A DNA stretch of 64,000 nucleotides from an uncultured Dehalococcoidia bacterium (GTDB taxonomy: Bacteria > Chloroflexota > Dehalococcoidia > Lucifugimonadales > GCA-2712585). Positions 1 to 64,000 of this stretch are shown here, piece by piece. How positions within the stretch are numbered: the stretch's first letter is position 1; each line of letters starts with the position of its first letter. The DNA lies in contig OX638324.1 in NCBI GenBank assembly GCA_951812825.1, positions 442,459 through 506,458 on the forward strand, written 5' to 3'. The notes beneath the pieces are model-generated. The model was not told the origin of the DNA and ran no database searches. It saw only the letters and a program-made list of their open reading frames with translations. A program made the translations under genes and the position numbers.

Positions 1-1127
1 TTCAGCTCCTCCTTGTTAATGGCCAGCGCCAACGCCCGCCTCACCCGTACGTCGGTAAGCGGGTTGTTGGGATCGGATAGGTCCTCGCCTTCGGGGGTGG
101 CGTAGAACTGCCCGCCGATAACTCCCATGAGGTACCAACCGGGTCGCGTTGCCAGCACCTTGTCGAACCCGGCCTCTTCTATCTGCGGTACCAGACTCCA
201 CGGCATGTCCACAATGTGAACCTCGCCCGCCAACAGCATCGCAACCCTGGTGGCGTCCTCCTTGACCAGCAGGAACTCCAGCTCGTCCATCTCCGCCGTC
301 TTTCGCCAGTGGTCTTCCACCGCCTCATACAGATAGTGGCTGTTCACCTCCAACTCCTTGAAGGTGAATGCCCCAGTGCCTATGGGGTCCAACTGGTATC
401 CCTCGTCGCCAACCGCCTTCCAGTGGCCCCCGGAGATAATGTGAAAACCCACCCCGTCCAGCAGCCAGATCGGAATGGCCACGTCAGGAGCGTCCATGTT
501 CATGACTACCTCATAGTCACTGACGACCTCGAAGTTCTCGACGGGACCAACCCACCGCTTCCAGAAGAAAGCGCCGATGGCCTGGGAGTCATCAGCAACG
601 CCCGATTCATAAGTTGCGACTACGTCGTTGGCTGTGAACATATACTCGCTGGGCTGCCGGTTTCTATAGAAGGGTACGCCTTCCTGGAGCTTGAAAGTCC
701 ACGCCTTCGTGTCGAAGGTCCACTCCGTCGCGAGCCAGTCGTGGTGTATATCCAGCCTCTCCGGGTCCTCCCTGATAAGAAAGCCCAGCATCGGCTTCAG
801 CGGCGCCGCAGATGCCCGCGACGCCTTGACAGGCGAAGCTGTCTGCTGCGCCGGCGGTGTCATCGCAACCTTGAGACGCGGTTCCACAGGCTCTAAAGGC
901 GCCATGGTGGTAGGAGCAGCCGTCGGCGTAGCCGTTGGCGCGGGCGTCATCGCCGCCGTTGCCGGCATTGCCGTAGCCGCCGGAGCGGAAGTTGCGACTA
1001 CCGTTGGCTGGGGTGCCTCCTCCGTTTCATCGTCCCCACCGCAGGCAACGATGACGAGGCTCAGGAGGAGCAGCGCTCCAAGTACCCCCAACAGGAAATT
1101 ATAGGAGAATCTTCTGCGCTGCTTCAT
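1..1127 (-). CDS. ABC transporter substrate-binding lipoprotein, family 5 (peptide/nickel type); C-terminal part lies beyond the window edge
   Basis: Absent from the ORF track because it runs off the window. My translation starts at the ATG on the complement of 1125-1127, with a GGGGGTGA RBS upstream. It reads MKQRRRFSYNFLLGVLGALLLLSLVIVACGGDDE (lipobox), then a Pro/Thr/Ala linker, then ...HYLYEAVEDHWRK...DATRVAMLLAGEVHIVD... It is a paralog of 2534-4465 and 16186-17940. Confidence 0.8.
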   Translation of the reverse strand, partial: MKQRRRFSYNFLLGVLGALLLLSLVIVACGGDDETEEAPQPTVVATSAPAATAMPATAAMTPAPTATPTAAPTTMAPLEPVEPRLKVAMTPPAQQTASPVKASRASAAPLKPMLGFLIREDPERLDIHHDWLATEWTFDTKAWTFKLQEGVPFYRNRQPSEYMFTANDVVATYESGVADDSQAIGAFFWKRWVGPVENFEVVSDYEVVMNMDAPDVAIPIWLLDGVGFHIISGGHWKAVGDEGYQLDPIGTGAFTFKELEVNSHYLYEAVEDHWRKTAEMDELEFLLVKEDATRVAMLLAGEVHIVDMPWSLVPQIEEAGFDKVLATRPGWYLMGVIGGQFYATPEGEDLSDPNNPLTDVRVRRALALAINKEEL

Positions 1128-1339
1128 GGAAATCACCCCCAATGAATATGGACGGTCTTCCGACAGGAACCTTAACCTGCAGATTTCCGTATCCTAGGTG
1201 TCCTCCATGCCCATGTCAAGGCAAGGCACACACCGCGGAAACGACCGCGACGAATTGCGCCAGCGTTTGAAATTCATGCTACGCATTTAGCTCTGAAGCA
1301 GCTGGCAGTCTGACTGTCGCTGAGCGGCCTGACAATCCC

Positions 1340-2227
1340 CTACGGATAGTTCTTCAACCACCAACGTGCTATATCTATCCGACGTGCAAACCATACGTTG
1401 GGTTGCGATGTGGCGTATTCCAGAAACTGGCGCAGTCCGGCCGCCCGGGAGGGTTTGCCTATTATCCGGCAGTGCAGCCCCACAGACATCATCTTGGGGT
1501 GAGTCTCTCCCTCCCTGCGTAGAAGATCGAAAGTCCCGCGCGCTACGTGGTAGAAGTGCTCCGGCATTGTCATCCCGCCCCGCCAGAATTTGGTGTCGTT
1601 CACCTCCAGCGAGTACGGAATCACCAGCCACTTCTTGCCGTTCACGTTGGTGTAGTAGGGCAGATCGTCGTTGTAGGAGTTGCAGTCGTAGATGAAGCCG
1701 CCCTCCTCAACCACCAGCTCCCGCGTGTTGACGCTTGGCCCGTAGCGACAGTACCAGCCCAGAGGACGCTGGCCCGTGGTCCGTTCGATGGACTCCACAG
1801 CATTTCGGATGGCTTCCCGCTCCTCGTCACGGCTCATGCGGAAATACTCCTCCCACCTGTTCCCGTGGCCAAAGACCTCGTGCCCCCTCGCCGTTATCTC
1901 CCTGGCCACGTCCGGGTTGCGCTCCAGCGCCAGGGCGCAGCAATAGAAGGTAGCCTTAACGTTGAACTCGTCCAGGATGTTCATGATCCGCCAAACGCCC
2001 ACCCGGCTCCCATACTCGAAGAAAGACTCGTTGGCCAGGTCCCGCTCCCCCACCGGTACCGGCGAAGGCACCTCCCCCATCGACTCCCCCTGGGCGTCGC
2101 CGTCCAGCAGCGAATACTCGGAGCCTTCCTCGTAGTTGACCACCACCGAGACGGCAATTTTTGCGCCATTCGGCCACTGTATCACCGGGGGATTAGGTCC
2201 GTATCCAACAAAGTCTCTTTCTTCCAT
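1340..2227 (-). CDS. puuE: Polysaccharide-deacetylase-fold protein, PuuE-type allantoinase-like
   Basis: ORF 1340-2299. I prefer the internal ATG at 2227, which follows a GGAGAAG RBS. The translation MEERDFVGYGPNPP...WPNGAKIAVSVVVNYEEG...NVKATFYCCALALERNP...GHEVFGHG is typical of the PuuE/urate-catabolism deacetylase family. Confidence 0.7.
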   Translation of the reverse strand: MEERDFVGYGPNPPVIQWPNGAKIAVSVVVNYEEGSEYSLLDGDAQGESMGEVPSPVPVGERDLANESFFEYGSRVGVWRIMNILDEFNVKATFYCCALALERNPDVAREITARGHEVFGHGNRWEEYFRMSRDEEREAIRNAVESIERTTGQRPLGWYCRYGPSVNTRELVVEEGGFIYDCNSYNDDLPYYTNVNGKKWLVIPYSLEVNDTKFWRGGMTMPEHFYHVARGTFDLLRREGETHPKMMSVGLHCRIIGKPSRAAGLRQFLEYATSQPNVWFARRIDIARWWLKNYP

Positions 2228-2533
2228 CAGCGCTTCTCCTTTTCGTTTACCGACGGGTAGAGTATACAACAGCCCCGTCGGACCATAACTACGCCCCATG
2301 CATCCACCACTATTAGCCCTACTTTGGAATCTGATTTAAGTCATCCTAAGGGCGGATTAGAACGGAAACTGATACCCAAAGAAGCAAACTTCCCATACTA
2401 AATTGCCCGTGTCTCTACATTTGCCTTTTTGCGGTCGACAAATTAAACTAGCCCTTGCGCTCGACCCGGCATCCAAAATGCCCTATACCAGCCGCGGTTG
2501 AGCCTATGCAAACTTCTCAGTGAGGCGACTTCG

Positions 2534-4465
2534 ATGAGAATCCCCCCATCCACAAAGATCCTCCTACTGCTTGTGCTGGCCCTCTTGGCAACCGCGATAA
2601 TTGTTGCTTGCGGCGATGATGAGGCCACGGACGAGCCCGCCCCAACGGCGGCGCCCTCGACGCCCGCCCCCCAACCCACCCCGGCTGCGACGGCCATGCC
2701 CGCTACACCACAGCCCACGGCCATGCCCACTACACCACAGACCACAGCCATGCCCGCTACACCACAGCCCACGGCCATGCCGGCCACACCCGTCGCTACG
2801 GCAATGCCGGCTACACCTACCCGTCAGCGGTTTATTCCCACCGCAACTCCTGCGGCAACGCCGGTGCCCACGGCCATGGCTCCCAAAGTCCCCGTACAAT
2901 CCAGGCTCAGGGTTGCCATCCCTCCGCCCCAGTACCAGTCCCTGGCCATGTTCGACAGCGTAGAGGGAATCCTGCCCAACATGGAGCACGTTGTCGGCGT
3001 CGACTCCGAAACGGGAGTCGTCGACTTCAGCCGGCTCGCTGAGGAATGGAGCATGTCTCCCGACGGTACCGTCTGGAACTTTAAGTTTCGTCAGGGCATC
3101 CCCTTCCACACCGCTCCCGATTTTGATGGCGCGGAACTGACCGCCCTGGACATGATTGCCACCCTCCAGGTGCTGGGATCTGATCTCTCCAACCGGCCCA
3201 CAATCTGGACCAACTTTGGCGTCGATAACGCAAACTTCGATGCCGTCGGCCGGTATGAACTGAACTGGATGCTGAACGGGCCCGCCGCAGACATCGCCAA
3301 CTGGCTCAGCCCGCAAACCCCCTCCGGCGTCATCAGCTCCGCCTACTTCCGGCTCAAGGGCGAAGAGGGCTACCTCACCTATCCCGTAGGCACCGGCCCC
3401 TTCAAGTTCAGCGAGGTCACCTTCGGCCAGTACCTCCGCTATGAGCGCGTCGAAGACCACTGGCGGAAGACCCCCGAGTTCCCGGAACTCGAATACCTCT
3501 TCGGCCCTGAAGACGCCACCCGTCTCGCCATGCTTCTGGCCCAGGAAGTGCACATCGCAGACGTTCCCCGTTCCCTCCTTCCCGAAGCGGCACAGCGAGG
3601 ATTCGTCGTTGTCACCGGCTCCCGGCCCGGCATGACCGTCTTCGTCTTCATCGGCGGCCAGTACTACGACGGCGAAAGGACGTACCTTGCAGGCCCCAAG
3701 AAGGGCGAGATTGAACCCGTCGCCCCCGGATACGACCCCAACGACCCCTTCCGGGACGTTAGAGTCCGCAAGGCCCTCAATCTGGCCGTAAACAAGGAAG
3801 AGATAATCAACACCTTCTGGGCCGGCGCGGCCATTCCGCAGGCCCAGTTCAGCCTCACTCCCAACCACCCAGACCATAAGGACGAGTGGGTGCCCTATCC
3901 CTACGATCCCGACGAAGCCCGCCGCCTGCTGGCCGAGGCCGGTTATGCCGACGGCTTCGAGTTCGACTTCCAGACAGCCAAGGTCAGCGGCGTGCCGGAA
4001 GTCCCAGAAGTCGCCGAGGTCATCACCCAATACTGGTCAGAAGTCGGCCTCAAGCCCAAGCTGCTGGAGCTCGGCTCCTTCAGCCAGATCCGCTCCCTCT
4101 ACCGTGCGCGGGATATCGGACGCTACGCCTACCCCGTTCGCTACAGCATCAACAGGTTCGGTACCAACACCTGCTACCCCATGAGCAACGTGGCCGGCGG
4201 CTGCGGCTCTCCCCAGTGGGAGTACGACGATCTGGACCAGATCTTCATCAATCTGCGTAACGCCGTGCAGCCTGATGAAATTAGGCGCCTCACCCACGAG
4301 ATGGGAGACTACCTGTACAACAACTACATAATCATCCCCATCGCCTTCCTCTTTCCGCAGGCGGCCTACGACCCCAGTGTTATAGCCGATCCCGGCTTCA
4401 CCCGCTTCATGGTTGACCAGGGCCCGACGGAAGGACTGGAATACACAGTTCCCGTGTACCAGTAG
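2534..4465 (+). CDS. ABC transporter substrate-binding lipoprotein, family 5
   Basis: ORF 2498-4465. ATG at 2534 follows a GAGG RBS. It has a signal peptide and lipobox (LLATAIIVACGDDE), a PT-rich repeat linker, then the SBP_bac_5-like core (YLRYERVEDHWRKTPEF...DATRLAMLLAQEVHIADVP). Confidence 0.85.
   Translation: MRIPPSTKILLLLVLALLATAIIVACGDDEATDEPAPTAAPSTPAPQPTPAATAMPATPQPTAMPTTPQTTAMPATPQPTAMPATPVATAMPATPTRQRFIPTATPAATPVPTAMAPKVPVQSRLRVAIPPPQYQSLAMFDSVEGILPNMEHVVGVDSETGVVDFSRLAEEWSMSPDGTVWNFKFRQGIPFHTAPDFDGAELTALDMIATLQVLGSDLSNRPTIWTNFGVDNANFDAVGRYELNWMLNGPAADIANWLSPQTPSGVISSAYFRLKGEEGYLTYPVGTGPFKFSEVTFGQYLRYERVEDHWRKTPEFPELEYLFGPEDATRLAMLLAQEVHIADVPRSLLPEAAQRGFVVVTGSRPGMTVFVFIGGQYYDGERTYLAGPKKGEIEPVAPGYDPNDPFRDVRVRKALNLAVNKEEIINTFWAGAAIPQAQFSLTPNHPDHKDEWVPYPYDPDEARRLLAEAGYADGFEFDFQTAKVSGVPEVPEVAEVITQYWSEVGLKPKLLELGSFSQIRSLYRARDIGRYAYPVRYSINRFGTNTCYPMSNVAGGCGSPQWEYDDLDQIFINLRNAVQPDEIRRLTHEMGDYLYNNYIIIPIAFLFPQAAYDPSVIADPGFTRFMVDQGPTEGLEYTVPVYQ
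2690..2824 (+). repeat. Coding tandem repeat, 27-nt unit x5 (9-aa TAMPATPQP-like linker repeat)
   Basis: Read directly: ACGGCCATGCCCGCTACACCACAGCCC and four diverging copies in frame inside the SBP linker. Confidence 0.8.
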
Positions 4466-4493
4466 CGCAGACGCGCAACAGGCAACAAACCCA

Positions 4494-4528
4494 GAGGCCC
4501 CTTCCAGCGCGGAGGGGCCTCGCCTTTT
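4494..4528 (+). terminator. Rho-independent terminator candidate after the SBP gene
   Basis: GAGGCCCCT / AGGGGCCTC stem around a 10-nt loop, followed by GCCTTTTCC, about 30 nt after the stop at 4465. Confidence 0.55.
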
Positions 4529-4552
4529 CCACGAAGGGAGACCGTACGGCAG

Positions 4553-5965
4553 ATGAATGAGTCCTGGCAACAGTTATGCTTCCTCACCATCAGGGAAGCC
4601 GGCAACCTGTTTCGCAGCCGCAAGCTCTCGCCCATGGAGTTCACTCAAGCCCACCTTGACGCCATCGACCGGCTTGACCCAACCCTCCATACCTACGTGA
4701 CCCTTCTGCCCGAAAGCGCCTTAGCCCAGGCCCGCCGGGCCGAACAAGAGATGCTACATGGCGATTTTCACGGCCCCCTCCACGGCATTCCCTATGCCCT
4801 CAAGGACCTCTTCTACACCGCAGGCGTCACCACCGAGGCCCACTCGAAGGTCATGGAAGGATTCACCCCCAAGTTTGACGCCCACGCGGTAACGCAATTG
4901 CACCAGGCAGGGGCTGTGCTTCTGGGCAAACAAGCCATGGGTGAATTTGCCGTCGGAAGCCTGGAGACGGCCCTGTACGCTCGCCCAAGAAACCCGTGGA
5001 ACCTCGGCTACGACACCGGTGGTTCCAGCAGCGGCTCGGCGGCCTCCGTCGCCGCAGGACTCGCAATGGCCTCCCTCGGCACCGATACGGGCGGCAGCAT
5101 CCGCGGCCCCGCCGCCAACTGCGGCGTCGTTGGACTGAAGCCCACCTACGGCCGCGTCAGCCGTCACGGCATCGTTCCCCTAAGCTGGTCCCTCGACCAC
5201 TGCGGCCCCCTGACCCGCACCGTGGAGGACGCGGCTCTTGTCCTTCAAGCTATCGCAGGACACGATCCCCGCGATCCCACCGGCAGCACCGCGCCGGTCC
5301 CCGATTATGCCGCCGCCCTCACCGGCGAGGTCACTGGCCTCGCCATCGGAGTGCCCCGCAGCTTCTTCGCCGCAGGCGAAGTCGCCGCAGACCCACAGAT
5401 CCTGGACGCCTTCGACATAGCGATGCAGATATTCGAAGACTCAGGCGCTCAGATACGCGAGATAGATGTACCCTCCCTCCACTACTACCGCATGGCCCAT
5501 ACAACCATAATGCTGTCGGAGGCCTACTCCATCCACCGCAAAAACCTCGTCCAACGCCCCGACGACTACGCCCCATCCAGCTGGAACCATCTCGCCTCCG
5601 GGGCCGCATTCTCCGCCGCCGACTACATCCAAGCCCAGCGAATTCGTAGCCGCCTGAGGCACCAGTTCCACGCCGCATTGGACGATGTGCACGTCATCGC
5701 CCTCCCTTCAAGCCACAAGACCGCCTGGCCCATCGGAAACGGCGACGCTGTCGGCACCCTGGAGCCGCAAAACTTCCGGGCCTGCTTCGACATGACGGGA
5801 ATGCCCGCCGTCACCCTACCCTGCGGCTTCACCCGGGGAGGGCTGCCAATAGGCCTGCAGCTGGCGGGACGTCCCTTCGATGAAGCAACCGTCCTGCGCG
5901 CCGCCCGCGCCTACGAGCAACAGGCTGGATGGTTCCGCCACCGACCTTCACTCGTTGCTCAATAG
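4553..5965 (+). CDS. Amidase (amidase-signature family, GatA-like)
   Basis: 470-aa ORF with the amidase-signature core GYDTGGSSSGSAASVAAGLAMASLGTDTGGSIRGPAANCGVVGLKPTYGRVSRHG. Confidence 0.85.
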   Translation: MNESWQQLCFLTIREAGNLFRSRKLSPMEFTQAHLDAIDRLDPTLHTYVTLLPESALAQARRAEQEMLHGDFHGPLHGIPYALKDLFYTAGVTTEAHSKVMEGFTPKFDAHAVTQLHQAGAVLLGKQAMGEFAVGSLETALYARPRNPWNLGYDTGGSSSGSAASVAAGLAMASLGTDTGGSIRGPAANCGVVGLKPTYGRVSRHGIVPLSWSLDHCGPLTRTVEDAALVLQAIAGHDPRDPTGSTAPVPDYAAALTGEVTGLAIGVPRSFFAAGEVAADPQILDAFDIAMQIFEDSGAQIREIDVPSLHYYRMAHTTIMLSEAYSIHRKNLVQRPDDYAPSSWNHLASGAAFSAADYIQAQRIRSRLRHQFHAALDDVHVIALPSSHKTAWPIGNGDAVGTLEPQNFRACFDMTGMPAVTLPCGFTRGGLPIGLQLAGRPFDEATVLRAARAYEQQAGWFRHRPSLVAQ

Positions 5966-6026
5966 CGCAAATCGCACTTGTAAAAAGACAAAGGTCGTAA
6001 GCAACCAACTCTGTACAAGGTAAAAA

Positions 6027-6098
6027 AGCCAACGGTGGGAATCGAACCCACGACCTGCGGTTTACGAAACCGCTGCTCTGCCTCTGAGCTACGTTGGC
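6027..6098 (-). tRNA. tRNA-Thr (anticodon CGU), no encoded CCA
   Basis: Reverse complement GCCAACGTAGCTCAGAGGCAGAGCAGCGGTTTCGTAAACCGCAGGTCGTGGGTTCGATTCCCACCGTTGGCT folds as a cloverleaf. The anticodon loop is TTCGTAA and the T-loop is GGTTCGATTCC. Confidence 0.9.
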
Positions 6099-7621
6099 CC
6101 GCTGTCCGTCAACTGCGCCAGTTCCTCAATCTGGGAAACCAGCCAGTGGCTGATATCCTCCCGCCGAATGCTGTCGGCCATATCCGTGGCGCGCCGCTTT
6201 CTCTCCCCTTCACCCATTGTAATCGCCTGGTACATGGCCTGCATAGTGCCCTCTATGTCCGCCGGAGAAACCGTCAGCGCTCCGCTCTTCAACTGTTGGT
6301 GCGCGCCGGTAGTCTCCGAAAGTATCAGCACCCCGTCCCTGGAATTAACCAGCGGCCCTTCCTTTGCCACCAGGTTCATGCCGTCTATCACAGCGTTAAT
6401 CAGAAGCGCGTCGTAGACCTTCATACCCGCGATGGCCTGAGTATAGTTATTCTCGAAATAGGGCCTCACCGGCTGCCAGTCCGGCGTGCCGTACATGGAA
6501 TTGATGTCCCCGATTATCCGCCGGATGTCGTCCATATACCGCTGGTACTGACGGATGTGGGTGCGGGAAGGCACGAGGAACGCCATAAACGAGATCTCGC
6601 CGTGGAGCTCCGGGTATCGAGAGAGCAGCAGCTGGAACGCCCTGAACCCCCGGATCACGTTCTTGCTGGGCTCGGCCCTGTCCACCCGGATTATCGACTT
6701 CCCCTGCATCTCAGACCGCAGCCGGCGTTCGTAGTCCAGCGCCCGGGGTGAATTGGCGATTCGGATTATCTCGTCCACGTTGACCGAGATGGGATAAGCC
6801 CGAACGTGGCACGCCCTCCCGTCGTGATAGATGACCCGGTTGTTGTGGTCCACCTCATACTCCGGCAGAAACTCCTCGCAGCAATCCAGGAAATTCCGCA
6901 CGTCGTCTACGGACTGAAACCCAACCACGTCGGCGGCAATCAGGCTGCGACAGATCTGGTTTCTAATGTAGCTCGGCAACAGCTTCCAGTATCGGGCCGC
7001 CGGCCACGGAATGTGGGTGAAGTGCTGGATCGCTGCGTTGGGTAATCCCTCTCGAATGAACCCAGGCGCAAGGTACAAGTGATAGTCGTGGGTCATCACA
7101 ATGGGCGGCTTTTCGCTCTCAAGTCCCTCGTCTATCACCATGCCCGCCACGTTCTCGTTGACCGTCACGTACCCGTTGTTCCATGCGTCGTGCACGTTCG
7201 AGTCCACGTTGGGGCTGTAGGGGGAATTCCACATGTAATGTTGCAGGAACCACAGCAGGGGATTGCAGAATACGTTGTAGTACTTGTGGTATATCCGTCG
7301 AGCCGTGGAAACGTAGCGCACCTGCGCCCGCTGGCCCGGCAGCTTGGACCGAATCTTGGCCCCGCGGCTCTCCTCCGCCACCCTTCTGTCCCCCTCGCCC
7401 ATGGCCGTCGCGACCCACGTGAAATCCAGCATCCTGGTGAGAGAACTCAGGGCTGTGACTACCCCGCCGCTGCCCCTCCGGGCCTCAAGTCGCCCGTCGT
7501 ACCGTACGTAGTGCTCAACGGGGCCGCGGTTGCTTGCGAGAATTAGCGGTCGTTGCGAAAGCACAGAGCTGCAGAGTTCCTGCAACCGCCCCCACTGTCC
7601 TGCGTGCCTTCCTTCATCCAT
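6089..7621 (-). CDS. otsA: Glycosyltransferase family 20, trehalose-6-phosphate synthase-like
   Basis: 510-aa ORF with LILASNRGPVEH, YYNVFCNPLLWFLQHYMW, IVMTHDYHLYLAPGFIRE, FTHIPWP and NLVAKEGPLVN motifs typical of OtsA/GT20. Confidence 0.8.
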   Translation of the reverse strand: MDEGRHAGQWGRLQELCSSVLSQRPLILASNRGPVEHYVRYDGRLEARRGSGGVVTALSSLTRMLDFTWVATAMGEGDRRVAEESRGAKIRSKLPGQRAQVRYVSTARRIYHKYYNVFCNPLLWFLQHYMWNSPYSPNVDSNVHDAWNNGYVTVNENVAGMVIDEGLESEKPPIVMTHDYHLYLAPGFIREGLPNAAIQHFTHIPWPAARYWKLLPSYIRNQICRSLIAADVVGFQSVDDVRNFLDCCEEFLPEYEVDHNNRVIYHDGRACHVRAYPISVNVDEIIRIANSPRALDYERRLRSEMQGKSIIRVDRAEPSKNVIRGFRAFQLLLSRYPELHGEISFMAFLVPSRTHIRQYQRYMDDIRRIIGDINSMYGTPDWQPVRPYFENNYTQAIAGMKVYDALLINAVIDGMNLVAKEGPLVNSRDGVLILSETTGAHQQLKSGALTVSPADIEGTMQAMYQAITMGEGERKRRATDMADSIRREDISHWLVSQIEELAQLTDSGPT

Positions 7622-8107
7622 AGTGCATCGTAGCCCGGTAACCTTCTAGACTTCCCCGTCCGTCCATGCGCTGCAGGCGTCCTGAAAAGGCCTCATTTTC
7701 CGAACCTGCGAGGAAGCGCCAATCCAGCGCAATTTAGCACCTGCCTATAGGGTTGTCAACTTGAGACTTCTACTTATAAATGCCTTCGCCGCAACCTGTC
7801 GTCAGCGGTCCCTCGCCCCTTCCCTCCCTGCCTCCACTGACAACTTTTCCTTGCTCGCCTCTTACATTCCCTGATACCATCTCTACCATGAATTCATGCC
7901 TCAAGACCCGTGCCAATTGTCGGCCTCACAAACCATTCGATTGCCTGAAATTTTTTGGAACGAATCTCCACGCCTGAAACGAATAAATTCAGGCACAAAT
8001 TCGATTCCATTCGAAAACCCTAACGAATCAATTTCACGCCTGGCCCTCCCAATCGAATCCAGTCGAATCCCCACGCCTCACAACCCACGTCTTAGCCCAA
8101 CCTGCTG

Positions 8108-8137
8108 TTGACATGCTGAATTCGCTTTATGTATAAT
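8108..8137 (+). promoter_or_regulatory. Sigma70-type rRNA promoter candidate
   Basis: TTGACA (8108-8113), 18-nt spacer, TATAAT (8132-8137), about 80 nt upstream of the mature 16S 5' end. Confidence 0.65.
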
Positions 8138-8178
8138 GGGCGCAAGCCTCCACTGAGAGGCTCTATTACCCCTTAGCA

Positions 8179-8205
8179 CCTTAACAGTTGGATAGTGGAA
8201 GGAAG
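8179..8205 (+). other. 5' half of the 16S precursor processing stem
   Basis: CCTTAAC-AG-TTGGATAGTGGAAGGAAG is complementary to 9881-9907 (7 bp plus an 18-bp perfect pairing). It brackets the 16S like an RNase III stem. Confidence 0.7.
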
Positions 8206-8213
8206 TAAGGTAA

Positions 8214-9730
<1,517 letters not shown>

Positions 9731-9880
9731 GGGAGTTCCAATCCGCTTAACAACCGGATTCACTCCTAGGTCGGTCGGTGGGCGCCCTGCCCGCTGCCTA
9801 GGTCGAGCCAGGCTCCCGAAGCAGTAATCAGGGCCCTGTGAAAACCCACCGTGTACTCGGAAACAATCACAACATAATTG

Positions 9881-9907
9881 CTTCCTTCCACTATCCAAAG
9901 GTTAAGG
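9881..9907 (+). other. 3' half of the 16S precursor processing stem
   Basis: CTTCCTTCCACTATCCAA-AG-GTTAAGG, complementary to 8179-8205. Confidence 0.7.
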
Positions 9908-9913
9908 ACACTA

Positions 9914-9947
9914 AAGAAGCCGGGCATCCCCCGGCTTCTTCCTTTTT
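9914..9947 (+). terminator. Rho-independent terminator directly after the 16S gene
   Basis: AAGAAGCCGGG-CATCC-CCCGGCTTCTT hairpin followed by CCTTTTT. Confidence 0.75.
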
Positions 9948-10176
9948 GCGAACAACTCAATTCCTATGTGATGCTACGGCTTCAGGACAGGTTAATCTCG
10001 CAGTTGGTGGAAGATATTATGAAAGCGATGGACACTAGAGAATTTCTTAAACAGCTTTCCGTAGATGCCTTACAAGTAAGGGCATTCTTCTCTGAACGAT
10101 GATCAGACCGGACTTGCTCCACAATCTCGTCCCACGATCGCGCCAAGAAACCGTAGACGAATCTCGCAGACAAGAA

Positions 10177-10293
10177 TCATGGAGGCAACGGGTTACTTTG
10201 GGATGCCGCACCCTTCTCAACCAGCGTTGGACAATACGCTACCCAATGCTCTTCGTCCCGTTCCACTACTACCCGAAAATAATAAGTCTTCAT
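10177..10293 (-). pseudogene. HicB-like antitoxin N-terminal remnant
   Basis: My translation is MKTYYFRVVVERDEEHWVAYCPTLVEKGAASQSNPLPP*. The first ~30 aa match the HicB/UPF0150 pattern (y.f.v..e.de..w.a.cP.L...ga). The expected T.eEA...i.e... helix is missing because of an early stop or frame loss. Confidence 0.4.
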
Positions 10294-10406
10294 TGCTCGT
10301 CTCTCACATTATCGCGCTTTCTCATCGCAACAGGCCCAACCGCCTGAGATCGTCCTAGGTCCACTTTGCTTGCACTTGCAACATCAGCCTCAGTCTTCCA
10401 ACTCGA

Positions 10407-10577
10407 TTAAGTGTCACTTGAACGACGATATGTGACGGTCACGAATCTCCCGTCACTATGATGAAAATGCCGATGGCTGCCTCTCTGCCTAATCAACTCA
10501 AACCCATCTCTACGGAGACCCTGAATAATCCGGCGCGTGGCCAATGACCTCAACCGTGAGAAATCGATCTGGCTCAT
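10407..10577 (-). pseudogene. hicA: HicA-like toxin, apparently 3'-frameshifted
   Basis: 56-aa ORF, below the ORF-track cutoff: MSQIDFSRLRSLATRRIIQGLRRDGFELIRQRGSHRHFHHSDGRFVTVTYRRSSDT*. It has the HicA hallmark GF...RQ.GSH. The usual C-terminal ...GTL..IL.QAG tail appears only in another frame (LNRVGRLRLMLQ). Confidence 0.5.
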
Positions 10578-10805
10578 GCAACAAACTTAATTCAGACGCC
10601 TCCATGGTTCAAACACGCCAACTCCACCCTCATTCAACCACGCTTTTTCGTCCACAATCGCCTTATTCCCTCAAAACCCATCTCCTAGCGTGTGCACGCA
10701 AAGGCTCCTGCCACACCCTAAAATAGTATATTAACAGTAGAGTCTCCCCCGCTTTCCCCATATCATTAGTCCCAACCACCCCAACCAAACACCAAGGAGG
10801 CATAC

Positions 10806-11240
10806 ATGGCCGAATACATTCCATCTCCCGCCCAGTGGGTCCGCGACCAGGTGGAACTCTACGAAAGCAGCGGCGGCACCCAGGGCACCACCCTCCGCGA
10901 CTCCGGTCTCCCCGTCATCATCGTCACAAACCGCGGCAACCGCTCCGGCGCCATCCGCAAGACCCCCCTCATGCGGGTTAAGGACGGCGACAGCTACGTC
11001 CTGATTGGCTCCCGCGGCGGCGCCCCCACCCACCCCCAATGGGTCCACAACCTCCGGGCCGACCCCAACGTCCAGATTCAGGACGAGACCCAAATCTATA
11101 AGATGAGAATCCGCGAGTTGTCGGAAGGCGAAGAAAGGGCCCGCCTCTGGACTCTAGCCGTGCAGGCCTTTCCTCCCTACGAGGAGTACCAGCAGAAGAC
11201 TCACCGCCTGATCCCCCTCTTCCTCGCGGAGCCGGTCTAG
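10806..11240 (+). CDS. Deazaflavin (F420)-dependent nitroreductase family protein (Ddn/DUF385-like)
   Basis: 144 aa, AGGAGG RBS. WVRDQVELYESSGGT...LPVIIVTNRGNRSGAIRKTPLM...GSRGGAPTHPQWVHNLRADPNV matches the family pattern. Confidence 0.75.
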   Translation: MAEYIPSPAQWVRDQVELYESSGGTQGTTLRDSGLPVIIVTNRGNRSGAIRKTPLMRVKDGDSYVLIGSRGGAPTHPQWVHNLRADPNVQIQDETQIYKMRIRELSEGEERARLWTLAVQAFPPYEEYQQKTHRLIPLFLAEPV

Positions 11241-11271
11241 CGACAGGGACGCGCCTGACACAGTAAATCGC

Positions 11272-11700
11272 TCAGCCCGTAAAACGCACTATCAGGGGCA
11301 CCACAATGGCCGTGGCTGACAGGGCCGCAATCACCCCCGTGAACAGCAGATAGCGCATGCCGTAGTTCGACATCAGTGCCGGGTCGTAATACCTGTCCAC
11401 ATCGTTGTCTCGGTACATATCCACAAGTCCCCGCAGCAGCATCTGCCGAGTCCGCCTTCCCAGCGCCAGTCCAGCCACAGCGATTACGTTAAGAGCCACC
11501 GTCATTACAATGAACACCGCCAATATGATGTCGTAGGTGGCCGCGTCCTCTTCATTCGCCGCCTCCGTGGCCACCCCGAAGTTGATCGCAAGCACTATAA
11601 GATTGAACACGATGGCAGTTAGCACAAATATCGTATCCGTGCGGCTGCTCTCCCTTAGCTCGCTGACTATGTGGTCGTGCACCTGACTCAACATTTCCAT
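11272..11700 (-). CDS. Hypothetical integral membrane protein
   Basis: ORF 11272-11772. I prefer the ATG at 11700, which follows a GAAGGGAGGG RBS. It has four hydrophobic segments and I recognise no family. Confidence 0.5.
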   Translation of the reverse strand: MEMLSQVHDHIVSELRESSRTDTIFVLTAIVFNLIVLAINFGVATEAANEEDAATYDIILAVFIVMTVALNVIAVAGLALGRRTRQMLLRGLVDMYRDNDVDRYYDPALMSNYGMRYLLFTGVIAALSATAIVVPLIVRFTG

Positions 11701-11925
11701 CCCTCCCTTCATTCGTTGACGAAATCTGACGCGCCCTGGCCATCCTCCACAGCCTGTTTCGAAAGCCAGCAATCTCCGACGACCAGGTCTTCTCGATTCG
11801 GGACGCCGTGACGGAGCAGGAGGACAGGCTACCAGACGGAATCACGTCATTCAAGGCCATATCCTGTAATGCAATACGGGTACAGGCGGCGATAATCTTC
11901 TTGCACGCTAAGTACGAATTATCGG

Positions 11926-12360
11926 CTAGGACTTTTGAAACAGGCTCTCTATCCTCTCCCGTAGCTGCTCTTCCTGCTCCATCATTTCCGGCGTCATCAT
12001 TTCGATAAAGTCCGCCTCCTCGTACACTGGCCGAATCTCCACCTCGCTGGGTCCCGACATCGGGTTAGGGCACCGTTTGATCCATTCCACCGCCTCATCC
12101 ATCTCCTTCACCTGCCACACCCAGTATCCGGCGATCAGATCCTCGGTATTGCCGAAGGGTCCGTCATCGACAGTCCGGCCTGTCCCGTCGAACGCAACCC
12201 GCTTGCCCTGCGACGTGGGCTTCAAGCCCTCTCCCGCCAGTAGTATGCCGGCCTCGTCAAGCTCCTGGTTGTATCGGCCCATCGCCTCTATGAGTTCCAT
12301 TGAAGGCATCACGCCAGCTTCGCTTTCCTTCGTAGCCTTAATCAGAATCATCACGCGCAT
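11926..12360 (-). CDS. YciI-like / DGPF-domain protein
   Basis: 144 aa: MRVMILIKATKESEAG...ILLAGEGLKP...VDDGPF...LIAGYWVWQVKEMDEAVEWIKRCP, the typical YCII-related pattern. Confidence 0.6.
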   Translation of the reverse strand: MRVMILIKATKESEAGVMPSMELIEAMGRYNQELDEAGILLAGEGLKPTSQGKRVAFDGTGRTVDDGPFGNTEDLIAGYWVWQVKEMDEAVEWIKRCPNPMSGPSEVEIRPVYEEADFIEMMTPEMMEQEEQLRERIESLFQKS

Positions 12361-12623
12361 GGTTGTCTCCTCTACAGCTAATGGTTATCCAAATGACTTT
12401 CCCGCTATACAAGGGCAATGATACTAGATTTAGTGCCGATGATGCCCTCGTAGAAATGTTTGCAAAGGCAAAGCGACCAGCATGATGGATAAGCGATAGC
12501 CTTCCCCGCAACCCATCTTTGGTCACACAAGGAACACCTTACCCTAGCCTTCACGGCTCTTGGACAGGTAAACTAGAATCAATGGCCCTATACGCCCCCA
12601 CAATCAACCGACAGGTAGCATAA

Positions 12624-13007
12624 ATGACCCCTTTGGAAGTATATTGGGCACGGTGCATCGCCAGAAGCAAGCGAGTCTGGTGCTTACTCAAGGAAGTAGA
12701 CACCGAAAGCGTAAACACCAGCGGGGTATACGTCATCTGGCATGGAGGGCATGTGCCCCGGGTCATCTACATCGGCCAGGGCGACATTGCCGGTCGCATT
12801 AACCATCACCGAAGCTCCAGCCGTATTCTTCAATATGAGTCTAAGGGACTCCTTATGGTAACCTGGGCGACCATCCCTGAGTCCCAACGAAAAGGTGTCG
12901 AGAAATTCCTTGTGGACGCCTACGAACCCCTTCGAGGCGATGATGAAGCGATTCAGCCCATCCCCGTAAATCTTCCGTGGGAAACGCCGCCCGTCGCCCC
13001 TCAGTAG
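12624..13007 (+). CDS. GIY-YIG-like domain protein (hypothetical)
   Basis: GVYVIWHGGHVPRVIYIGQGDIAGRINHHRSS resembles the GIY...YIG...R..H motif. An antisense ORF (12684-13118) overlaps it, so coding status is uncertain. Confidence 0.35.
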   Translation: MTPLEVYWARCIARSKRVWCLLKEVDTESVNTSGVYVIWHGGHVPRVIYIGQGDIAGRINHHRSSSRILQYESKGLLMVTWATIPESQRKGVEKFLVDAYEPLRGDDEAIQPIPVNLPWETPPVAPQ

Positions 13008-13581
13008 TCGCGTCCGGACCTTCACAAGCTCCAGGCTCTCACACTGGAACTTTGACCTTCTCCTAGGCTCCTGCGTTTGCTCCTTGCTTCTCCCCATTCT
13101 GTGATATAATCGCACCATTGGCGGTACACTGAGTTTCCGCGGTTGCTCCTAGGCTCCTTAGCTCACCCCTTCGGTTCCTCGTAAGCTTCCTTACGAACCT
13201 CCTTGGGCCCATTGCGCCTTCTGAATGGTGCCCCAACTTGCCTGTCAACCATCTGATGAAGGGAGGTCACACAAGCTACGAGGACAGGACTCTCTCCTGA
13301 ATGGGGCTAATGCAACCCTTCACAATCGGCCCTGACGACCTGTCGTACCACGTTCGCATGGGCCACGAAAGCGAGCTCAAGCACTGTCCAAAATACCGTC
13401 AGGCAAAGCGCGTCCGGCACATCCAGGCGCCGATGACGCCTGTCCCGTCTACCGTAGCTACTGCTTCAGACAACATCGTACACCGGTAACCACAGCTGGA
13501 CACTGTAACCCAGTTTAGCGAAGGGATGACCATTGCTGGCCCCCTTTCGCAACATACAACCGCAAAATTAGGAGAAGAACA

Positions 13582-13899
13582 ATGAGACTATGGCCATTCG
13601 GCAATGGAGTCCGCAAACTTTCGAAAGAGTTGCGCAAAGAGTTACTCGAGAAATTCAACATTAATTCCGATGATGCCGCAGAAATGCGCTACGCAGACAA
13701 GCGAGGCAAGATCAGTAGCGGTCCCGTCGACCTGATATGCATTTTCAATCCGTCCCTCCTCTCCGACGCGGAGCTTTCATCCGCCAACTACAAAAAACTG
13801 ATGGACCTCAATAAGGGCCTGCTCTTCACGGGCCACGTCATCAAGGGCACCGAATTCTCTGGAGCCGTGTTCATGCTCCACGACCAGCGCGCCGTATAG
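13582..13899 (+). CDS. Hypothetical protein
   Basis: 105-aa ORF with a GGAG-type RBS (AGGAGAAGAACA ATG). No recognisable motif. Confidence 0.3.
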   Translation: MRLWPFGNGVRKLSKELRKELLEKFNINSDDAAEMRYADKRGKISSGPVDLICIFNPSLLSDAELSSANYKKLMDLNKGLLFTGHVIKGTEFSGAVFMLHDQRAV

Positions 13900-14141
13900 C
13901 GTCATCACGAATCCCCGCGCCTACGTAGTTGCCTGAGGGCCTTACCAAGGCGCAATTCCACTCGGCGCTCTATTTAAGAGGCGGGACGTAGCGCCCACCT
14001 CTCTAAGAGAAGCTGTGTCAGAGGCCGGCTCTCGTGAAATGGGCATTTTCAATTCGACGGGATTGAATCGGTCCAAAATCGCGCCTGGACCCTCAAATGG
14101 CAACAGGCCATGCCTGAATGCTTAAGTCCCTGAAGTAAGGG

Positions 14142-14585
14142 CTACATCCCATTCTTTACGCGCTCCCACGAAGCTACTGGCCCCGGAACAACCACGAAGG
14201 ATGGATGTGGCTCAGGAACCTGGTCCTGGTCAAGCAGCCTCAGTCTCTCCGGGTCGCGACGTTCCAGCTTGGCCGCCAGGTGCGAATGCTCATATCGCAG
14301 TTGGCCTTCGGTAACCTCAATAGCCGGCACCCGCACCGCAGAAGATTCAATCTTGCTTCGGTTGAACCGATATCCCCTCCTGCACCCTTCATCCCACACC
14401 GCTCGCAAGTAGCATCCCATCGCGTCCAGACGCGCCGGATGAGTGCAAAAACGCTCAAGCTGAGGGTGGTTGCCATAGCCTCGAATGTGACCGCCGATAA
14501 CCTTCTGCGCCAGAAGCCCTTCCCTCCAGAGCGCCACAAGCCCTTTCGCATCCAGATATCTCGGATGTAGTGACCACAACCGCAT
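14142..14585 (-). CDS. Pyrimidine dimer DNA glycosylase family protein (DenV/endonuclease V-like)
   Basis: MRLWSLHPRYLDAKGLVALWREGLLAQKVIGG...GYGNHPQLERF is the conserved N-terminal signature of this family. Confidence 0.75.
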   Translation of the reverse strand: MRLWSLHPRYLDAKGLVALWREGLLAQKVIGGHIRGYGNHPQLERFCTHPARLDAMGCYLRAVWDEGCRRGYRFNRSKIESSAVRVPAIEVTEGQLRYEHSHLAAKLERRDPERLRLLDQDQVPEPHPSFVVVPGPVASWERVKNGM

Positions 14586-14668
14586 TAGCAGACTCTCCAG
14601 AACCGGCGCCTCGGTTTGGGATTCCCAGCCCCCCGACCCTCAGGAATTATGGCATAATTAGATCTACG

Positions 14669-15835
14669 ATGCTTCGACCAAAACAGCCCGGCTCCTTACC
14701 GTACATCGTAGCCGCGACGCTATTTCTGCTGTTCCTGATAGGAGCCTGCGGCAAAGATGACACCAAACCCTCTGATTCCCCAACGACTCCTCCCTCCTCA
14801 ACCGCTGCGCCAACCAAGTCCGACGCCACCGCTTCCCTGCCAACTAGCGAAACACCCGAAGCTGAGGGCATCGTCAGCCTCCCCCACGACGAAGGCGCTC
14901 ACCTCTCTCTAATAGAATGGTGGTACTTCAATGGCCACTTGGATACGGAAGACGGGCGCACCTTCAGCTACCACTTCGTCACCTTCCAGTCCATGTTGGA
15001 CTCAGGGCTGACCCCTAGATTGATGCAGCTCAGCTGGGCAGACCACGACGGGGGAATACATCTGGTCAAGGAGCAGGCCGCCTTTCCACAGGTAGAGGCG
15101 ACTTCAGGAGAATTTGACCTCGCCGTCGGCGACTGGCGTATGAACGGCGACGGCAAGTCCTTCGACCTATCCTTCACCATCGGCGACTACGCCGTGGACC
15201 TGCAGGGAGAATCCACAAAGCCCCCAGCCCTCCACTATGAGACCGGCTATGTTGACCTCGGCGTCGCCGGCAAGTCCTACTACTACTCCCATACCGACGT
15301 TGAGACCTCCGGAACGGTATCGGTCAATGGCGTCTCCCAACCGGTAACCGGCATTGCCTGGATGGACCACCAGTGGGGCGACTTTACCACCGCGGGAATC
15401 GGCTGGGACTGGTTCAGTCTGAACCTCGACGACGGCTCCGACTTGAAAATCTCGATGGTCTGGGAATTAGATGGAGGCAAACACATAGAGACCTATGGCA
15501 CCTACGTCCCTCCAGACGGCCAATCAACGGTGCACCTGTCCGGTGACGACATTTCCGTGGAATCCACCGATGCGTGGACCAGCCCCGACACGGGAGGCGA
15601 ATACCCCATGGGCTGGAATCTGCAGGTCGGTTCCCTTGGCCTAGACCTCATGTTGACTCCGGTAATCAGGGAAGCGGAGTACGCTGAATCCGGCTTCGTC
15701 CCGGTGATCTACTGGGAAGGCGCGGTAGCAGCGGAGGGCGCGAGAAACGGAAGCCCTCTATCTGGCAGGGGCTTTGTAGAAATGGTCGGATACGTACCAG
15801 GTGCACTGGCCAACCCCGCCACCCCCAACCCATAG
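14669..15835 (+). CDS. Secreted lipoprotein, CrtC/AttH-like (lipocalin-like hydratase/hydrolase fold)
   Basis: ORF 14570-15835. The internal ATG at 14669 gives a signal peptide and lipobox (LFLLFLIGACGKDD). HDEGAHLSLIEWWYFNGHL...SYHFVTFQ and WMDHQWGDF are typical of the CrtC/AttH family. Confidence 0.55.
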   Translation: MLRPKQPGSLPYIVAATLFLLFLIGACGKDDTKPSDSPTTPPSSTAAPTKSDATASLPTSETPEAEGIVSLPHDEGAHLSLIEWWYFNGHLDTEDGRTFSYHFVTFQSMLDSGLTPRLMQLSWADHDGGIHLVKEQAAFPQVEATSGEFDLAVGDWRMNGDGKSFDLSFTIGDYAVDLQGESTKPPALHYETGYVDLGVAGKSYYYSHTDVETSGTVSVNGVSQPVTGIAWMDHQWGDFTTAGIGWDWFSLNLDDGSDLKISMVWELDGGKHIETYGTYVPPDGQSTVHLSGDDISVESTDAWTSPDTGGEYPMGWNLQVGSLGLDLMLTPVIREAEYAESGFVPVIYWEGAVAAEGARNGSPLSGRGFVEMVGYVPGALANPATPNP

Positions 15836-16185
15836 CCCTCAACAGTCGAAGGGCGCTCATCTTAGGACACCCGTAACTAGGCCCTGCTCCCAAGACTTAA
15901 GATCCTCAACATGAAGTCGCGGGCGTGGACCATCTCCGGAAATGCGTTGGTCGCACCGAATGCATGACCGACACGACAATGGAATGAAGAAGGCTGTTTT
16001 TCCTGGGCAAATGTGAGAGTGTTTATCTAACCATATTTCGTAAGCAACTAATATAACAATAAATATAATTCGTCGCAGCGACTCAGTTCTCGGAGTCCTT
16101 GACTAGAGTTGCCCTTGAGGTTAAGCTACATCCGCAAAGGACAAGGTTCGTCCAAGCTCGATTACTAAAATTTGAGAGGTGTGCG

Positions 16186-17940
16186 ATGTCCAGACTGCTA
16201 TGGTCCCATTTGAGGGGAGTCTCTTACCTCTTGGGTGCGCTGGTCCTCCTGACTCTGTTCATCGCAGCCTGCGGGGACGACGACACGCCCGAACCGACTC
16301 CGGCTGCGGCCACGCCCGCTCCCACGGCTGCCCCCGCACCGGCCACCCCGGCGCCCACGGCTATGCCAACTCCGACCCCAACGCCCACCATGGCTCCGGA
16401 ACCGCAGCCTGTTGTGGACAAAGTGGTAGTAGCGATTACCCCACCCTCCCCCCAGAACACCCTGTTTCATAAGGTCTGGGTTGAGGGAAGCGGACCACTA
16501 AGAGGAATGTACGAGACCCTCATCGGCTTCAACCGATTCACTCGAGAATACGAGGCCACTCGACTGGCTACCGACTGGAGCGTGTCCCCGGACGGGACCA
16601 AGTGGACCTATATACTGCGACAGGGCATACCCTTCCACAACGGTACCGAGTTTACCGCCCAGGACGTGGTGTTCACTTGGGAACAGTACGCAAACAGTAT
16701 GCTCTCCGGCTCCGCCCTCATGATGGAGGTCATCGACGGTGAGGATAGCTTCAGCATCCCAAACCCCCATGAAATCACGTGGAACCTCAACAGGCCGGAG
16801 GCGACTATTGGCATCTGGACCTCCGATATGTTCCAGTGGCTCAACTACAGCAAAGACCATTGGGACGCGGTAGGTGAGGAGGGGTACGCAGCCGATCCCA
16901 TCGGGACGGGCCCCTTCCGCTTTGTAAGTTTTGGAGAGAACAGCCACATCGCCTTTGAGCGTGTGGAGGACCATTGGCGACAGACGCCGGAGATGAATGA
17001 AATCGAATTCCGCTATATGAAGGAAGACGCGACCCGCGTAGCGGCGCTATTGGCTAAAGAGGTCCACATGTCCGATATTCCCAGGAATCTATTGCCTCAG
17101 ATAAGAGAAGAGGGATATTCGGAAGTTTTCAGCACCGTGCCCGGCTTCATTGTCTTCATGATGTTCGGAGGACAGTATTACTACCAGCCGCCCGGTTGGG
17201 AGGAGAAGTTCGACCCCACCTCTCCACTCACAAAAGCTGGAGTAAGAAAGTCTCTCAGTCTGGCCATCGATCGGAATGAGATCAACGATGTCTTCTTCGA
17301 AGGAAATGCGGACTACGCCACGGGTTTCAAGATTCACCCGACGGACGCGGCCTTCAACGACAGATGGACGGTGGACCCCTTCGATCCCGAGCAAGCCAGG
17401 CAGTTACTGGCCGAGGCGGGATATCCAAATGGCTTCGAACTTGAGGTTGTGGCCAGCAAGAAGCCCGGACTCTCCGAGGGGCCGGAAATCTCCGAGACCA
17501 TCGCCCAGTACTGGAGGGACATCGGAGTCAACGTAGAACTCAGGGAGATTGAATACGCCGAGATGCTCAGCATGGGGCGCACGTGGGACCTGCAGAGGCA
17601 CGCCCGCCTGGAGATGCACGGTTTCTTCTCCTACGAGATGTCCCTGACCAACAACCTGAAGGTCTCCGCGACTGAGGATAGGGCCCGCGGCGGAATGTTT
17701 GCCCACGAGGTAACAGACGGCCTGGTGCGAGAAATTGAAGTCACCGTAGACCCGGCCGAGAGGCTGCGACTATTCCGCCAACTCGGCGACTTCCTCTACG
17801 ACGAGCACGCCATCTTGCCCCTCTACTGGGTCCTGCCCGTCGCTGCCTACGACGACGGAGTAATCGCAAAGTATGAGTCGGACTTCTCCAACCAGGGGCC
17901 CACTCGACACTGGGAATACGCCGAACTGGTTAAGAATTAG
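16186..17940 (+). CDS. ABC transporter substrate-binding lipoprotein, family 5
   Basis: ORF 16099-17940. ATG at 16186 follows a GAGAGG RBS. It has a lipobox (LTLFIAACGDDD), a PT-rich linker, and HIAFERVEDHWRQTPEM...DATRVAALLAKEVHMSDIP. It is a paralog of the other two SBPs. Confidence 0.85.
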   Translation: MSRLLWSHLRGVSYLLGALVLLTLFIAACGDDDTPEPTPAAATPAPTAAPAPATPAPTAMPTPTPTPTMAPEPQPVVDKVVVAITPPSPQNTLFHKVWVEGSGPLRGMYETLIGFNRFTREYEATRLATDWSVSPDGTKWTYILRQGIPFHNGTEFTAQDVVFTWEQYANSMLSGSALMMEVIDGEDSFSIPNPHEITWNLNRPEATIGIWTSDMFQWLNYSKDHWDAVGEEGYAADPIGTGPFRFVSFGENSHIAFERVEDHWRQTPEMNEIEFRYMKEDATRVAALLAKEVHMSDIPRNLLPQIREEGYSEVFSTVPGFIVFMMFGGQYYYQPPGWEEKFDPTSPLTKAGVRKSLSLAIDRNEINDVFFEGNADYATGFKIHPTDAAFNDRWTVDPFDPEQARQLLAEAGYPNGFELEVVASKKPGLSEGPEISETIAQYWRDIGVNVELREIEYAEMLSMGRTWDLQRHARLEMHGFFSYEMSLTNNLKVSATEDRARGGMFAHEVTDGLVREIEVTVDPAERLRLFRQLGDFLYDEHAILPLYWVLPVAAYDDGVIAKYESDFSNQGPTRHWEYAELVKN

Positions 17941-17962
17941 ACCACAATAAAGAGGTGCAGAG

Positions 17963-19108
17963 ATGCGTAACGGATTCAAGATAATTGATGCTGACGGTCA
18001 CTTCTACGAGCCGCCGGACATCTGGGACAAGTATATGGTTGGCGAGGAGTGCTACGACCAGCGGCCCAGGGTGGCCAAGGTCCACGGAAGGGCGATCCTC
18101 CAGTACACCGACGGTCAGATAGCCGTAGGGGGCAACAGAGAGAAAAGCTCTCAAATACTCACCCAGAAATTTGCCAACGGCTACAACAACTGGTGGAGTG
18201 CAGAAAGCCGCCTCAGAGACATGGACGAACAGGGATGGGATATCCAGGTCATGCTCGCCACCAACGCCGCAGTATCCGCCGCCTATAACCGGGAGCCCCA
18301 CGTCTACGCCGCTATGTGCCGCGCCTATAACAACTGGGCAAACGAGTACTGTAGCGCAGCCCCTGAACGCCTCAAGTTCTGCGCCCAGGTGCCCGGTGAG
18401 CTGCTGGATGAGATGGTTGTCGAGATGAGGCGCGCCGTTGTTGAGAAAGGGGCTGTGTCCATTTTCCTTCCCCAGGCCATTGCCGACAAGATGTGGCACC
18501 ATCCCGACTACGACCCTATTTGGCAGACGGCGTCGGACTTGGAAGTGCCCTTGGCCATCCACGGCATGGACAGCGCCACAGGCAAACCCCTTCTGGGCGT
18601 CCGCTATAACAATGTGAAAGGAGGCGCTCGATCCGTGGGAACCCTGATAGGCTTCCCCTTCGAGAACATGCTGGCCCTGGCTCACTTCATGCTTAGCGGC
18701 ATCCTGGACCGGTACCCCACACTACGCCTGCTTGTCTTGGAATCCAACTCGGGTTGGCTGCCCTTCTTCCTGAACCGGCTGGACAAGGCCACGGAGGGAC
18801 GCCAGGGCCTGGCTTTCCACGACGACCCCTTGGACGCCTCACCCCGGGACTACTTCCTGCGACAGTGCGCCATAGCCGCTGACGCTGACGAGACCACCAT
18901 AAAATACGTGGTGGACGACATTGGCAACGACAACATAGTCTTCAACACCGATTACCCCCACGCCGACGCGCCGGCCCCCCACGAACCCCTGGAGGAAATG
19001 ATGGCGCAGCCGCTGTCCCATGAGAGTAAGGAGAAGATCCTTTGGGACAACTCCGTGAAGATCTACGGGGATAGACTAATTGCAGGCCACCCCCTGGCTG
19101 CGGCCTAG
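17963..19108 (+). CDS. Amidohydrolase-2 family protein (ACMSD-like metal-dependent hydrolase/decarboxylase)
   Basis: 381 aa: FKIIDADGHFYEPPDIWDKY..., ...FNTDYPHAD near the C-terminus. It starts 23 nt after the SBP stop. Confidence 0.75.
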   Translation: MRNGFKIIDADGHFYEPPDIWDKYMVGEECYDQRPRVAKVHGRAILQYTDGQIAVGGNREKSSQILTQKFANGYNNWWSAESRLRDMDEQGWDIQVMLATNAAVSAAYNREPHVYAAMCRAYNNWANEYCSAAPERLKFCAQVPGELLDEMVVEMRRAVVEKGAVSIFLPQAIADKMWHHPDYDPIWQTASDLEVPLAIHGMDSATGKPLLGVRYNNVKGGARSVGTLIGFPFENMLALAHFMLSGILDRYPTLRLLVLESNSGWLPFFLNRLDKATEGRQGLAFHDDPLDASPRDYFLRQCAIAADADETTIKYVVDDIGNDNIVFNTDYPHADAPAPHEPLEEMMAQPLSHESKEKILWDNSVKIYGDRLIAGHPLAAA

Positions 19109-19131
19109 ATAGAAGGGACCAGACTATTGGT

Positions 19132-19161
19132 AAAGGCCTGAGACTTTGGTCTCAGGCCTTT
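19132..19161. terminator. Bidirectional hairpin terminator between convergent genes
   Basis: AAAGGCCTGAGAC-TTTG-GTCTCAGGCCTTT, a perfect 13-bp stem flanked by A and T runs. Confidence 0.75.
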
Positions 19162-19267
19162 ACTCTTTTGATACCCCTCTGCGAATGAGGTCGCCCACAA
19201 CATTCGCGGGCAGTCGCACGGCATTGCAGAGAACGTAAATCAAGGGAGATAGGATTAATCAGCCTGC

Positions 19268-19819
19268 CTAGAGGGTTATCTCAAAGGTGATGCCGAACGC
19301 GTGCTGGAAGTCGACAAGGCGGTTCAGCTTCCACCCGCCTCTCCGATCAATGGGATCAGACATGCTCCCATGCTCCTTCAGGTCCTGATTGGTCTCGTCA
19401 TCCGTGATGATGACCATCTTGGACCCCGGTTCGTACAGGGGCAGCCGGTCTGAGTGCCAGGTGCCCTTGTGGAGCATATAGCCTCTTGTACCGTCGATCA
19501 GGAAGGCGCGCACGTCCTCGGGCTTGGGAATAGCGTTGTCGTCCTCCTGGGGAGTGGGAGCGGCCACAGCCACCACTGCCGGAGAGCCCGAAATGGGTAT
19601 GAACGCCTGCGTAACGTGGAAATGCTGCTCCAGACCGGTCAATCGGAGTCCCTTGTAGGGAAGTAGGGCAGTGCCAACTCTGACCTTCCCACCCTGGAAA
19701 TTCACCGGGGAGGAGGTCGCTTGACTTGCGGACATCTCCTCCACATCCAGCAGTTCTCCAAAGGGGCTGAAGGCCTCTTTGCTCAGCGGCTCCGCCTTTA
19801 TCGAATGAATCGTTGCCAT
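19268..19819 (-). CDS. Ureidoglycolate lyase family protein (AllA-like)
   Basis: PLSKEAFSPFGELL, LEQHFHVTQAFIPISG..AVVAVA and RAFLIDGTRGYMLHKGTWH line up with the E. coli AllA pattern (PLSQEAFSAYGDVI / LERHPLGTQAFIPMKG / RAF..G.QGVNYHRNVWH). Confidence 0.65.
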   Translation of the reverse strand: MATIHSIKAEPLSKEAFSPFGELLDVEEMSASQATSSPVNFQGGKVRVGTALLPYKGLRLTGLEQHFHVTQAFIPISGSPAVVAVAAPTPQEDDNAIPKPEDVRAFLIDGTRGYMLHKGTWHSDRLPLYEPGSKMVIITDDETNQDLKEHGSMSDPIDRRGGWKLNRLVDFQHAFGITFEITL

Positions 19820-19864
19820 TCTTCTCTCCTTCGTTTGGCGATCTAAATCTGCTTGTGAATCACG

Positions 19865-20968
19865 CTAATTCACACTCACCTTACGTCCAAGAGCGGAGGA
19901 TCGCTCTATGGAAGCAAGCAATTCATGGTTAGCAACGGCGTCGTCGAAATTAGGATGAACGGGTCCGCCGTTCCTGATGGCTGCGGCAAAGCGCCTGAAC
20001 ATCTGGGCAGTGTTAAAAGGCTCAACCTTGGTCAAACCCTCAGGCGCCCAGGTAAGCCCCTTGGGAATCTCCAGCGGTGCGAGGGCCTCTTCACTATCTC
20101 TCGCGCCTTCCAGCCTTATGGAAGCGGCAAGTTGAGGCAATGTGTTCGCCGAGGCCACTAGAGTTCCCTCTGTACCGTAGACTTCCAGCGTCCATCCGGT
20201 GCCGTGCCAGATCCCCCTTGATACGTGGGCCGACACGGCCGCTCCGTTGCTGAGCGTTCCGGCAACCAACACGGTGTCCGGGGCCGTAACCTCTAGCACT
20301 TCACCCGTGCCCTCCACTTTTCTACTGGTCAGCTGAGTCGAAACCTGCGCCGACAGTTGGGAGAACTCGGCAACGCAGTGTGATATCACGTCGAGGGTGT
20401 GCCCTCCGGGGATGGAAAGAACGTGAGCGCCCAGATTCCCATCCACCTCCCATGCCAGCCGGGGATGAACATTAGGGGTGCTGGACACGCAGGCCTTCAT
20501 CCTTACGCTCAACATGTCGCCCACGTACCCCTCATCTATCAGCTCCTTAAGTCGGAGCAGCACGGGGTTGTTTCGCAGTTGGAGGCCCACCATATGCACA
20601 ACTCCTCTCTCGCGTGCCTTGGCAGCCATCTCTTCCGCCTCGGCAACGGTCACGCCCAGGGGCCACTCGCAATACACGTGCTTTCCGGCCTCAAGCGCAG
20701 CCATCACCATGTCGTGATGTAGCGGCACCCTCACGCACACCGATACCGCCTCCACGTCGGGATGGGCAACCATCTCCCGATAATCGTGGAAGGCCATTGG
20801 TACGCCGAAATGCTCCGCCGCCTCCACAGCCGTCTCCTTTCTGCTGGTGCAGAGGCCCACGACCCGGTACTCCGGCAGTTCCAGAAGCGCAGGGATATGG
20901 ACAACCCCGCCCCATCCCGCATGGATATTGGCTCCTATGACAGCAATGTTCACTTTCTGGGAATCCAT
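19865..20968 (-). CDS. Gfo/Idh/MocA family NAD(P)-dependent oxidoreductase
   Basis: N-terminal Rossmann segment VNIAVIGANIHAGWGG..., HVYCEWPL motif, 367 aa. Confidence 0.8.
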   Translation of the reverse strand: MDSQKVNIAVIGANIHAGWGGVVHIPALLELPEYRVVGLCTSRKETAVEAAEHFGVPMAFHDYREMVAHPDVEAVSVCVRVPLHHDMVMAALEAGKHVYCEWPLGVTVAEAEEMAAKARERGVVHMVGLQLRNNPVLLRLKELIDEGYVGDMLSVRMKACVSSTPNVHPRLAWEVDGNLGAHVLSIPGGHTLDVISHCVAEFSQLSAQVSTQLTSRKVEGTGEVLEVTAPDTVLVAGTLSNGAAVSAHVSRGIWHGTGWTLEVYGTEGTLVASANTLPQLAASIRLEGARDSEEALAPLEIPKGLTWAPEGLTKVEPFNTAQMFRRFAAAIRNGGPVHPNFDDAVANHELLASIERSSALGRKVSVN

Positions 20969-21139
20969 AATTGCCTCCTGGTCCCTTGATGGTCCGTGCC
21001 TTCCGGTCGATTATAGGCGAATCCATCCCCCGCTAACCACCGCCGGCCCCAGAGCACAAGGCATTGAAGAGCCTGGCGGCCTCTACCTTGACTCTATTTC
21101 GACCCCAAGACTAGAATCAACCAAGTTTTTCGGGCAGAA

Positions 21140-22333
21140 ATGGGGGATGTAATGAATCTGATTGTAAGAAACGTACGAATGATTGACGGAACCGGAGCGG
21201 ATCCTGTTCCGAAGGTGAACGTGGTAGTGGAAAACAGCCGCATCAGCTGGATAGGCGAAGGCATCGTTGCCCCCTCAAACCACCCCCATTTCGAGGACAT
21301 CAACGCTGAAGACCTTACGCTCGTCCCCGGCACTTTCGATTGCCACGAACATTTCGCCGGCGACGGCGGACAGCACGGCGTCCGAGCTATGAACACCGAT
21401 CCTCCGGAGGTGCTCCTGGCAAAGGCGGCTGGCAACGCTCGTCGCGCACTGATGACCGGCCAGACCTCCGCCAGGGACGTTGGTTCGCCCCGCGGCATAA
21501 GCATCACCCTGGCCAGGTCCGTTGCCGCTGGCGCCCTTCCCGGCCCACGCATCGTAGCCTCCGGCGAGTGGCTCCAGTATCCGACAACGTGGGGGCAGTC
21601 CAAGATTGAGACTGTCAACTCGCCGGAGGACATGCGTAGAGCCATATTGGCCAGAATCGCCCAGGGCGCAGGGGTAATCAAGATAGGAGCAACCGGCTCC
21701 AGCACGGACGGCAGCGATCCCGGGACCATGGGGCGGGAGGTGGCGCAGATGGTTATGGATTTCGTCCACGGCAAAGGGCTAAAGGTGGCCGCCCACTGCA
21801 CCGGCTTTATGGGCACGCGAGAAGTTGTGGAGGCGGGCATCGACTCCGTTGAGCACGGCACCCACATCGACGAAGAGACGGCCCGGATGATGGCAGAAAA
21901 GGGCACTATCCTGGTGCCCACTCTATCCTGGAGAGACTACCTGTTCAGAGCATCCAAGCGATGGGGCATGGCCAAGAAGCAAATCGACTCGTCCGAGGCC
22001 GTCCGGGAGTGGCACAAGGCCAGCTACCAGCGCTGCATCGCCGCCGGCGTCAAGATTGCCGCGGGCACCGACGCGGGCGGTGGGGATCCCATGCGTCACG
22101 GTAACATCGTTCGAGAGCTTGAAGTTATGGTCGATTGGGGCCTAAGCCCGATGGAAGCCCTGAAGGCCGCAACTTCAACGGCGGCGGAACTGGTTGGCAC
22201 ATCCGACCACGTGGGCACCATCGAGGTCGGGAAGCTCGCCGACTTTGCCCTCATCGACGGCGATCCTCTCTCCAACATCGGAGATATGAGAAACGTCTGG
22301 GCCGTCTATCAGGGCGGCAGGCAAGTACGCTAG
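21140..22333 (+). CDS. Amidohydrolase family protein (metal-dependent, imidazolonepropionase/prolidase-like)
   Basis: LIVRNVRMIDGTGADP...TFDCHEHF...AAHC...VEHGTH...AGTDAG. An alternative ATG at 21152 follows GGGGGA. Confidence 0.8.
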   Translation: MGDVMNLIVRNVRMIDGTGADPVPKVNVVVENSRISWIGEGIVAPSNHPHFEDINAEDLTLVPGTFDCHEHFAGDGGQHGVRAMNTDPPEVLLAKAAGNARRALMTGQTSARDVGSPRGISITLARSVAAGALPGPRIVASGEWLQYPTTWGQSKIETVNSPEDMRRAILARIAQGAGVIKIGATGSSTDGSDPGTMGREVAQMVMDFVHGKGLKVAAHCTGFMGTREVVEAGIDSVEHGTHIDEETARMMAEKGTILVPTLSWRDYLFRASKRWGMAKKQIDSSEAVREWHKASYQRCIAAGVKIAAGTDAGGGDPMRHGNIVRELEVMVDWGLSPMEALKAATSTAAELVGTSDHVGTIEVGKLADFALIDGDPLSNIGDMRNVWAVYQGGRQVR

Positions 22334-22348
22334 AACCGCAGCCGACTT

Positions 22349-23281
22349 CTACTCGCTGATGGCAGCCAGGGCTTTGGTCTGGTCAACAATATCCAGCCCG
22401 ACCATTTCGCTCCAGGCTGCCAGGAGTCGCCTTACCATTGGCCCCGGCATCTCATCGCCAATGGGGCGCCAGTCTATCCTGGAGATGGGCAGCATTGAGT
22501 GGCTGGTGCCCGTCATAAAGGCCTCGTCGGCAGTGTAGGCGTCGAAGGGCTGTATGTCCTCTTCAATGCAAGGGATTCCCAATTGCTTGGCCAGGAGAAT
22601 AACCGTGTCCCTGGACAGCCCTTGCAGGATGCTTGTGTCTGTAGGAGTCCTCAGAACTCCATCCGTAACTATGAAGAAATTGGAACCGGTTCCCTCCGAT
22701 ATATTCCCATAGTGGTCCAATAGAAGTGGCCAAGCCTCCGGGTCAGCTTCAACCACTTCCAACTGAGCCATGGTGAGGTTCAATCGGCTGCGGTGTTTGG
22801 CCTTGTTGTCTATCGTGTCCGGATGGTAGTTTCGGGTCTTGGGTATAATCGCGTGAATACCCTCTTCATGTAGCTGGGCGTACCGTCTGAAGGGCGGAAA
22901 GTAGACGTTGATGTACACCGTCGGCGGCACGTCATCAATTACAGATGTGGTGCGTCCCGTAGTGTTGCCCAACGCCACGCCCCTGGTGATGGTCTGGGCT
23001 ACTGACCAGTCACTGTTGCCCCGGAGATGCTCATTCCTCCTCACAACCTCCAGCGTAATCTCTGCCATCTCCTCTTTCGTCATGCGTGGATCGATGCGAA
23101 CGTACTTGAGGGAGCGGTACAGCCGATCCAGATGGGCTTCCAGGCGGAAGATCTTGCCATTGAAGGTCCGCTCAACGTCGTAGACTGAGTCCCCTCCAAA
23201 GCCGCGGTCGCTGATGGAAACCATACATTGGCTGACGGGTAGAAACTCTCCGTTTAGGTAAGCAATCAATTCCTGGGACAT
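22349..23281 (-). CDS. Aminotransferase class IV (branched-chain/D-amino-acid aminotransferase family)
   Basis: 310 aa: NGEFLP...DRGFGGDSVYDVERTFNGKIFRLEAHLDRLYRSL..., ...GTGSNFFIV.DGVLRTP...ILQGLSRDTV. Confidence 0.8.
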   Translation of the reverse strand: MSQELIAYLNGEFLPVSQCMVSISDRGFGGDSVYDVERTFNGKIFRLEAHLDRLYRSLKYVRIDPRMTKEEMAEITLEVVRRNEHLRGNSDWSVAQTITRGVALGNTTGRTTSVIDDVPPTVYINVYFPPFRRYAQLHEEGIHAIIPKTRNYHPDTIDNKAKHRSRLNLTMAQLEVVEADPEAWPLLLDHYGNISEGTGSNFFIVTDGVLRTPTDTSILQGLSRDTVILLAKQLGIPCIEEDIQPFDAYTADEAFMTGTSHSMLPISRIDWRPIGDEMPGPMVRRLLAAWSEMVGLDIVDQTKALAAISE

Positions 23282-23349
23282 CTCACCACCTCCTCTTTCC
23301 GCTGATAGTTGGCATTATACTGAACTAGACTCGTAAGTGGAAGCTCAGG

Positions 23350-25218
23350 CTATTTCGTCTCTTCCTTGTCGCTCCCCAGTTTTTCCTCAGCGTCACCCTC
23401 CAAGGGTTCCTCGGCATCCTCAGTTCCTGACCCGAGAATGTCGGTGATGGCATCCTCCAAAATCCACTGAATTCGAAAGCTGAACAACCCCACCAGCAGG
23501 GCCGGAGATATCAGCAGTACCAGGGAAAGCGGAATCGACAAAGTATCCAGCGTAAGCAATCGAATCACTAGGGGAAGCGCAAGCAGGAACAACACAGACA
23601 TCAACACTGTTGCGAGTCCATATTCAACCATCGTCCTGAACGTGCGCGATCGCTCGTGGGCCTCCGCCGTATCTCCCCTTTCGCTCGAGCCTTCGGCGGC
23701 CAGAAGGGAAATGGTACCCAACGAACGCCAGATGACCAATGCGGAAGGAATACTCAGGCCTATCACTACTCCTACTATGATCATTCCGGCCACTCCCGTT
23801 GGTACGGACAGCAACTCACTCACCGCATCCGGCGCTATGTAGACCACTCCCGTGCCCGCAACGCTGAGGAACCCCATTATGGCCGCGTTTATGAATATAG
23901 TCTGTCGTACGCTGCGGAAACGATCCCCGCTGTCTCCTCTAAGAGACAACGCAGACCAGAATGCATCTACACCCAGCTGCACCGAGAGTACTATCCAGGT
24001 CAACGGCGCGGGTGTAAAGCGGTCCACCCAGTTGGCCACTTTAGAGGCGCTTCTGCTTGTAATAGGCGCCAATACCGAAGTGATCGCGGTGGCAATCGAT
24101 ATGACCGCTCCCAGAGGAGAAAATCCCGCCACGTCACCGGGACCGAGGCGGCCTATGGCCAGGGAGAATTCCCCCATCTGCGGCATGGTCATTCCCACCT
24201 GCAGGGCTTCGCTGAACCTTCGACCCGCCAATATTGAACCGATCGTGTTGGCAGCGATTTTTCCCAGCATGAACACCGCCACAACTATCAGCGCAGGTAC
24301 GATGTAATCATCCAGAGTACGGTAATCGATGAGCATCCCGATGGATAGGAAGAACAGCGCCCCGAACATGTCTCGCACTGGAGCGATCATACGGGTAACC
24401 CGCCCGGAGGCTTCCGTATCCCCGATGATAACCCCAACCAGAAAGGCTCCGGCTGCGGGCGAAAGCCCGAGCAGGGTGGCGCACAGTGCCAGCAGAAAGC
24501 AGGAGCCTAGACTCCAAAGCAGCAGGGTCTCGTCCGACTGTAACCGGGACAACACTCGCATTAGCCTGTCGCCCAGCATGGCGCCAATTACCAGCCCCAC
24601 CACGCAGAAGATGGCCAGCTTGCCGGCCAGAATTCCGGCGTCGGCAAAGCTCGCCGTTCCGGTGGTCGCTAGGCCCGCCAGAACGGTCAGCAATATCACC
24701 GCAGCGAAGTCTTCAACCAGAAGAATGCCTACAATCGTCTGTCCCCAGCCCGTGTTGAGATTCCCCCCGTCGCGCAGACTCTTCAGCAGAATCGCCGAGC
24801 TGCTGATAGCGATTGCTCCACCCAAATAGAGCGCGTGACTCTGGTCCAATCCGGGCAGAAAACTGGCTATCCACACTCCAAACAAGGTGAGTACAGATAT
24901 TTCAATAGCCCCGATCACCAACACCCGCCCACCTATCTTCCTGATGCGCTTCCACCCCAACTCCAGGCCAATGCTGAATAGCAATAGGATCAAACCAAGT
25001 TCCGCCAACAGGCCAATAGTGTCCAGATTACTGATAAGCGGGGTAGGCAGCGTGAACGGACCCATCAACATACCGGCAAGCAGGTAACCCAGGACCGGCG
25101 GCTGCCAGATAAGCCTTGCGAAAATAAGCCCCGCAGCGGCAACCACCATAGCCACTGTGAAGTCTTTCAGTAGCGAAGCGGTGCCCTCAGAAATACCGGC
25201 GGGGAAAATTGTAAGCAA
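23350..25218 (-). CDS. Cation:proton antiporter (CPA2/Kef-type Na+/H+ exchanger family)
   Basis: 622-aa polytopic membrane protein with Na_H_exchanger-like helices (LGYLLAGMLMGP..., GLELG...). TTG start as in the ORF track, so the start is uncertain. Confidence 0.7.
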   Translation of the reverse strand: MLTIFPAGISEGTASLLKDFTVAMVVAAAGLIFARLIWQPPVLGYLLAGMLMGPFTLPTPLISNLDTIGLLAELGLILLLFSIGLELGWKRIRKIGGRVLVIGAIEISVLTLFGVWIASFLPGLDQSHALYLGGAIAISSSAILLKSLRDGGNLNTGWGQTIVGILLVEDFAAVILLTVLAGLATTGTASFADAGILAGKLAIFCVVGLVIGAMLGDRLMRVLSRLQSDETLLLWSLGSCFLLALCATLLGLSPAAGAFLVGVIIGDTEASGRVTRMIAPVRDMFGALFFLSIGMLIDYRTLDDYIVPALIVVAVFMLGKIAANTIGSILAGRRFSEALQVGMTMPQMGEFSLAIGRLGPGDVAGFSPLGAVISIATAITSVLAPITSRSASKVANWVDRFTPAPLTWIVLSVQLGVDAFWSALSLRGDSGDRFRSVRQTIFINAAIMGFLSVAGTGVVYIAPDAVSELLSVPTGVAGMIIVGVVIGLSIPSALVIWRSLGTISLLAAEGSSERGDTAEAHERSRTFRTMVEYGLATVLMSVLFLLALPLVIRLLTLDTLSIPLSLVLLISPALLVGLFSFRIQWILEDAITDILGSGTEDAEEPLEGDAEEKLGSDKEETK

Positions 25219-25628
25219 GGATTCTATTGCGTACCTCCTGAGAAGCGCCTCATCGGCGAGCTCAGGCTAGTAATATCAATTACGCTTGGGCAGTCCCAGG
25301 CGTCATGACTGCTCAATTTAGGCCAATTGTTATATTCTCTCACTCCATCCATCCCCGCTGCCAGAAGAATAGACCTGAAATTTCCGTAGAGATTGAAGAC
25401 ACGTTCCATAGCAATGGGAGCAATCTGCAAGTTGCCCCGTTTCACAATCGGTCAATCATGGGACGAAACGGACCAACCCCATAGCTTATTTAGGACCCGT
25501 AATAGCTCCAAACAAAAAAAGTGGGCCTATGTTTCCTTCACGACGGACTTTCTGGTTGGAAGTTTTCCGCTGTATTGTCAAAAAGGATATGGTGGGTTTG
25601 CTTCTTTACGGGAAGCGGGCTTTCTAGG

Positions 25629-27599
25629 TTAGCCGGCTTCCAATTTTGCCAGTTTGCCTCCGACGCTCTCAGACGCCAACGACAACCTCTCCCATTCCTC
25701 CCAAAGGGACTTAGTCTCCTCTTTGAGCAAGCGGTACTCCTCTCCGGACGTGGTGATCTTGGAGGGATCGTCAAACAGGTCCGGATTGGAAAACATTGCC
25801 TCCAATTCCCCGATGCGGGCCTCGTAGTCGGTTAGGGAAAGAGTTACGCGCTCTAACTGCCGGGCCAGCTTGTTGGCTTCCTTTGTAAGGGAGCGTCGCA
25901 GCTGTTCTTCTGCTCCAATTCTGCGTCCTCTGCGCCGCCCATACGGAGCTTTCTTGGAGGCGTTCGAGACTCTCCTGGTGACGGCTGTCTTGTTTGCCCT
26001 CATTTGCTTACTGTAGAGATAGCTGTCGTAGTCCCCGGGAAAAACCCTGATCTCGCCGCCGTCCACCTCGATGATCTTGTTGGCAACCTGGCGCATTAGC
26101 GTTCGATCGTGAGTGGTGAAACAGATAGTGCCGCGATAATCGCCGAGGGCATCCGCGAGAACTTCCCTGGAAGTGATGTCAAGGTGGTTTGTAGGCTCAT
26201 CCATCAAAAGCAGATTGCTCGGCTGCACCAGTTGCTTGGCCAATGCGACTCTCGCTTTTTCACCGCCGGACAGCACGGAAATAGACTTGCGGACATCGTC
26301 TCCGCTGAACAGGAAGCCACCGAGGGTGTTGCGGAGATTCTGCTCGGATTCCTTTGGCGCCGACTGCTGCAACTCCTCAATGATGGTATTGCCTGGGTTG
26401 AGCAGCTCAAGCACATGCTGGGCATAATAGGTGATGATGACGTTATGACCGGTCTTTCTCTTACCATTTTCTGGTGTGATGACGCCTGCAAGCATTTTCA
26501 AGAGAGTCGTTTTGCCCGCGCCGTTTGGGCCAAGCAGCGCAACGCGGTCGCCCCGCGCAAATGCGAGGTTCAGGTCTCTGTAGACCACATTGTCGCCGTA
26601 GGCCTTGCTCACATTGGTCAACGATATGACCTCGGAACCGCTGCGGGGCGGCTCCGGGAATGAATAGCGGACCTTCCTGGTAGCTCGTGGCAACCTGACG
26701 ATCTGCATTTTCTCAAGCTGCTTAATGCGGCTCTGAACCTGGCTGGCCTTCTTTGCCTTGTAGCGAAAACGATCGATGAACCGCATCTGCCTCTTGATCT
26801 CCCGTTCCTGCCGGGCTGCGGCCGCCTGCTTCACCTCAAGGGTCTGGTCCCGGGCAACCAGGTAATCGTCATAGTTGCCCCTTTGAAGAACCGTTTCATC
26901 CGGTTCAATGGCGATCACCCTGGTCGCGACCTGGTTGAGGAAGGCTCGGTCGTGAGACGTGACAATTACGCCGCCATCGAAAGAGGTCAGGTACTTCTCG
27001 AACCACAGGTTTGCCTCAAGGTCAAGGTGGTTTGTTGGCTCGTCCAGAAGCAAGAGGTTCGGTTTCCTGAACAGAATCTTTGCCAGGTTTGCCCTCATGG
27101 CCCACCCTCCGCTGAACTCGCTCATGGGTCTAAAATAGTCTTCCTTATTGAAGCCAAGCCCGGAGAGGATCTCCTTGGCTTCATGTTCACGATAGCCGCC
27201 ACCCGCTGCTTCCAACGCCATGTCAAGTTCGCCGATTCGGTTCAATAGAAGGTCCTGTTCCCAAGAATCTGACACCGATGATAGAGCCTCGTGGGCGGCG
27301 GAGATTTCGTACACTAGAGCATTTTCTTCGGTGCTCGCTTCCAGCACCTCCTGGAGCAGTGGCTTATTTGTCTGCAAGCCGGGCTCCTGCTTGAGATATC
27401 CCATGGTGACGTTTCGATGCTTGGAGACAATGCCGGTTTCCGTCTCCATTTCCCCTGCAAGGATGTCTAGGAGCGTTGTCTTCCCTGAGCCATTCGCGCC
27501 TATAAGCGCAATGCGGTCCCCGTCAACTACCCCGAAGGAGAGTTCGCTGAACAGAGTCCCGTTTGGATAAGACTTGCTGATGTCGGATGCGAAGAGCAT
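25629..27599 (-). CDS. ABC-F family ATPase (Uup/YheS-like, two ABC domains plus C-terminal coiled coil)
   Basis: Two Walker A sites ([18 protein letters not shown]), two LSGG signatures, an inter-domain linker and no TM segments. Confidence 0.9.
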
Positions 27600-27972
27600 A
27601 TCGTCTGGACCTGGTTCCTATTCTATCCGCAAGATGCCATAGAAGAAATACGGATACATAGTGCAGTATTCCTCATTTGACCAACTTGAGAGCGTCGAAG
27701 ATTGGCGTCATATCCATGGGATTCACTTGACCCAACCCCCCTGTTGCTTGAACCGTGAGGAGACGACTCAAAGTGAGACAATATCATTCAGACCAGTCTC
27801 TTGACAGGCAGATAAAAAAGCTGGGAGTATTCACTGCACCTCTGTTGGGGTTCGACCTGATCTCCAGCAGTCGCAAATGTCGAAGCCGCGGAACTGGGTC
27901 AGATTCTTGTGAGACCCAATCTTTGGTTGCCCGACGCAAATCTGCAAATTTTATCCATCGCCGGCTGAGCAA

Positions 27973-29733
27973 TTGTCGCGGCTGGCTTGTAGGACGGAAG
28001 AAAGCCAGACTTTGGCATCAGAGAACGAAGGCGTCAGATACGAGCCGGATGAGAAGCCCCCATTCTGGGTAGCCTTGGGCGCAGGTCTGCAGGCGGCCAT
28101 GATCATCGTCGCGCCCGTGGTGCTGACCGTGGTCATAGTGGCCCGGATCGCCGATCAGCCCGAAAGTTATATCACCTGGGGCGTCTTCGCGGCGCTTCTT
28201 GTGAGCGGCATTACCACGGTGATGCAAGCGGTGCGGGTGGGCCGCGTTGGTGCGGGGCACGTCCTGATTATGGGCACGTCCGGGGCATTCATCGCCGTGT
28301 GCGTGGCGGCGCTGATGGAGGCCGGCCCAGCCACGATGGCGAGCCTCATCCTGGTGTCCTCGCTGATCCAGTTTCTGCTTGCCGCCCGGCTTTCGCTGCT
28401 GCGCCGAATATTCACTCCCGTGGTGTCGGGCACCGTGATAATGCTTATAGCCGCCACGGTAATGCCCGTCATTTTCGACACCCTTCATCAGGGGCCTGAG
28501 GGCGTTTCCAGCGCGGCGGCGCCGGTCTCGGCTCTTGCGACGCTGGTTGTAGTGGCGGTGCTGGTGCTGCGGGGCCCGCCGGCGTGGCGGCTGTGGTCGC
28601 CCGTCATCGGCATCATAATAGGCAGTGCAGTGGCAGCGCCCTTCGGGCTGTATGACGTTCAGGGGATTCTGGACGCGGCCTGGATAAGCGCACCCCTCGG
28701 CTCGTGGCCGGGGCTCGACATTACACCCGGCGTCGAGTTCTGGGCGCTTCTCCCCGCCTTTGTCGTTGTAACCCTCGTCGGAGCCATCGAGACGATCGGC
28801 GACGGCGTAGCCATTCAGCGAGTGTCGCGGCGCAAGCCCCGGGCAACGGACTTCCGGGTGGTGCAAGGGGCGCTCAACGCGGACGGGGTGGGCAATTTCC
28901 TATCGGGCGTCGGGGGGACCCTGCCGAACACCACCTATTCGTCCAGCATCTCCCTCGCCGAGGTCACCGGCATCGGAGCGCGGCGGGTGGGTATCATCAT
29001 CGGCATTATCTTCCTTGCGGTCGCCTTCTTCCCCAAATTCACTGCCCTGCTGATTGCCATCCCGCCTCCCGTAGCTGCCGCGTACCTGACGGTCCTGATA
29101 GGCATGCTGTTCCTGCAAGGGATGAAGATTGTCATCCAGGACGGCGTTGATCACAGAAAAGCCATAGTTGCGGGACTGGCCTTCTGGATCGGCACCGGAT
29201 TCCAGAACGGATGGATATTCCCGGACCTGCTGGGCGAGGGGTTTCTGGGCGTGCTCCTGGGCAACGGCATGACCTCCGGCGCCCTGGTCGCGGTCATCAT
29301 GATGGTGTTCCTGGAACTGACGGGACCCCGGCGAAAACAGTTGCGAGTTCCGCTGGATATGGACGCGCTGCCGCAACTGAGTGATTTCCTTAGCGGCTTT
29401 GCTAAACGTGCAGGGTGGAACGCAACGTCGTCGCAGCGTCTGGTATTGGTGGGAGAGGAAACCCTGACCAGCATGCTATTGGATGAAGCAGACGAGCCGA
29501 AACGGCTGATCGTCAGCGCCAGGGTCGGAGCTGGTGGGGCGGAGCTGGAGTTCGTGTCAGCGGCTGGAGAGGAGAACCTGGAGGACCGGCTTGCCTACCT
29601 GGGTGAGAAACCGGACACGGACGACGGCGAGGAAATATCTTTCCACCTGCTGCGCCACTACGCGTCCTCGGTACGTCACCAGAAATACCACGATGTAGAT
29701 ATAGTCACGGTGCAGGTTGAAGCGTCAAGATAA
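27973..29733 (+). CDS. NCS2 (xanthine/uracil permease) family transporter with ~130-aa C-terminal cytoplasmic extension
   Basis: NTTYSSSISLAEVTGIGARRVG and IPPPVAAAYLTVLIGMLFLQG match NCS2 motifs. The C-terminal LDMDALPQLSDFLSGFAKRAGWN...LVLVGEETLTSML...LEFVS resembles an RsbW/SpoIIAB-type (GHKL-like) domain. TTG start. Confidence 0.75.
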   Translation: MSRLACRTEESQTLASENEGVRYEPDEKPPFWVALGAGLQAAMIIVAPVVLTVVIVARIADQPESYITWGVFAALLVSGITTVMQAVRVGRVGAGHVLIMGTSGAFIAVCVAALMEAGPATMASLILVSSLIQFLLAARLSLLRRIFTPVVSGTVIMLIAATVMPVIFDTLHQGPEGVSSAAAPVSALATLVVVAVLVLRGPPAWRLWSPVIGIIIGSAVAAPFGLYDVQGILDAAWISAPLGSWPGLDITPGVEFWALLPAFVVVTLVGAIETIGDGVAIQRVSRRKPRATDFRVVQGALNADGVGNFLSGVGGTLPNTTYSSSISLAEVTGIGARRVGIIIGIIFLAVAFFPKFTALLIAIPPPVAAAYLTVLIGMLFLQGMKIVIQDGVDHRKAIVAGLAFWIGTGFQNGWIFPDLLGEGFLGVLLGNGMTSGALVAVIMMVFLELTGPRRKQLRVPLDMDALPQLSDFLSGFAKRAGWNATSSQRLVLVGEETLTSMLLDEADEPKRLIVSARVGAGGAELEFVSAAGEENLEDRLAYLGEKPDTDDGEEISFHLLRHYASSVRHQKYHDVDIVTVQVEASR

Positions 29734-30133
29734 CCTTCCCCACGAAATCTCAAAAGATCTCGAGCGACACAGTAAACGTGCCGACATCCTTAACGAACTT
29801 GGACTTTGCGGGCGTCTTACTGGCGACGTCGTGACACTGAATTCGTCCCGCTTGCGCAGCTTGGCAAACTCCTCGCAAATGCGCGTCTCGTCAATCTTCA
29901 ACCCCCGCGGACAGGGGGCGGCCCTTATTGATCCGCTACCAATATCAGGTCCAACCGGTATGTTGGGATTGTGGAATAACGTGACAATTAGAAAATAATC
30001 AACGCGAAACACCCACTAGCCACATCATCGGAAACGAACTCAAAGAAATCTAACTAGACAAGGCCTTAGCCACCGAATGCCACGTCCAAAGCCCGATGGA
30101 TTCCGTGCCTGAGAGAAATGGGCCAACGTATCC

Positions 30134-31399
30134 TGAGGTGGACCCGGAAAATCGGACAGGTAGCCAAGTGAGAGTCCTGCTCCTGGACTAGAGGCAGTAG
30201 AAGCTGTCGAGAAGGAGTGGGAGATGAGAAAAGGAAGAAGGAAACACAGCGAAGCCTTCAAGGCGAAGGTGGCCCTGGAGGCGGTGAGAGGGGAGGAGAC
30301 GGTGGCGGAGTTGGCGGCCCGGTACGAAGTGCACCCGGGGCAGATACAGGCAGGGAAGCAGGCGCTGATAGCGCGGCTGTACCAGGAGATAGGGCAGCTT
30401 TAGGTGGAGCGGGAATTTCTTGGCGGAGAGGTCCGGTCCATGAGTAGGGAGCGACGGCGGAAGATGGTGGACCAGGAACATCACACACTGTCCATAGTGC
30501 GGCAGTGCGCCCTCCTTGGGGTGAGCAGATCCAGCCTCTACTATCGGCCCAAAGGTGCTTCTGCGAAGGAGTTGTCCCTGATGAAGGAGATGGGACCGTC
30601 AGTACCTTGTGACTCCCTTCTACGGATCGAGACGAATGAAGGCTGGACTGAACCGACAAGGTATCCGGGTGAGCCGCAAACGAGTACAGAGGTTGATGGG
30701 ACTCATGGGGTTACAGGCCCTCTACCGGCGCCCTCGCACCAGCCGACGGGCGAAGGGGGAGCGGATCTATCCCTATCTGTTGAGGGATATCAAGGTCACG
30801 AAGCCCAATCTGGTCTGGGTGGCGGACATCACCTACATCCCCATGGCTCGTGGCTTCCTATACCTGGCGGCGGTGATGGACTACTACAGCCGCTACGTGT
30901 TGGCTTGGCGATTGTCCAATACCCTGGAGGCCGACTTCTGCGTTGAGGCGTTGACGGATGCATTGGAGCAAGGGAAGCCACAGATGTTCAACACCCACCA
31001 GGGCAGTCAGTTCACAAGCTTCGAGTTCATCCGGGTCCTACAGCAGCGTGGAGTGAATATCAGCATGGACGGGAAGGGAAGGTACCAGGACAACATCCTG
31101 GCGGAGCGGCTGTGGAGGACGGTGAAGTACGAGGAGGTGCATCTGAAAGCCTATGCTAACGGCGCCATCGCCAGGAGGGAGCTTAGTGTCTACTTCCGCT
31201 TCTACACCAACCAGAGGCCCCATCAGGCCCTGGGCTACCGCACCCCCGCGGCGCTGTTCCACACAGACCGGACGGCGCCGGAGAAGGAATCAAAGGAGAT
31301 GAGGTGCTCTATACGACCGATGTTTGTATCATGTGCAGGAGCGACGGGACCCTTACTTAAGTCTACCCTCACTCTGTCCATCTAATGGGGTCTACCTCA
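30134..31399 (+). mobile_element. IS3-family insertion sequence, copy A (1266 bp)
   Basis: TG...CA termini. IRL is TGAGGTGGACCCGGAAAATCGGACAG. The reverse complement of IRR is TGAGGTAGACCCCATTAGATGGACAG. The internal transposase frames are orfA-like and rve/DDE-like. Confidence 0.85.
30224..31385 (+). pseudogene. IS3-family transposase (OrfA/OrfB), disrupted
   Basis: OrfA is MRKGRRKHSEAFKAKVALEAVRGEETVAELAARYEVHPGQIQAGKQALIARLYQEIGQL followed by TAG (30401-30403). The same frame continues VEREFL...HTLSIVRQCALLGVSRSSLYYRP...LMKEM. A +1 shift near 30590 is then needed to reach DRQYLVTPFYGSRRM...VWVADITYI...YSRYVLAW (integrase core). Confidence 0.7.
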
Positions 31400-31579
31400 G
31401 AAAACCGCCTTGGCAAGCTTCTATTGGGCGAGTGGATCAGCGAGGCCGAATTCAACCATGAACTAGTGCATCTGCACTAACTCAGCCAAGCAATTGAGAA
31501 GGAGGTTGGCAAGACACCCGAAATTCTGAGACAATCCCTCCTTCACCGCTAGGTTTTTTCTATCTTAGGAGTGAGGTCG

Positions 31580-32359
31580 ATGGGTTACCGAGGCGCTCTG
31601 TCGGCATCCTTCATTTTGCAGTGGAAGCAGCTTCTCCCGAATTGGGGAAGCCTCTCTATATTCCTCATCTTTGTGCCTTATATGGCAATTGTGGGCTGGA
31701 TAGTTGGCAGGGCCTCGGACCCGGCTGTTCTGACCTTTGTAACCTTCGGCGCCATATTTTTCACCATCTGGCACCTAACAAGCTATCGAGCCGGGCATGC
31801 TCTTCAGAATGAATTCATGAACCAGACCGTTGATACAATGCTGATTGCCCCGACTCCCCTTTCAGTAATTGTACTGGGGAGGGTTCTCGCAATCGTAGCA
31901 GTCGCAGCCATCTCGACGCCAATCTCCTTCTTTGTTTTTGTTATGGTGGCCGATGGGCTCCCCCAGATTTCCAGTCCACTGATCTTTGCAGCATCTGTCC
32001 TCTTGGTCGTATTGGCGCTAATCACTGTCAGCTTCTTCTTCTCCCCGCTCTACGTGCTGAGCGGCGGTGGCAGGGGCTACGTGAACGCGGTGGCCCCTTT
32101 CGGGGTGGTATTCAGCGGATTTCTTTATCCGATAGACATTCTGCCGGCCTATCTGGTACCAATAGCCTGGATTTTCCCTACGTCCTGGGGTATGGACGCC
32201 GTAGTGCTGACCAGTCGGGGCGGCGGACTCACATCGGGAGTGCTCTTTGACTGGGCTATGGCTGGAGGTCTTTCGCTGGTTTGGCTATTCGCAACCCTGT
32301 GGATGTTCAGGGTCGTGGAGAACAGGGTGAGAAGCTCAGGAATATTGGGAAGAATATGA
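31580..32359 (+). CDS. ABC-2 type transporter permease
   Basis: ORF 31571-32359. ATG at 31580 follows an AGGAG RBS. It has six hydrophobic helices and is a paralog of 34967-35746 and 38951-39733. Confidence 0.75.
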   Translation: MGYRGALSASFILQWKQLLPNWGSLSIFLIFVPYMAIVGWIVGRASDPAVLTFVTFGAIFFTIWHLTSYRAGHALQNEFMNQTVDTMLIAPTPLSVIVLGRVLAIVAVAAISTPISFFVFVMVADGLPQISSPLIFAASVLLVVLALITVSFFFSPLYVLSGGGRGYVNAVAPFGVVFSGFLYPIDILPAYLVPIAWIFPTSWGMDAVVLTSRGGGLTSGVLFDWAMAGGLSLVWLFATLWMFRVVENRVRSSGILGRI

Positions 32360-33156
32360 TAGTGTCGGCGCTTTCAAACATGTGGCTCCAGACCTACCTG
32401 GGTTATAAAGCGCGATTCTACTGGTCATCTCCAACCGCATATATCCTCAACGCCGCGATGGTGCCGGTGTTCATGATGCTCGGGTTTGGGTTTCTGGCCG
32501 CCTTTGCAGTTGACGCTGATCTTACTCGCCACATCGTTGTCGGAATGTCCGTGAATGGAGCCGTGTTGTACCTGGTTAATGAGGTCACGCTGGGCTTTCA
32601 AGGCGAGAAGTGGACGGGCAACCTGACGACAATCTTCTTGCCCGCAGGGAACCGGATTGTCCATTACTTTGGGCGGGGCGTGGTACATTATCCACACGCC
32701 TTCTTCACCATTGCAGTAGGCTTGCTAGCTGGCGTCCTCATCCTGCACATCGACTTCTCCAACGCCAACTGGGGCCTACTGCTGGTGTCGGCGTTCTTAA
32801 CCGTATCCTCCATCACAATGTTCATGCTGCTAATGGGCGACCTAGTCCTGCTGCTCAAGAGTTATCAAAATCTGTACATGGCCTCTCTGGGCGTGATTGT
32901 TGGCCTGACTGGTGTGGTGGTGCCAGTTTCGGATTTGCCGTTGGCATTTGAGGCCATCGCACACATGCTTCCCATCTCACACGGGCTAGTGGCCTTTAGG
33001 GATTCTCTGGCTGGCGCCGGCTTTAGCGACGTAGTTGGCAACCTGCTTCTAGAGGCTGCCGTTGCCGCCGGCTATGCTCTGGCGGGCTATGTTGGCTTTG
33101 TGTTAGTGGAACGTCAACTGAAAATTCGGGGTACAATGGAGCAGCAGGACATTTAG
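32356..33156 (+). CDS. ABC-2 type transporter permease
   Basis: ATGA start/stop overlap with the upstream permease (32356-32359). It is a paralog of 34168-34965 and 38159-38950. Confidence 0.75.
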   Translation: MIVSALSNMWLQTYLGYKARFYWSSPTAYILNAAMVPVFMMLGFGFLAAFAVDADLTRHIVVGMSVNGAVLYLVNEVTLGFQGEKWTGNLTTIFLPAGNRIVHYFGRGVVHYPHAFFTIAVGLLAGVLILHIDFSNANWGLLLVSAFLTVSSITMFMLLMGDLVLLLKSYQNLYMASLGVIVGLTGVVVPVSDLPLAFEAIAHMLPISHGLVAFRDSLAGAGFSDVVGNLLLEAAVAAGYALAGYVGFVLVERQLKIRGTMEQQDI

Positions 33157-33198
33157 CCCGCATGAGGGGAAGTTGGTCGGCTTGAAAGGATTTGCGGT

Positions 33199-34155
33199 TT
33201 GAACGCCATAGAGTGTGAAAATCTGAGACGTGTCTACACGTCCCGTAGTTTGCTGGGTCAGTCTCGCTCCACCGTAGCTCTGGACGCCCTAGACCTCAGT
33301 GTGTCCCGGGGACAGGTCTTCGGCATCCTGGGGCCGAACGGCGCCGGCAAGACCACTGCCATCCGCATTCTCGCCACACTGCTTATTCCAACCAGTGGTC
33401 AGGCCAGCGTATTGGGATTTGACGTTGTGCAGCAGTCCAATGAGGTACGTAAACGGATAGGTCTTGTACTAGGCGGAGAGCGCGGGCTTTACGGCAGGCT
33501 TTCCGGGAGGGACAACCTGCGATATTTCGCTGCCCTCAATCAGATGAACCGCGGCGATGCACGTCGACGCATCTCCGAACTCTTGGAACTGGTTGGGCTG
33601 ACAGATCAGCCCAAGACCTTGGTGGAAGAGTATTCCAGGGGGATGAAGCAGAGACTCCATCTGGCCAGAGGCCTTCTCATGGATCCTGAAGTCCTGTTCC
33701 TAGACGAACCCACCATAGGCCTGGACCCTGTAGGAGCCCACGAAATCCGCCAGATGGTTCCCACTTTGGCCCGAGGCGGAACGACGGTGCTTCTGACCAC
33801 CCACTACATGTTCGAGGCCGATACCCTCTGCGATTCCATAGCCATCATCAACAAGGGAAGGCTCGCCGCACTGGGAACTCCAGCTGAAATCAAGGGCAGA
33901 TTCAGCAGGATCAAGATTACTCAGATTACTCTCAAGACACCTGCACCAGGCCTGAGGGATGAAATCGAGGCCCTCGAGGATGTACAGCGGGTTACCGAGG
34001 GAACTGAAGACGCCATGCAGCAGATGGTCGTTCACGGCCCGCCTGACTTAGATCTAAATGAATTTCTTCAGGACAAAGTTCCCGATGGAGAGATCGTGAG
34101 CTACTTAGTTAGAGATCCCACCCTAGAAGAGGCGTACATGAGCATCCTGAACTAG
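33199..34155 (+). CDS. ABC transporter ATP-binding protein (DrrA-like, ABC-2 subfamily)
   Basis: Walker [10 protein letters not shown], signature YSRGMKQRL, Walker B LFLDEPT, plus a C-terminal extension. TTG start. Confidence 0.9.
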   Translation: MNAIECENLRRVYTSRSLLGQSRSTVALDALDLSVSRGQVFGILGPNGAGKTTAIRILATLLIPTSGQASVLGFDVVQQSNEVRKRIGLVLGGERGLYGRLSGRDNLRYFAALNQMNRGDARRRISELLELVGLTDQPKTLVEEYSRGMKQRLHLARGLLMDPEVLFLDEPTIGLDPVGAHEIRQMVPTLARGGTTVLLTTHYMFEADTLCDSIAIINKGRLAALGTPAEIKGRFSRIKITQITLKTPAPGLRDEIEALEDVQRVTEGTEDAMQQMVVHGPPDLDLNEFLQDKVPDGEIVSYLVRDPTLEEAYMSILN

Positions 34156-34167
34156 GGGAACGCTGAC

Positions 34168-34965
34168 TCAACCCAGGATGCCCTCAAGGGTTCCTTGCCT
34201 TTTTGACCTTTTCTCGATTGCCCTGAAAATAAGGTATCCACATATCCCGTTGGCAGCTGCTATCAGTGCTTCCAGCACAAGCTCGTGACTTGCCGAGGAG
34301 AAAGCGGCTCCGTCAAGAGCAAACCTAAAGGCAAACAGCCCATGAGTGACCGGTAGACCTAGTCCAATCTGTTTTAGAACTACCGGAAGTTGGTCCACTG
34401 GCAAAATAGCCCCTGTCAATCCCAGGGTGAGTCCATTGGCGGCAGGGCCAATGATAAACCAGTCCCTGAAGGCGATGGCAAAAGTTCCCACCAGCATGGC
34501 GAATAGTACGCAGGAAACTGTGGTTACCAACACAGACGCTAAGGCCAATGCCCAGTTGATTCCGTGAAAGTCGAATCCCAGAAACACTGCAGCCGCCAGC
34601 AGCGAGCTCCCCAATGCCAGAAGGCCGTTGGGGAAATGGAAGATTCCCCGACTGAGGTAAACCAAGAGGCGGTTGCCAGGTGAGGCAAAATTCGCTGACA
34701 GCGTACCGAAGGCCCGGTCGTAGAACATTGTTTGAATGACTCCGCCCTGAGTGACTAATGCTATTGAGTAGACGCTGACGCCAATGATGTGAGACCTGGC
34801 TGCCTCGGGTCCTTGAGCGTATTGCCCCACTATCGCAAAGATCGCCATTAGAAACACGGGACCGAGAAATACATTTGAGACGTACCCCATGGGGTTGAGC
34901 CAAAGAAACAGCCCCCTATAGGAGAGCCAGCATTGAATTATGAAGTTCCTGAGATGCCCTGTCAT
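34168..34965 (-). CDS. ABC-2 type transporter permease
   Basis: ORF 34168-35040. The ATG at 34965 lies 1 nt after the upstream permease stop (34967). Polytopic membrane protein. Confidence 0.75.
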   Translation of the reverse strand: MTGHLRNFIIQCWLSYRGLFLWLNPMGYVSNVFLGPVFLMAIFAIVGQYAQGPEAARSHIIGVSVYSIALVTQGGVIQTMFYDRAFGTLSANFASPGNRLLVYLSRGIFHFPNGLLALGSSLLAAAVFLGFDFHGINWALALASVLVTTVSCVLFAMLVGTFAIAFRDWFIIGPAANGLTLGLTGAILPVDQLPVVLKQIGLGLPVTHGLFAFRFALDGAAFSSASHELVLEALIAAANGICGYLIFRAIEKRSKRQGTLEGILG

Positions 34966-34966
34966 T

Positions 34967-35746
34967 TTAGAACCTGCCCAGACTACCCGTAATTCGGACT
35001 CTTTCCTCCAACTTCTTGAACAGGAAGTAGGCGATGCCAAGGTATACGAGGGTCAAGCCGGCCGACGCACCCCAATTCAAAGCGTAGTCCAGAGAGGAGC
35101 CGCTTCCTCCCACTGAATCCACAACGGCTCTCATGGCCCACGATGTTGGAAGGCACAGGGCTGCCTGTTGCACGCCTTGAGGGAGCAAAGAGATTGGATG
35201 GAGAAATCCACTGAGCAGCACGCCAAGAGGAGTAATGGCGTTAAAGAAACCGGGCCTTCCACCTGCAATCACATAAAATGGAGCGAATATAAAGCCGCAT
35301 ACCAGGAGTGAGATTACTGCGACAACCAGGGAGGCGAGTAGAAGAACCAATTCCGATACGTCAAGGAGGCGTTGAGCTACTAGCACTACGGCTAGGAAGG
35401 CTACGGTCGCGGCCAGGAAACCGCCCACCAGAAAGCTCAAGGCCTTGCTCATCATCGCGATGATGAGCGGAGTTGGTGACAACAGGTTCTGCTCCAGAGT
35501 CCCGTCGAATATCTCTATGGCGACAAGCCATCCCATCCGCTGAATGAGTCCGTTCCAGAGGGTCACAAGGGCAGCCCCTATGGAGACATACGCTAGAACT
35601 TCGGGATTCTCTCCGACTTTGGCGACCCACGCGATAAGCGCCACCATGGGTACCGATTGCAGAACTACCGGAATGTAGTCCTTGGTCGCGTAAATGATCT
35701 TCCATTGAAGAGTGACAATTGTCCATTGTGCGTGAACAGCATTCAT
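34967..35746 (-). CDS. ABC-2 type transporter permease
   Basis: 259 aa, GGAG RBS before the ATG at 35746. First gene of a permease pair with no adjacent ATPase on its own strand. Confidence 0.75.
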   Translation of the reverse strand: MNAVHAQWTIVTLQWKIIYATKDYIPVVLQSVPMVALIAWVAKVGENPEVLAYVSIGAALVTLWNGLIQRMGWLVAIEIFDGTLEQNLLSPTPLIIAMMSKALSFLVGGFLAATVAFLAVVLVAQRLLDVSELVLLLASLVVAVISLLVCGFIFAPFYVIAGGRPGFFNAITPLGVLLSGFLHPISLLPQGVQQAALCLPTSWAMRAVVDSVGGSGSSLDYALNWGASAGLTLVYLGIAYFLFKKLEERVRITGSLGRF

Positions 35747-36189
35747 GACCGCTCCAATATATCACTATAGGGCCGGACCAGAGCAGCGGTGGCATTCTTG
35801 CCTACTCTCCGAGGCAAGTGCGGGAATACTGACTTCCCATGCTCATCTTCGCGGTGCCTTACTGGCTCGGACTCCATACCGAACTAGGCTTCACCAGAAT
35901 CAAGGTCCCCAAGAGTCTACCCGCCAACTGCTAGGGGCGGGCATCAGATCTAATCGGTTTCACCAGAGCGATGCCGGTTTGACTTGCCCGTGCTAGGCCA
36001 ATCAAGACGTTCAAGCTTCCGTTTAATCCTGAGAGCCTTTCAGCCAAGAACAAGTTTCGTTCAAGTTGAACGGACTCGATTGAAATCGTTAAACGAGATT
36101 TGCCCTACCTGGAGTCTTGTCGTGCTACGAGATGTGTATGAGAGTTGCTGTTTAAGGAAGATCCAAAGGTCGCTGGGGTAGAGGCTCCT

Positions 36190-36918
36190 TCAGCAATTCA
36201 GTAGTGCATGCAGTGCAATCTCAATTTGCTCGACGAATGACGCCTCGTGTCGAAGCTCCCTATCGATGTCTTTCCTACGAGGGCTGTCGCTGACGACGTG
36301 TATGCCGGCCGCTTGCACTCCCATTCGTTCGGCCACTGCGTACAGACAGGCAGTCTCAAGATCGATGGCGTAGTAACCCTCTCTGGCGAAGGCTTCCATC
36401 ATGGCATCGTTCTCAAGCATAAGACTATCGATGCTTATCATTGGACCTAAAGAGAATTCGGCGCTGTACGAATCCAGGGTTTTGCAAAGTCTTGAGTTGA
36501 GCGATTCCGATGAACAGGATAAGCCCTTGTCCGGGGAGTAGCTTCGAGTGCAGCCATCCAAACCGCATGCAGTTGGTGGTACCAGATAGCTGCCCACGCC
36601 CAACTCATCAGCGACTCCCCCCACATAGCCACAAGCTATGATTCTCTTCACTCCCAATAGCGCCGCGACTTCTGTGTACATTGCCACAATCGGTGCCCCG
36701 AAGAGCGGGTGACAGAAGGTGAGTGCTTTGCCCTTGAAGAGCCCTCTAAAAAACACCCCCGCTGGCTCAATGCTCTCAAAGAGGGCATTGAATTGGTCTT
36801 CCTGAAAGAGGTCTGGGTTTCCGAACAGCATAAGCATATCCGGCTCTAACGTTAGACTATCGTCACCCTTAGATAGCCAATTCACGGCAACCTGCCTGAT
36901 GTGTTCCTGCCAATCCAT
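36190..36918 (-). CDS. Nucleoside phosphorylase/nucleosidase-fold protein (PNP_UDP_1 / MTAN-like)
   Basis: FGAPIVAMYTEVAALLGVKRIIACGYVGGVADELGVGSYLVP and GPMISIDSL...YAIDLETACLYAVAERMGVQAAGIHVVSDSP align by eye with the E. coli Pfs segments [32 protein letters not shown] and GLIVSGDAF...AVEMEATAIAHVC...VVVRAISDVA. Confidence 0.5.
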   Translation of the reverse strand: MDWQEHIRQVAVNWLSKGDDSLTLEPDMLMLFGNPDLFQEDQFNALFESIEPAGVFFRGLFKGKALTFCHPLFGAPIVAMYTEVAALLGVKRIIACGYVGGVADELGVGSYLVPPTACGLDGCTRSYSPDKGLSCSSESLNSRLCKTLDSYSAEFSLGPMISIDSLMLENDAMMEAFAREGYYAIDLETACLYAVAERMGVQAAGIHVVSDSPRRKDIDRELRHEASFVEQIEIALHALLNC

Positions 36919-37125
36919 TCTTTTACCTAACCTTTACAAGCGATAAATCGAATTCTCCGGCCATTGCACGCCGATGTATAGACAGTGGGTTCTACCGGGA
37001 TTTCTCGAACCGCGTTCTTGAAGCCTATCTCACACGGGAGCTTTCCACAATTGATGGGCGAGATCCGATGAGGGAATGAGATTGACCAGACACAGTGCCC
37101 GAGGGCCTCGATTACGTATTGCGGA

Positions 37126-38148
37126 CTAGGCCGCTGCTCCCTTGGATCCCCTGCGAAGTATCGCGAGATAGCACTCCTCCAAGGTTGGATCTCTATGTGA
37201 GGGCGGCCCGGTTGCCACTTCTGAGAGCAGCTCCATGATTGGCTCATCGATATTCTCGTCGGAGTTGTCTATCTTGCTAAGGTGAATCGTTAGCCGATCG
37301 ATGCGTGGGTCGACGCCTTCAATATTGCGGTGGGGCTCTACTCTCAATACGCCATCCATCAAGGTCAGTTTGTCCAAAAGCGACTCGGATGGTGCCGATA
37401 CGCCAATTTCCATTATGGTTACGCCGCTTGCACTCCGCTTAATCTCGTCGGGCGTTCCCATGGCCATGAGCTTCCTGTTGATTATCGTCACGCGGTCGCA
37501 GATTTGCTCGGCTTCCGGCATATTGTGGGTGGTCACTAGAATTGTGACACCGGTGGATGCGAGTTCCGGGATCATCTTCCTGAAATCCAGGGCCGCCTCG
37601 GGGTCCAGGCCTATGGTGGGCTCATCCAGGAATATCACCGATGGTTCAGTGAGGAGTCCCCTTGCCAGGTGCAATCGCTGCTTCATTCCCCTGGAGTATT
37701 GCGACACGGGAGAATCGGCCCTGTCACTGAGTCCAAGCATTGACAGGTACTTGTTTGCCCGCTTCTTCGCCTCACTGGGTCTTAGCTGATTGAGACCGGC
37801 GAAGTAAAGGAGATTCTCCAGGCCTGTGAGTCTTCCGTACAGTCCCCTCTCTCCTCCCAAGACGAGGCCAATCCTCTGCCTGACTTTGTGGGCATCCTTG
37901 ACGACGTCCATCCCCAGGATCCGAGCTTCGCCTGATGTGGGAGTCAAAAGAGTGGAGAGGATTCTGACCACCGTGGTCTTTCCCGCCCCGTTTGGTCCGA
38001 GAAGTCCGAAGACGATTCCCTTGGGCACCTGGAGGTTCAGTCCTTCAATGGCGACTTTGCTCTGTATTCGTCCAAAGAGCTTACGGGAGCTGTAGACTCT
38101 TCTAAGGTCAACGCATTCTATGGGGAATTCCGTTACAGATGTTGCCAT
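37126..38148 (-). CDS. ABC transporter ATP-binding protein (DrrA-like, ABC-2 subfamily)
   Basis: Walker [10 protein letters not shown], signature YSRGMKQRL, Walker B IFLDEPT. Paralog of 33199-34155. Confidence 0.9.
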   Translation of the reverse strand: MATSVTEFPIECVDLRRVYSSRKLFGRIQSKVAIEGLNLQVPKGIVFGLLGPNGAGKTTVVRILSTLLTPTSGEARILGMDVVKDAHKVRQRIGLVLGGERGLYGRLTGLENLLYFAGLNQLRPSEAKKRANKYLSMLGLSDRADSPVSQYSRGMKQRLHLARGLLTEPSVIFLDEPTIGLDPEAALDFRKMIPELASTGVTILVTTHNMPEAEQICDRVTIINRKLMAMGTPDEIKRSASGVTIMEIGVSAPSESLLDKLTLMDGVLRVEPHRNIEGVDPRIDRLTIHLSKIDNSDENIDEPIMELLSEVATGPPSHRDPTLEECYLAILRRGSKGAAA

Positions 38149-38158
38149 GAGATTCCTC

Positions 38159-38950
38159 CTATGCCTCCTCCGTCATCTTGCCGCGCCGGCGCATCTGAAT
38201 TTCCATGAAGTGAAACATGAGGTAGCCGAAGACGGCGTAAACGAGGGCCACTAGCCCCTCCAATACCAAATTGCCATAGGGCACCGCGCCACCGCTGGCC
38301 GCCGCCCTTATGGACTCCAGTCCGTGGGTTAGGGGAAGGGCGTAACTGAGAAATTCGAGCTTCCACGGCAACAGGGCAATGGGGACTATCACGCCGGTGA
38401 GGGCCATCAGGAAGCCGTGGGCGACGACGGACAGGCTGATCCATTCGCGCATGATGATGGAAAAATTGGCGACAAAGAGGGCGAAGCAGGCGGTGGACGC
38501 CAGAATTGCCGCCACCGAAAGGGCCAATGCCGTCCAGTTGGCGTTGGACAGGTCCAGTCCCAAGAGGGCCCAAGCCCAGACTAATGCCGCTACGAAGCTC
38601 ATCAATCCGTTGGGAAGGTGGGCGAAGGCCCTGCTGAAATATAGGTATGGCCGGTTGATTGGCGACGCCATGGCTAGATGAAGGGTACCGAGGACTCTCT
38701 CGTAGTAGAAGCACTGGATGATGCCGCTGGTTAAGGTGGCCCCTATCCAGTAGCAGGACATCCCCAGAATGTAGGCTTCAATTTCCTGCGGGCTGCTCTG
38801 TACGAATTTTCCAAGGAGGGCGAACAGGGAGACCATCAGGAGAGGTCTGACTATTATGTTGGAGATGTAGGAGGTCCACGTCAACCAGCCAAACAGGGCC
38901 TTGTAGGACAGATACGAAACTCGCCATGTGCCAACCATAAGTTGCGACAT
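38159..38950 (-). CDS. ABC-2 type transporter permease
   Basis: 263 aa. Its ATG at 38950 directly abuts the upstream stop (38951-38953). Confidence 0.75.
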   Translation of the reverse strand: MSQLMVGTWRVSYLSYKALFGWLTWTSYISNIIVRPLLMVSLFALLGKFVQSSPQEIEAYILGMSCYWIGATLTSGIIQCFYYERVLGTLHLAMASPINRPYLYFSRAFAHLPNGLMSFVAALVWAWALLGLDLSNANWTALALSVAAILASTACFALFVANFSIIMREWISLSVVAHGFLMALTGVIVPIALLPWKLEFLSYALPLTHGLESIRAAASGGAVPYGNLVLEGLVALVYAVFGYLMFHFMEIQMRRRGKMTEEA

Positions 38951-39733
38951 CTACTGATCACTTCCCAGGGAAGCCATCTTACGGACCCGCCGTTCGATAA
39001 TCCCGAACAGAACCCAGGTGGCAAGTATATAGATGACGGTGATGGCCAGAGCCACCGCCCAGTGACCGGTGATCTGCCAAATGGAGTCATCAACTCTGGT
39101 CGATTCGTAGAGCGCAATCATTCCCCAGGAGGTGGGGAGGACTCTGGAGAGGGCCTCAAGCCCCACCGGAAAGATGTCGATTGGGTAGAGGAAGCCGCTC
39201 AAGACGATTCCGCCGAGGCTGAAACCGTTCAGAAAGCCGCCTCTTCCCCCCATCAACACCATTATGGGAGAAAAGATGAAGCAGCATACCATGACGCCTA
39301 TCGTAGTAATGACCAGGGAGATGAATACCAGAAGGACGTTTCCTAGTTCAGGAACACCGGAGTTAACGAGTACTCCTACGCCAAGCATCAGTCCGGCTCC
39401 AAGAATGCTCAGGAGCAGGAGTGAGAAGGACTTTCCCAAAGTGATCAGCGTGAGGGATGTCTTCGAAACGATGGCCAGATCCAGGGTGCCCATCAAGAGT
39501 TCACCGCTGACGGACCATCCAATTCTGAAGAAAGCCTGGTTCCAGACGATAAAGAGAAATACCCCTGCGAGCACATACGTTACGGTAGTGACGTCGGGCC
39601 CGCGACTGCCAATCCAGGAGAACATCAAGACGATTGGCAGAGATCCCAGCAGCAACGACACGAGGACGCTTGTGCTGAAAGCATTTTTCCATTCAGCCTT
39701 GGCTGCTGCTGTTAAAGCGTAGAGTATTCCCAT
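38951..39733 (-). CDS. ABC-2 type transporter permease (start codon abuts IS copy B)
   Basis: ORF 38951-39748. The ATG at 39731-39733 is the first base triplet outside the IS end (39734). The 5 extra N-terminal codons in the ORF track are IS sequence. Confidence 0.7.
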   Translation of the reverse strand: MGILYALTAAAKAEWKNAFSTSVLVSLLLGSLPIVLMFSWIGSRGPDVTTVTYVLAGVFLFIVWNQAFFRIGWSVSGELLMGTLDLAIVSKTSLTLITLGKSFSLLLLSILGAGLMLGVGVLVNSGVPELGNVLLVFISLVITTIGVMVCCFIFSPIMVLMGGRGGFLNGFSLGGIVLSGFLYPIDIFPVGLEALSRVLPTSWGMIALYESTRVDDSIWQITGHWAVALAITVIYILATWVLFGIIERRVRKMASLGSDQ

Positions 39734-40999
39734 TGAGGTAGACCCCATTAGATGGACAGAGTGAGGGTAGACTTAAGTAAGGGTCCCGTCGCTCCTGCAC
39801 ATGATACAAACATCGGTCGTATAGAGCACCTCATCTCCTTTGATTCCTTCTCCGGCGCCGTCCGGTCTGTGTGGAACAGCGCCGCGGGGGTGCGGTAGCC
39901 CAGGGCCTGATGGGGCCTCTGGTTGGTGTAGAAGCGGAAGTAGACACTAAGCTCCCTCCTGGCGATGGCGCCGTTAGCATAGGCTTTCAGATGCACCTCC
40001 TCGTACTTCACCGTCCTCCACAGCCGCTCCGCCAGGATGTTGTCCTGGTACCTTCCCTTCCCGTCCATGCTGATATTCACTCCACGCTGCTGTAGGACCC
40101 GGATGAACTCGAAGCTTGTGAACTGACTGCCCTGGTGGGTGTTGAACATCTGTGGCTTCCCTTGCTCCAATGCATCCGTCAACGCCTCAACGCAGAAGTC
40201 GGCCTCCAGGGTATTGGACAATCGCCAAGCCAACACGTAGCGGCTGTAGTAGTCCATCACCGCCGCCAGGTATAGGAAGCCACGAGCCATGGGGATGTAG
40301 GTGATGTCCGCCACCCAGACCAGATTGGGCTTCGTGACCTTGATATCCCTCAACAGATAGGGATAGATCCGCTCCCCCTTCGCCCGTCGGCTGGTGCGAG
40401 GGCGCCGGTAGAGGGCCTGTAACCCCATGAGTCCCATCAACCTCTGTACTCGTTTGCGGCTCACCCGGATACCTTGTCGGTTCAGTCCAGCCTTCATTCG
40501 TCTCGATCCGTAGAAGGGAGTCACAAGGTACTGACGGTCCCATCTCCTTCATCAGGGACAACTCCTTCGCAGAAGCACCTTTGGGCCGATAGTAGAGGCT
40601 GGATCTGCTCACCCCAAGGAGGGCGCACTGCCGCACTATGGACAGTGTGTGATGTTCCTGGTCCACCATCTTCCGCCGTCGCTCCCTACTCATGGACCGG
40701 ACCTCTCCGCCAAGAAATTCCCGCTCCACCTAAAGCTGCCCTATCTCCTGGTACAGCCGCGCTATCAGCGCCTGCTTCCCTGCCTGTATCTGCCCCGGGT
40801 GCACTTCGTACCGGGCCGCCAACTCCGCCACCGTCTCCTCCCCTCTCACCGCCTCCAGGGCCACCTTCGCCTTGAAGGCTTCGCTGTGTTTCCTTCTTCC
40901 TTTTCTCATCTCCCACTCCTTCTCGACAGCTTCTACTGCCTCTAGTCCAGGAGCAGGACTCTCACTTGGCTACCTGTCCGATTTTCCGGGTCCACCTCA
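39734..40999 (-). mobile_element. IS3-family insertion sequence, copy B (inverted, apparently identical to copy A)
   Basis: It mirrors 30134-31399. The 258-, 180-, 133-, 98-, 76- and 74-aa ORF-track translations are identical, and so is the shared part of a seventh pair that diverges only outside the IS end. Confidence 0.85.
39748..40909 (-). pseudogene. IS3-family transposase (OrfA/OrfB), same lesions as copy A
   Basis: Mirror of 30224-31385, with the same in-frame TAG and the same +1 frame break. Confidence 0.7.
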
Positions 41000-41353
41000 G
41001 GTTTCGACTGTCCAGCCGCCATTTTCCCGCAGAAGTCTTGTCGCTTCAACGCCGGTCCGGATAGGCAGCTGAAACTTGTCTACGTAGCTCTCGAGGTATT
41101 CAGCGAACTCGGATCGGGTGGGAAACAGGGACGTGTGAACTGGAAATGGCATTCCAGGGAGTGAACTGAGGTGTTTGCCGGTGTGCAATCTCGGACTGTC
41201 GTAGACTTGTCCCCACATCCATCCGGCATGCTCTCCCCGTTCGAGTACGACGTTGGAGATGCGCCGCGCGGCCAACTGCTGAGAGACTGCAAGCCCGCCT
41301 GGCCCTCCTCCCACGATGGCGATCCCGAAACGCTCAACCGGCAATTCGTACAA
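41000..41353 (-). pseudogene. Flavin-containing monooxygenase (FMO/CzcO-like) N-terminal fragment, truncated by IS copy B
   Basis: MYELPVERFGIAIVGGGPGGLAVSQQLAARR...HTGKHLSSLPGMPFP... is an FAD GxGxxG fold. The reading frame runs to the exact IS junction, and the IS terminal TGA supplies the stop. Confidence 0.75.
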
Positions 41354-41471
41354 ACTGCCTCACTCCACTCGCACGCCTCATCGCGCGGCCCCTGAGGTGA
41401 GGCCCGTAAGCAACCGGCGCCCGACAAAGCCCACTAACGCCATCGCCGCCTTCCGGGACTTGTTCTACAAC

Positions 41472-43133
41472 CTAGATGGTCAACTCTCTGATAATCTCCG
41501 CGCCGTGGTCGTCCCCGTCGGGCACACCCAGCAGGTTGTCCTTGAACTGGATGTCCCTCACCGCTTGAGCCAACTTAGCTTCGAGGCGCCTGGAAGACCA
41601 GCCCTTTGCCATTATCTGGACAAGAGGAGGATGAAGACGGCCGGACCGTCTCTTCTCCTCGTACTCGATATTCAGGCGGGCCAACTGGTCGTCGATGGCC
41701 CGTCCCAGGCGAATCGCCGACTCATCAGCCACCGGGAGTCGTTTGAGCTCCAATTGCAAGTTGTAACGGGAGGTCTCAGGGTGTCCCACAGCACGATAAT
41801 ACTCTATGCCAATTCCCACCGAACTCTGCGCAGCTTCTACAGCCTGTATCAGCTGTGATACGTGGAGCTTTTCCCCCTCCAGGTTCACCATGTCCCGGCC
41901 CTTTCGCATGAACTCGAGCAGGGGCGTCCTGCCATGGAACCCCGCCACTCTTACTATGTCGTTGATGTCGTACCTGTAGAGGCCATTGGGAGAGGTGAGC
42001 ACAATATAGTAGCTTTCACCGTTTTCCAATTGGCTCACGGTCAGGACGTGAGGGCGGGTACTCTCTATGTCGCCCTCCGGAATAAATTCGTAGAAGTTGG
42101 CGGCAACGGCCAGGATTCCTCTGCAACCCTCGTCTTCAGTAGGGAGGGTGACATAGGCCTCGCTGGAAAGGTATCCGATGTCTCGGAACGGCGTCTCGGT
42201 GCGAAACCAAGGTCTTAGCCTGTCCACCGTCGACCCGACGCTGCCGCCCTTCCAACAGCCCACCAAAGCCAGGTCAGGCCAGTATTCTTTGGGCCGCAGC
42301 GAACCCGTTCCGGCCACGATGCTTTCCAGTTCCCGCGCCCGCTTAGGATTTGGTTTCAGGAATGGGCTGATTTGCCGCCGCACCTCCGAAGATATGTCGA
42401 AATCTTTCGAGACGGCACCGTCGTGAATGTCCTCATATAACCGGTCATGGTGGTTGTCCGCAGTCATTGCCAGCCGCAGTATCGTGCTGGGATTGGGCGT
42501 CGCAATCAAGGAAAGCCTTTGTTCTATGGCAAACCGCATTATGGCATAGTACTTCGCTTCGAAATCCTTGATAGCAAACACAGGGTACGGAACGGCGTAA
42601 CGACGCCGCAAGACCCAAGACGCATTCTTGTATATGTAGCCTGAAGCTGATCCGAAGGGAATGCCACCGTCTGTGCATCCTTCCACGGCAGGGCTGACGA
42701 TTACCAATGCTTTGTGATCGAGAGTCTTGGGATGGTCCACCAGGCACCGGTAAAGCCAGAGTCGCGACAGGCTCTTGGCCGTATCTCCGACGGACCGGTT
42801 TACTGGAATGAACTTCGGCTGGCCGGCTGACCCGCTCGTCAATGCAAACAGGTATGGGTCTTCGCTGGTCAGGACGCGCCGTTCACCCTCCTTGAGCCGA
42901 TCCACCCATGGACGAAAGTCCTCATAGTCCCCGACAGGCACACCGTCTCGGTAGTCCTGTACCGAGTTCATCCTCGAAAATCCATGCTGCCGACCATATG
43001 CCGTATCCTGGTTGGATTTCAGGATACGTTGAAGGAGGTCGCGTTGGACTTCCTCTGGATGCTTCGTCGTGTGCTCAAATCTTCGCCAAGACCAGCGCCC
43101 CTTGAGAGCCAACAATTGTGAGACCGCAGACAT
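41472..43133 (-). CDS. GH3-family protein (ANL-superfamily acyl-acid amido synthetase-like)
   Basis: 553 aa: FEHTTKHPEEVQRDLLQRIL...NSVQDYRDGVPVGDYEDFRPWVDR...LFALTSGSAGQPKFIPV, the conserved bacterial GH3 N-terminus with its adenylation P-loop-like TSGS..G.PK. Confidence 0.75.
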   Translation of the reverse strand: MSAVSQLLALKGRWSWRRFEHTTKHPEEVQRDLLQRILKSNQDTAYGRQHGFSRMNSVQDYRDGVPVGDYEDFRPWVDRLKEGERRVLTSEDPYLFALTSGSAGQPKFIPVNRSVGDTAKSLSRLWLYRCLVDHPKTLDHKALVIVSPAVEGCTDGGIPFGSASGYIYKNASWVLRRRYAVPYPVFAIKDFEAKYYAIMRFAIEQRLSLIATPNPSTILRLAMTADNHHDRLYEDIHDGAVSKDFDISSEVRRQISPFLKPNPKRARELESIVAGTGSLRPKEYWPDLALVGCWKGGSVGSTVDRLRPWFRTETPFRDIGYLSSEAYVTLPTEDEGCRGILAVAANFYEFIPEGDIESTRPHVLTVSQLENGESYYIVLTSPNGLYRYDINDIVRVAGFHGRTPLLEFMRKGRDMVNLEGEKLHVSQLIQAVEAAQSSVGIGIEYYRAVGHPETSRYNLQLELKRLPVADESAIRLGRAIDDQLARLNIEYEEKRRSGRLHPPLVQIMAKGWSSRRLEAKLAQAVRDIQFKDNLLGVPDGDDHGAEIIRELTI

Positions 43134-43135
43134 GA

Positions 43136-45004
43136 TTAACCCTGGACACCCACTCTTACGATGTCATCGGCAAGCCTTTCCAGGGCCTCGTCGTCGACTT
43201 TAACCCCGAGACCTTCGCCTAGGAGAAGGTCCCCTCTTCCCTCGTAACCGAACATAACAGGCTCCGGGGAGATATCTTCGCTCAACAGGTGAGTCCCAAA
43301 CGAACCCTCTACATACTTGACCCCCGGCAGGTGGGCGGCAAGATGCCGACCGGCCGCCGAAAGCAAAGATGTCTCCCCCACCTGGGCTCCCACCTGCACT
43401 TGAATGCCCGCGTCTAATCCGACTTTTGCTATATGGTTTGACGCCAGGAGTCCCCCGCACTTCGAGACCCGAATGTTGAATGCATCGCAAGCTTCCATTC
43501 GGATGAGGCTGTCGGCGTCATTTAGTGTGACCAGGGATTCGTCTGCAATCACTGTGACGCCGGTTTCGTGACGGACCCGAAGCATTCCTTCCAAATCAGA
43601 GGCGGGAACCGGTTGCTCGACCGCTCTGATGTCATATGCTCTTAACCGTTTCAGCGCCGAGACGGCTTCGGAGGCGGTCCAGGCGCCGTTGGCGTCCACC
43701 CTTATCTCTACCCGGTCGCCTGCGGCTTTTCTAACAGCTTCCAGGCGTTGCATATCATCATCGAGGCCGACCTTCACCTTCAGGGTCCTAAACTTAGCCC
43801 GTACATAGCGTGCTGCCGTTTCTCCTGCTGTTTCCGGGTCCGTGGCGTCTATTACGCCTGTGTAAACCACGTGCCCTCGAGCCGGAGCCAGCCAATTAGA
43901 GATGGATTCGCCAGAGCGTTTGAACGTCCAGTCCAGTAGGGCCAACTCTAACGCACACAAGGTCGCATTCCAGGCGACCACATCGGAGCTGGACGCATTG
44001 AGCGACGCACAGCCCTCTATGAAAGACTGTATCTGTTCCAGGGCCTCTGCCCCCGACTCAAGGTTCAGTTTCATGGCCTTAGGTCCCAGCTTGGACCGGA
44101 GCATCTCAACCATCCTGGGAACGTCTTCACCTGTTACGTACGGCCTGGGCAACGCCTCTCCATACCCCGTTAGCCCATCACTTCCCATTAGTCGCACAAT
44201 CACCGAGTCGCTGTTTGACCGGCTCTTCTTGGAGTGGACGAAGGTCTGGGTAAAGGGTATGTGCAGAGGTAGAATTGCTAAAGTGTCAATCCCGCTGGGC
44301 TCAGGCTTCAGTGTCGAATGCGAGCCGCGTGGGAAATACCGGTTCAAAACAACGTTCTCCGCAAACGTCTTCCTTGCGATTCGCTCAAATTCATCAGGTT
44401 GGAATCTGAAATATGAGACATAGCTTAGGATTGTCTGCTTACCTTCTTCTGCGTGCTTGATATCCACTTCCCCATGCAACTTAAACCATTGCACCGCCCC
44501 AGACGAAAGACCGTAGTGGCCGGTCATTGCATTGGCCATACTGTCGCTGACTCTGGAAAGAAAGAACTCAAAGGCGACGGTTTCCAGTAATATTGACAAT
44601 CCCAAATCCTTCAAAGTCCCGTACGGGACTTTGGATGAGCTAAAACGCCGTCGAACCTCGTCTGCTTCAGCGGAGAGCCGAAGTATGTCCTGTTGGGAAA
44701 ACCCCAGCCCTCGGGCTAGGTCGATAAGCATATCTGGATGGGATTTCTCGCTCTCCTCCAATCCCATCTCTTCCAGCAAGTTCTCTTTCACCAAGTTCGA
44801 AGGGCCCCGCGGAACTATGGAATACAGAAACGATAGAATCTGGACTGAGTTAAGGTGCGTGACGATAAAACTCCGGAAAAATGCTCGCACCTCGTCCGGG
44901 ATCATCTCGCCGGACAACAGCGCCTGAACCCGTTTGTCAGCCAGAGCTTCAGACGTGGTTCGTTCGATGAACTCTTTGACATTATCTTCAACCGACATGC
45001 CCAC
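43136..45004 (-). CDS. Fusion protein: N-terminal heme-oxygenase-like (iron-containing redox enzyme family) domain plus C-terminal enolase-superfamily MLE-subgroup domain
   Basis: N-terminal ~230 aa carry LLEEMGLEESEKSHPDML and KLHGEVDIKHAEEG (HO-like/PF14518-type pattern). The C-terminal domain carries LKVKVG (KxK), RVDANGAW, VEQPV, IADES and NIRVSKCGG. The stop lies 2 nt before the GH3 ATG. Confidence 0.7.
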   Translation of the reverse strand: MGMSVEDNVKEFIERTTSEALADKRVQALLSGEMIPDEVRAFFRSFIVTHLNSVQILSFLYSIVPRGPSNLVKENLLEEMGLEESEKSHPDMLIDLARGLGFSQQDILRLSAEADEVRRRFSSSKVPYGTLKDLGLSILLETVAFEFFLSRVSDSMANAMTGHYGLSSGAVQWFKLHGEVDIKHAEEGKQTILSYVSYFRFQPDEFERIARKTFAENVVLNRYFPRGSHSTLKPEPSGIDTLAILPLHIPFTQTFVHSKKSRSNSDSVIVRLMGSDGLTGYGEALPRPYVTGEDVPRMVEMLRSKLGPKAMKLNLESGAEALEQIQSFIEGCASLNASSSDVVAWNATLCALELALLDWTFKRSGESISNWLAPARGHVVYTGVIDATDPETAGETAARYVRAKFRTLKVKVGLDDDMQRLEAVRKAAGDRVEIRVDANGAWTASEAVSALKRLRAYDIRAVEQPVPASDLEGMLRVRHETGVTVIADESLVTLNDADSLIRMEACDAFNIRVSKCGGLLASNHIAKVGLDAGIQVQVGAQVGETSLLSAAGRHLAAHLPGVKYVEGSFGTHLLSEDISPEPVMFGYEGRGDLLLGEGLGVKVDDEALERLADDIVRVGVQG

Positions 45005-45093
45005 CCCTTCGAAAGTTGTCGTTGCGGCTGGATGCCCTGGTGGCGTTTAGGGCTTCATCCTGATGGAAGTATACACCCCTTTTCTAGGTTACC

Positions 45094-45801
45094 TTAGGAC
45101 CTGGACGCGGCGTCAGGGTCACCCATTCGCCTGTTTCCGGGGCGGGGCCTTCCGACAGAATAAACGTGAGGCGGTCCGGCTCTCCCTTCATTCATACGCA
45201 CCCCCAGGTGAACACCGCCCAGGGCTGCCAAGTCATTGAGGTTTGACTCAATCTCGCACCGTGCGGCAGGCAGGTCGTCGAATGACTCCGGGCAAGGTAG
45301 TATCTTGACAAGATGCTTGAGATTGGCCTGATCACCGAGGAATGAGCCGCGCCGAGCGTTACGAAGTATCTCGGCGGTCTTGAGTATACCAGAGAACCGA
45401 TCGACAAACACCCGCCAATCGTCTACCGGCTCACGGAACCAGCCATCCCACTGAAACCCGTTGTCTCACCCCAAGACAGAACCGCCGAAAATAGGCTCGC
45501 ACCCCTCGGGCCGAGCGTAATCGTTTGACATAAGCCTACCGGCCAGGCCGTACCAGGTCGGGTTGTGTGAGGCGGGTAGCCCATCACTAGGACAGAGTGC
45601 CAGGGCTCCCCAGCGTGTGGCATAGGTTTGTTGATCGCCAGGAACTATATACCAGTCATCGCCACATACATTAGTCCACCCCGGGCGTGACTGGTTAAGA
45701 CAATTATCAGGTCTTGGTTTTGAGGTCAACCACCTCCTTAGGGGCCGCAAGCCTTTAATGGGGAGAAAGCCTTTTTTGATTGCTGGTTCCCTCGATGACA
45801 A
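45094..45801 (-). pseudogene. Hypothetical ORF interrupted by one in-frame TGA (45466-45468)
   Basis: ORF-track entries 45466-45801 and 45094-45411 are in the same frame. My translation across the gap reads ...IFGGSVLG*DNGFQWDGWFREPVDDWRVFVDRF... No family recognised. Confidence 0.3.
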
Positions 45802-45960
45802 TCTGGTAGCTGGAGTTGGCCAGCCGGTCGAGGGCGCTGTTGCCGAGGGTGGGATCGTCGAAGAGACTGAGCCATTCCTCCACGGCCCTATTGGATGTGA
45901 TGACGAAACTGGAGACCCGGTGACGGCTGATTATGAGTTGGTACAGATCAGCCGACTGCT
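45755..45960 (-). pseudogene. istB: IS21-family IstB helper ATPase, C-terminal fragment
   Basis: ...ADLYQLIISRHRVSSFVITSNRAVEEWLSLFDDPTLGNSALDRLANSSYQIVIEG matches the IstB C-terminus (LF.LI..RYE..S.I.TSN....EW...F.D..L..A.LDRL.H.S..I.I.G). The N-terminal two-thirds are absent. Confidence 0.7.
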
Positions 45961-45966
45961 GGGATG

Positions 45967-47232
45967 TAAGGCGATGGAGGCCATCATCGAGTCGGTGGAC
46001 GAATTCTACAGCGAAAATCTGGCCCAAGAGGTTATGAAAGGGTTGAGGGAGGCAGCGTCAAGAGGCTTTTGGATGGCTCCCTATGTGCCTTTCGGATATC
46101 GGCGAGTGTATGTGCGTGACGGTGCGAAAAAGAGGCCAAGGCTTGAGGTGGACGAGGATAAGGCCGCCGTGGTCCGGCGCATTTTCAGGTTGACCCTTCA
46201 GGGGAGAAGCCCAGTTGAAATCATCAGGATTCTTAACGATGAAGGGATAGCTAGCCCCAGAGAAAAACTCTGGCTCAAGACCACCGTGCAAAAGGTCTTG
46301 GTCAATGAGTCCTACACAGGGACCCTCATTTGGGGCCGCTCATCCAAGGATGGGACTCCGCACGTGCGAGTGAACGGTGCCTTTCCGGCACTCGTCACCA
46401 TGCGTGATTTCCGTCAGGTAGCAGAAGTGCTACAATCTCGTGCACCCAATAGGATACATCCCAGAAGGGCTACTAGCCCCTATCTCCTCAGCGGTCTTGC
46501 CAAATGCGAGCCCTGCCGGAAGGCACTCACCGCCGCAGAGGCGAAGAGCGGAAAATACAGCTATTACGTATGCCAGTCTTTATTGAAGAGAGGACGAAGG
46601 TCCTGCAACACTCCGAGGCTTAATGCCAAGTACTTTGAAGGCTTAATCGTCGGAAGCATACGAGACAACATTCTTACTGAGTCCAACATCACAGACTTGG
46701 TAAGGATAGCGAACGAGGAGATGGACGATGTGGCCAAGGATCAGCGGAAGGCACTCAGAACCATTCGGAGAGAGCTAGGAGACGTCAAACGCCGATTGGC
46801 GAGAATCTGGGAGGTGATAGAGACATCAAAATCGACCTCGACGATGCCGCAGAACGGTTGGCGGAACTCCGGGAAAGAAAGAAGAAACTCGAGGTTGCTG
46901 AAGAGGAGACCGAAAACAATCTGAAGCAAAGACGCGAAGCGTTGGAAAAGATGAAATCGGTAGCGACTTTCGCCAAAGAAATGAGGGAGTACCTTAAGAC
47001 AAGCGAACTGACTGAGACGCGGTCCTTCATCAGGTCCTTCGTGAACGATATAGAGGTGCGGCGCGGGAGGGCCATAATCCGCTACAGCATACCGACACCG
47101 GATGACAGCCCCATAGAGGTAGACGACACCATGCTCCTGGCACTAGGGAACGAAGTTCGCAGTATTGAACCCTTTGGTGGCGCATACGGGGTTCGAACCC
47201 GTGATCTCCGCCTTGAGAGGGCGGTGTCCTAG
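45967..47232 (+). pseudogene. Large serine recombinase, 5'-truncated and frameshifted
   Basis: It starts mid-domain (AIIESVDEFYSENLAQEVMKGL). The Recombinase domain (PFGYRRV...AAVVRRIF...GRSPVEIIRILNDEGI...W...VQKVLVNESYTGT) and zinc ribbon (LAKCEPCRKAL...YSYYVCQ) are present. The coiled-coil tail continues in another frame from ~46820 (ORF 46858-47232). Confidence 0.75.
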
Positions 47233-47251
47233 TCCACTAGACGAATGCGCC
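47175..47251 (-). tRNA. tRNA-Glu (anticodon CUC), CCA encoded
   Basis: The reverse complement is GGCGCATTCGTCTAGTGGACTAGGACACCGCCCTCTCAAGGCGGAGATCACGGGTTCGAACCCCGTATGCGCCACCA. Its architecture parallels E. coli tRNA-Glu and the anticodon loop is CTCTCAA. Confidence 0.9.
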
Positions 47252-47283
47252 AACTGCGTTCGCCATTTTATCACACCTTTCTC

Positions 47284-47311
47284 TTGTCTACAAAACCGGC
47301 TGTAGTATAAT
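47284..47311 (+). promoter_or_regulatory. Sigma70-type promoter candidate for tRNA-Gln
   Basis: TTGTCT (47284-47289), 16-nt spacer, TATAAT (47306-47311), 18 nt before the tRNA 5' end. Confidence 0.6.
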
Positions 47312-47329
47312 CTTAGTGGCCGACCACAC

Positions 47330-47403
47330 TGCCGAGTGGTGTAGTGGTAGCACTCGTGACTCTGGATCACGCAACCCTGGTTCGAATCCAGGCTCGGCAG
47401 CCA
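47330..47403 (+). tRNA. tRNA-Gln (anticodon CUG), CCA encoded; putative ICE attachment site
   Basis: TGCCGAGTGGTGTAGTGGTAGCACTCGTGACTCTGGATCACGCAACCCTGGTTCGAATCCAGGCTCGGCAGCCA, with a U1-A72 pair and anticodon loop CTCTGGA. Confidence 0.9.
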
Positions 47404-47476
47404 CCACACTCTCTTTCTTATGCCAATTTTGGCCATTTTACGGCTCTTGCACGCCTAGCAATCGCATTAGCCTGTC

Positions 47477-47505
47477 TTGATTTGTCAAAAGCAATCCGAT
47501 AGAAT
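47477..47505 (+). promoter_or_regulatory. Promoter candidate for the integrase gene
   Basis: TTGATT (47477-47482), 17-nt spacer, TAGAAT (47500-47505). Confidence 0.45.
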
Positions 47506-47514
47506 CCCATAACA

Positions 47515-47536
47515 AATGTGGTACCAATGTGGTACC
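47515..47536 (+). repeat. Tandem 11-bp direct repeat (AATGTGGTACC x2) between promoter and int start
   Basis: Read directly. Each unit contains the palindrome GGTACC. The position fits an arm-type, operator-like site. Confidence 0.6.
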
Positions 47537-47568
47537 ATTACGGACAAGAGGCGAGATAAGAAGAGAGT

Positions 47569-48723
47569 ATGGCAAGACTAACAGCAACAAAAGTAAAGTC
47601 GCTGAAGAGGCCCGGACGCTACGGAGATGGCGCCGGACTCTATTTGGTAGTGAGACCCAGCGGCTCAAAAGCTTGGGTACAACGCATCGTAATTGACGGC
47701 AAGCGCAAGGATATTGGTCTAGGTGGTTTCCCGGCTATCGGCCTCAAAGATGCCCGAGCAAAGGCTTTGGCCAACCGCAACAATGTTGCGACCGGCGGCA
47801 ATCCAGTGGCGGCAAAGCGCAAGGCGACACTGCCTACTTTTGACGAAATGTCCATGAAGTACCTTGCCACCAACGCTCCGCGCTGGAAGAATACAAAAAC
47901 CAGCCAGAATTTCAAGCAGACCTTAGAGCGATACGCCCTTCCCATGCTGGGAGGAATGCGAATAGACAGAATTCAACGCAGCCATGTCCTGGACGTCCTT
48001 GACCCGATATGGACGTCAAAGCCGTCTATGGCTCGCAAGCTAAGACAGAGGCTACGGGCTATCTTCGCTTACGCAATGGCTCACCACGGAGAAATCGTCT
48101 ACAATCCCGCTGGCGATGTTATCAACGCGGCCCTTCCTCCTGTCCCTTCCGTAAAAGCGCATTTTCGGGCCTTGCCCTATGAAGAAGTGGAAGAGGCCCT
48201 AAAAATCGTCGGTGATTCCCGCGCGTCAATTGTGGCAAGGTCCTGCCTCAGGTTCCTGGTTCTCACTGCAGTGCGCTCAGGCGAAGCTAGGAACGCGACA
48301 TGGAATGAAATTGATCTCAACGCTGCTACCTGGACAATTCCTGGCGAGCGCATGAAAGCAGGCCGCGAGCATCGAGTACCTCTATCTCAGCAAGCCCTAG
48401 AAGTGCTTCAGTTGGTAAGAATATTGGATGACAATAGCGGACTAGTTTTTCCTAGCCCGAAGCGACTTGGACGCCCGCTTTCCGATATGACTCTAACCAA
48501 GCTGCTCAGAGACAATGGCCTCTCCGAACGCTCGACAGTCCATGGATTCAGGACCAGCTTCAAGACGTGGTGTATGGAACGAACTAACGTAGGCTGGGCA
48601 GTCGGTGAGTCCGCGCTGGCTCATTCGCTAGGCAATAGTACCGAGCAAGCCTATGCTCGTTCGGATCTGTTTGAAAAGCGGCGGGCCTTGATGCAAGCTT
48701 GGGCAGATTACTTGCTCGGCTGA
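47569..48723 (+). CDS. int: Tyrosine-type site-specific integrase, P4-like (DUF4102 N-terminus)
   Basis: MARLTATKVKSLKRPGRYGDGAGLYLVVRPSGSKAWVQRIVIDGKR.DIGLG is the P4-integrase N-terminus. Catalytic R (LTAVRSGEAR), HxxR (HGFRTSFKTW) and Y (EQAYARSD) are present. Confidence 0.9.
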   Translation: MARLTATKVKSLKRPGRYGDGAGLYLVVRPSGSKAWVQRIVIDGKRKDIGLGGFPAIGLKDARAKALANRNNVATGGNPVAAKRKATLPTFDEMSMKYLATNAPRWKNTKTSQNFKQTLERYALPMLGGMRIDRIQRSHVLDVLDPIWTSKPSMARKLRQRLRAIFAYAMAHHGEIVYNPAGDVINAALPPVPSVKAHFRALPYEEVEEALKIVGDSRASIVARSCLRFLVLTAVRSGEARNATWNEIDLNAATWTIPGERMKAGREHRVPLSQQALEVLQLVRILDDNSGLVFPSPKRLGRPLSDMTLTKLLRDNGLSERSTVHGFRTSFKTWCMERTNVGWAVGESALAHSLGNSTEQAYARSDLFEKRRALMQAWADYLLG

Positions 48724-48757
48724 ACCGATTGCTGCCTAAAAAATTGCAAAGGCTCAA

Positions 48758-48991
48758 CTAGCCAACCTGACTCCCCGCTACTGGTCGCGATTCGATCCAG
48801 GCCATGATGTCACTTGCCTTCCACCTCACGGCGCCGGGACCAATCTTCACAGGCCGTGGAAGATCACTTATTTCCATTAACCGATAGATTGAAGATCGAC
48901 TCAATCCGGTAATTTTCTCGACCTCTCGCCGTCTCAATAGTCTGTCTTGCAAAACTCCCTCCTCCTCATTGGTTAAGTTATTGCAGCGCAT
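48758..48991 (-). CDS. alpA: AlpA-family HTH regulator / excisionase-like protein
   Basis: LLRRREVEKITGLSRSSIYRLMEISDLPRPVKIGPGAVRWKASDIMAWIESRP. The start is uncertain. A TTG at 48952 preceded by GGAGGAGGGAG is a good alternative. Confidence 0.8.
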   Translation of the reverse strand: MRCNNLTNEEEGVLQDRLLRRREVEKITGLSRSSIYRLMEISDLPRPVKIGPGAVRWKASDIMAWIESRPVAGSQVG

Positions 48992-49765
48992 AGTTTGGCT
49001 TTCGGAAACAATCACTACACGGACCCCACAATTGGCAGAGGCTAGCCCGGATGGAAGAAAACATCTCTCCGAGACCGGGCGATGCCTGGGTTGGAGATGG
49101 AGCAAGTTCCCGTCTTCTGTACGCTGTGGATTTTGCCTTTGGTTCCATGCCTGAATTCTGAGGAGTCGGGTGATGAATTGTCATGGCTTGTGAGGGGGCC
49201 TCGCGTGAGAGGCCCCTCACCCGGTGTTTGCATTTATCGGCCTGATTTACGGATATTCCCGTACACCGTAATTGCAAGCTTGGATTAAGAGCCGTTTCTG
49301 TGCCAATTCGCTCCAGAATAGGACAATAATTGGTCCTCCAAGAGCGGTCGTTGACAGCACTGTGTGGTAAGGGATCATTCCCCCGTTTAGGGTCATTTTG
49401 GACGAGCTATCATCGTTAACTTGGCGTCAACGAGAGCAGGATTTGCTCCAAGGGAGTAATCGATTCAAGGGACAAGGCCTTGCTCGGAGACTTGGATGCC
49501 CCTACGGGATATAGACTATTAGGCAGGCCAACTCATGAGGGGCATGTCAAGAACGAGACCCGTGCGCAGGTGACGGGAATAAGGGGACAGCAATAATGGT
49601 TGACGCGAATCACCAATGGCGGAGAAGGCCACGTAGGTTGAGATTCCGTGTCCTAAACCGCCCGTAGGGGAGTTGGGCGAATGCCATTGCGGTGAATTGC
49701 GCCGCGGTTACTCTCGTGCCGTGGCTCTCCTGGAGACAGTTGTTGCAACGTAGGTTGCGGCGAAT

Positions 49766-50130
49766 ATCAATTCCGAGAGCCACCACGCAATGACACGTCG
49801 TCGCTGAAGCGTTTGAACAGTTCGGTGCGGTCGGCGATGAGGTCGGCCAAAGCCCGACCCAAGGCTTTGTCGTGCTCTATGCGGGCATTTCGAAGGTCAG
49901 AGTTGGCCATGGCGTTCTGGTATGCCTCATCCTAGACAACTTTCTTTGTCAGTTCTTCGGCAATCACCCTCTGAATCTTGTCCTGGTCCTTCCACTCGAT
50001 GTTGACGAAGCAGTCGTTGAACTCTCGGATGATGTTGGAGAGTCTGTCCAATTCGGGTTCAGGTTTTTGTCCGCCTCCACCGTCGGGGTCGGGATCAATC
50101 TCTGAGTCTTCGTCGGCAAGATGGATCTCC
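49766..50130 (-). pseudogene. hsdR: Type I restriction enzyme HsdR C-terminal remnant with in-frame TAG
   Basis: My translation is ...LDRLSNIIREFNDCFVNIEWKDQDKIQRVIAEELTKKVV*DEAYQNAMANSDLRNARIEHDKALGRALADLIADRTELFKRFSDD..., which matches the conserved HsdR C-terminal (DUF3387-type) region. Only ~120 codons are left, with a TAG at 49932-49934. Confidence 0.65.
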
Positions 50131-50182
50131 TACACCGCCTGTTTTTCAACGCGATAACTGTCCTTACTCGTGGCGGCGGTGT

Positions 50183-51100
50183 TTACCAACCACCTGCTGC
50201 CGACCTCCGACGGCTCAACCCCGGCGCACGGGCGGACATCACTTGCAGGTCTAGGATGGAGGATTCCCGTTCAGGCACGGCTATCACCACCACCTTGGCC
50301 AGCCGCCCCTTCCATAAGACGGGCCGGGCTACAACGGCGTGACCGTCTTGATTGACATACTGAGTCCCGCCACGGCGCATGGCGACATCCGCCAGTGATC
50401 TGGGGGAAGGAGGTCTACCCCACCTGGGCACGTCTCCCGTCTCCCCACTGAGGGCAGGGGAGTCGGGCGTGCCCATACCTCTGGTCCTTTTCACAACCGT
50501 AGCCCTCAGGGAGGGAGGCCCCGTCCAGCCGGCTGGGTCTCCCCTCTCCGTGCTTTCGTACAAGACCACCATCAGGGGCGGGTGGCGCACAACCTCCGCC
50601 AACCTCATGGCCACCGAGGCGTAGGAGCACCGGTACATTCTCTGGAGGGTCAGCACGTCCAGTCCCGACGCACGGGCCATCGCCATGAAGACCCCCGGCT
50701 GCATTAACACCGCCGCGGCGAACCGGTCCCCGTCGTCACATATCTTGCGCGTCGAATAGGAACTGCCGTACAGATCGAACAGGGCTTCGTGAACGATCTC
50801 GTAAACCTCGTGGAGCACCGTGCAGTCCCGGGCACCTGCCCACAGATCCTTGCGGTAGTGGATATGGTGCCCACCGCCGGGAGCGCTGTAGTGGATGCCT
50901 TTCATACTCTCCAGGTGTCTGCCCGTCACGTGTCCGAAGCCCGCCCGCCTCAGCAGAAGGGACAGCTCCTCCATGGTGGGACGGCACGACACCCCAAAGT
51001 AGTCCACGAAGGCCGCGGCCATCCACCCGGGATTGAGGGTCCGGCGGAGATGGACCCCTTCCAACAACAATCGACAGAAGCCGTAGAGTGTTCCCTTCAC
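50183..51100 (-). CDS. ImmA/IrrE-family metallopeptidase-like protein (atypical metal motif)
   Basis: TVLHEVYEIVHEALF...GDRFAAAVLMQPGVF...GLDVLTLQRMYRCSYASVAMRLAEV follows the ImmA/IrrE layout, but HExxH is replaced by HEVYE..H. A GTGA overlap couples it to the upstream XRE gene. Confidence 0.6.
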   Translation of the reverse strand: MKGTLYGFCRLLLEGVHLRRTLNPGWMAAAFVDYFGVSCRPTMEELSLLLRRAGFGHVTGRHLESMKGIHYSAPGGGHHIHYRKDLWAGARDCTVLHEVYEIVHEALFDLYGSSYSTRKICDDGDRFAAAVLMQPGVFMAMARASGLDVLTLQRMYRCSYASVAMRLAEVVRHPPLMVVLYESTERGDPAGWTGPPSLRATVVKRTRGMGTPDSPALSGETGDVPRWGRPPSPRSLADVAMRRGGTQYVNQDGHAVVARPVLWKGRLAKVVVIAVPERESSILDLQVMSARAPGLSRRRSAAGGW

Positions 51101-51537
51101 TGGAGCAGCCTCCTGTTGGTGAACCGCTCGTACATCTCAACGATGAACCGCTTGGCGTTCAGGGAGAGGGGGCCGTCGGGCCTAGTGCCTACCCGGAAGA
51201 CCGGGTCCGCCAGCACGTACTTGTAGGCCCTTTCCACCTCCAACGCCTCGTTGCTGTTGGGATCGGGTTTGGGGCCGTACCCGGCCCGCCTCAGCAGCTG
51301 GCGCAGGTCCACGTTGTATGTTTCCGCCAGCCCTCTGAGGACCTTTCGGCCAGGCCTGCGGTCGCCCCTCTCCAACTGGGACAGATAAGAGCTGGAGATG
51401 CCCGTCCTGCGGGTGATGTCCCTGAGGCTCAGTTCTCCTCTCAGTCTCTTGAGCAGGGGACCTATCTCCTCGTTGCTCTCTGCTTCGCTGACTCTCTCAG
51501 GACTGAGGTTGCCGTTGAACTCTTCCATCTCTTGCAC
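51097..51537 (-). CDS. XRE-family HTH transcriptional regulator (ImmR-like partner of ImmA)
   Basis: LLKRLRGELSLRDITRRTGISSSYLSQLERGDRRPGRKVLRGLAETYNV is a classic HTH_3 pattern. Confidence 0.85.
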   Translation of the reverse strand: MQEMEEFNGNLSPERVSEAESNEEIGPLLKRLRGELSLRDITRRTGISSSYLSQLERGDRRPGRKVLRGLAETYNVDLRQLLRRAGYGPKPDPNSNEALEVERAYKYVLADPVFRVGTRPDGPLSLNAKRFIVEMYERFTNRRLLQ

Positions 51538-51647
51538 CCCCTTCAGTCGTGGACACCACTATCGGTTTACTTGTCGCTCCGGGCCCATTCTTGGCCAACA
51601 GTTGGCTCTTAGTTGTTGGTTTATTGTTACACCATAGTAAGTGATTG

Positions 51648-51683
51648 TCAAGATATAGCCTGTTTCTTAGGATATATCCTTGA
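51648..51683. promoter_or_regulatory. Operator-like inverted repeat in the divergent regulatory region
   Basis: TCAAGATATA (51648-51657) faces TATATCCTTGA (51673-51683). It includes the perfect palindrome GGATATATCC (51670-51679) and lies in an AT-rich stretch between divergent HTH genes. Confidence 0.4.
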
Positions 51684-51804
51684 TTTATCCCCTCAGTATA
51701 GATACACTGATGCATACAGAACTTATCTTTCCTTTTTAGAAATACATATCGGCTTCACCCCTCGTGGCCATGCCGCCAAGGGCAAGACGAACTACCCATC
51801 GTGA

Positions 51805-52035
51805 ATGAAAAAGAACATGAAGCAAGAACTCACCGAAGAACAGGATAGGAGACGGCTCAAAGGGCTGAGGATCCTGGCCCGCATTGTCGTGCGCCATCGC
51901 CTCGCCCATCCCAAGATGTACGTCGACGGCGCAAATGAGGATGGGGCCTCTTTGGTCTCCAGAGACAGTGTGTCTGACGTTGAGCAAAAAACTGGCAAGG
52001 AGCAGAAAGGTGAAGCGCAGAAGACCCTCCTATAG
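51805..52035 (+). CDS. Hypothetical small basic protein
   Basis: 76-aa ORF and first + strand ORF after the regulatory region. No motif recognised. It overlaps the next gene start by 26 nt. Confidence 0.3.
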   Translation: MKKNMKQELTEEQDRRRLKGLRILARIVVRHRLAHPKMYVDGANEDGASLVSRDSVSDVEQKTGKEQKGEAQKTLL

Positions 52036-52249
52036 GGTGAAGCTCGTTCGTGATAAGGTCTGGAAGATTATGCACCGACGCAACATCTCCCAGAACGAGT
52101 TGGCCAAGCTTTCCGGCATGTCCTCGGGTTACCTCTCCCTGCTGATGAGGGGGCTGCGCAGTCCATCGCCGGGGCGACGCAGACAACTGATGAGGGCCCT
52201 GGGAGTAACCAGGTTCGATGACCTGTTCATGCTGGAGACGGTCTCATGA
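52010..52249 (+). CDS. Small HTH (XRE-like) DNA-binding protein
   Basis: I prefer the GTG at 52010, 7 nt after AAGGAG. The core is NISQNELAKLSGMSSGYLSLLMRG. ATGA overlap with the next gene. Confidence 0.6.
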   Translation: MKRRRPSYRVKLVRDKVWKIMHRRNISQNELAKLSGMSSGYLSLLMRGLRSPSPGRRRQLMRALGVTRFDDLFMLETVS

Positions 52250-52578
52250 AGAGCGGCCTCCTACCATCTCACTTAATCGTCGACGACGGGCTGATACCCA
52301 CAGATTTCCCCCAGAGGCTGAACGCCTTCAAAGAAAGGACGGGACTATCCTGGGACGCTCTGGCGGGATGCCTGGGCGTGGACCCCCGACAGCTTCAGCG
52401 TTGGAGGAAGGGCACCAAGCCCAGCGGAGACGGGCTATGCGCCCTCATCCTGCTTGCCGCTCGCATACCCGGCGGCCTTCACACTCTGATGGAAGTCCAC
52501 GTTCTCCCACCGTCCGGGGTGTATCAACCGCCCCTGGCCTCTGGATTCGGAATGAGCGACGAAGGGGAGGAGGCGTAG
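52246..52578 (+). CDS. HTH-like protein, tandem paralog 1
   Basis: FPQRLNAFKERTGLSWDALAGCLGVDPRQLQRWRKGTKPSGDGLCALILLA parallels the next ORF. Confidence 0.6.
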   Translation: MKSGLLPSHLIVDDGLIPTDFPQRLNAFKERTGLSWDALAGCLGVDPRQLQRWRKGTKPSGDGLCALILLAARIPGGLHTLMEVHVLPPSGVYQPPLASGFGMSDEGEEA

Positions 52579-52582
52579 AGGA

Positions 52583-52876
52583 ATGGGAGTTCAGCGAAAG
52601 ATACACAGGCCCGTGCAGTTCGATTTCCCTGAAGATTTTTCCGAAAGGCTTGAACGGTTCAAGGAGGAGAGCGGGCTGAGCTGGAAGGCACTTGCACGCC
52701 TTATGGGTGTGAAGCCCTACCGGGTCTGGAAATGGCGCCAGGGCACCCGTCCCAGTTCGGCCCATCTCTTCCTTCTCCTGACCTTAGCTGACGCCATGGG
52801 ACTAAGGGAGGATATCCTGATGCGACCAGTCAAAGACCTGCCCGCGGGGGTCAACTCGGAGGAGCTGCGCCGGTGA
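52583..52876 (+). CDS. HTH-like protein, tandem paralog 2
   Basis: FPEDFSERLERFKEESGLSWKALARLMGVKPYRVWKWRQGTRPSSAHLFLLLTLA has the same F(P)..F..RL..FKE..GLSW.ALA...GV.P....WR.GT.PS pattern as 52246-52578. Confidence 0.6.
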   Translation: MGVQRKIHRPVQFDFPEDFSERLERFKEESGLSWKALARLMGVKPYRVWKWRQGTRPSSAHLFLLLTLADAMGLREDILMRPVKDLPAGVNSEELRR

Positions 52877-53602
52877 GGCGGTTCACGGTCATCAGCCTGG
52901 GCGGGGGCGTCATGGTCGCAGAGGGGACCTTCGATGCGGTCTCCGACTGTTCCATCTCCGCCGACACCCACTGGGAGCCTCCCAGCATATAGGAGCATCT
53001 GGCGTGGTTGAAACACAAACCCTCCTTCTCTCCCCACGTTGTGGACAATAGTCTTAGTCTTCGGCAGAACGTGATGGACCTCACCAACCACTTGGACTCA
53101 ACCAACTACAAGATCAGGCCCATTAGAAGGAAGATTCGCGAATTGTTGAGCCTGAGGTTTAGACAACATGTCTCCTCTGCCACTTTAGTGGAACTATGGC
53201 TCGGCATCTCGACCGACGAGGCCCGCCGGATTAGGAACTCCAGGGACCGGTGGATCGTAATTCGCTACCCGCTCATCGAGGTAGGCATGTCCCAGTAGGG
53301 ATTGAATGGAATGGTGGAAGGCGCATTACGACAGGCCCTTGGAACGCTCGGTCTGGGTGGGCTGTCCCTTCCAGTCCCGCCCAAAGTGGGTGGAGACCAA
53401 GTGGCGGCGGCTTGGGCTGTTCGCCGAATCGGTGGAGATTGGTGAGAGGCTGCAGGGAGGGTCAGCCTACGTGAGGGCACCCTATCTTCATCCCCTGCGC
53501 ATCCCCCTAGCCGGGGCTGTGTCCAAAGATGAGGCCAGCCTGGAATCGGTGGAATCGCAGGACAGTTTCGGTATCGAGTGTGAGGGTCACTGCGGCGTCT
53601 GA
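52873..53602 (+). pseudogene. Phage/ICE-type PAPS-reductase-like protein, decayed (in-frame TAG plus frameshift)
   Basis: My translation is VRRFTVISLGGGVMVAEG...CSISADTHWEPPSI*EHLAWL...DSTNYKIRPIRRKI...WLGISTDEARR...RYPLIEVGMSQ*. The second frame gives EWWKAHYDRPLERSVWVGCPFQS. It matches the family pattern S.GGGVQS / FADT.WEP...YEHL.WL / C...YKI.PI / GIS.DE..R / YPL / CP, with a TAG at 52990-52992 and a frame change near 53298. Confidence 0.55.
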
Positions 53603-53663
53603 CTAGAAGTATGATTGTCAACCTACTTCCAATCTCTGCCTTCATTCAGTCTATGTCAACAGT

Positions 53664-54437
53664 TCAACGCCTGATGACGCCCTGCAAATCACGTCCCGAT
53701 GCATTCCTATTGAGGGCGGAGTCCAGTATGTCGAAGGGCTGACGGGCTCGCATCGTGTCTTTCCAGAGAGTCATCTCCCCGTTAGCCTGCTCCTCCTGCA
53801 CGAGCAGGGCGTGGGCCACAAGGCCGGACATCTGAAGCGGCCAGTCGGACCTTGAACTACGGAAAGCGGGTCCGCCGATGACGTTCTTCAAGGGCTTGTT
53901 CCTGATCCGCCGACCGTCCTCCCATTGCTCGTATTTGCTGGGCATGGGATTGAACGTCCTTAGCCGCCAGTAGGTCCTGGAGACCAATCCTTCCTCGCCG
54001 GGGCGGAATATGAGAAAGGCGTGGCGATTTTCCATGGCCACGGATACATTGATGCGATTGAGCAGCCGGTTGAGGCCGACCCGCCTGTAGTCACCACAGT
54101 CCGGCTTGTACAGACAGACGTTTATCACTTCGACGCCACCCATAGCCCGTGCGGCTTCCTCGATACGGCGCAAGCCCCCGGCAATGATCCTTTCTCCCCA
54201 TACTGCAGCGGGCATCCAGCTTTGCGTCCAACTGCGGTTATTCAAACTGACATTCCCACTCAGCAACTCCGAGGGACGAAGATGCCATTCGCAGGGAATT
54301 CCGTGGCGGCGCCACAGCTCTTGTCGCCAATCGCGGATTACTCGAAGGAAATCGTTCCACACCTCGGCATTCACGCCCAGGGCTGTTCGGACGTGGCGCC
54401 TCCGGCTCTCGGCCTCATGAACATAGTAGAGTCTCAT
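53664..54437 (-). CDS. DUF3800-like protein
   Basis: 257 aa, AGGAGAG RBS. The N-terminal LYYVHEAES and C-terminal LQMSGLVAHAL loosely resemble the DUF3800 yiDEsG / LQlADlvA motifs. It is the last gene of the transfer operon. Confidence 0.4.
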   Translation of the reverse strand: MRLYYVHEAESRRRHVRTALGVNAEVWNDFLRVIRDWRQELWRRHGIPCEWHLRPSELLSGNVSLNNRSWTQSWMPAAVWGERIIAGGLRRIEEAARAMGGVEVINVCLYKPDCGDYRRVGLNRLLNRINVSVAMENRHAFLIFRPGEEGLVSRTYWRLRTFNPMPSKYEQWEDGRRIRNKPLKNVIGGPAFRSSRSDWPLQMSGLVAHALLVQEEQANGEMTLWKDTMRARQPFDILDSALNRNASGRDLQGVIRR

Positions 54438-56115
54438 GTATTGTTCTCTCCTTTTTGTTTCGAGATATTCGTGCCTTGGGAATCGGGGCCACGAGTTCCC
54501 ACTGCCCGGGCCTGCGCCACACGCGTCCCAGAGGGCCCCTCCTCTCCACCAGACCCACGTGGGATACCAGCAGTGGCACGGAGACTCCTTTTTGTTCCAT
54601 CTCCTTCATTGCCACACGCAGAAAACCGGTGGCCGCCGATTCCTCGTTGAAGACCACAAATACGTGGGGCGCGGAGCCGTGGTCATCGGCGGGACGGTGT
54701 GTTCCGTAGTAGTTCATATAGGGAGCCAGGCGCACCACCATGGTGATTGGGCGTACAGCCCTCCGCTCCATCTCCAGGAAGAAGGGCCAGTCGACGTTTC
54801 CCTTCCGCAGTAGGCCGAAGGCATCGGGATGGATGGATCGCATGCCGCTGGGGAACCGGAAATAGCGAGAGGCCCTGATGGGCGGGTCCAGCTGTACCGT
54901 CTCCCATCCCAGGTCGCGGGCCTGCCCGGTAAGAGCGGCAAGGAAACCGTGGACGGCAGAAGTATGGTCCACGTGTCGCAGCAGCTGCCGGCTGCGCCTG
55001 CCTGTGACGTTGCGCCAGTGTAGGGGACAATCCTCATTCAGCGGTGAAACACTCCAGCTATTCTTCGCAATCCCCACGGAGGTCCGGTCCCGGCGGGCCA
55101 GTACAGCCAGGCCGGTATCGGAAAGGGCCAGGCGTCCCCCCGACGCCGAAGTGCGAACCACCAAGCCGAAGTCCTTAAGGGAAGAAACCACTTGGGACGC
55201 CCGCGGGCGGGATACCCCCATCAGGCCTGCCAGGTCGCTGAGGTTAAGCCATGGCCAACCGGAGAGCAGGTCCAAGGTGCGCTTCTCCGCGGGCCTGAGC
55301 AGCGCCGGCAGCAGGAAGTCCGGAACGTCCTCCTCCAGGCCGTACTTGTTCAGATCCCGGGGAAAGGAGATTCGAGAGAGAGGCCGCTCCACGGGAAGCA
55401 CCCCGCCGGGGGGCAGCCGGTCGATGGCCGCTCCCAAGTCGATGGCGCCTCTGACGGAGGGCATCTGCCAAACGGAGTGGTAAGTGGCTCCCAAAGCCGC
55501 CTCCCGCTCCAACGCAAGGAGCGCCGACACGGGGGTGAGGGACAGCAGCCTGCGGGCGTACCGCAGCCGAATCTCGTCGGGCATTAACATGAGGACTGTG
55601 CCCGGCAATGGTATTCGTGTAAGTCTCCACACCCGCTTTGCGAAGCCCGTCCTGCCAGAGGTGGGTCCCAGTCGGAATATGCCGACGGTCCTTCCCCCGG
55701 GAAGGTCGATTGCAGCATCCAAGGGCATGGCCCGATACCATCGGAAGCCGATGGGATGGGCCACGTTGGACAGGGCGGTGGCCAGCCGGTAGAGGACGCC
55801 AAGGGAGTCTAGCCGGTCCAGCAGGACTCGCCGCCAACGGGTGGAGACGGGGTGGCTACGCAGCAGTTTGTCCATATCCTTGTTGCCGGCACTGGCCAGT
55901 AGGCGCAATCCCCTTGCGGTGAGGTGGTACCTCCGCGTCAGGGGTGTCAGTTCCGTGGCATGGGGTAGAGATCCCACGAGACCTGATCCCACCAGCCTTC
56001 CCATGGACCTGTAGACGGCTCCCCTGGACCAGCCGGAGATAGCCGCAGCCTCCAGCCGGTCGAGGAAGGGCATACGGGCCAGAAGTCCCATTATCCGGGC
56101 ATCCGGGGGCTTCAC
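54415..56115 (-). CDS. Replication-relaxation (Replic_Relax) family protein with two winged-HTH segments
   Basis: ARMPFLDRLEAAAISGWSRGAVYRSMGRLVGSGLV and LNLSDLAGLMGVSRPRASQVVSSLKDFGLVVR are wHTH-like. The C-terminal HVDHTSAVHGFL...IHPDAFGLL....WPFFLEMERR fits Replic_Relax. The GTG start overlaps the T4CP stop (GTGA). Confidence 0.65.
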   Translation of the reverse strand: MKPPDARIMGLLARMPFLDRLEAAAISGWSRGAVYRSMGRLVGSGLVGSLPHATELTPLTRRYHLTARGLRLLASAGNKDMDKLLRSHPVSTRWRRVLLDRLDSLGVLYRLATALSNVAHPIGFRWYRAMPLDAAIDLPGGRTVGIFRLGPTSGRTGFAKRVWRLTRIPLPGTVLMLMPDEIRLRYARRLLSLTPVSALLALEREAALGATYHSVWQMPSVRGAIDLGAAIDRLPPGGVLPVERPLSRISFPRDLNKYGLEEDVPDFLLPALLRPAEKRTLDLLSGWPWLNLSDLAGLMGVSRPRASQVVSSLKDFGLVVRTSASGGRLALSDTGLAVLARRDRTSVGIAKNSWSVSPLNEDCPLHWRNVTGRRSRQLLRHVDHTSAVHGFLAALTGQARDLGWETVQLDPPIRASRYFRFPSGMRSIHPDAFGLLRKGNVDWPFFLEMERRAVRPITMVVRLAPYMNYYGTHRPADDHGSAPHVFVVFNEESAATGFLRVAMKEMEQKGVSVPLLVSHVGLVERRGPLGRVWRRPGQWELVAPIPKARISRNKKERTIHETLLCS

Positions 56116-58688
56116 TCCTCACGCTCCTTCGCAGCTGGCCCTTCAGGGGATGCTCCAGGTTTCTGGTCACGCTTGGTCCGCACCTTCTGGCGACTAGGTT
56201 TAGGTGGCTCGACCTCCTTCTTCGCTTTCTTCCCGCCGACAAGCTGCTTCATCTCCCGGCGGTATTTCTCCGCCAGGCTGCGCAGGCCGGACTCCCTCTC
56301 CGATATCTCCCCGGACGTCACAAGATAGCCCAGAGCTGCGGCGCGGATGCGGGCCGCTACTTCTGGGTCTCCCTGATCGGGCTTTCTCGTCATCATGGAG
56401 AAGGTTGGAAGGCGCTCCTTCCCCACCGTGGCTCTCACGTAGCAGTGGTGGACGGGGAGCGACACCATGTCCTCCTCAGTGATCCGGTCCTTTCCCAATT
56501 CCCACACAAGCTGTCTTGCGTCGGAACCCGCCACCTGGAACACGGCCAAACATCCCACGTTGGCCAGCAGGGTGTCCCGCATGGTGGTATAGAGGTCGTC
56601 CAGCTTGGCCAGGCTCTGGGTGGCCAGGATGAAGCTGGCTCCAAACTTGCCCAATTCAGAGAGCATGGACTCGTAGTCGACGCCCGGCATGGACTGCATC
56701 TCATCTACCACGACGAGGGCGCCGCGCCTCTTCTCGAGGGGCATTCTGCCCTGTTCCCTGATTACTGAGTCGACCAGATTGAGCAGGGAGGCACCCACCA
56801 GGGCCGCCACGTCCCTGCCGACGACGCCCTGGGAGGTGGACACCAGCAGGATGCCCCCATCAAGAATCGTCTCCCTCAGGTCTATGGTGGAACGGGACTG
56901 TCCCAATATCGCCCTCGCCCTCACAGAGGAGGCGTAGTAGGAGAGGCGGGTCTGGACCGGGGCGAGAGAGTCGGCCTTGTAGTCGCGGCTCCAGCCGTAG
57001 AAGGTGTTCGCCCACCACTCCAGGATGTAGGGGTCGTCGACCTTGTCGAGGACAGTGGTCCGGAAGACGGGGTTGGAAAGGACTTTCAGGCCGTCCAAGA
57101 TTGTGTACTGTTCGGCGGACTCCATCTGCTTGTTGGCCTCGTGCAGGGTCTTGACGGTAAACTCCAGGATGGACTGCATCCTGGGGCCCCACTGGTCCCA
57201 AAGGCCTTTCGCCACCCGCACCACCGAGTCGGCGGTGCGGTCCCTGTCGGAGAAGATCCGGGTGTCAATCAAATTGATGCCCGGCGCTCCCCGCTCGTCA
57301 GCCAGGTCGATGAGCTTCACTTTATTGACGAGAGACTCGGGCACCTGCTCCAGCAGGCCGTTGACCAGGTCTGCGTGGGGATCCACCACGATGATGGCGT
57401 CGCCGTCCCTACCCGCCGCCTTTTGCCGCATCTTGTGAGATACCAGATGGTGCATGAGGGTGGACTTGCCCATGCGGGTGCGCGCTATGTAGAGGTGATG
57501 CCTTCGGAGGAGGTCATCAGGGAAGTGAATCATTCTTGGCGTACCGGAGGTGGTGTCGCCAACGTGGGCGCCGCCACTCACGCTGCCAGCCGTGGGCAGC
57601 AGCATCTTTGCCCCGGAACGGGCCACGAGGGGCGTCTCGTCCTTTGCTCCCGGCGGGTGCCACAGGGCGGCAGCCTCCCTCACACCAATGACACTGCGGC
57701 CGCCGAAGAATCCGGGACGCGAGGGATGCAGGTCCTCCGGGTTGGGAACCATGGGTTGCATCCTTCCCACCCTGAATCTGGCTCCCGCCGGATTGTCGTA
57801 GTGTCGGTAGGCCGCCGCCACCTGTTCCAGCAGATGCTTGGCCCTCAGGGGACGGGTGCCCCTGGGCAGCATGGCGGTGACCTGCACCTCGGCGTCGAAG
57901 GCCATCCGGGCCACTTTCTCCCGTATCAGCAGAGGATCGTATACCCGGTTGCGGGACTTCCTCCACCAGTGCCATATCCAGCCTCCCACGGCCAGTCCGA
58001 GGGCTGATCCTGCGCCAAGGAGGGCAGCTTTCCATATCTCGCCGCTCTGAACCCAGAGATAGCCCCGTATGGCAATAAGGGCTCCAATGCCAAGAACCGC
58101 CATCGTTACGCCGTCCATCCGCAGGAGTCCGGCCTGCTGGGCGGACTCGCTGGATTGAGGAACCGGATTACGATGGGCTTTCTCCATGTACCCCTGGGAC
58201 CAGTCGGGTCCCAGGGAATTAAGTTTCAGCCTGGCCACAATCCGCTCTCCCTCCTGCAGTTCTGACAGGGCAGCCAGTAGGGCCATCATAGGGTCCGAGC
58301 CAGGGTCCAGCAGGTCGTCGTCCCGGAATGTGCGCAGGGACACGTACTCGGGCCCTGAGGCCCTGAGGGTCATGCCCCAGGCTTCTTCTCCCTCGCCCAG
58401 GCGTAGGGGGTCGTTCTTGGGTGACACCTCAGCTATTCTGGCCTGGGGATATCGCACGGCTATCTGGCCGCGCACCACCCGGTCGTCGATACAACGGGCC
58501 ATAAGGGACACGCCGTCCGCGCTGCCGGCCAGCTCCAGGGAGAAGGGCTCCGGCACGGCGATGGACCCCAGCAGGTTCTCCACCCCCAGAAGCGTGCGCT
58601 CCCCCGTACGAGGCGGCGTCACCTCCAACAACCCGGGTCTTTTCGGTTCGGGATCTCCAAAGAGCATCTTCTTCAACTTCAATTTCAT
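56112..58688 (-). CDS. Type IV secretion coupling protein-like ATPase (VirD4/TraG/TraD class, FtsK/HerA superfamily)
   Basis: 858 aa, AAGGAGGG RBS. Two TM helices lie around residues 200-240. Walker A is ARTRMGKST and Walker B is LVVVDEMQS. The tail FGASFILATQSLAKL is T4CP-like. Confidence 0.8.
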   Translation of the reverse strand: MKLKLKKMLFGDPEPKRPGLLEVTPPRTGERTLLGVENLLGSIAVPEPFSLELAGSADGVSLMARCIDDRVVRGQIAVRYPQARIAEVSPKNDPLRLGEGEEAWGMTLRASGPEYVSLRTFRDDDLLDPGSDPMMALLAALSELQEGERIVARLKLNSLGPDWSQGYMEKAHRNPVPQSSESAQQAGLLRMDGVTMAVLGIGALIAIRGYLWVQSGEIWKAALLGAGSALGLAVGGWIWHWWRKSRNRVYDPLLIREKVARMAFDAEVQVTAMLPRGTRPLRAKHLLEQVAAAYRHYDNPAGARFRVGRMQPMVPNPEDLHPSRPGFFGGRSVIGVREAAALWHPPGAKDETPLVARSGAKMLLPTAGSVSGGAHVGDTTSGTPRMIHFPDDLLRRHHLYIARTRMGKSTLMHHLVSHKMRQKAAGRDGDAIIVVDPHADLVNGLLEQVPESLVNKVKLIDLADERGAPGINLIDTRIFSDRDRTADSVVRVAKGLWDQWGPRMQSILEFTVKTLHEANKQMESAEQYTILDGLKVLSNPVFRTTVLDKVDDPYILEWWANTFYGWSRDYKADSLAPVQTRLSYYASSVRARAILGQSRSTIDLRETILDGGILLVSTSQGVVGRDVAALVGASLLNLVDSVIREQGRMPLEKRRGALVVVDEMQSMPGVDYESMLSELGKFGASFILATQSLAKLDDLYTTMRDTLLANVGCLAVFQVAGSDARQLVWELGKDRITEEDMVSLPVHHCYVRATVGKERLPTFSMMTRKPDQGDPEVAARIRAAALGYLVTSGEISERESGLRSLAEKYRREMKQLVGGKKAKKEVEPPKPSRQKVRTKRDQKPGASPEGPAAKEREE

Positions 58689-58747
58689 TTTTCTTCCCTC
58701 CTTTTGATTGCTTCAGTTATCCACGGTTCCGAATTGATCGGCATCCA

Positions 58748-61057
58748 TCACGCCTTGCGATGACTTCCCGGCCTCCACTCGATAACCTCCGTTTCTTCCG
58801 GAGTGGCCTCGATGCGTATGGGGAACCGGTTGCCCAGGGCCAGCAGGAGCCCGTCCCCCCTGGGGCAGGACAGCAACCATCGCTGAAGCTCCTCCGGCAG
58901 GTCGAAGGCATCGCCTACGGTGCCCACCGCCGCCGCGTCCTGCTGCAACAGCAGCTTGAAGGCGGCGTTTTGCAGCAGCGCCCTTCCGCTGTGGCCCGTG
59001 ATGGCTCTCGAGGTGTCCTCGGAGAGCAGGTCCTGCACGTCCTGGGTGATGAACTGGAGTCCCAGCCGATGTTTTCTAGCCCGCTTGGCCATGGAGACCA
59101 TGAAGGCGGCTCCCTCCGGGTGTTGCATGATGCTCCATACCTCATCCACCACCAGCAGGCGGGGCTTGGGGTCCTGGGCAGCGGCGGCCCACACAGTCTC
59201 GGTGCAGACCATGGCCGCAGCGGGACGCAATTCCGGCTCCAGCAGCCTCAGGTCGAAGACTGTGACCAGGGCCTCGTTGCCCAGCAGGTCGTCCCCTTCG
59301 TCGGAGAGGAGATGTCGGAGGCTACCGGTGGCGAAGGGCCTCAGCAGGTGGGCCAGGCCAGGATCGCCGTTCTCGTCCTCCTGAAGGTAGGTGTAGAAAT
59401 CCCGGAAGCCGGTACGCTTCCTGGGTGTGGAATAGTAGCCCGCCAGGGCGTGGTCGAGGGACGCTCTCCTATCCGCGGAGAGCTTCTCGCCAACCATCAC
59501 CTCAATGAGCCTCCTCAGGCTGCCTATGCGCTGCAGCATCTCCTCGGAGTCTCCCTTGTCGATGACGAAGGGGTTCATGCCCTGGCCCGGCACTCCGGGG
59601 GACAACACCCGGCCTCCCGCCGCTCGGGCCATGTCCGCGTACTCCCCTTCGGGGTCAATGACGTAGGCCGTTACGCCCCTGCAAATGCCCCTCAGCACTC
59701 CGAGCTTGGTCGAAAAACTCTTACCGGAGCCCGACCGGGCCAGCACCGCGGTGTTGGCGTTGAGGTGAGTGCCGTCCCAGGGGTCGTAGACCACTGGTGC
59801 ACAGGCCCTCATGTCTATGCCGTACAACGTTCCGCTTCGCGTATCCATATCAGGAGGCGAGAAGGGGAAGATCCTCATCAGCGACGAGGTGTCCAAAGTC
59901 CTCCACACTCCCACGGCGTTCAGGGCCAGGGGCAGCGTGGACATCAACCCCTCCCGCTGCCTGAAGGAGAGGTTGTCGAGTTTCCCCAGGGTGGCGGCGA
60001 AGTGGGCCTTCGCCCTCTGGGTCATCTCCCTAAGGGTCTTTTCGTCCTTTGCGTGGAGGGTGACGGAGAGAGAGGCGTGGAATAGCCGCTCCCTCCCCCG
60101 CTGCACCTGGTCCCTGAGCCGTGTCACGTCCTCCAGGGCAATCTCCGCTTCGGGGGACATGCTCCGTCCCCGCTTGAAGGACAAAGACTGGGCCGACTCG
60201 AAGCGCACCTTCTGCCACTCCAGGGTCCTTGCCGCCTGGTCAGTGGGTATGGCCCCCAGGTGGATGGAGAGGTCCATGGGCGCTCCCGCCGCCATCAGTC
60301 CCTGTAGAAAGCCGGGGGAGAGGGACCGGGGCCACTTCCCCAGTTGTAGGGAACGGACCAGAGTCTCACCCACCCGTACATGGTGACGATGCATCTCCAC
60401 CTCCACCTGGAGGTCCTCATCCATAGTTGAGGGAGAGCCGCCAAGGGCGGTGGATACGAAGAACATCTTCAGCTGTCTGCCCGTCAGGTGGTGTACGGAT
60501 AGCCCCGTCCTGGACAGAAGGCCCCGCAGTTCGTCAACCCGGGGGAACTCACACACGGCGTAGAAGCGCCGGTCCAAGATGCCGTCCCGGCTCTCCAGCT
60601 CCTTGAGCAACCGCCTCAAGGATTCCGACGCCGCCTCCGTCTGCGCGGTAAGATTCGCCGGCTGGGCATATTTCAGCTTTCTTCGTAGTTGTCCCAACCT
60701 TGGCTGATGCTGCCTGATAAGCAGCTGTACCGGGAAGTCCAAGGCGTTCAGGGCTCCGGCAAAGGACCCCAGCTTCGGCTCGTCAATCTCCAGCCCCATC
60801 ACCTCGCACACACCCACCTTCACCCCGTCCAACCTGACGGGCCCGTCCTTCTCCAGGTGGGACAGCATGTAGAACAGGGGCAGGTCGGGAGGCGGCTTGG
60901 GCGCCGGCGTGTCAGCAATTTCTGCACCGTCGGCGGTGCCGGAAGGGTCTGCCTCTCGTTCTGAAGTACTCCGGCCTACGCAATTCCAAACAAGCTCAAA
61001 TAGCTTTTTCAATGATCTAGTCTCCTCTTTGGTTTCAGGGACTTTGGAAGGAAACAA
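58748..61057 (-). CDS. virB4: VirB4/TrsE-like conjugative T4SS ATPase
   Basis: Walker A ARSGSGKSF, Walker B LLVVDEVWS, HRLGLQFITQDVQDLL. The start is uncertain (TTG at 61057 or ATG at 60868). Confidence 0.85.
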   Translation of the reverse strand: MFPSKVPETKEETRSLKKLFELVWNCVGRSTSEREADPSGTADGAEIADTPAPKPPPDLPLFYMLSHLEKDGPVRLDGVKVGVCEVMGLEIDEPKLGSFAGALNALDFPVQLLIRQHQPRLGQLRRKLKYAQPANLTAQTEAASESLRRLLKELESRDGILDRRFYAVCEFPRVDELRGLLSRTGLSVHHLTGRQLKMFFVSTALGGSPSTMDEDLQVEVEMHRHHVRVGETLVRSLQLGKWPRSLSPGFLQGLMAAGAPMDLSIHLGAIPTDQAARTLEWQKVRFESAQSLSFKRGRSMSPEAEIALEDVTRLRDQVQRGRERLFHASLSVTLHAKDEKTLREMTQRAKAHFAATLGKLDNLSFRQREGLMSTLPLALNAVGVWRTLDTSSLMRIFPFSPPDMDTRSGTLYGIDMRACAPVVYDPWDGTHLNANTAVLARSGSGKSFSTKLGVLRGICRGVTAYVIDPEGEYADMARAAGGRVLSPGVPGQGMNPFVIDKGDSEEMLQRIGSLRRLIEVMVGEKLSADRRASLDHALAGYYSTPRKRTGFRDFYTYLQEDENGDPGLAHLLRPFATGSLRHLLSDEGDDLLGNEALVTVFDLRLLEPELRPAAAMVCTETVWAAAAQDPKPRLLVVDEVWSIMQHPEGAAFMVSMAKRARKHRLGLQFITQDVQDLLSEDTSRAITGHSGRALLQNAAFKLLLQQDAAAVGTVGDAFDLPEELQRWLLSCPRGDGLLLALGNRFPIRIEATPEETEVIEWRPGSHRKA

Positions 61058-61379
61058 GGCCTCCCAGCAGCAGCGTGACCACTGCCTTTGCCGAGAGCAC
61101 CAGGACCAGCCCCACCACCGCCATGATCACGGCGGTCCTGGCGCCGCCCCCGTCGCTTCCCTCGCCGCCCTCGGCCATCAGCATGAATCCCGCCCAGACG
61201 ATGGCGAAGAGGCAGAGGCCCGCGGCGGCATAGGTCATGGCCGTGAGAATCTGGTCGAAGGCCTCGGCCATATCCTCGAAGGCCGCCAGCTTCTCCTGCG
61301 CGTCCGCGCCCGTCGTGACCAGCGCGACGCCGGCCAAGAGGATTGCCGCAATGCCCCGTCTCACCAGGGCCACTCCCAT
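61035..61379 (-). CDS. Small secreted two-TM protein, VirB2/TrbC pilin-like
   Basis: ORF 61035-61397. ATG at 61379 follows GGAG. It has a signal peptide (MGVALVRRGIAAILLAGVALVTTGADA) and then two hydrophobic helices separated by a Gly/charged loop. Confidence 0.5.
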   Translation of the reverse strand: MGVALVRRGIAAILLAGVALVTTGADAQEKLAAFEDMAEAFDQILTAMTYAAAGLCLFAIVWAGFMLMAEGGEGSDGGGARTAVIMAVVGLVLVLSAKAVVTLLLGGLVSFQSP

Positions 61380-63118
61380 CCCAGCTCCTCGAACCACTGG
61401 CCCACCTCACCGCTGTCCGCGGGCCTCTGCTCCGATAGGGGTAGTTCAGTGATCCTGTCTGGGAGTATCAGCACCCCATAGGGTTCGTCGGACGCTATGC
61501 CGGTTGCCATGTCCAGGGTTTCCGTTCGGCTGCGAATGGCTGGTGCTCTCCGCTCCACATCCGCCTTCACGTGCTCGGGGTGAATGATGGGGATAGTCAC
61601 GCTCTTGAGAATCTCCTGGCTGGGAATAGACAGGGTGGCGGAGATGGTGTGCTCCGTGGTGGTGCCGTCGCCGTGCTCCACCTCCACCTTCTTGCTGACG
61701 GTCTGGCTCGTGCCGGGACGGGTGAGGGTCACCGTCGTCGCGCGTTGTTCCGTGCGCTCCGCATGGTGGGTGAGCCGGGTCAGGGGCGGCAGCGGTATGC
61801 TGAGGCTTGTCTCCGTCTCCACAACGATGAACACGGGAAAGACGGCCTTTGCCGCGTCCACGTCCAATCGGAATGAAGTCTCCCCGTTGGGGACCAGGGG
61901 TACGGCGGTGCGAGAGCCCTTGGTCACGGCGGAGACGACTCCGGTGACAGCTGTCACATCGGCGTCCATGAGGGACATCTCTCCCACGCTCACGTGGCCC
62001 GCCACCGCGGGAAGGGCTATCAGCTTCTTCACCCTATCCTCGCACTCCGACTCCACCACCCCTTCGATGGCGCCGGGAGTCCATCCCAGGGAAATCAGAC
62101 TCAGGTCACAGATCTCCCCCTCGGCCTTGGGCAGGGGATGAGGAATCTGGTCATTGGCAATAGAAAAGGCTCCCGCCTGTCCGAGGCTGTCCTCCCAGGA
62201 GAAGGTGAAAGAGGGAAAAGATCCCTCCAGGGGCAGCTCGTAGGCGACCCCCTCCCCCTCCACCAGCTGGGTCGCAGCCCAGGAGACGAGCTCCGTTCCG
62301 AACCGTCCCCCGTAGGCCTGTATGCTTATGTGCAGGTCCGTGGCTGCCCTGAGGGCAACGACGGCTTTGTCGCCGGTGACGGTCAGCCCCTCCAAGTATA
62401 GGCGCCGTCCCGGCACGGGGTCGAAAACTTCGAACTCTATCTCCTCCCGCCAGTCCTCGTCGGCCAGAGTTGGCTGAGGCAGTGCGACGGCTGTTGCCGC
62501 TAGGACAGCGGCAAGCACTGCCGCCCACAGCCTTGGAAATCTCTTGACACGGTCCTTCTTGTACTCCGAGTCTTTGTTGTTGGTATCCTCCGGCGATTGC
62601 CGGCGGTCCTTGCCAAACCACCGGTGGGGTCGGAAGGGCATCCGCCCGTTTTTCCGGTCGCCACTGCTCCTCTTCCTGCGCGGTATCCGGCGACGCGCCG
62701 ATTCCATCATTCCGCCCAGCCGACGAGCATTGCGCCTCGCCCGCATGGCCAGCAGGATCAGTGGTCCGGGGCTGTCTTTCGCCGTCTCCACCCGCACGGG
62801 CGGCTCGCTGCGAAGCAGCTGAGACACTGGCCCCACGTAGCGCCTCGGTCCCAACCGGTACCTCAGCAGGTCGGCGACCACCAGGGGCAGCCGCCGACCT
62901 GCTATCTTTCCCACCACCATGGCAATGCCGAAGAGGCCGAACAGGACGGATAGTCCCATCCTCACCCCCGAAGGCCCCACGGGGGCGTAGCGGTATACGC
63001 CGTAAGAGAGGGCGCATACCGCCACCATCGCCACTATCTGCGGAAAGGTGAACCAGAGCAGCACCCGGTCCTCCGCCTCCACGTGGGTGGGTACTTCGTG
63101 TTCTCTCATATTCTCCAC
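61361..63118 (-). CDS. PrgI-family (VirB3-like) conjugal transfer protein with long C-terminal extracellular extension
   Basis: GGAGGTGGAG RBS. The N-terminus VPTHVEAEDRVLLWFTFPQIVAMVAVCAL..., with a second TM, matches the PrgI pattern. It is followed by a basic linker, a third TM (LWAAVLAAVLAATAVAL) and a ~390-aa beta-rich domain. Confidence 0.6.
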   Translation of the reverse strand: MENMREHEVPTHVEAEDRVLLWFTFPQIVAMVAVCALSYGVYRYAPVGPSGVRMGLSVLFGLFGIAMVVGKIAGRRLPLVVADLLRYRLGPRRYVGPVSQLLRSEPPVRVETAKDSPGPLILLAMRARRNARRLGGMMESARRRIPRRKRSSGDRKNGRMPFRPHRWFGKDRRQSPEDTNNKDSEYKKDRVKRFPRLWAAVLAAVLAATAVALPQPTLADEDWREEIEFEVFDPVPGRRLYLEGLTVTGDKAVVALRAATDLHISIQAYGGRFGTELVSWAATQLVEGEGVAYELPLEGSFPSFTFSWEDSLGQAGAFSIANDQIPHPLPKAEGEICDLSLISLGWTPGAIEGVVESECEDRVKKLIALPAVAGHVSVGEMSLMDADVTAVTGVVSAVTKGSRTAVPLVPNGETSFRLDVDAAKAVFPVFIVVETETSLSIPLPPLTRLTHHAERTEQRATTVTLTRPGTSQTVSKKVEVEHGDGTTTEHTISATLSIPSQEILKSVTIPIIHPEHVKADVERRAPAIRSRTETLDMATGIASDEPYGVLILPDRITELPLSEQRPADSGEVGQWFEELGWEWPW

Positions 63119-63121
63119 CTC

Positions 63122-63445
63122 CTAGCTCTTGGGTCCGTCGGTCGGGGGATCTGTGGGTGATCCGGGGTTGTAGCTGCTCTCCGTGGGGTCCGGGATGTCG
63201 ATGTCCACGGGGGATCCCACCACCGCGTCCATCACCAGCTCCACCACGCCATAGGCCACCATGGCCAGGATGATGCCCGCCAGGGCCGTCATCATGGCGC
63301 TCTTTCCCTTCTCCATCTGGTGGGGCGCACCGGAGGCCGTCAGGTACATGTAGGCCCCGTAGACGAAGAAGCCCACCCCCACGGCCCCCACTATCCCCAG
63401 CATGATCCCCACCAGGTTCGATATGGTCTGTGTCAGGTCTTCCAT
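63122..63445 (-). CDS. Small two-TM protein, second VirB2/TrbC pilin-like candidate
   Basis: ORF 63122-63520. ATG at 63445 follows GAGAGGAG. The sequence is MEDLTQTISNLVGIMLGIVGAVGVGFFVYGAYMYLTASG...MTALAGIILAMVAYGVVELV with a Pro/Asp-rich tail. Confidence 0.5.
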   Translation of the reverse strand: MEDLTQTISNLVGIMLGIVGAVGVGFFVYGAYMYLTASGAPHQMEKGKSAMMTALAGIILAMVAYGVVELVMDAVVGSPVDIDIPDPTESSYNPGSPTDPPTDGPKS

Positions 63446-63600
63446 TTCTTCTTTTTCTCCTCTCTCTAGGATTGTCTGGTCGTCGTTCGTGGTCCTTGTA
63501 TTTGTGTCCTCTATTTGCACATCTCTTCACCGCCTTGCTTTCGTTCCGTTGAGGCGAGCCGTTGCTCGCTTCTTGTGTTTCATCGTGGTAGTTGCGAGGT

Positions 63601-64000
63601 CTATTCGCTGCTGCTCCGGGGAGTGGCTACCCCAGCACTACTGCTAGCTCCGCCTGAAGGGGTGGCCATCTCCGCCATGGACCTGATGCCGCTCGCAGCA
63701 GTGGACAACCCCGCGCTGGCGGCGGCTCCCGCCGCCATGCCCGCTGGTCCTCCACCAAGTCCTCCCGCCACCATGCCGATGGTCTTCGCCGACCTGATCA
63801 TGGTCCCCGGCAGGTTCAACCCGAAGTAGAGGGTGCTCACCCACGCGTCGAAGGTGCCCACGTTGCCCAGCAGCGAGGGAATCCTGGTGGCCATGTACAC
63901 GAAAGCCACCGACAGCAGCAGCTTCCACACCAGGTCCTGCACGGGTTCGTAGGCCTGGATCGCCGCCACCTCCTGCAGGAAGCCGAAGCCCAGGGCCAAC
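63601..64000 (-). CDS. Membrane protein C-terminus, VirB6/TrbL-like (5' part beyond window)
   Basis: The frame is open to the window edge. It has hydrophobic helices followed by a Gly/Ala/Ser-rich tail (GGLGGGPAGMAAGAAASAG...), as in TrbL/VirB6 C-termini. Confidence 0.4.
   Translation of the reverse strand, partial: LALGFGFLQEVAAIQAYEPVQDLVWKLLLSVAFVYMATRIPSLLGNVGTFDAWVSTLYFGLNLPGTMIRSAKTIGMVAGGLGGGPAGMAAGAAASAGLSTAASGIRSMAEMATPSGGASSSAGVATPRSSSE

Follow-up and report, generated by a model that had tools for sequence, protein, structure and literature searches.

A predicted MOBC-class relaxase built of two tandem modules is encoded next to the coupling protein of a Dehalococcoidia conjugative element

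We analysed a 64,000-nt stretch of DNA from an uncultured Dehalococcoidia bacterium (assembly GCA_951812825.1, contig OX638324.1, positions 442,459 to 506,458), hereafter referred to as the window. Its last quarter has the appearance of an integrative conjugative element, inserted beside a tRNA-Gln gene of a Dehalococcoidia-like host genome and encoding a VirB4 ATPase, a coupling protein (T4CP) and a pilin-like, monoderm-type T4SS. The element end is marked by the tRNA-Gln gene (47330-47403, plus strand), a tyrosine integrase gene (47569-48723, plus) and an AlpA/Xis-like gene (48758-49105, minus), followed by a probable regulation module that comprises an ImmA/IrrE-like M78 peptidase (50183-51100, minus) and an XRE-type HTH repressor (51097-51537, minus). 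Because the 3' end of the tRNA-Gln gene is not repeated inside the window, the second element boundary is placed outside it.

The T4SS genes all lie on the minus strand. Reading from the window edge, where a TrbL/VirB6-like gene is visible up to the last positions (63601-63999), they encode a T4SS_pilin protein (63122-63520), a 585-aa membrane protein (61361-63118), a pilin-like protein (61035-61397) and a VirB4-family ATPase that is nearest to the CD1110 family (58748-61057; NF045971, 225 bits, E 2e-66; further matches to TraC_F_IV and P-loop_TraG). The 858-aa product of the next gene (56112-58688) was identified as a VirD4-type T4CP on account of its matches to TrwB_AAD_bind (37.2 bits; cut-off 20.5) and TraG-D_C (26.5 bits; cut-off 22); it carries a Walker A motif (GKST), and hydropathy analysis revealed a hydrophobic segment near residues 188-213, taken as the N-terminal membrane anchor typical of such proteins. 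Then comes the gene of interest, a 566-aa open reading frame (54415-56115, minus), and directly downstream of it a gene for a 257-aa protein of unassigned function (53664-54437, minus), which is conserved at the related loci L003 and L006 and had no Pfam, NCBIfam, PADLOC or PHROG match.

At the junction between the coupling-protein gene and the 566-aa frame, the minus strand reads ...gaaggagcgtgaggaGTGAagc, with the GTG start at 56115-56113 and the TGA stop at 56114-56112. An AAGGAG Shine-Dalgarno sequence sits 8 nt upstream of the GTG, and this start is upheld by the conservation of N-terminal residues among homologues (M1, P3, D5, L11, L12, M15, P16 and others). The GTGA overlap (56112-56115), to which the earlier note had drawn attention, is thereby confirmed, and it is kept—as (A/G)TGA—at four loci from related Dehalococcoidia and metagenomes (L003, L004, L005 and L006), all of which share the order VirB4, T4CP, putative relaxase. 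Four-nucleotide start/stop overlaps are frequent in bacterial operons and unremarkable by themselves. In all loci, the putative relaxase gene closes the T4SS operon. Exact look-up of the protein, with either version of the start codon, returned no record; its nearest homologue is 94% identical, and its homologues number more than 2,600, some of them titled 'replication-relaxation family protein' in Chloroflexota MAGs. A tblastn search against the PLSDB plasmids gave no match.

Profile searches bore out the proposal that the C-terminal part of the protein is Replic_Relax-like. PF13814 matched residues 368-484 (profile positions 80-190) with 40 bits (cut-off 25.3), and the second half of the protein alone scored 33.8 bits (profile positions 61-190); the motifs singled out beforehand fall at residues 381-386 (HVDHTS), 428-433 (IHPDAF) and 445-452 (FFLEMERR). 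For comparison, the TraX homologue of plasmid pAM373—a plasmid typed as MOBC by MOB-suite and encoding a PF13814 protein—reached 27.1 bits, a weaker match than that of the 566-aa protein. The remaining Pfam matches are to helix-turn-helix families, namely MarR_2 at residues 275-328 and HTH_IclR/PadR at residues 7-74.

PF13814, or Replic_Relax, was placed in the PD-(D/E)XK superfamily by Steczkiewicz et al. (2012) and corresponds to the MOBC class known to CONJscan, MOB-suite and MOBscan (PMC5357655); CONJscan, for instance, calls the PF13814 proteins of streptococcal IMEs MobC (Coluzzi et al. 2017, PMC5357655). PMC12857230 and PMC6736028 describe two such restriction-endonuclease-like relaxases as experimentally characterised, pAD1 TraX and CloDF13 MobC, and together with PMC6499999 they give a PD-(D/E)XK fold, a D-E-E metal triad and a winged-helix (wHTH) domain as features of MOBC relaxases. 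The view that the role of Replic_Relax proteins is unresolved thus no longer holds. The earlier note had also stated that no MOB-type relaxase is visible in the element. This was correct with regard to HUH and Rep_trans domains, none of which turned up in Pfam and NCBIfam searches of the sizeable ORFs at 47.4-64 kb, the element part of the window, but it fails as a general claim because the 566-aa protein itself belongs to MOBC. Labelling it 'non-canonical' is acceptable in the sense of the literature, where the term denotes MOBC as non-HUH (PMC6499999).

The catalytic part of the protein resides in a C-terminal module (module 2), in which a wHTH domain (residues 263-345; 55081-55329, minus) precedes a PD-(D/E)XK core (residues 376-548; 54472-54990, minus), the arrangement seen in MOBC relaxases. 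MarR_2 matches this wHTH at 30 bits, and its Foldseek and PDB matches are MarR-family repressors. Across 32 homologues of 27-87% identity, H384 (codon at 54964-54966, minus), P430, D431 (54823-54825), E448 (54772-54774) and E450 (54766-54768) are invariant, while Y466 (54718-54720) and Y469, both in the helix following the ExE motif, are at least 90% conserved. The putative D-E-E triad D431/E448/E450 has the spacing and context of the TraX family—a PDA/xDF strand, then F-x-(L/I)-E-x-E—and the overall motif order equals that of the enterococcal family, H102...D152...E170-x-E172...Y181. Of these TraX residues, D152, E170 and E172 form the triad and Y181, after the ExE strand, is the essential tyrosine according to PMC12857230 and PMC6736028; Y466, its candidate counterpart, lies 16 residues past E450, as opposed to 9 for Y181 past E172. 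Residue equivalence with TraX was taken from motif order, as the automatic alignment misregisters. BLASTP detected no similarity between the 566-aa protein and pAM373 TraX, HHalign against that protein was non-significant or weak, the HHalign comparison of the two families was weak (77% probability, E 2e-5) with the nuclease part misregistered, and a nuclease-only profile comparison with the TraX family failed. Since the profile comparison is weak, what ties the protein to the characterised MOBC relaxases is the Pfam model common to them, together with motif order as read by eye.

The structure prediction that the earlier note had suggested points in the same direction. A full-length model drew Foldseek matches to MarR-type wHTH proteins only, and the nuclease core was for this reason modelled alone with AF2. 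The resulting core agrees with the alpha-beta-beta-beta-alpha-beta layout of the PD-(D/E)XK fold, in which strands two and three carry acidic residues; it has a helix (H8-27), four to five strands, a second helix (H82-97) and one more strand. Its best structural matches are restriction-endonuclease-fold proteins—XisH (TMt 0.58), PaqCI, FokI, BstEII, BamHI and N.BspD6I—at modest Foldseek E-values, of which the best is 7e-3 and none reaches 1e-3, and with a moderate model confidence (pLDDT 67). The metal site of BamHI consists of D94, E111 and E113. Genes for a T4CP and a MOBC relaxase side by side are a known layout of this class. Based on the PF13814 match, the invariant triad, the restriction-endonuclease-fold match and the MOBC-typical position, the element has a relaxase of a recognised MOB type. 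We consider it probable that the 566-aa protein is the MOBC-class relaxase of this integrative conjugative element, the nicking activity itself being predicted from sequence. As the earlier note had anticipated, the protein is a candidate for the element's DNA-processing enzyme, and the best one; its gene and that of the T4CP share an operon. A headline of an ICE without a recognisable relaxase, however, fails: a MOBC relaxase would sit in its usual T4CP-adjacent place, and its annotation is routine.

What sets the protein apart is its N-terminal half. Two winged-helix regions had been proposed to precede a single nuclease domain; both regions are present, but the layout is one of two complete modules, each a wHTH followed by a nuclease-like domain. 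Module 1 consists of a wHTH (residues 1-87; 55855-56115, minus), which harbours the HTH_IclR and PadR matches, and a degenerate nuclease-like domain (residues 88-245; 55381-55854, minus) that lacks the D-E-E triad. HHalign aligned the two modules with each other (98.6% probability, E 7.6e-16), as it did the two wHTH domains (98.4%, E 6.5e-15) and, over 133 columns, the two nuclease parts (83.5%, E 8.3e-6), and the order of AF2 secondary-structure elements is identical in both modules. P139-G140 of module 1 stands opposite P430-D431 of module 2, and the ExE strand is without counterpart. The degenerate domain has invariant residues of its own (R101, D133 and R161), and the module 1 half on its own gave no match in a PF13814 search. 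The tandem architecture is retained in homologues with as little as about 27% identity, within a family that falls into over 1,000 clusters at the 50% identity level and whose distant members came without taxon names in cluster look-ups. Judged by these alignments, module 1 goes back to an ancient duplication of the complete wHTH-plus-nuclease module and has lost the triad. A tandem double-module MOBC relaxase with a triad-less first copy appears to be undescribed.

Comparison with known systems underlines both the kinship and the difference. Enterococcus faecalis TraX (pAD1/pAM373) shares with the 566-aa protein the PF13814 match, a wHTH that precedes a PD-(D/E)XK-like domain, the H...D...ExE...Y order and a gene position downstream of the genes for VirB4 and a VirD4-type T4CP. 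It differs, however, in having only one module (about 261 aa in all) where the 566-aa protein has two, the first of them triad-less, and in its host phylum (Bacillota rather than Chloroflexota); on pAM373, moreover, about 860 bp with small ORFs separate the T4CP gene from traX, whereas the 566-aa gene overlaps its T4CP gene by 4 nt. CloDF13 MobC, the MOBC prototype, compared here by description, is likewise a restriction-endonuclease-like relaxase beside its own coupling protein, the T4CP-like MobB, but it is a small single module from a proteobacterial plasmid that is mobilisable and encodes no T4SS of its own; a covalent DNA intermediate was not reported for it (PMC12857230, PMC6736028). The streptococcal IME_Class_8 elements (Rel_PF13814/MobC, VirD4 and a serine integrase; Coluzzi et al. 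2017) are also integrated and also carry a compact module in which the PF13814 relaxase gene comes after that for the VirD4 T4CP, yet they are only mobilisable, lack a T4SS and have a single-module relaxase, whereas the Dehalococcoidia element brings VirB4 and pilin genes of its own along with a tyrosine integrase. BamHI and the FokI cleavage domain, restriction-fold nucleases that act as dimers, and Nt.BspD6I, a natural nickase derived from such enzymes, have the folds matched by the core model, and the triad resembles that of BamHI; these are restriction enzymes rather than relaxases, however, while the 566-aa protein fuses a presumably live and a dead unit in one chain, each with a wHTH. 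That pairing a live with a dead catalytic unit gives a nickase is a principle known from the heterodimeric BspD6I system.

On these grounds, we propose a mechanism in which the relaxase and the coupling ATPase would be made from one transcript, the C-terminal module (wHTH 263-345; core 376-548) would recognise oriT and nick one strand by means of its BamHI-like D-E-E metal site, and the T4CP would pass the nicked strand on to the T4SS. Within a pseudo-dimer, the N-terminal module would serve as an inactive partner supplied by the protein itself; its wHTH, the second in the chain, would help to recognise oriT asymmetrically, and the module would limit cutting to one strand. We infer that a single polypeptide may in this way form a pseudo-dimer of which one active site is live; the inter-module geometry is unreliable in the AF2 model (pTM 0.38). 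As a tentative extension, which we regard as possible but doubtful, the Chloroflexota clade as a whole might consist of single-chain pseudo-heterodimers—a dead and a live PD-(D/E)XK unit with a wHTH each—whose design builds the nicking of one strand and the asymmetric recognition of oriT into the protein, and single-module enzymes such as TraX and MobC might then work as dimers in which only one site fires. To our knowledge, no other relaxase class is as poorly understood as MOBC, with no structure, a covalent intermediate that has never been detected and an unclear basis of one-strand nicking. If true, the pseudo-heterodimer reading would help to explain how a restriction fold became a relaxase and why the covalent intermediate has gone unseen. 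A large and ancient clade with a duplicated module, one copy of which is inactive, amounts to a natural experiment on single-strand nicking by MOBC enzymes; it also documents widespread conjugative elements, presumably driven by MOBC, among the Dehalococcoidia and elsewhere in the Chloroflexota, a phylum with few well-characterised mobile elements.

Three other roles were weighed against that of a relaxase. The protein could be a wHTH regulator of the transfer genes whose nuclease-like fold serves dimerisation or ligand sensing, with the true relaxase elsewhere in the element or acting in trans. Owing to its HTH fusions, Replic_Relax was listed as a 'predicted transcriptional regulator' by Steczkiewicz et al., many TraX homologues are titled 'ArsR family transcriptional regulator', MarR repressors are the strongest full-length matches in PDB and Foldseek searches, and the far end of the element lies beyond the window. 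Yet a purely structural domain would not be expected to keep the D-E-E triad and H384 invariant down to 27% identity, the conserved 4-nt overlap locks the gene to the T4CP gene, and TraX, of the same architecture, is a demonstrated relaxase (PMC12857230, PMC6736028). No other relaxase was found within 10 kb upstream of the T4SS operon at the related loci L006 and L008, and we hold a regulator to be quite unlikely.

A protein that nicks DNA to start replication of the element after excision, or an enzyme with a dual job like the MOBT relaxase NicK of ICEBs1, would agree with the Pfam family name and the cited role in plasmid replication (Steczkiewicz et al.), with the match of PHROG 9381 ('replication initiation by nicking') to the catalytic core (E 1.5e-3) and with the precedent of dual-use relaxases (PMC5357655). 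Here, the conserved coupling to the T4CP gene and the operon-end position in all loci point to transfer instead, and related elements have their primase gene elsewhere, which leaves a replication initiator unlikely; a dual role in replication and transfer, on the other hand, is compatible with the relaxase explanation. It is highly improbable that the element carries the protein as cargo, as a defence or restriction nuclease that takes no part in transfer: the PD-(D/E)XK fold is common to restriction enzymes, but PADLOC returned zero matches for the protein, no methyltransferase gene is adjacent, and diverged loci retain the gene's synteny with those for the T4CP and VirB4.

The oriT-like repeat that the earlier note had proposed to look for near 53.6-56.2 kb did not materialise, the search there finding only short two-copy matches inside coding sequence, and across 47.3-64 kb no convincing oriT-like inverted or iterated repeat emerged. 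A candidate oriT lies beyond the window, ahead of the T4SS operon, in the equivalent of positions 740-830 of L003; a block that is conserved upstream of the relatives' T4SS operons has no match in the window, and an Rfam search of the candidate region returned nothing. A pattern scan of metagenomes gave 13 loci, a number near rough chance expectation. The loci outside the group named below look like chance or unrelated matches. Extended flanking similarity is common to seven of the 13 (L009, L011, L012, L013, L015, L016 and L019), and L013, the one scan locus examined for genes, has a T4SS operon downstream.

The 566-aa protein encoded at 54415-56115 on the minus strand belongs to an integrative conjugative element that extends past the window at 64 kb. 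Directly upstream of its gene lies an 858-aa ORF (56112-58688, minus strand) whose product, with TrwB_AAD_bind and TraG-D_C matches, a GKST Walker A motif and a hydrophobic N-terminal stretch, is a VirD4-type coupling protein (T4CP). Further upstream follow a VirB4 ATPase gene (nearest to the CD1110 family, E 2e-66), two pilin-like genes, a gene for a 585-aa membrane protein and, at the window edge, a TrbL/VirB6-like gene. The opposite end, away from these type IV secretion system (T4SS) genes, is marked by tRNA-Gln (47330-47403) and carries a tyrosine integrase, an AlpA/Xis-like gene, an ImmA-like peptidase/HTH repressor pair and several small HTH genes. GC content climbs from ~0.53 to 0.63 across the element. 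Its closest relatives were found in Dehalococcoidia MAGs, and window 48.2-64 kb has a collinear counterpart in one related locus, L003, with 86-89% identical nucleotides.

The sequence at the junction of the two genes is gaaggagcgtgaggaGTGAagc; the GTG start of the 566-aa ORF (56115-56113) therefore overlaps the TGA stop of the T4CP gene (56114-56112), confirming what the earlier note had read there, and an AAGGAG lies 8 nt 5′ of the GTG. Homologues start at the corresponding residue and are conserved over the first 20 positions, so this start is not a longest-ORF artefact. The (A/G)TGA overlap is kept in four related loci, in two of which identity of the 566-aa protein is only ~53-54%. When window 54415-56115 and 56337-63998 were compared with the related loci L004, L005 and L006, the former diverged faster, at 63-68% nucleotide identity versus 64-80% (mostly 71-80%) for the T4SS/T4CP genes. 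Directly downstream, a gene for a 257-aa protein (53664-54437, minus strand) is kept in L003 and L006; its product had no match in any library searched. The 566-aa protein is longer than its homologues by ~15 residues at the C-terminus, and its gene overlaps the 257-aa gene by 23 nt.

Pfam matched Replic_Relax (PF13814) to residues 368-484 at 40 bits (cut-off 25.3), with winged helix-turn-helix (wHTH) signals at residues 7-74 and 275-328, and all motifs quoted from this protein beforehand were found in it. While the role of Replic_Relax proteins had been considered an open question, the literature places PF13814 in a relaxase class: Coluzzi et al. equate Rel_PF13814 with the MobC superfamily, recognised by CONJscan, and report integrated elements in which a VirD4 gene and, after it, a PF13814 relaxase gene form a compact module (PMC5357655). 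MOBC relaxases are related to PD-(D/E)XK restriction endonucleases, the superfamily to which Steczkiewicz et al. assigned Replic_Relax; they have a D-E-E metal site and an N-terminal wHTH and bind a site far from nic, with no covalent intermediate detected so far, and pAD1 TraX and CloDF13 MobC are the experimentally characterised prototypes (PMC12857230, PMC6736028, PMC6499999). Plasmid pAM373, typed MOBC by MOB-suite, likewise encodes a ‘replication-relaxation family protein’ downstream of VirB4 and T4CP, and that protein reaches only 27 bits against PF13814, less than the 40 bits scored here. The 566-aa protein is thus predicted to be a MOBC relaxase, in the usual gene context of that class.

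Alignment of 32 full-length homologues (27-87% identity) revealed H384, P430, D431, E448 and E450 as invariants of the C-terminal half, with R452, Y466 and Y469 conserved in at least 90%. In the enterococcal TraX family, invariants occur in the same order (H102, D152, E170-x-E172, K176, R180, Y181), and D431, E448 and E450 are thus the predicted D-E-E triad. An AlphaFold2 (AF2) model of residues 375-548 (pLDDT 67, pTM 0.69) reproduces the succession of elements in a restriction-endonuclease core (helix, strands, helix, strand), and its best PDB matches, all with E-values of 7e-3 or weaker, were XisH (TM 0.56-0.58), PaqCI, FokI, BstEII, BamHI and the nickase N.BspD6I, so that the comparison with nuclease folds suggested earlier led to proteins of the restriction-endonuclease fold. 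A weak PHROG match read ‘replication initiation by nicking’, and a PADLOC search gave no matches. BLASTP of the protein against TraX returned nothing; HHalign gave a weak alignment (77% probability, E 2e-5) in which the nuclease part was out of register, and none was supported when restricted to that part. Because direct similarity to TraX is weak, what connects the protein to characterised MOBC relaxases is the shared Pfam model together with motif order, fold and genomic setting.

The protein consists of two tandem copies of the entire wHTH-plus-nuclease module. HHalign of the family alignment matched module 1 (residues 1-262) to module 2 (263-566) with 98.6% probability (E 7.6e-16, 234 columns); the wHTH parts alone gave 98.4%, and the non-wHTH parts alone 83.5% (E 8e-6, 133 columns). 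The order of AF2 secondary structure is identical in both halves, and each ends in a conserved tryptophan (W216, W533). The two wHTH segments and C-terminal Replic_Relax domain initially described are present, but as parts of two complete modules. Module 1 lacks the triad: P139-G140 stands opposite P430-D431, the ExE strand has no counterpart, and the N-terminal half alone did not match PF13814. Module 1's own invariant residues (R62, R101, D133, R161) show that it is under selection. All full-length relatives, down to ~27% identity, share the two-module architecture, in a family that clusters at 50% into 1,228 representatives, 257 of them at E ≤ 1e-30. A literature search returned no description of tandem MOBC relaxases; this half-inactivated architecture appears to be new, literature silence being no proof of novelty.

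No HUH or Rep_trans domain was detected in any sizeable ORF of the element within the window, nor is a relaxase encoded in the 10 kb upstream of the T4SS operon in L006 and L008. The absence of those domains, as proposed in the earlier note, thus stands; its reading that no MOB-type relaxase is visible there does not, the 566-aa protein itself being of MOBC type. With a known relaxase type in its usual context, the element is in this respect ordinary; it is the tandem, half-inactivated variant that merits a specialist's attention.

In the mechanism we consider most likely, T4CP and relaxase would both be translated from one message, module 2 would bind oriT via its wHTH, its D-E-E site would nick one oriT strand, and the T4CP would feed the nicked strand to the T4SS. 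PD-(D/E)XK nucleases are usually dimers cutting both strands. Module 1 might act as a built-in inactive dimer partner of module 2, an idea that we consider less likely than not; because the full-length AF2 model reaches a pTM of only 0.38, it lends this part no direct structural support. Such a fused live and dead unit would cut a single strand only, and two non-identical wHTH domains would read an asymmetric site.

A repeat search found nothing oriT-like at 53.6-56.2 kb, where the earlier note had suggested looking for an inverted repeat, nor elsewhere within the window. Outside it, the first T4SS gene of related loci is closely preceded by a conserved block of 24 nt, TCCYGTACA-S-N4-ATGACA-N-CAC, followed 20-27 nt further on by a strong hairpin (DNA-fold z-scores -1.9 to -5.6) of fixed position and lineage-variable sequence. 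The pair has this position in L003 (740-830, equivalent to ~window 65.3-65.4 kb), L004 (721-810), L005 (773-860), L006 (8786-8870) and L008 (8888-8950), and is also present in the metagenome loci L009, L013 (4497-4590), L015, L016 and L019, among which only L013 was checked for genes and has the same operon downstream. Lineage-specific palindromes or direct repeats precede the block, such as TTCCGAAAACGGAA three times in L004/L005 and GATTGCACTGTGCAATC in L013. Upstream of the operon, L006 and L008 both encode a primase, Rad52-like proteins and RadC, a set resembling a plasmid leading region, with SSB only in L006 and a DUF6094/methyltransferase-like protein in L008. With a conserved site, an adjoining variable inverted repeat and a position between these leading region-like genes and the transfer operon, the pair has the appearance expected of an oriT and is a candidate for one; a promoter or operator with a 5′-UTR hairpin is an equally open reading. 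In L006:1-8800 and L008:1-8700, the gene set is divergent from the T4SS operon, the primase is Toprim/DnaG-like and the Rad52-like proteins are annealing proteins; the former stretch also encodes a group II intron reverse transcriptase.

Among the other related loci, L007 is a decayed copy of the element family: unrelated genes come immediately after its T4SS genes and T4CP, and the relaxase is absent. The T4SS genes of L008 are fragmented, and VirB4 and T4CP of L006 (13090-17976) were called as a single 1,628-aa product, through fusion or a sequencing frameshift. Within the window, the genes for the ImmA/IrrE-like M78 peptidase and an XRE-type HTH protein overlap (50183-51537, minus strand), a combination known from ICEBs1-type regulation as the repressor/anti-repressor pair; small HTH genes in divergent orientation are found at 51884-52876. 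Short broken ORFs at 49767-50150 (minus strand) lie in 1 kb of sequence that holds no genuine gene; their peptides seem similar to the C-terminal end of a type I restriction R subunit, so these ORFs may be what is left of a pseudogene. A perfect 10-bp hairpin lies at ~49190-49220. Just outside the element, at the tRNA cluster, the gene for a 388-aa protein of large serine recombinase type (45758-46924, plus strand; Recombinase and Zn_ribbon_recom domains, with no resolvase catalytic-domain match listed) adjoins tRNA-Glu (47175-47251, minus strand) and may be left over from another integrated element. A 622-aa ORF (43136-45004, minus strand) looks like an unusual fusion: its N-terminal domain is Haem_oxygenas_2, typical of an iron-containing redox enzyme, and its C-terminal one is an MR_MLE domain of the enolase superfamily.
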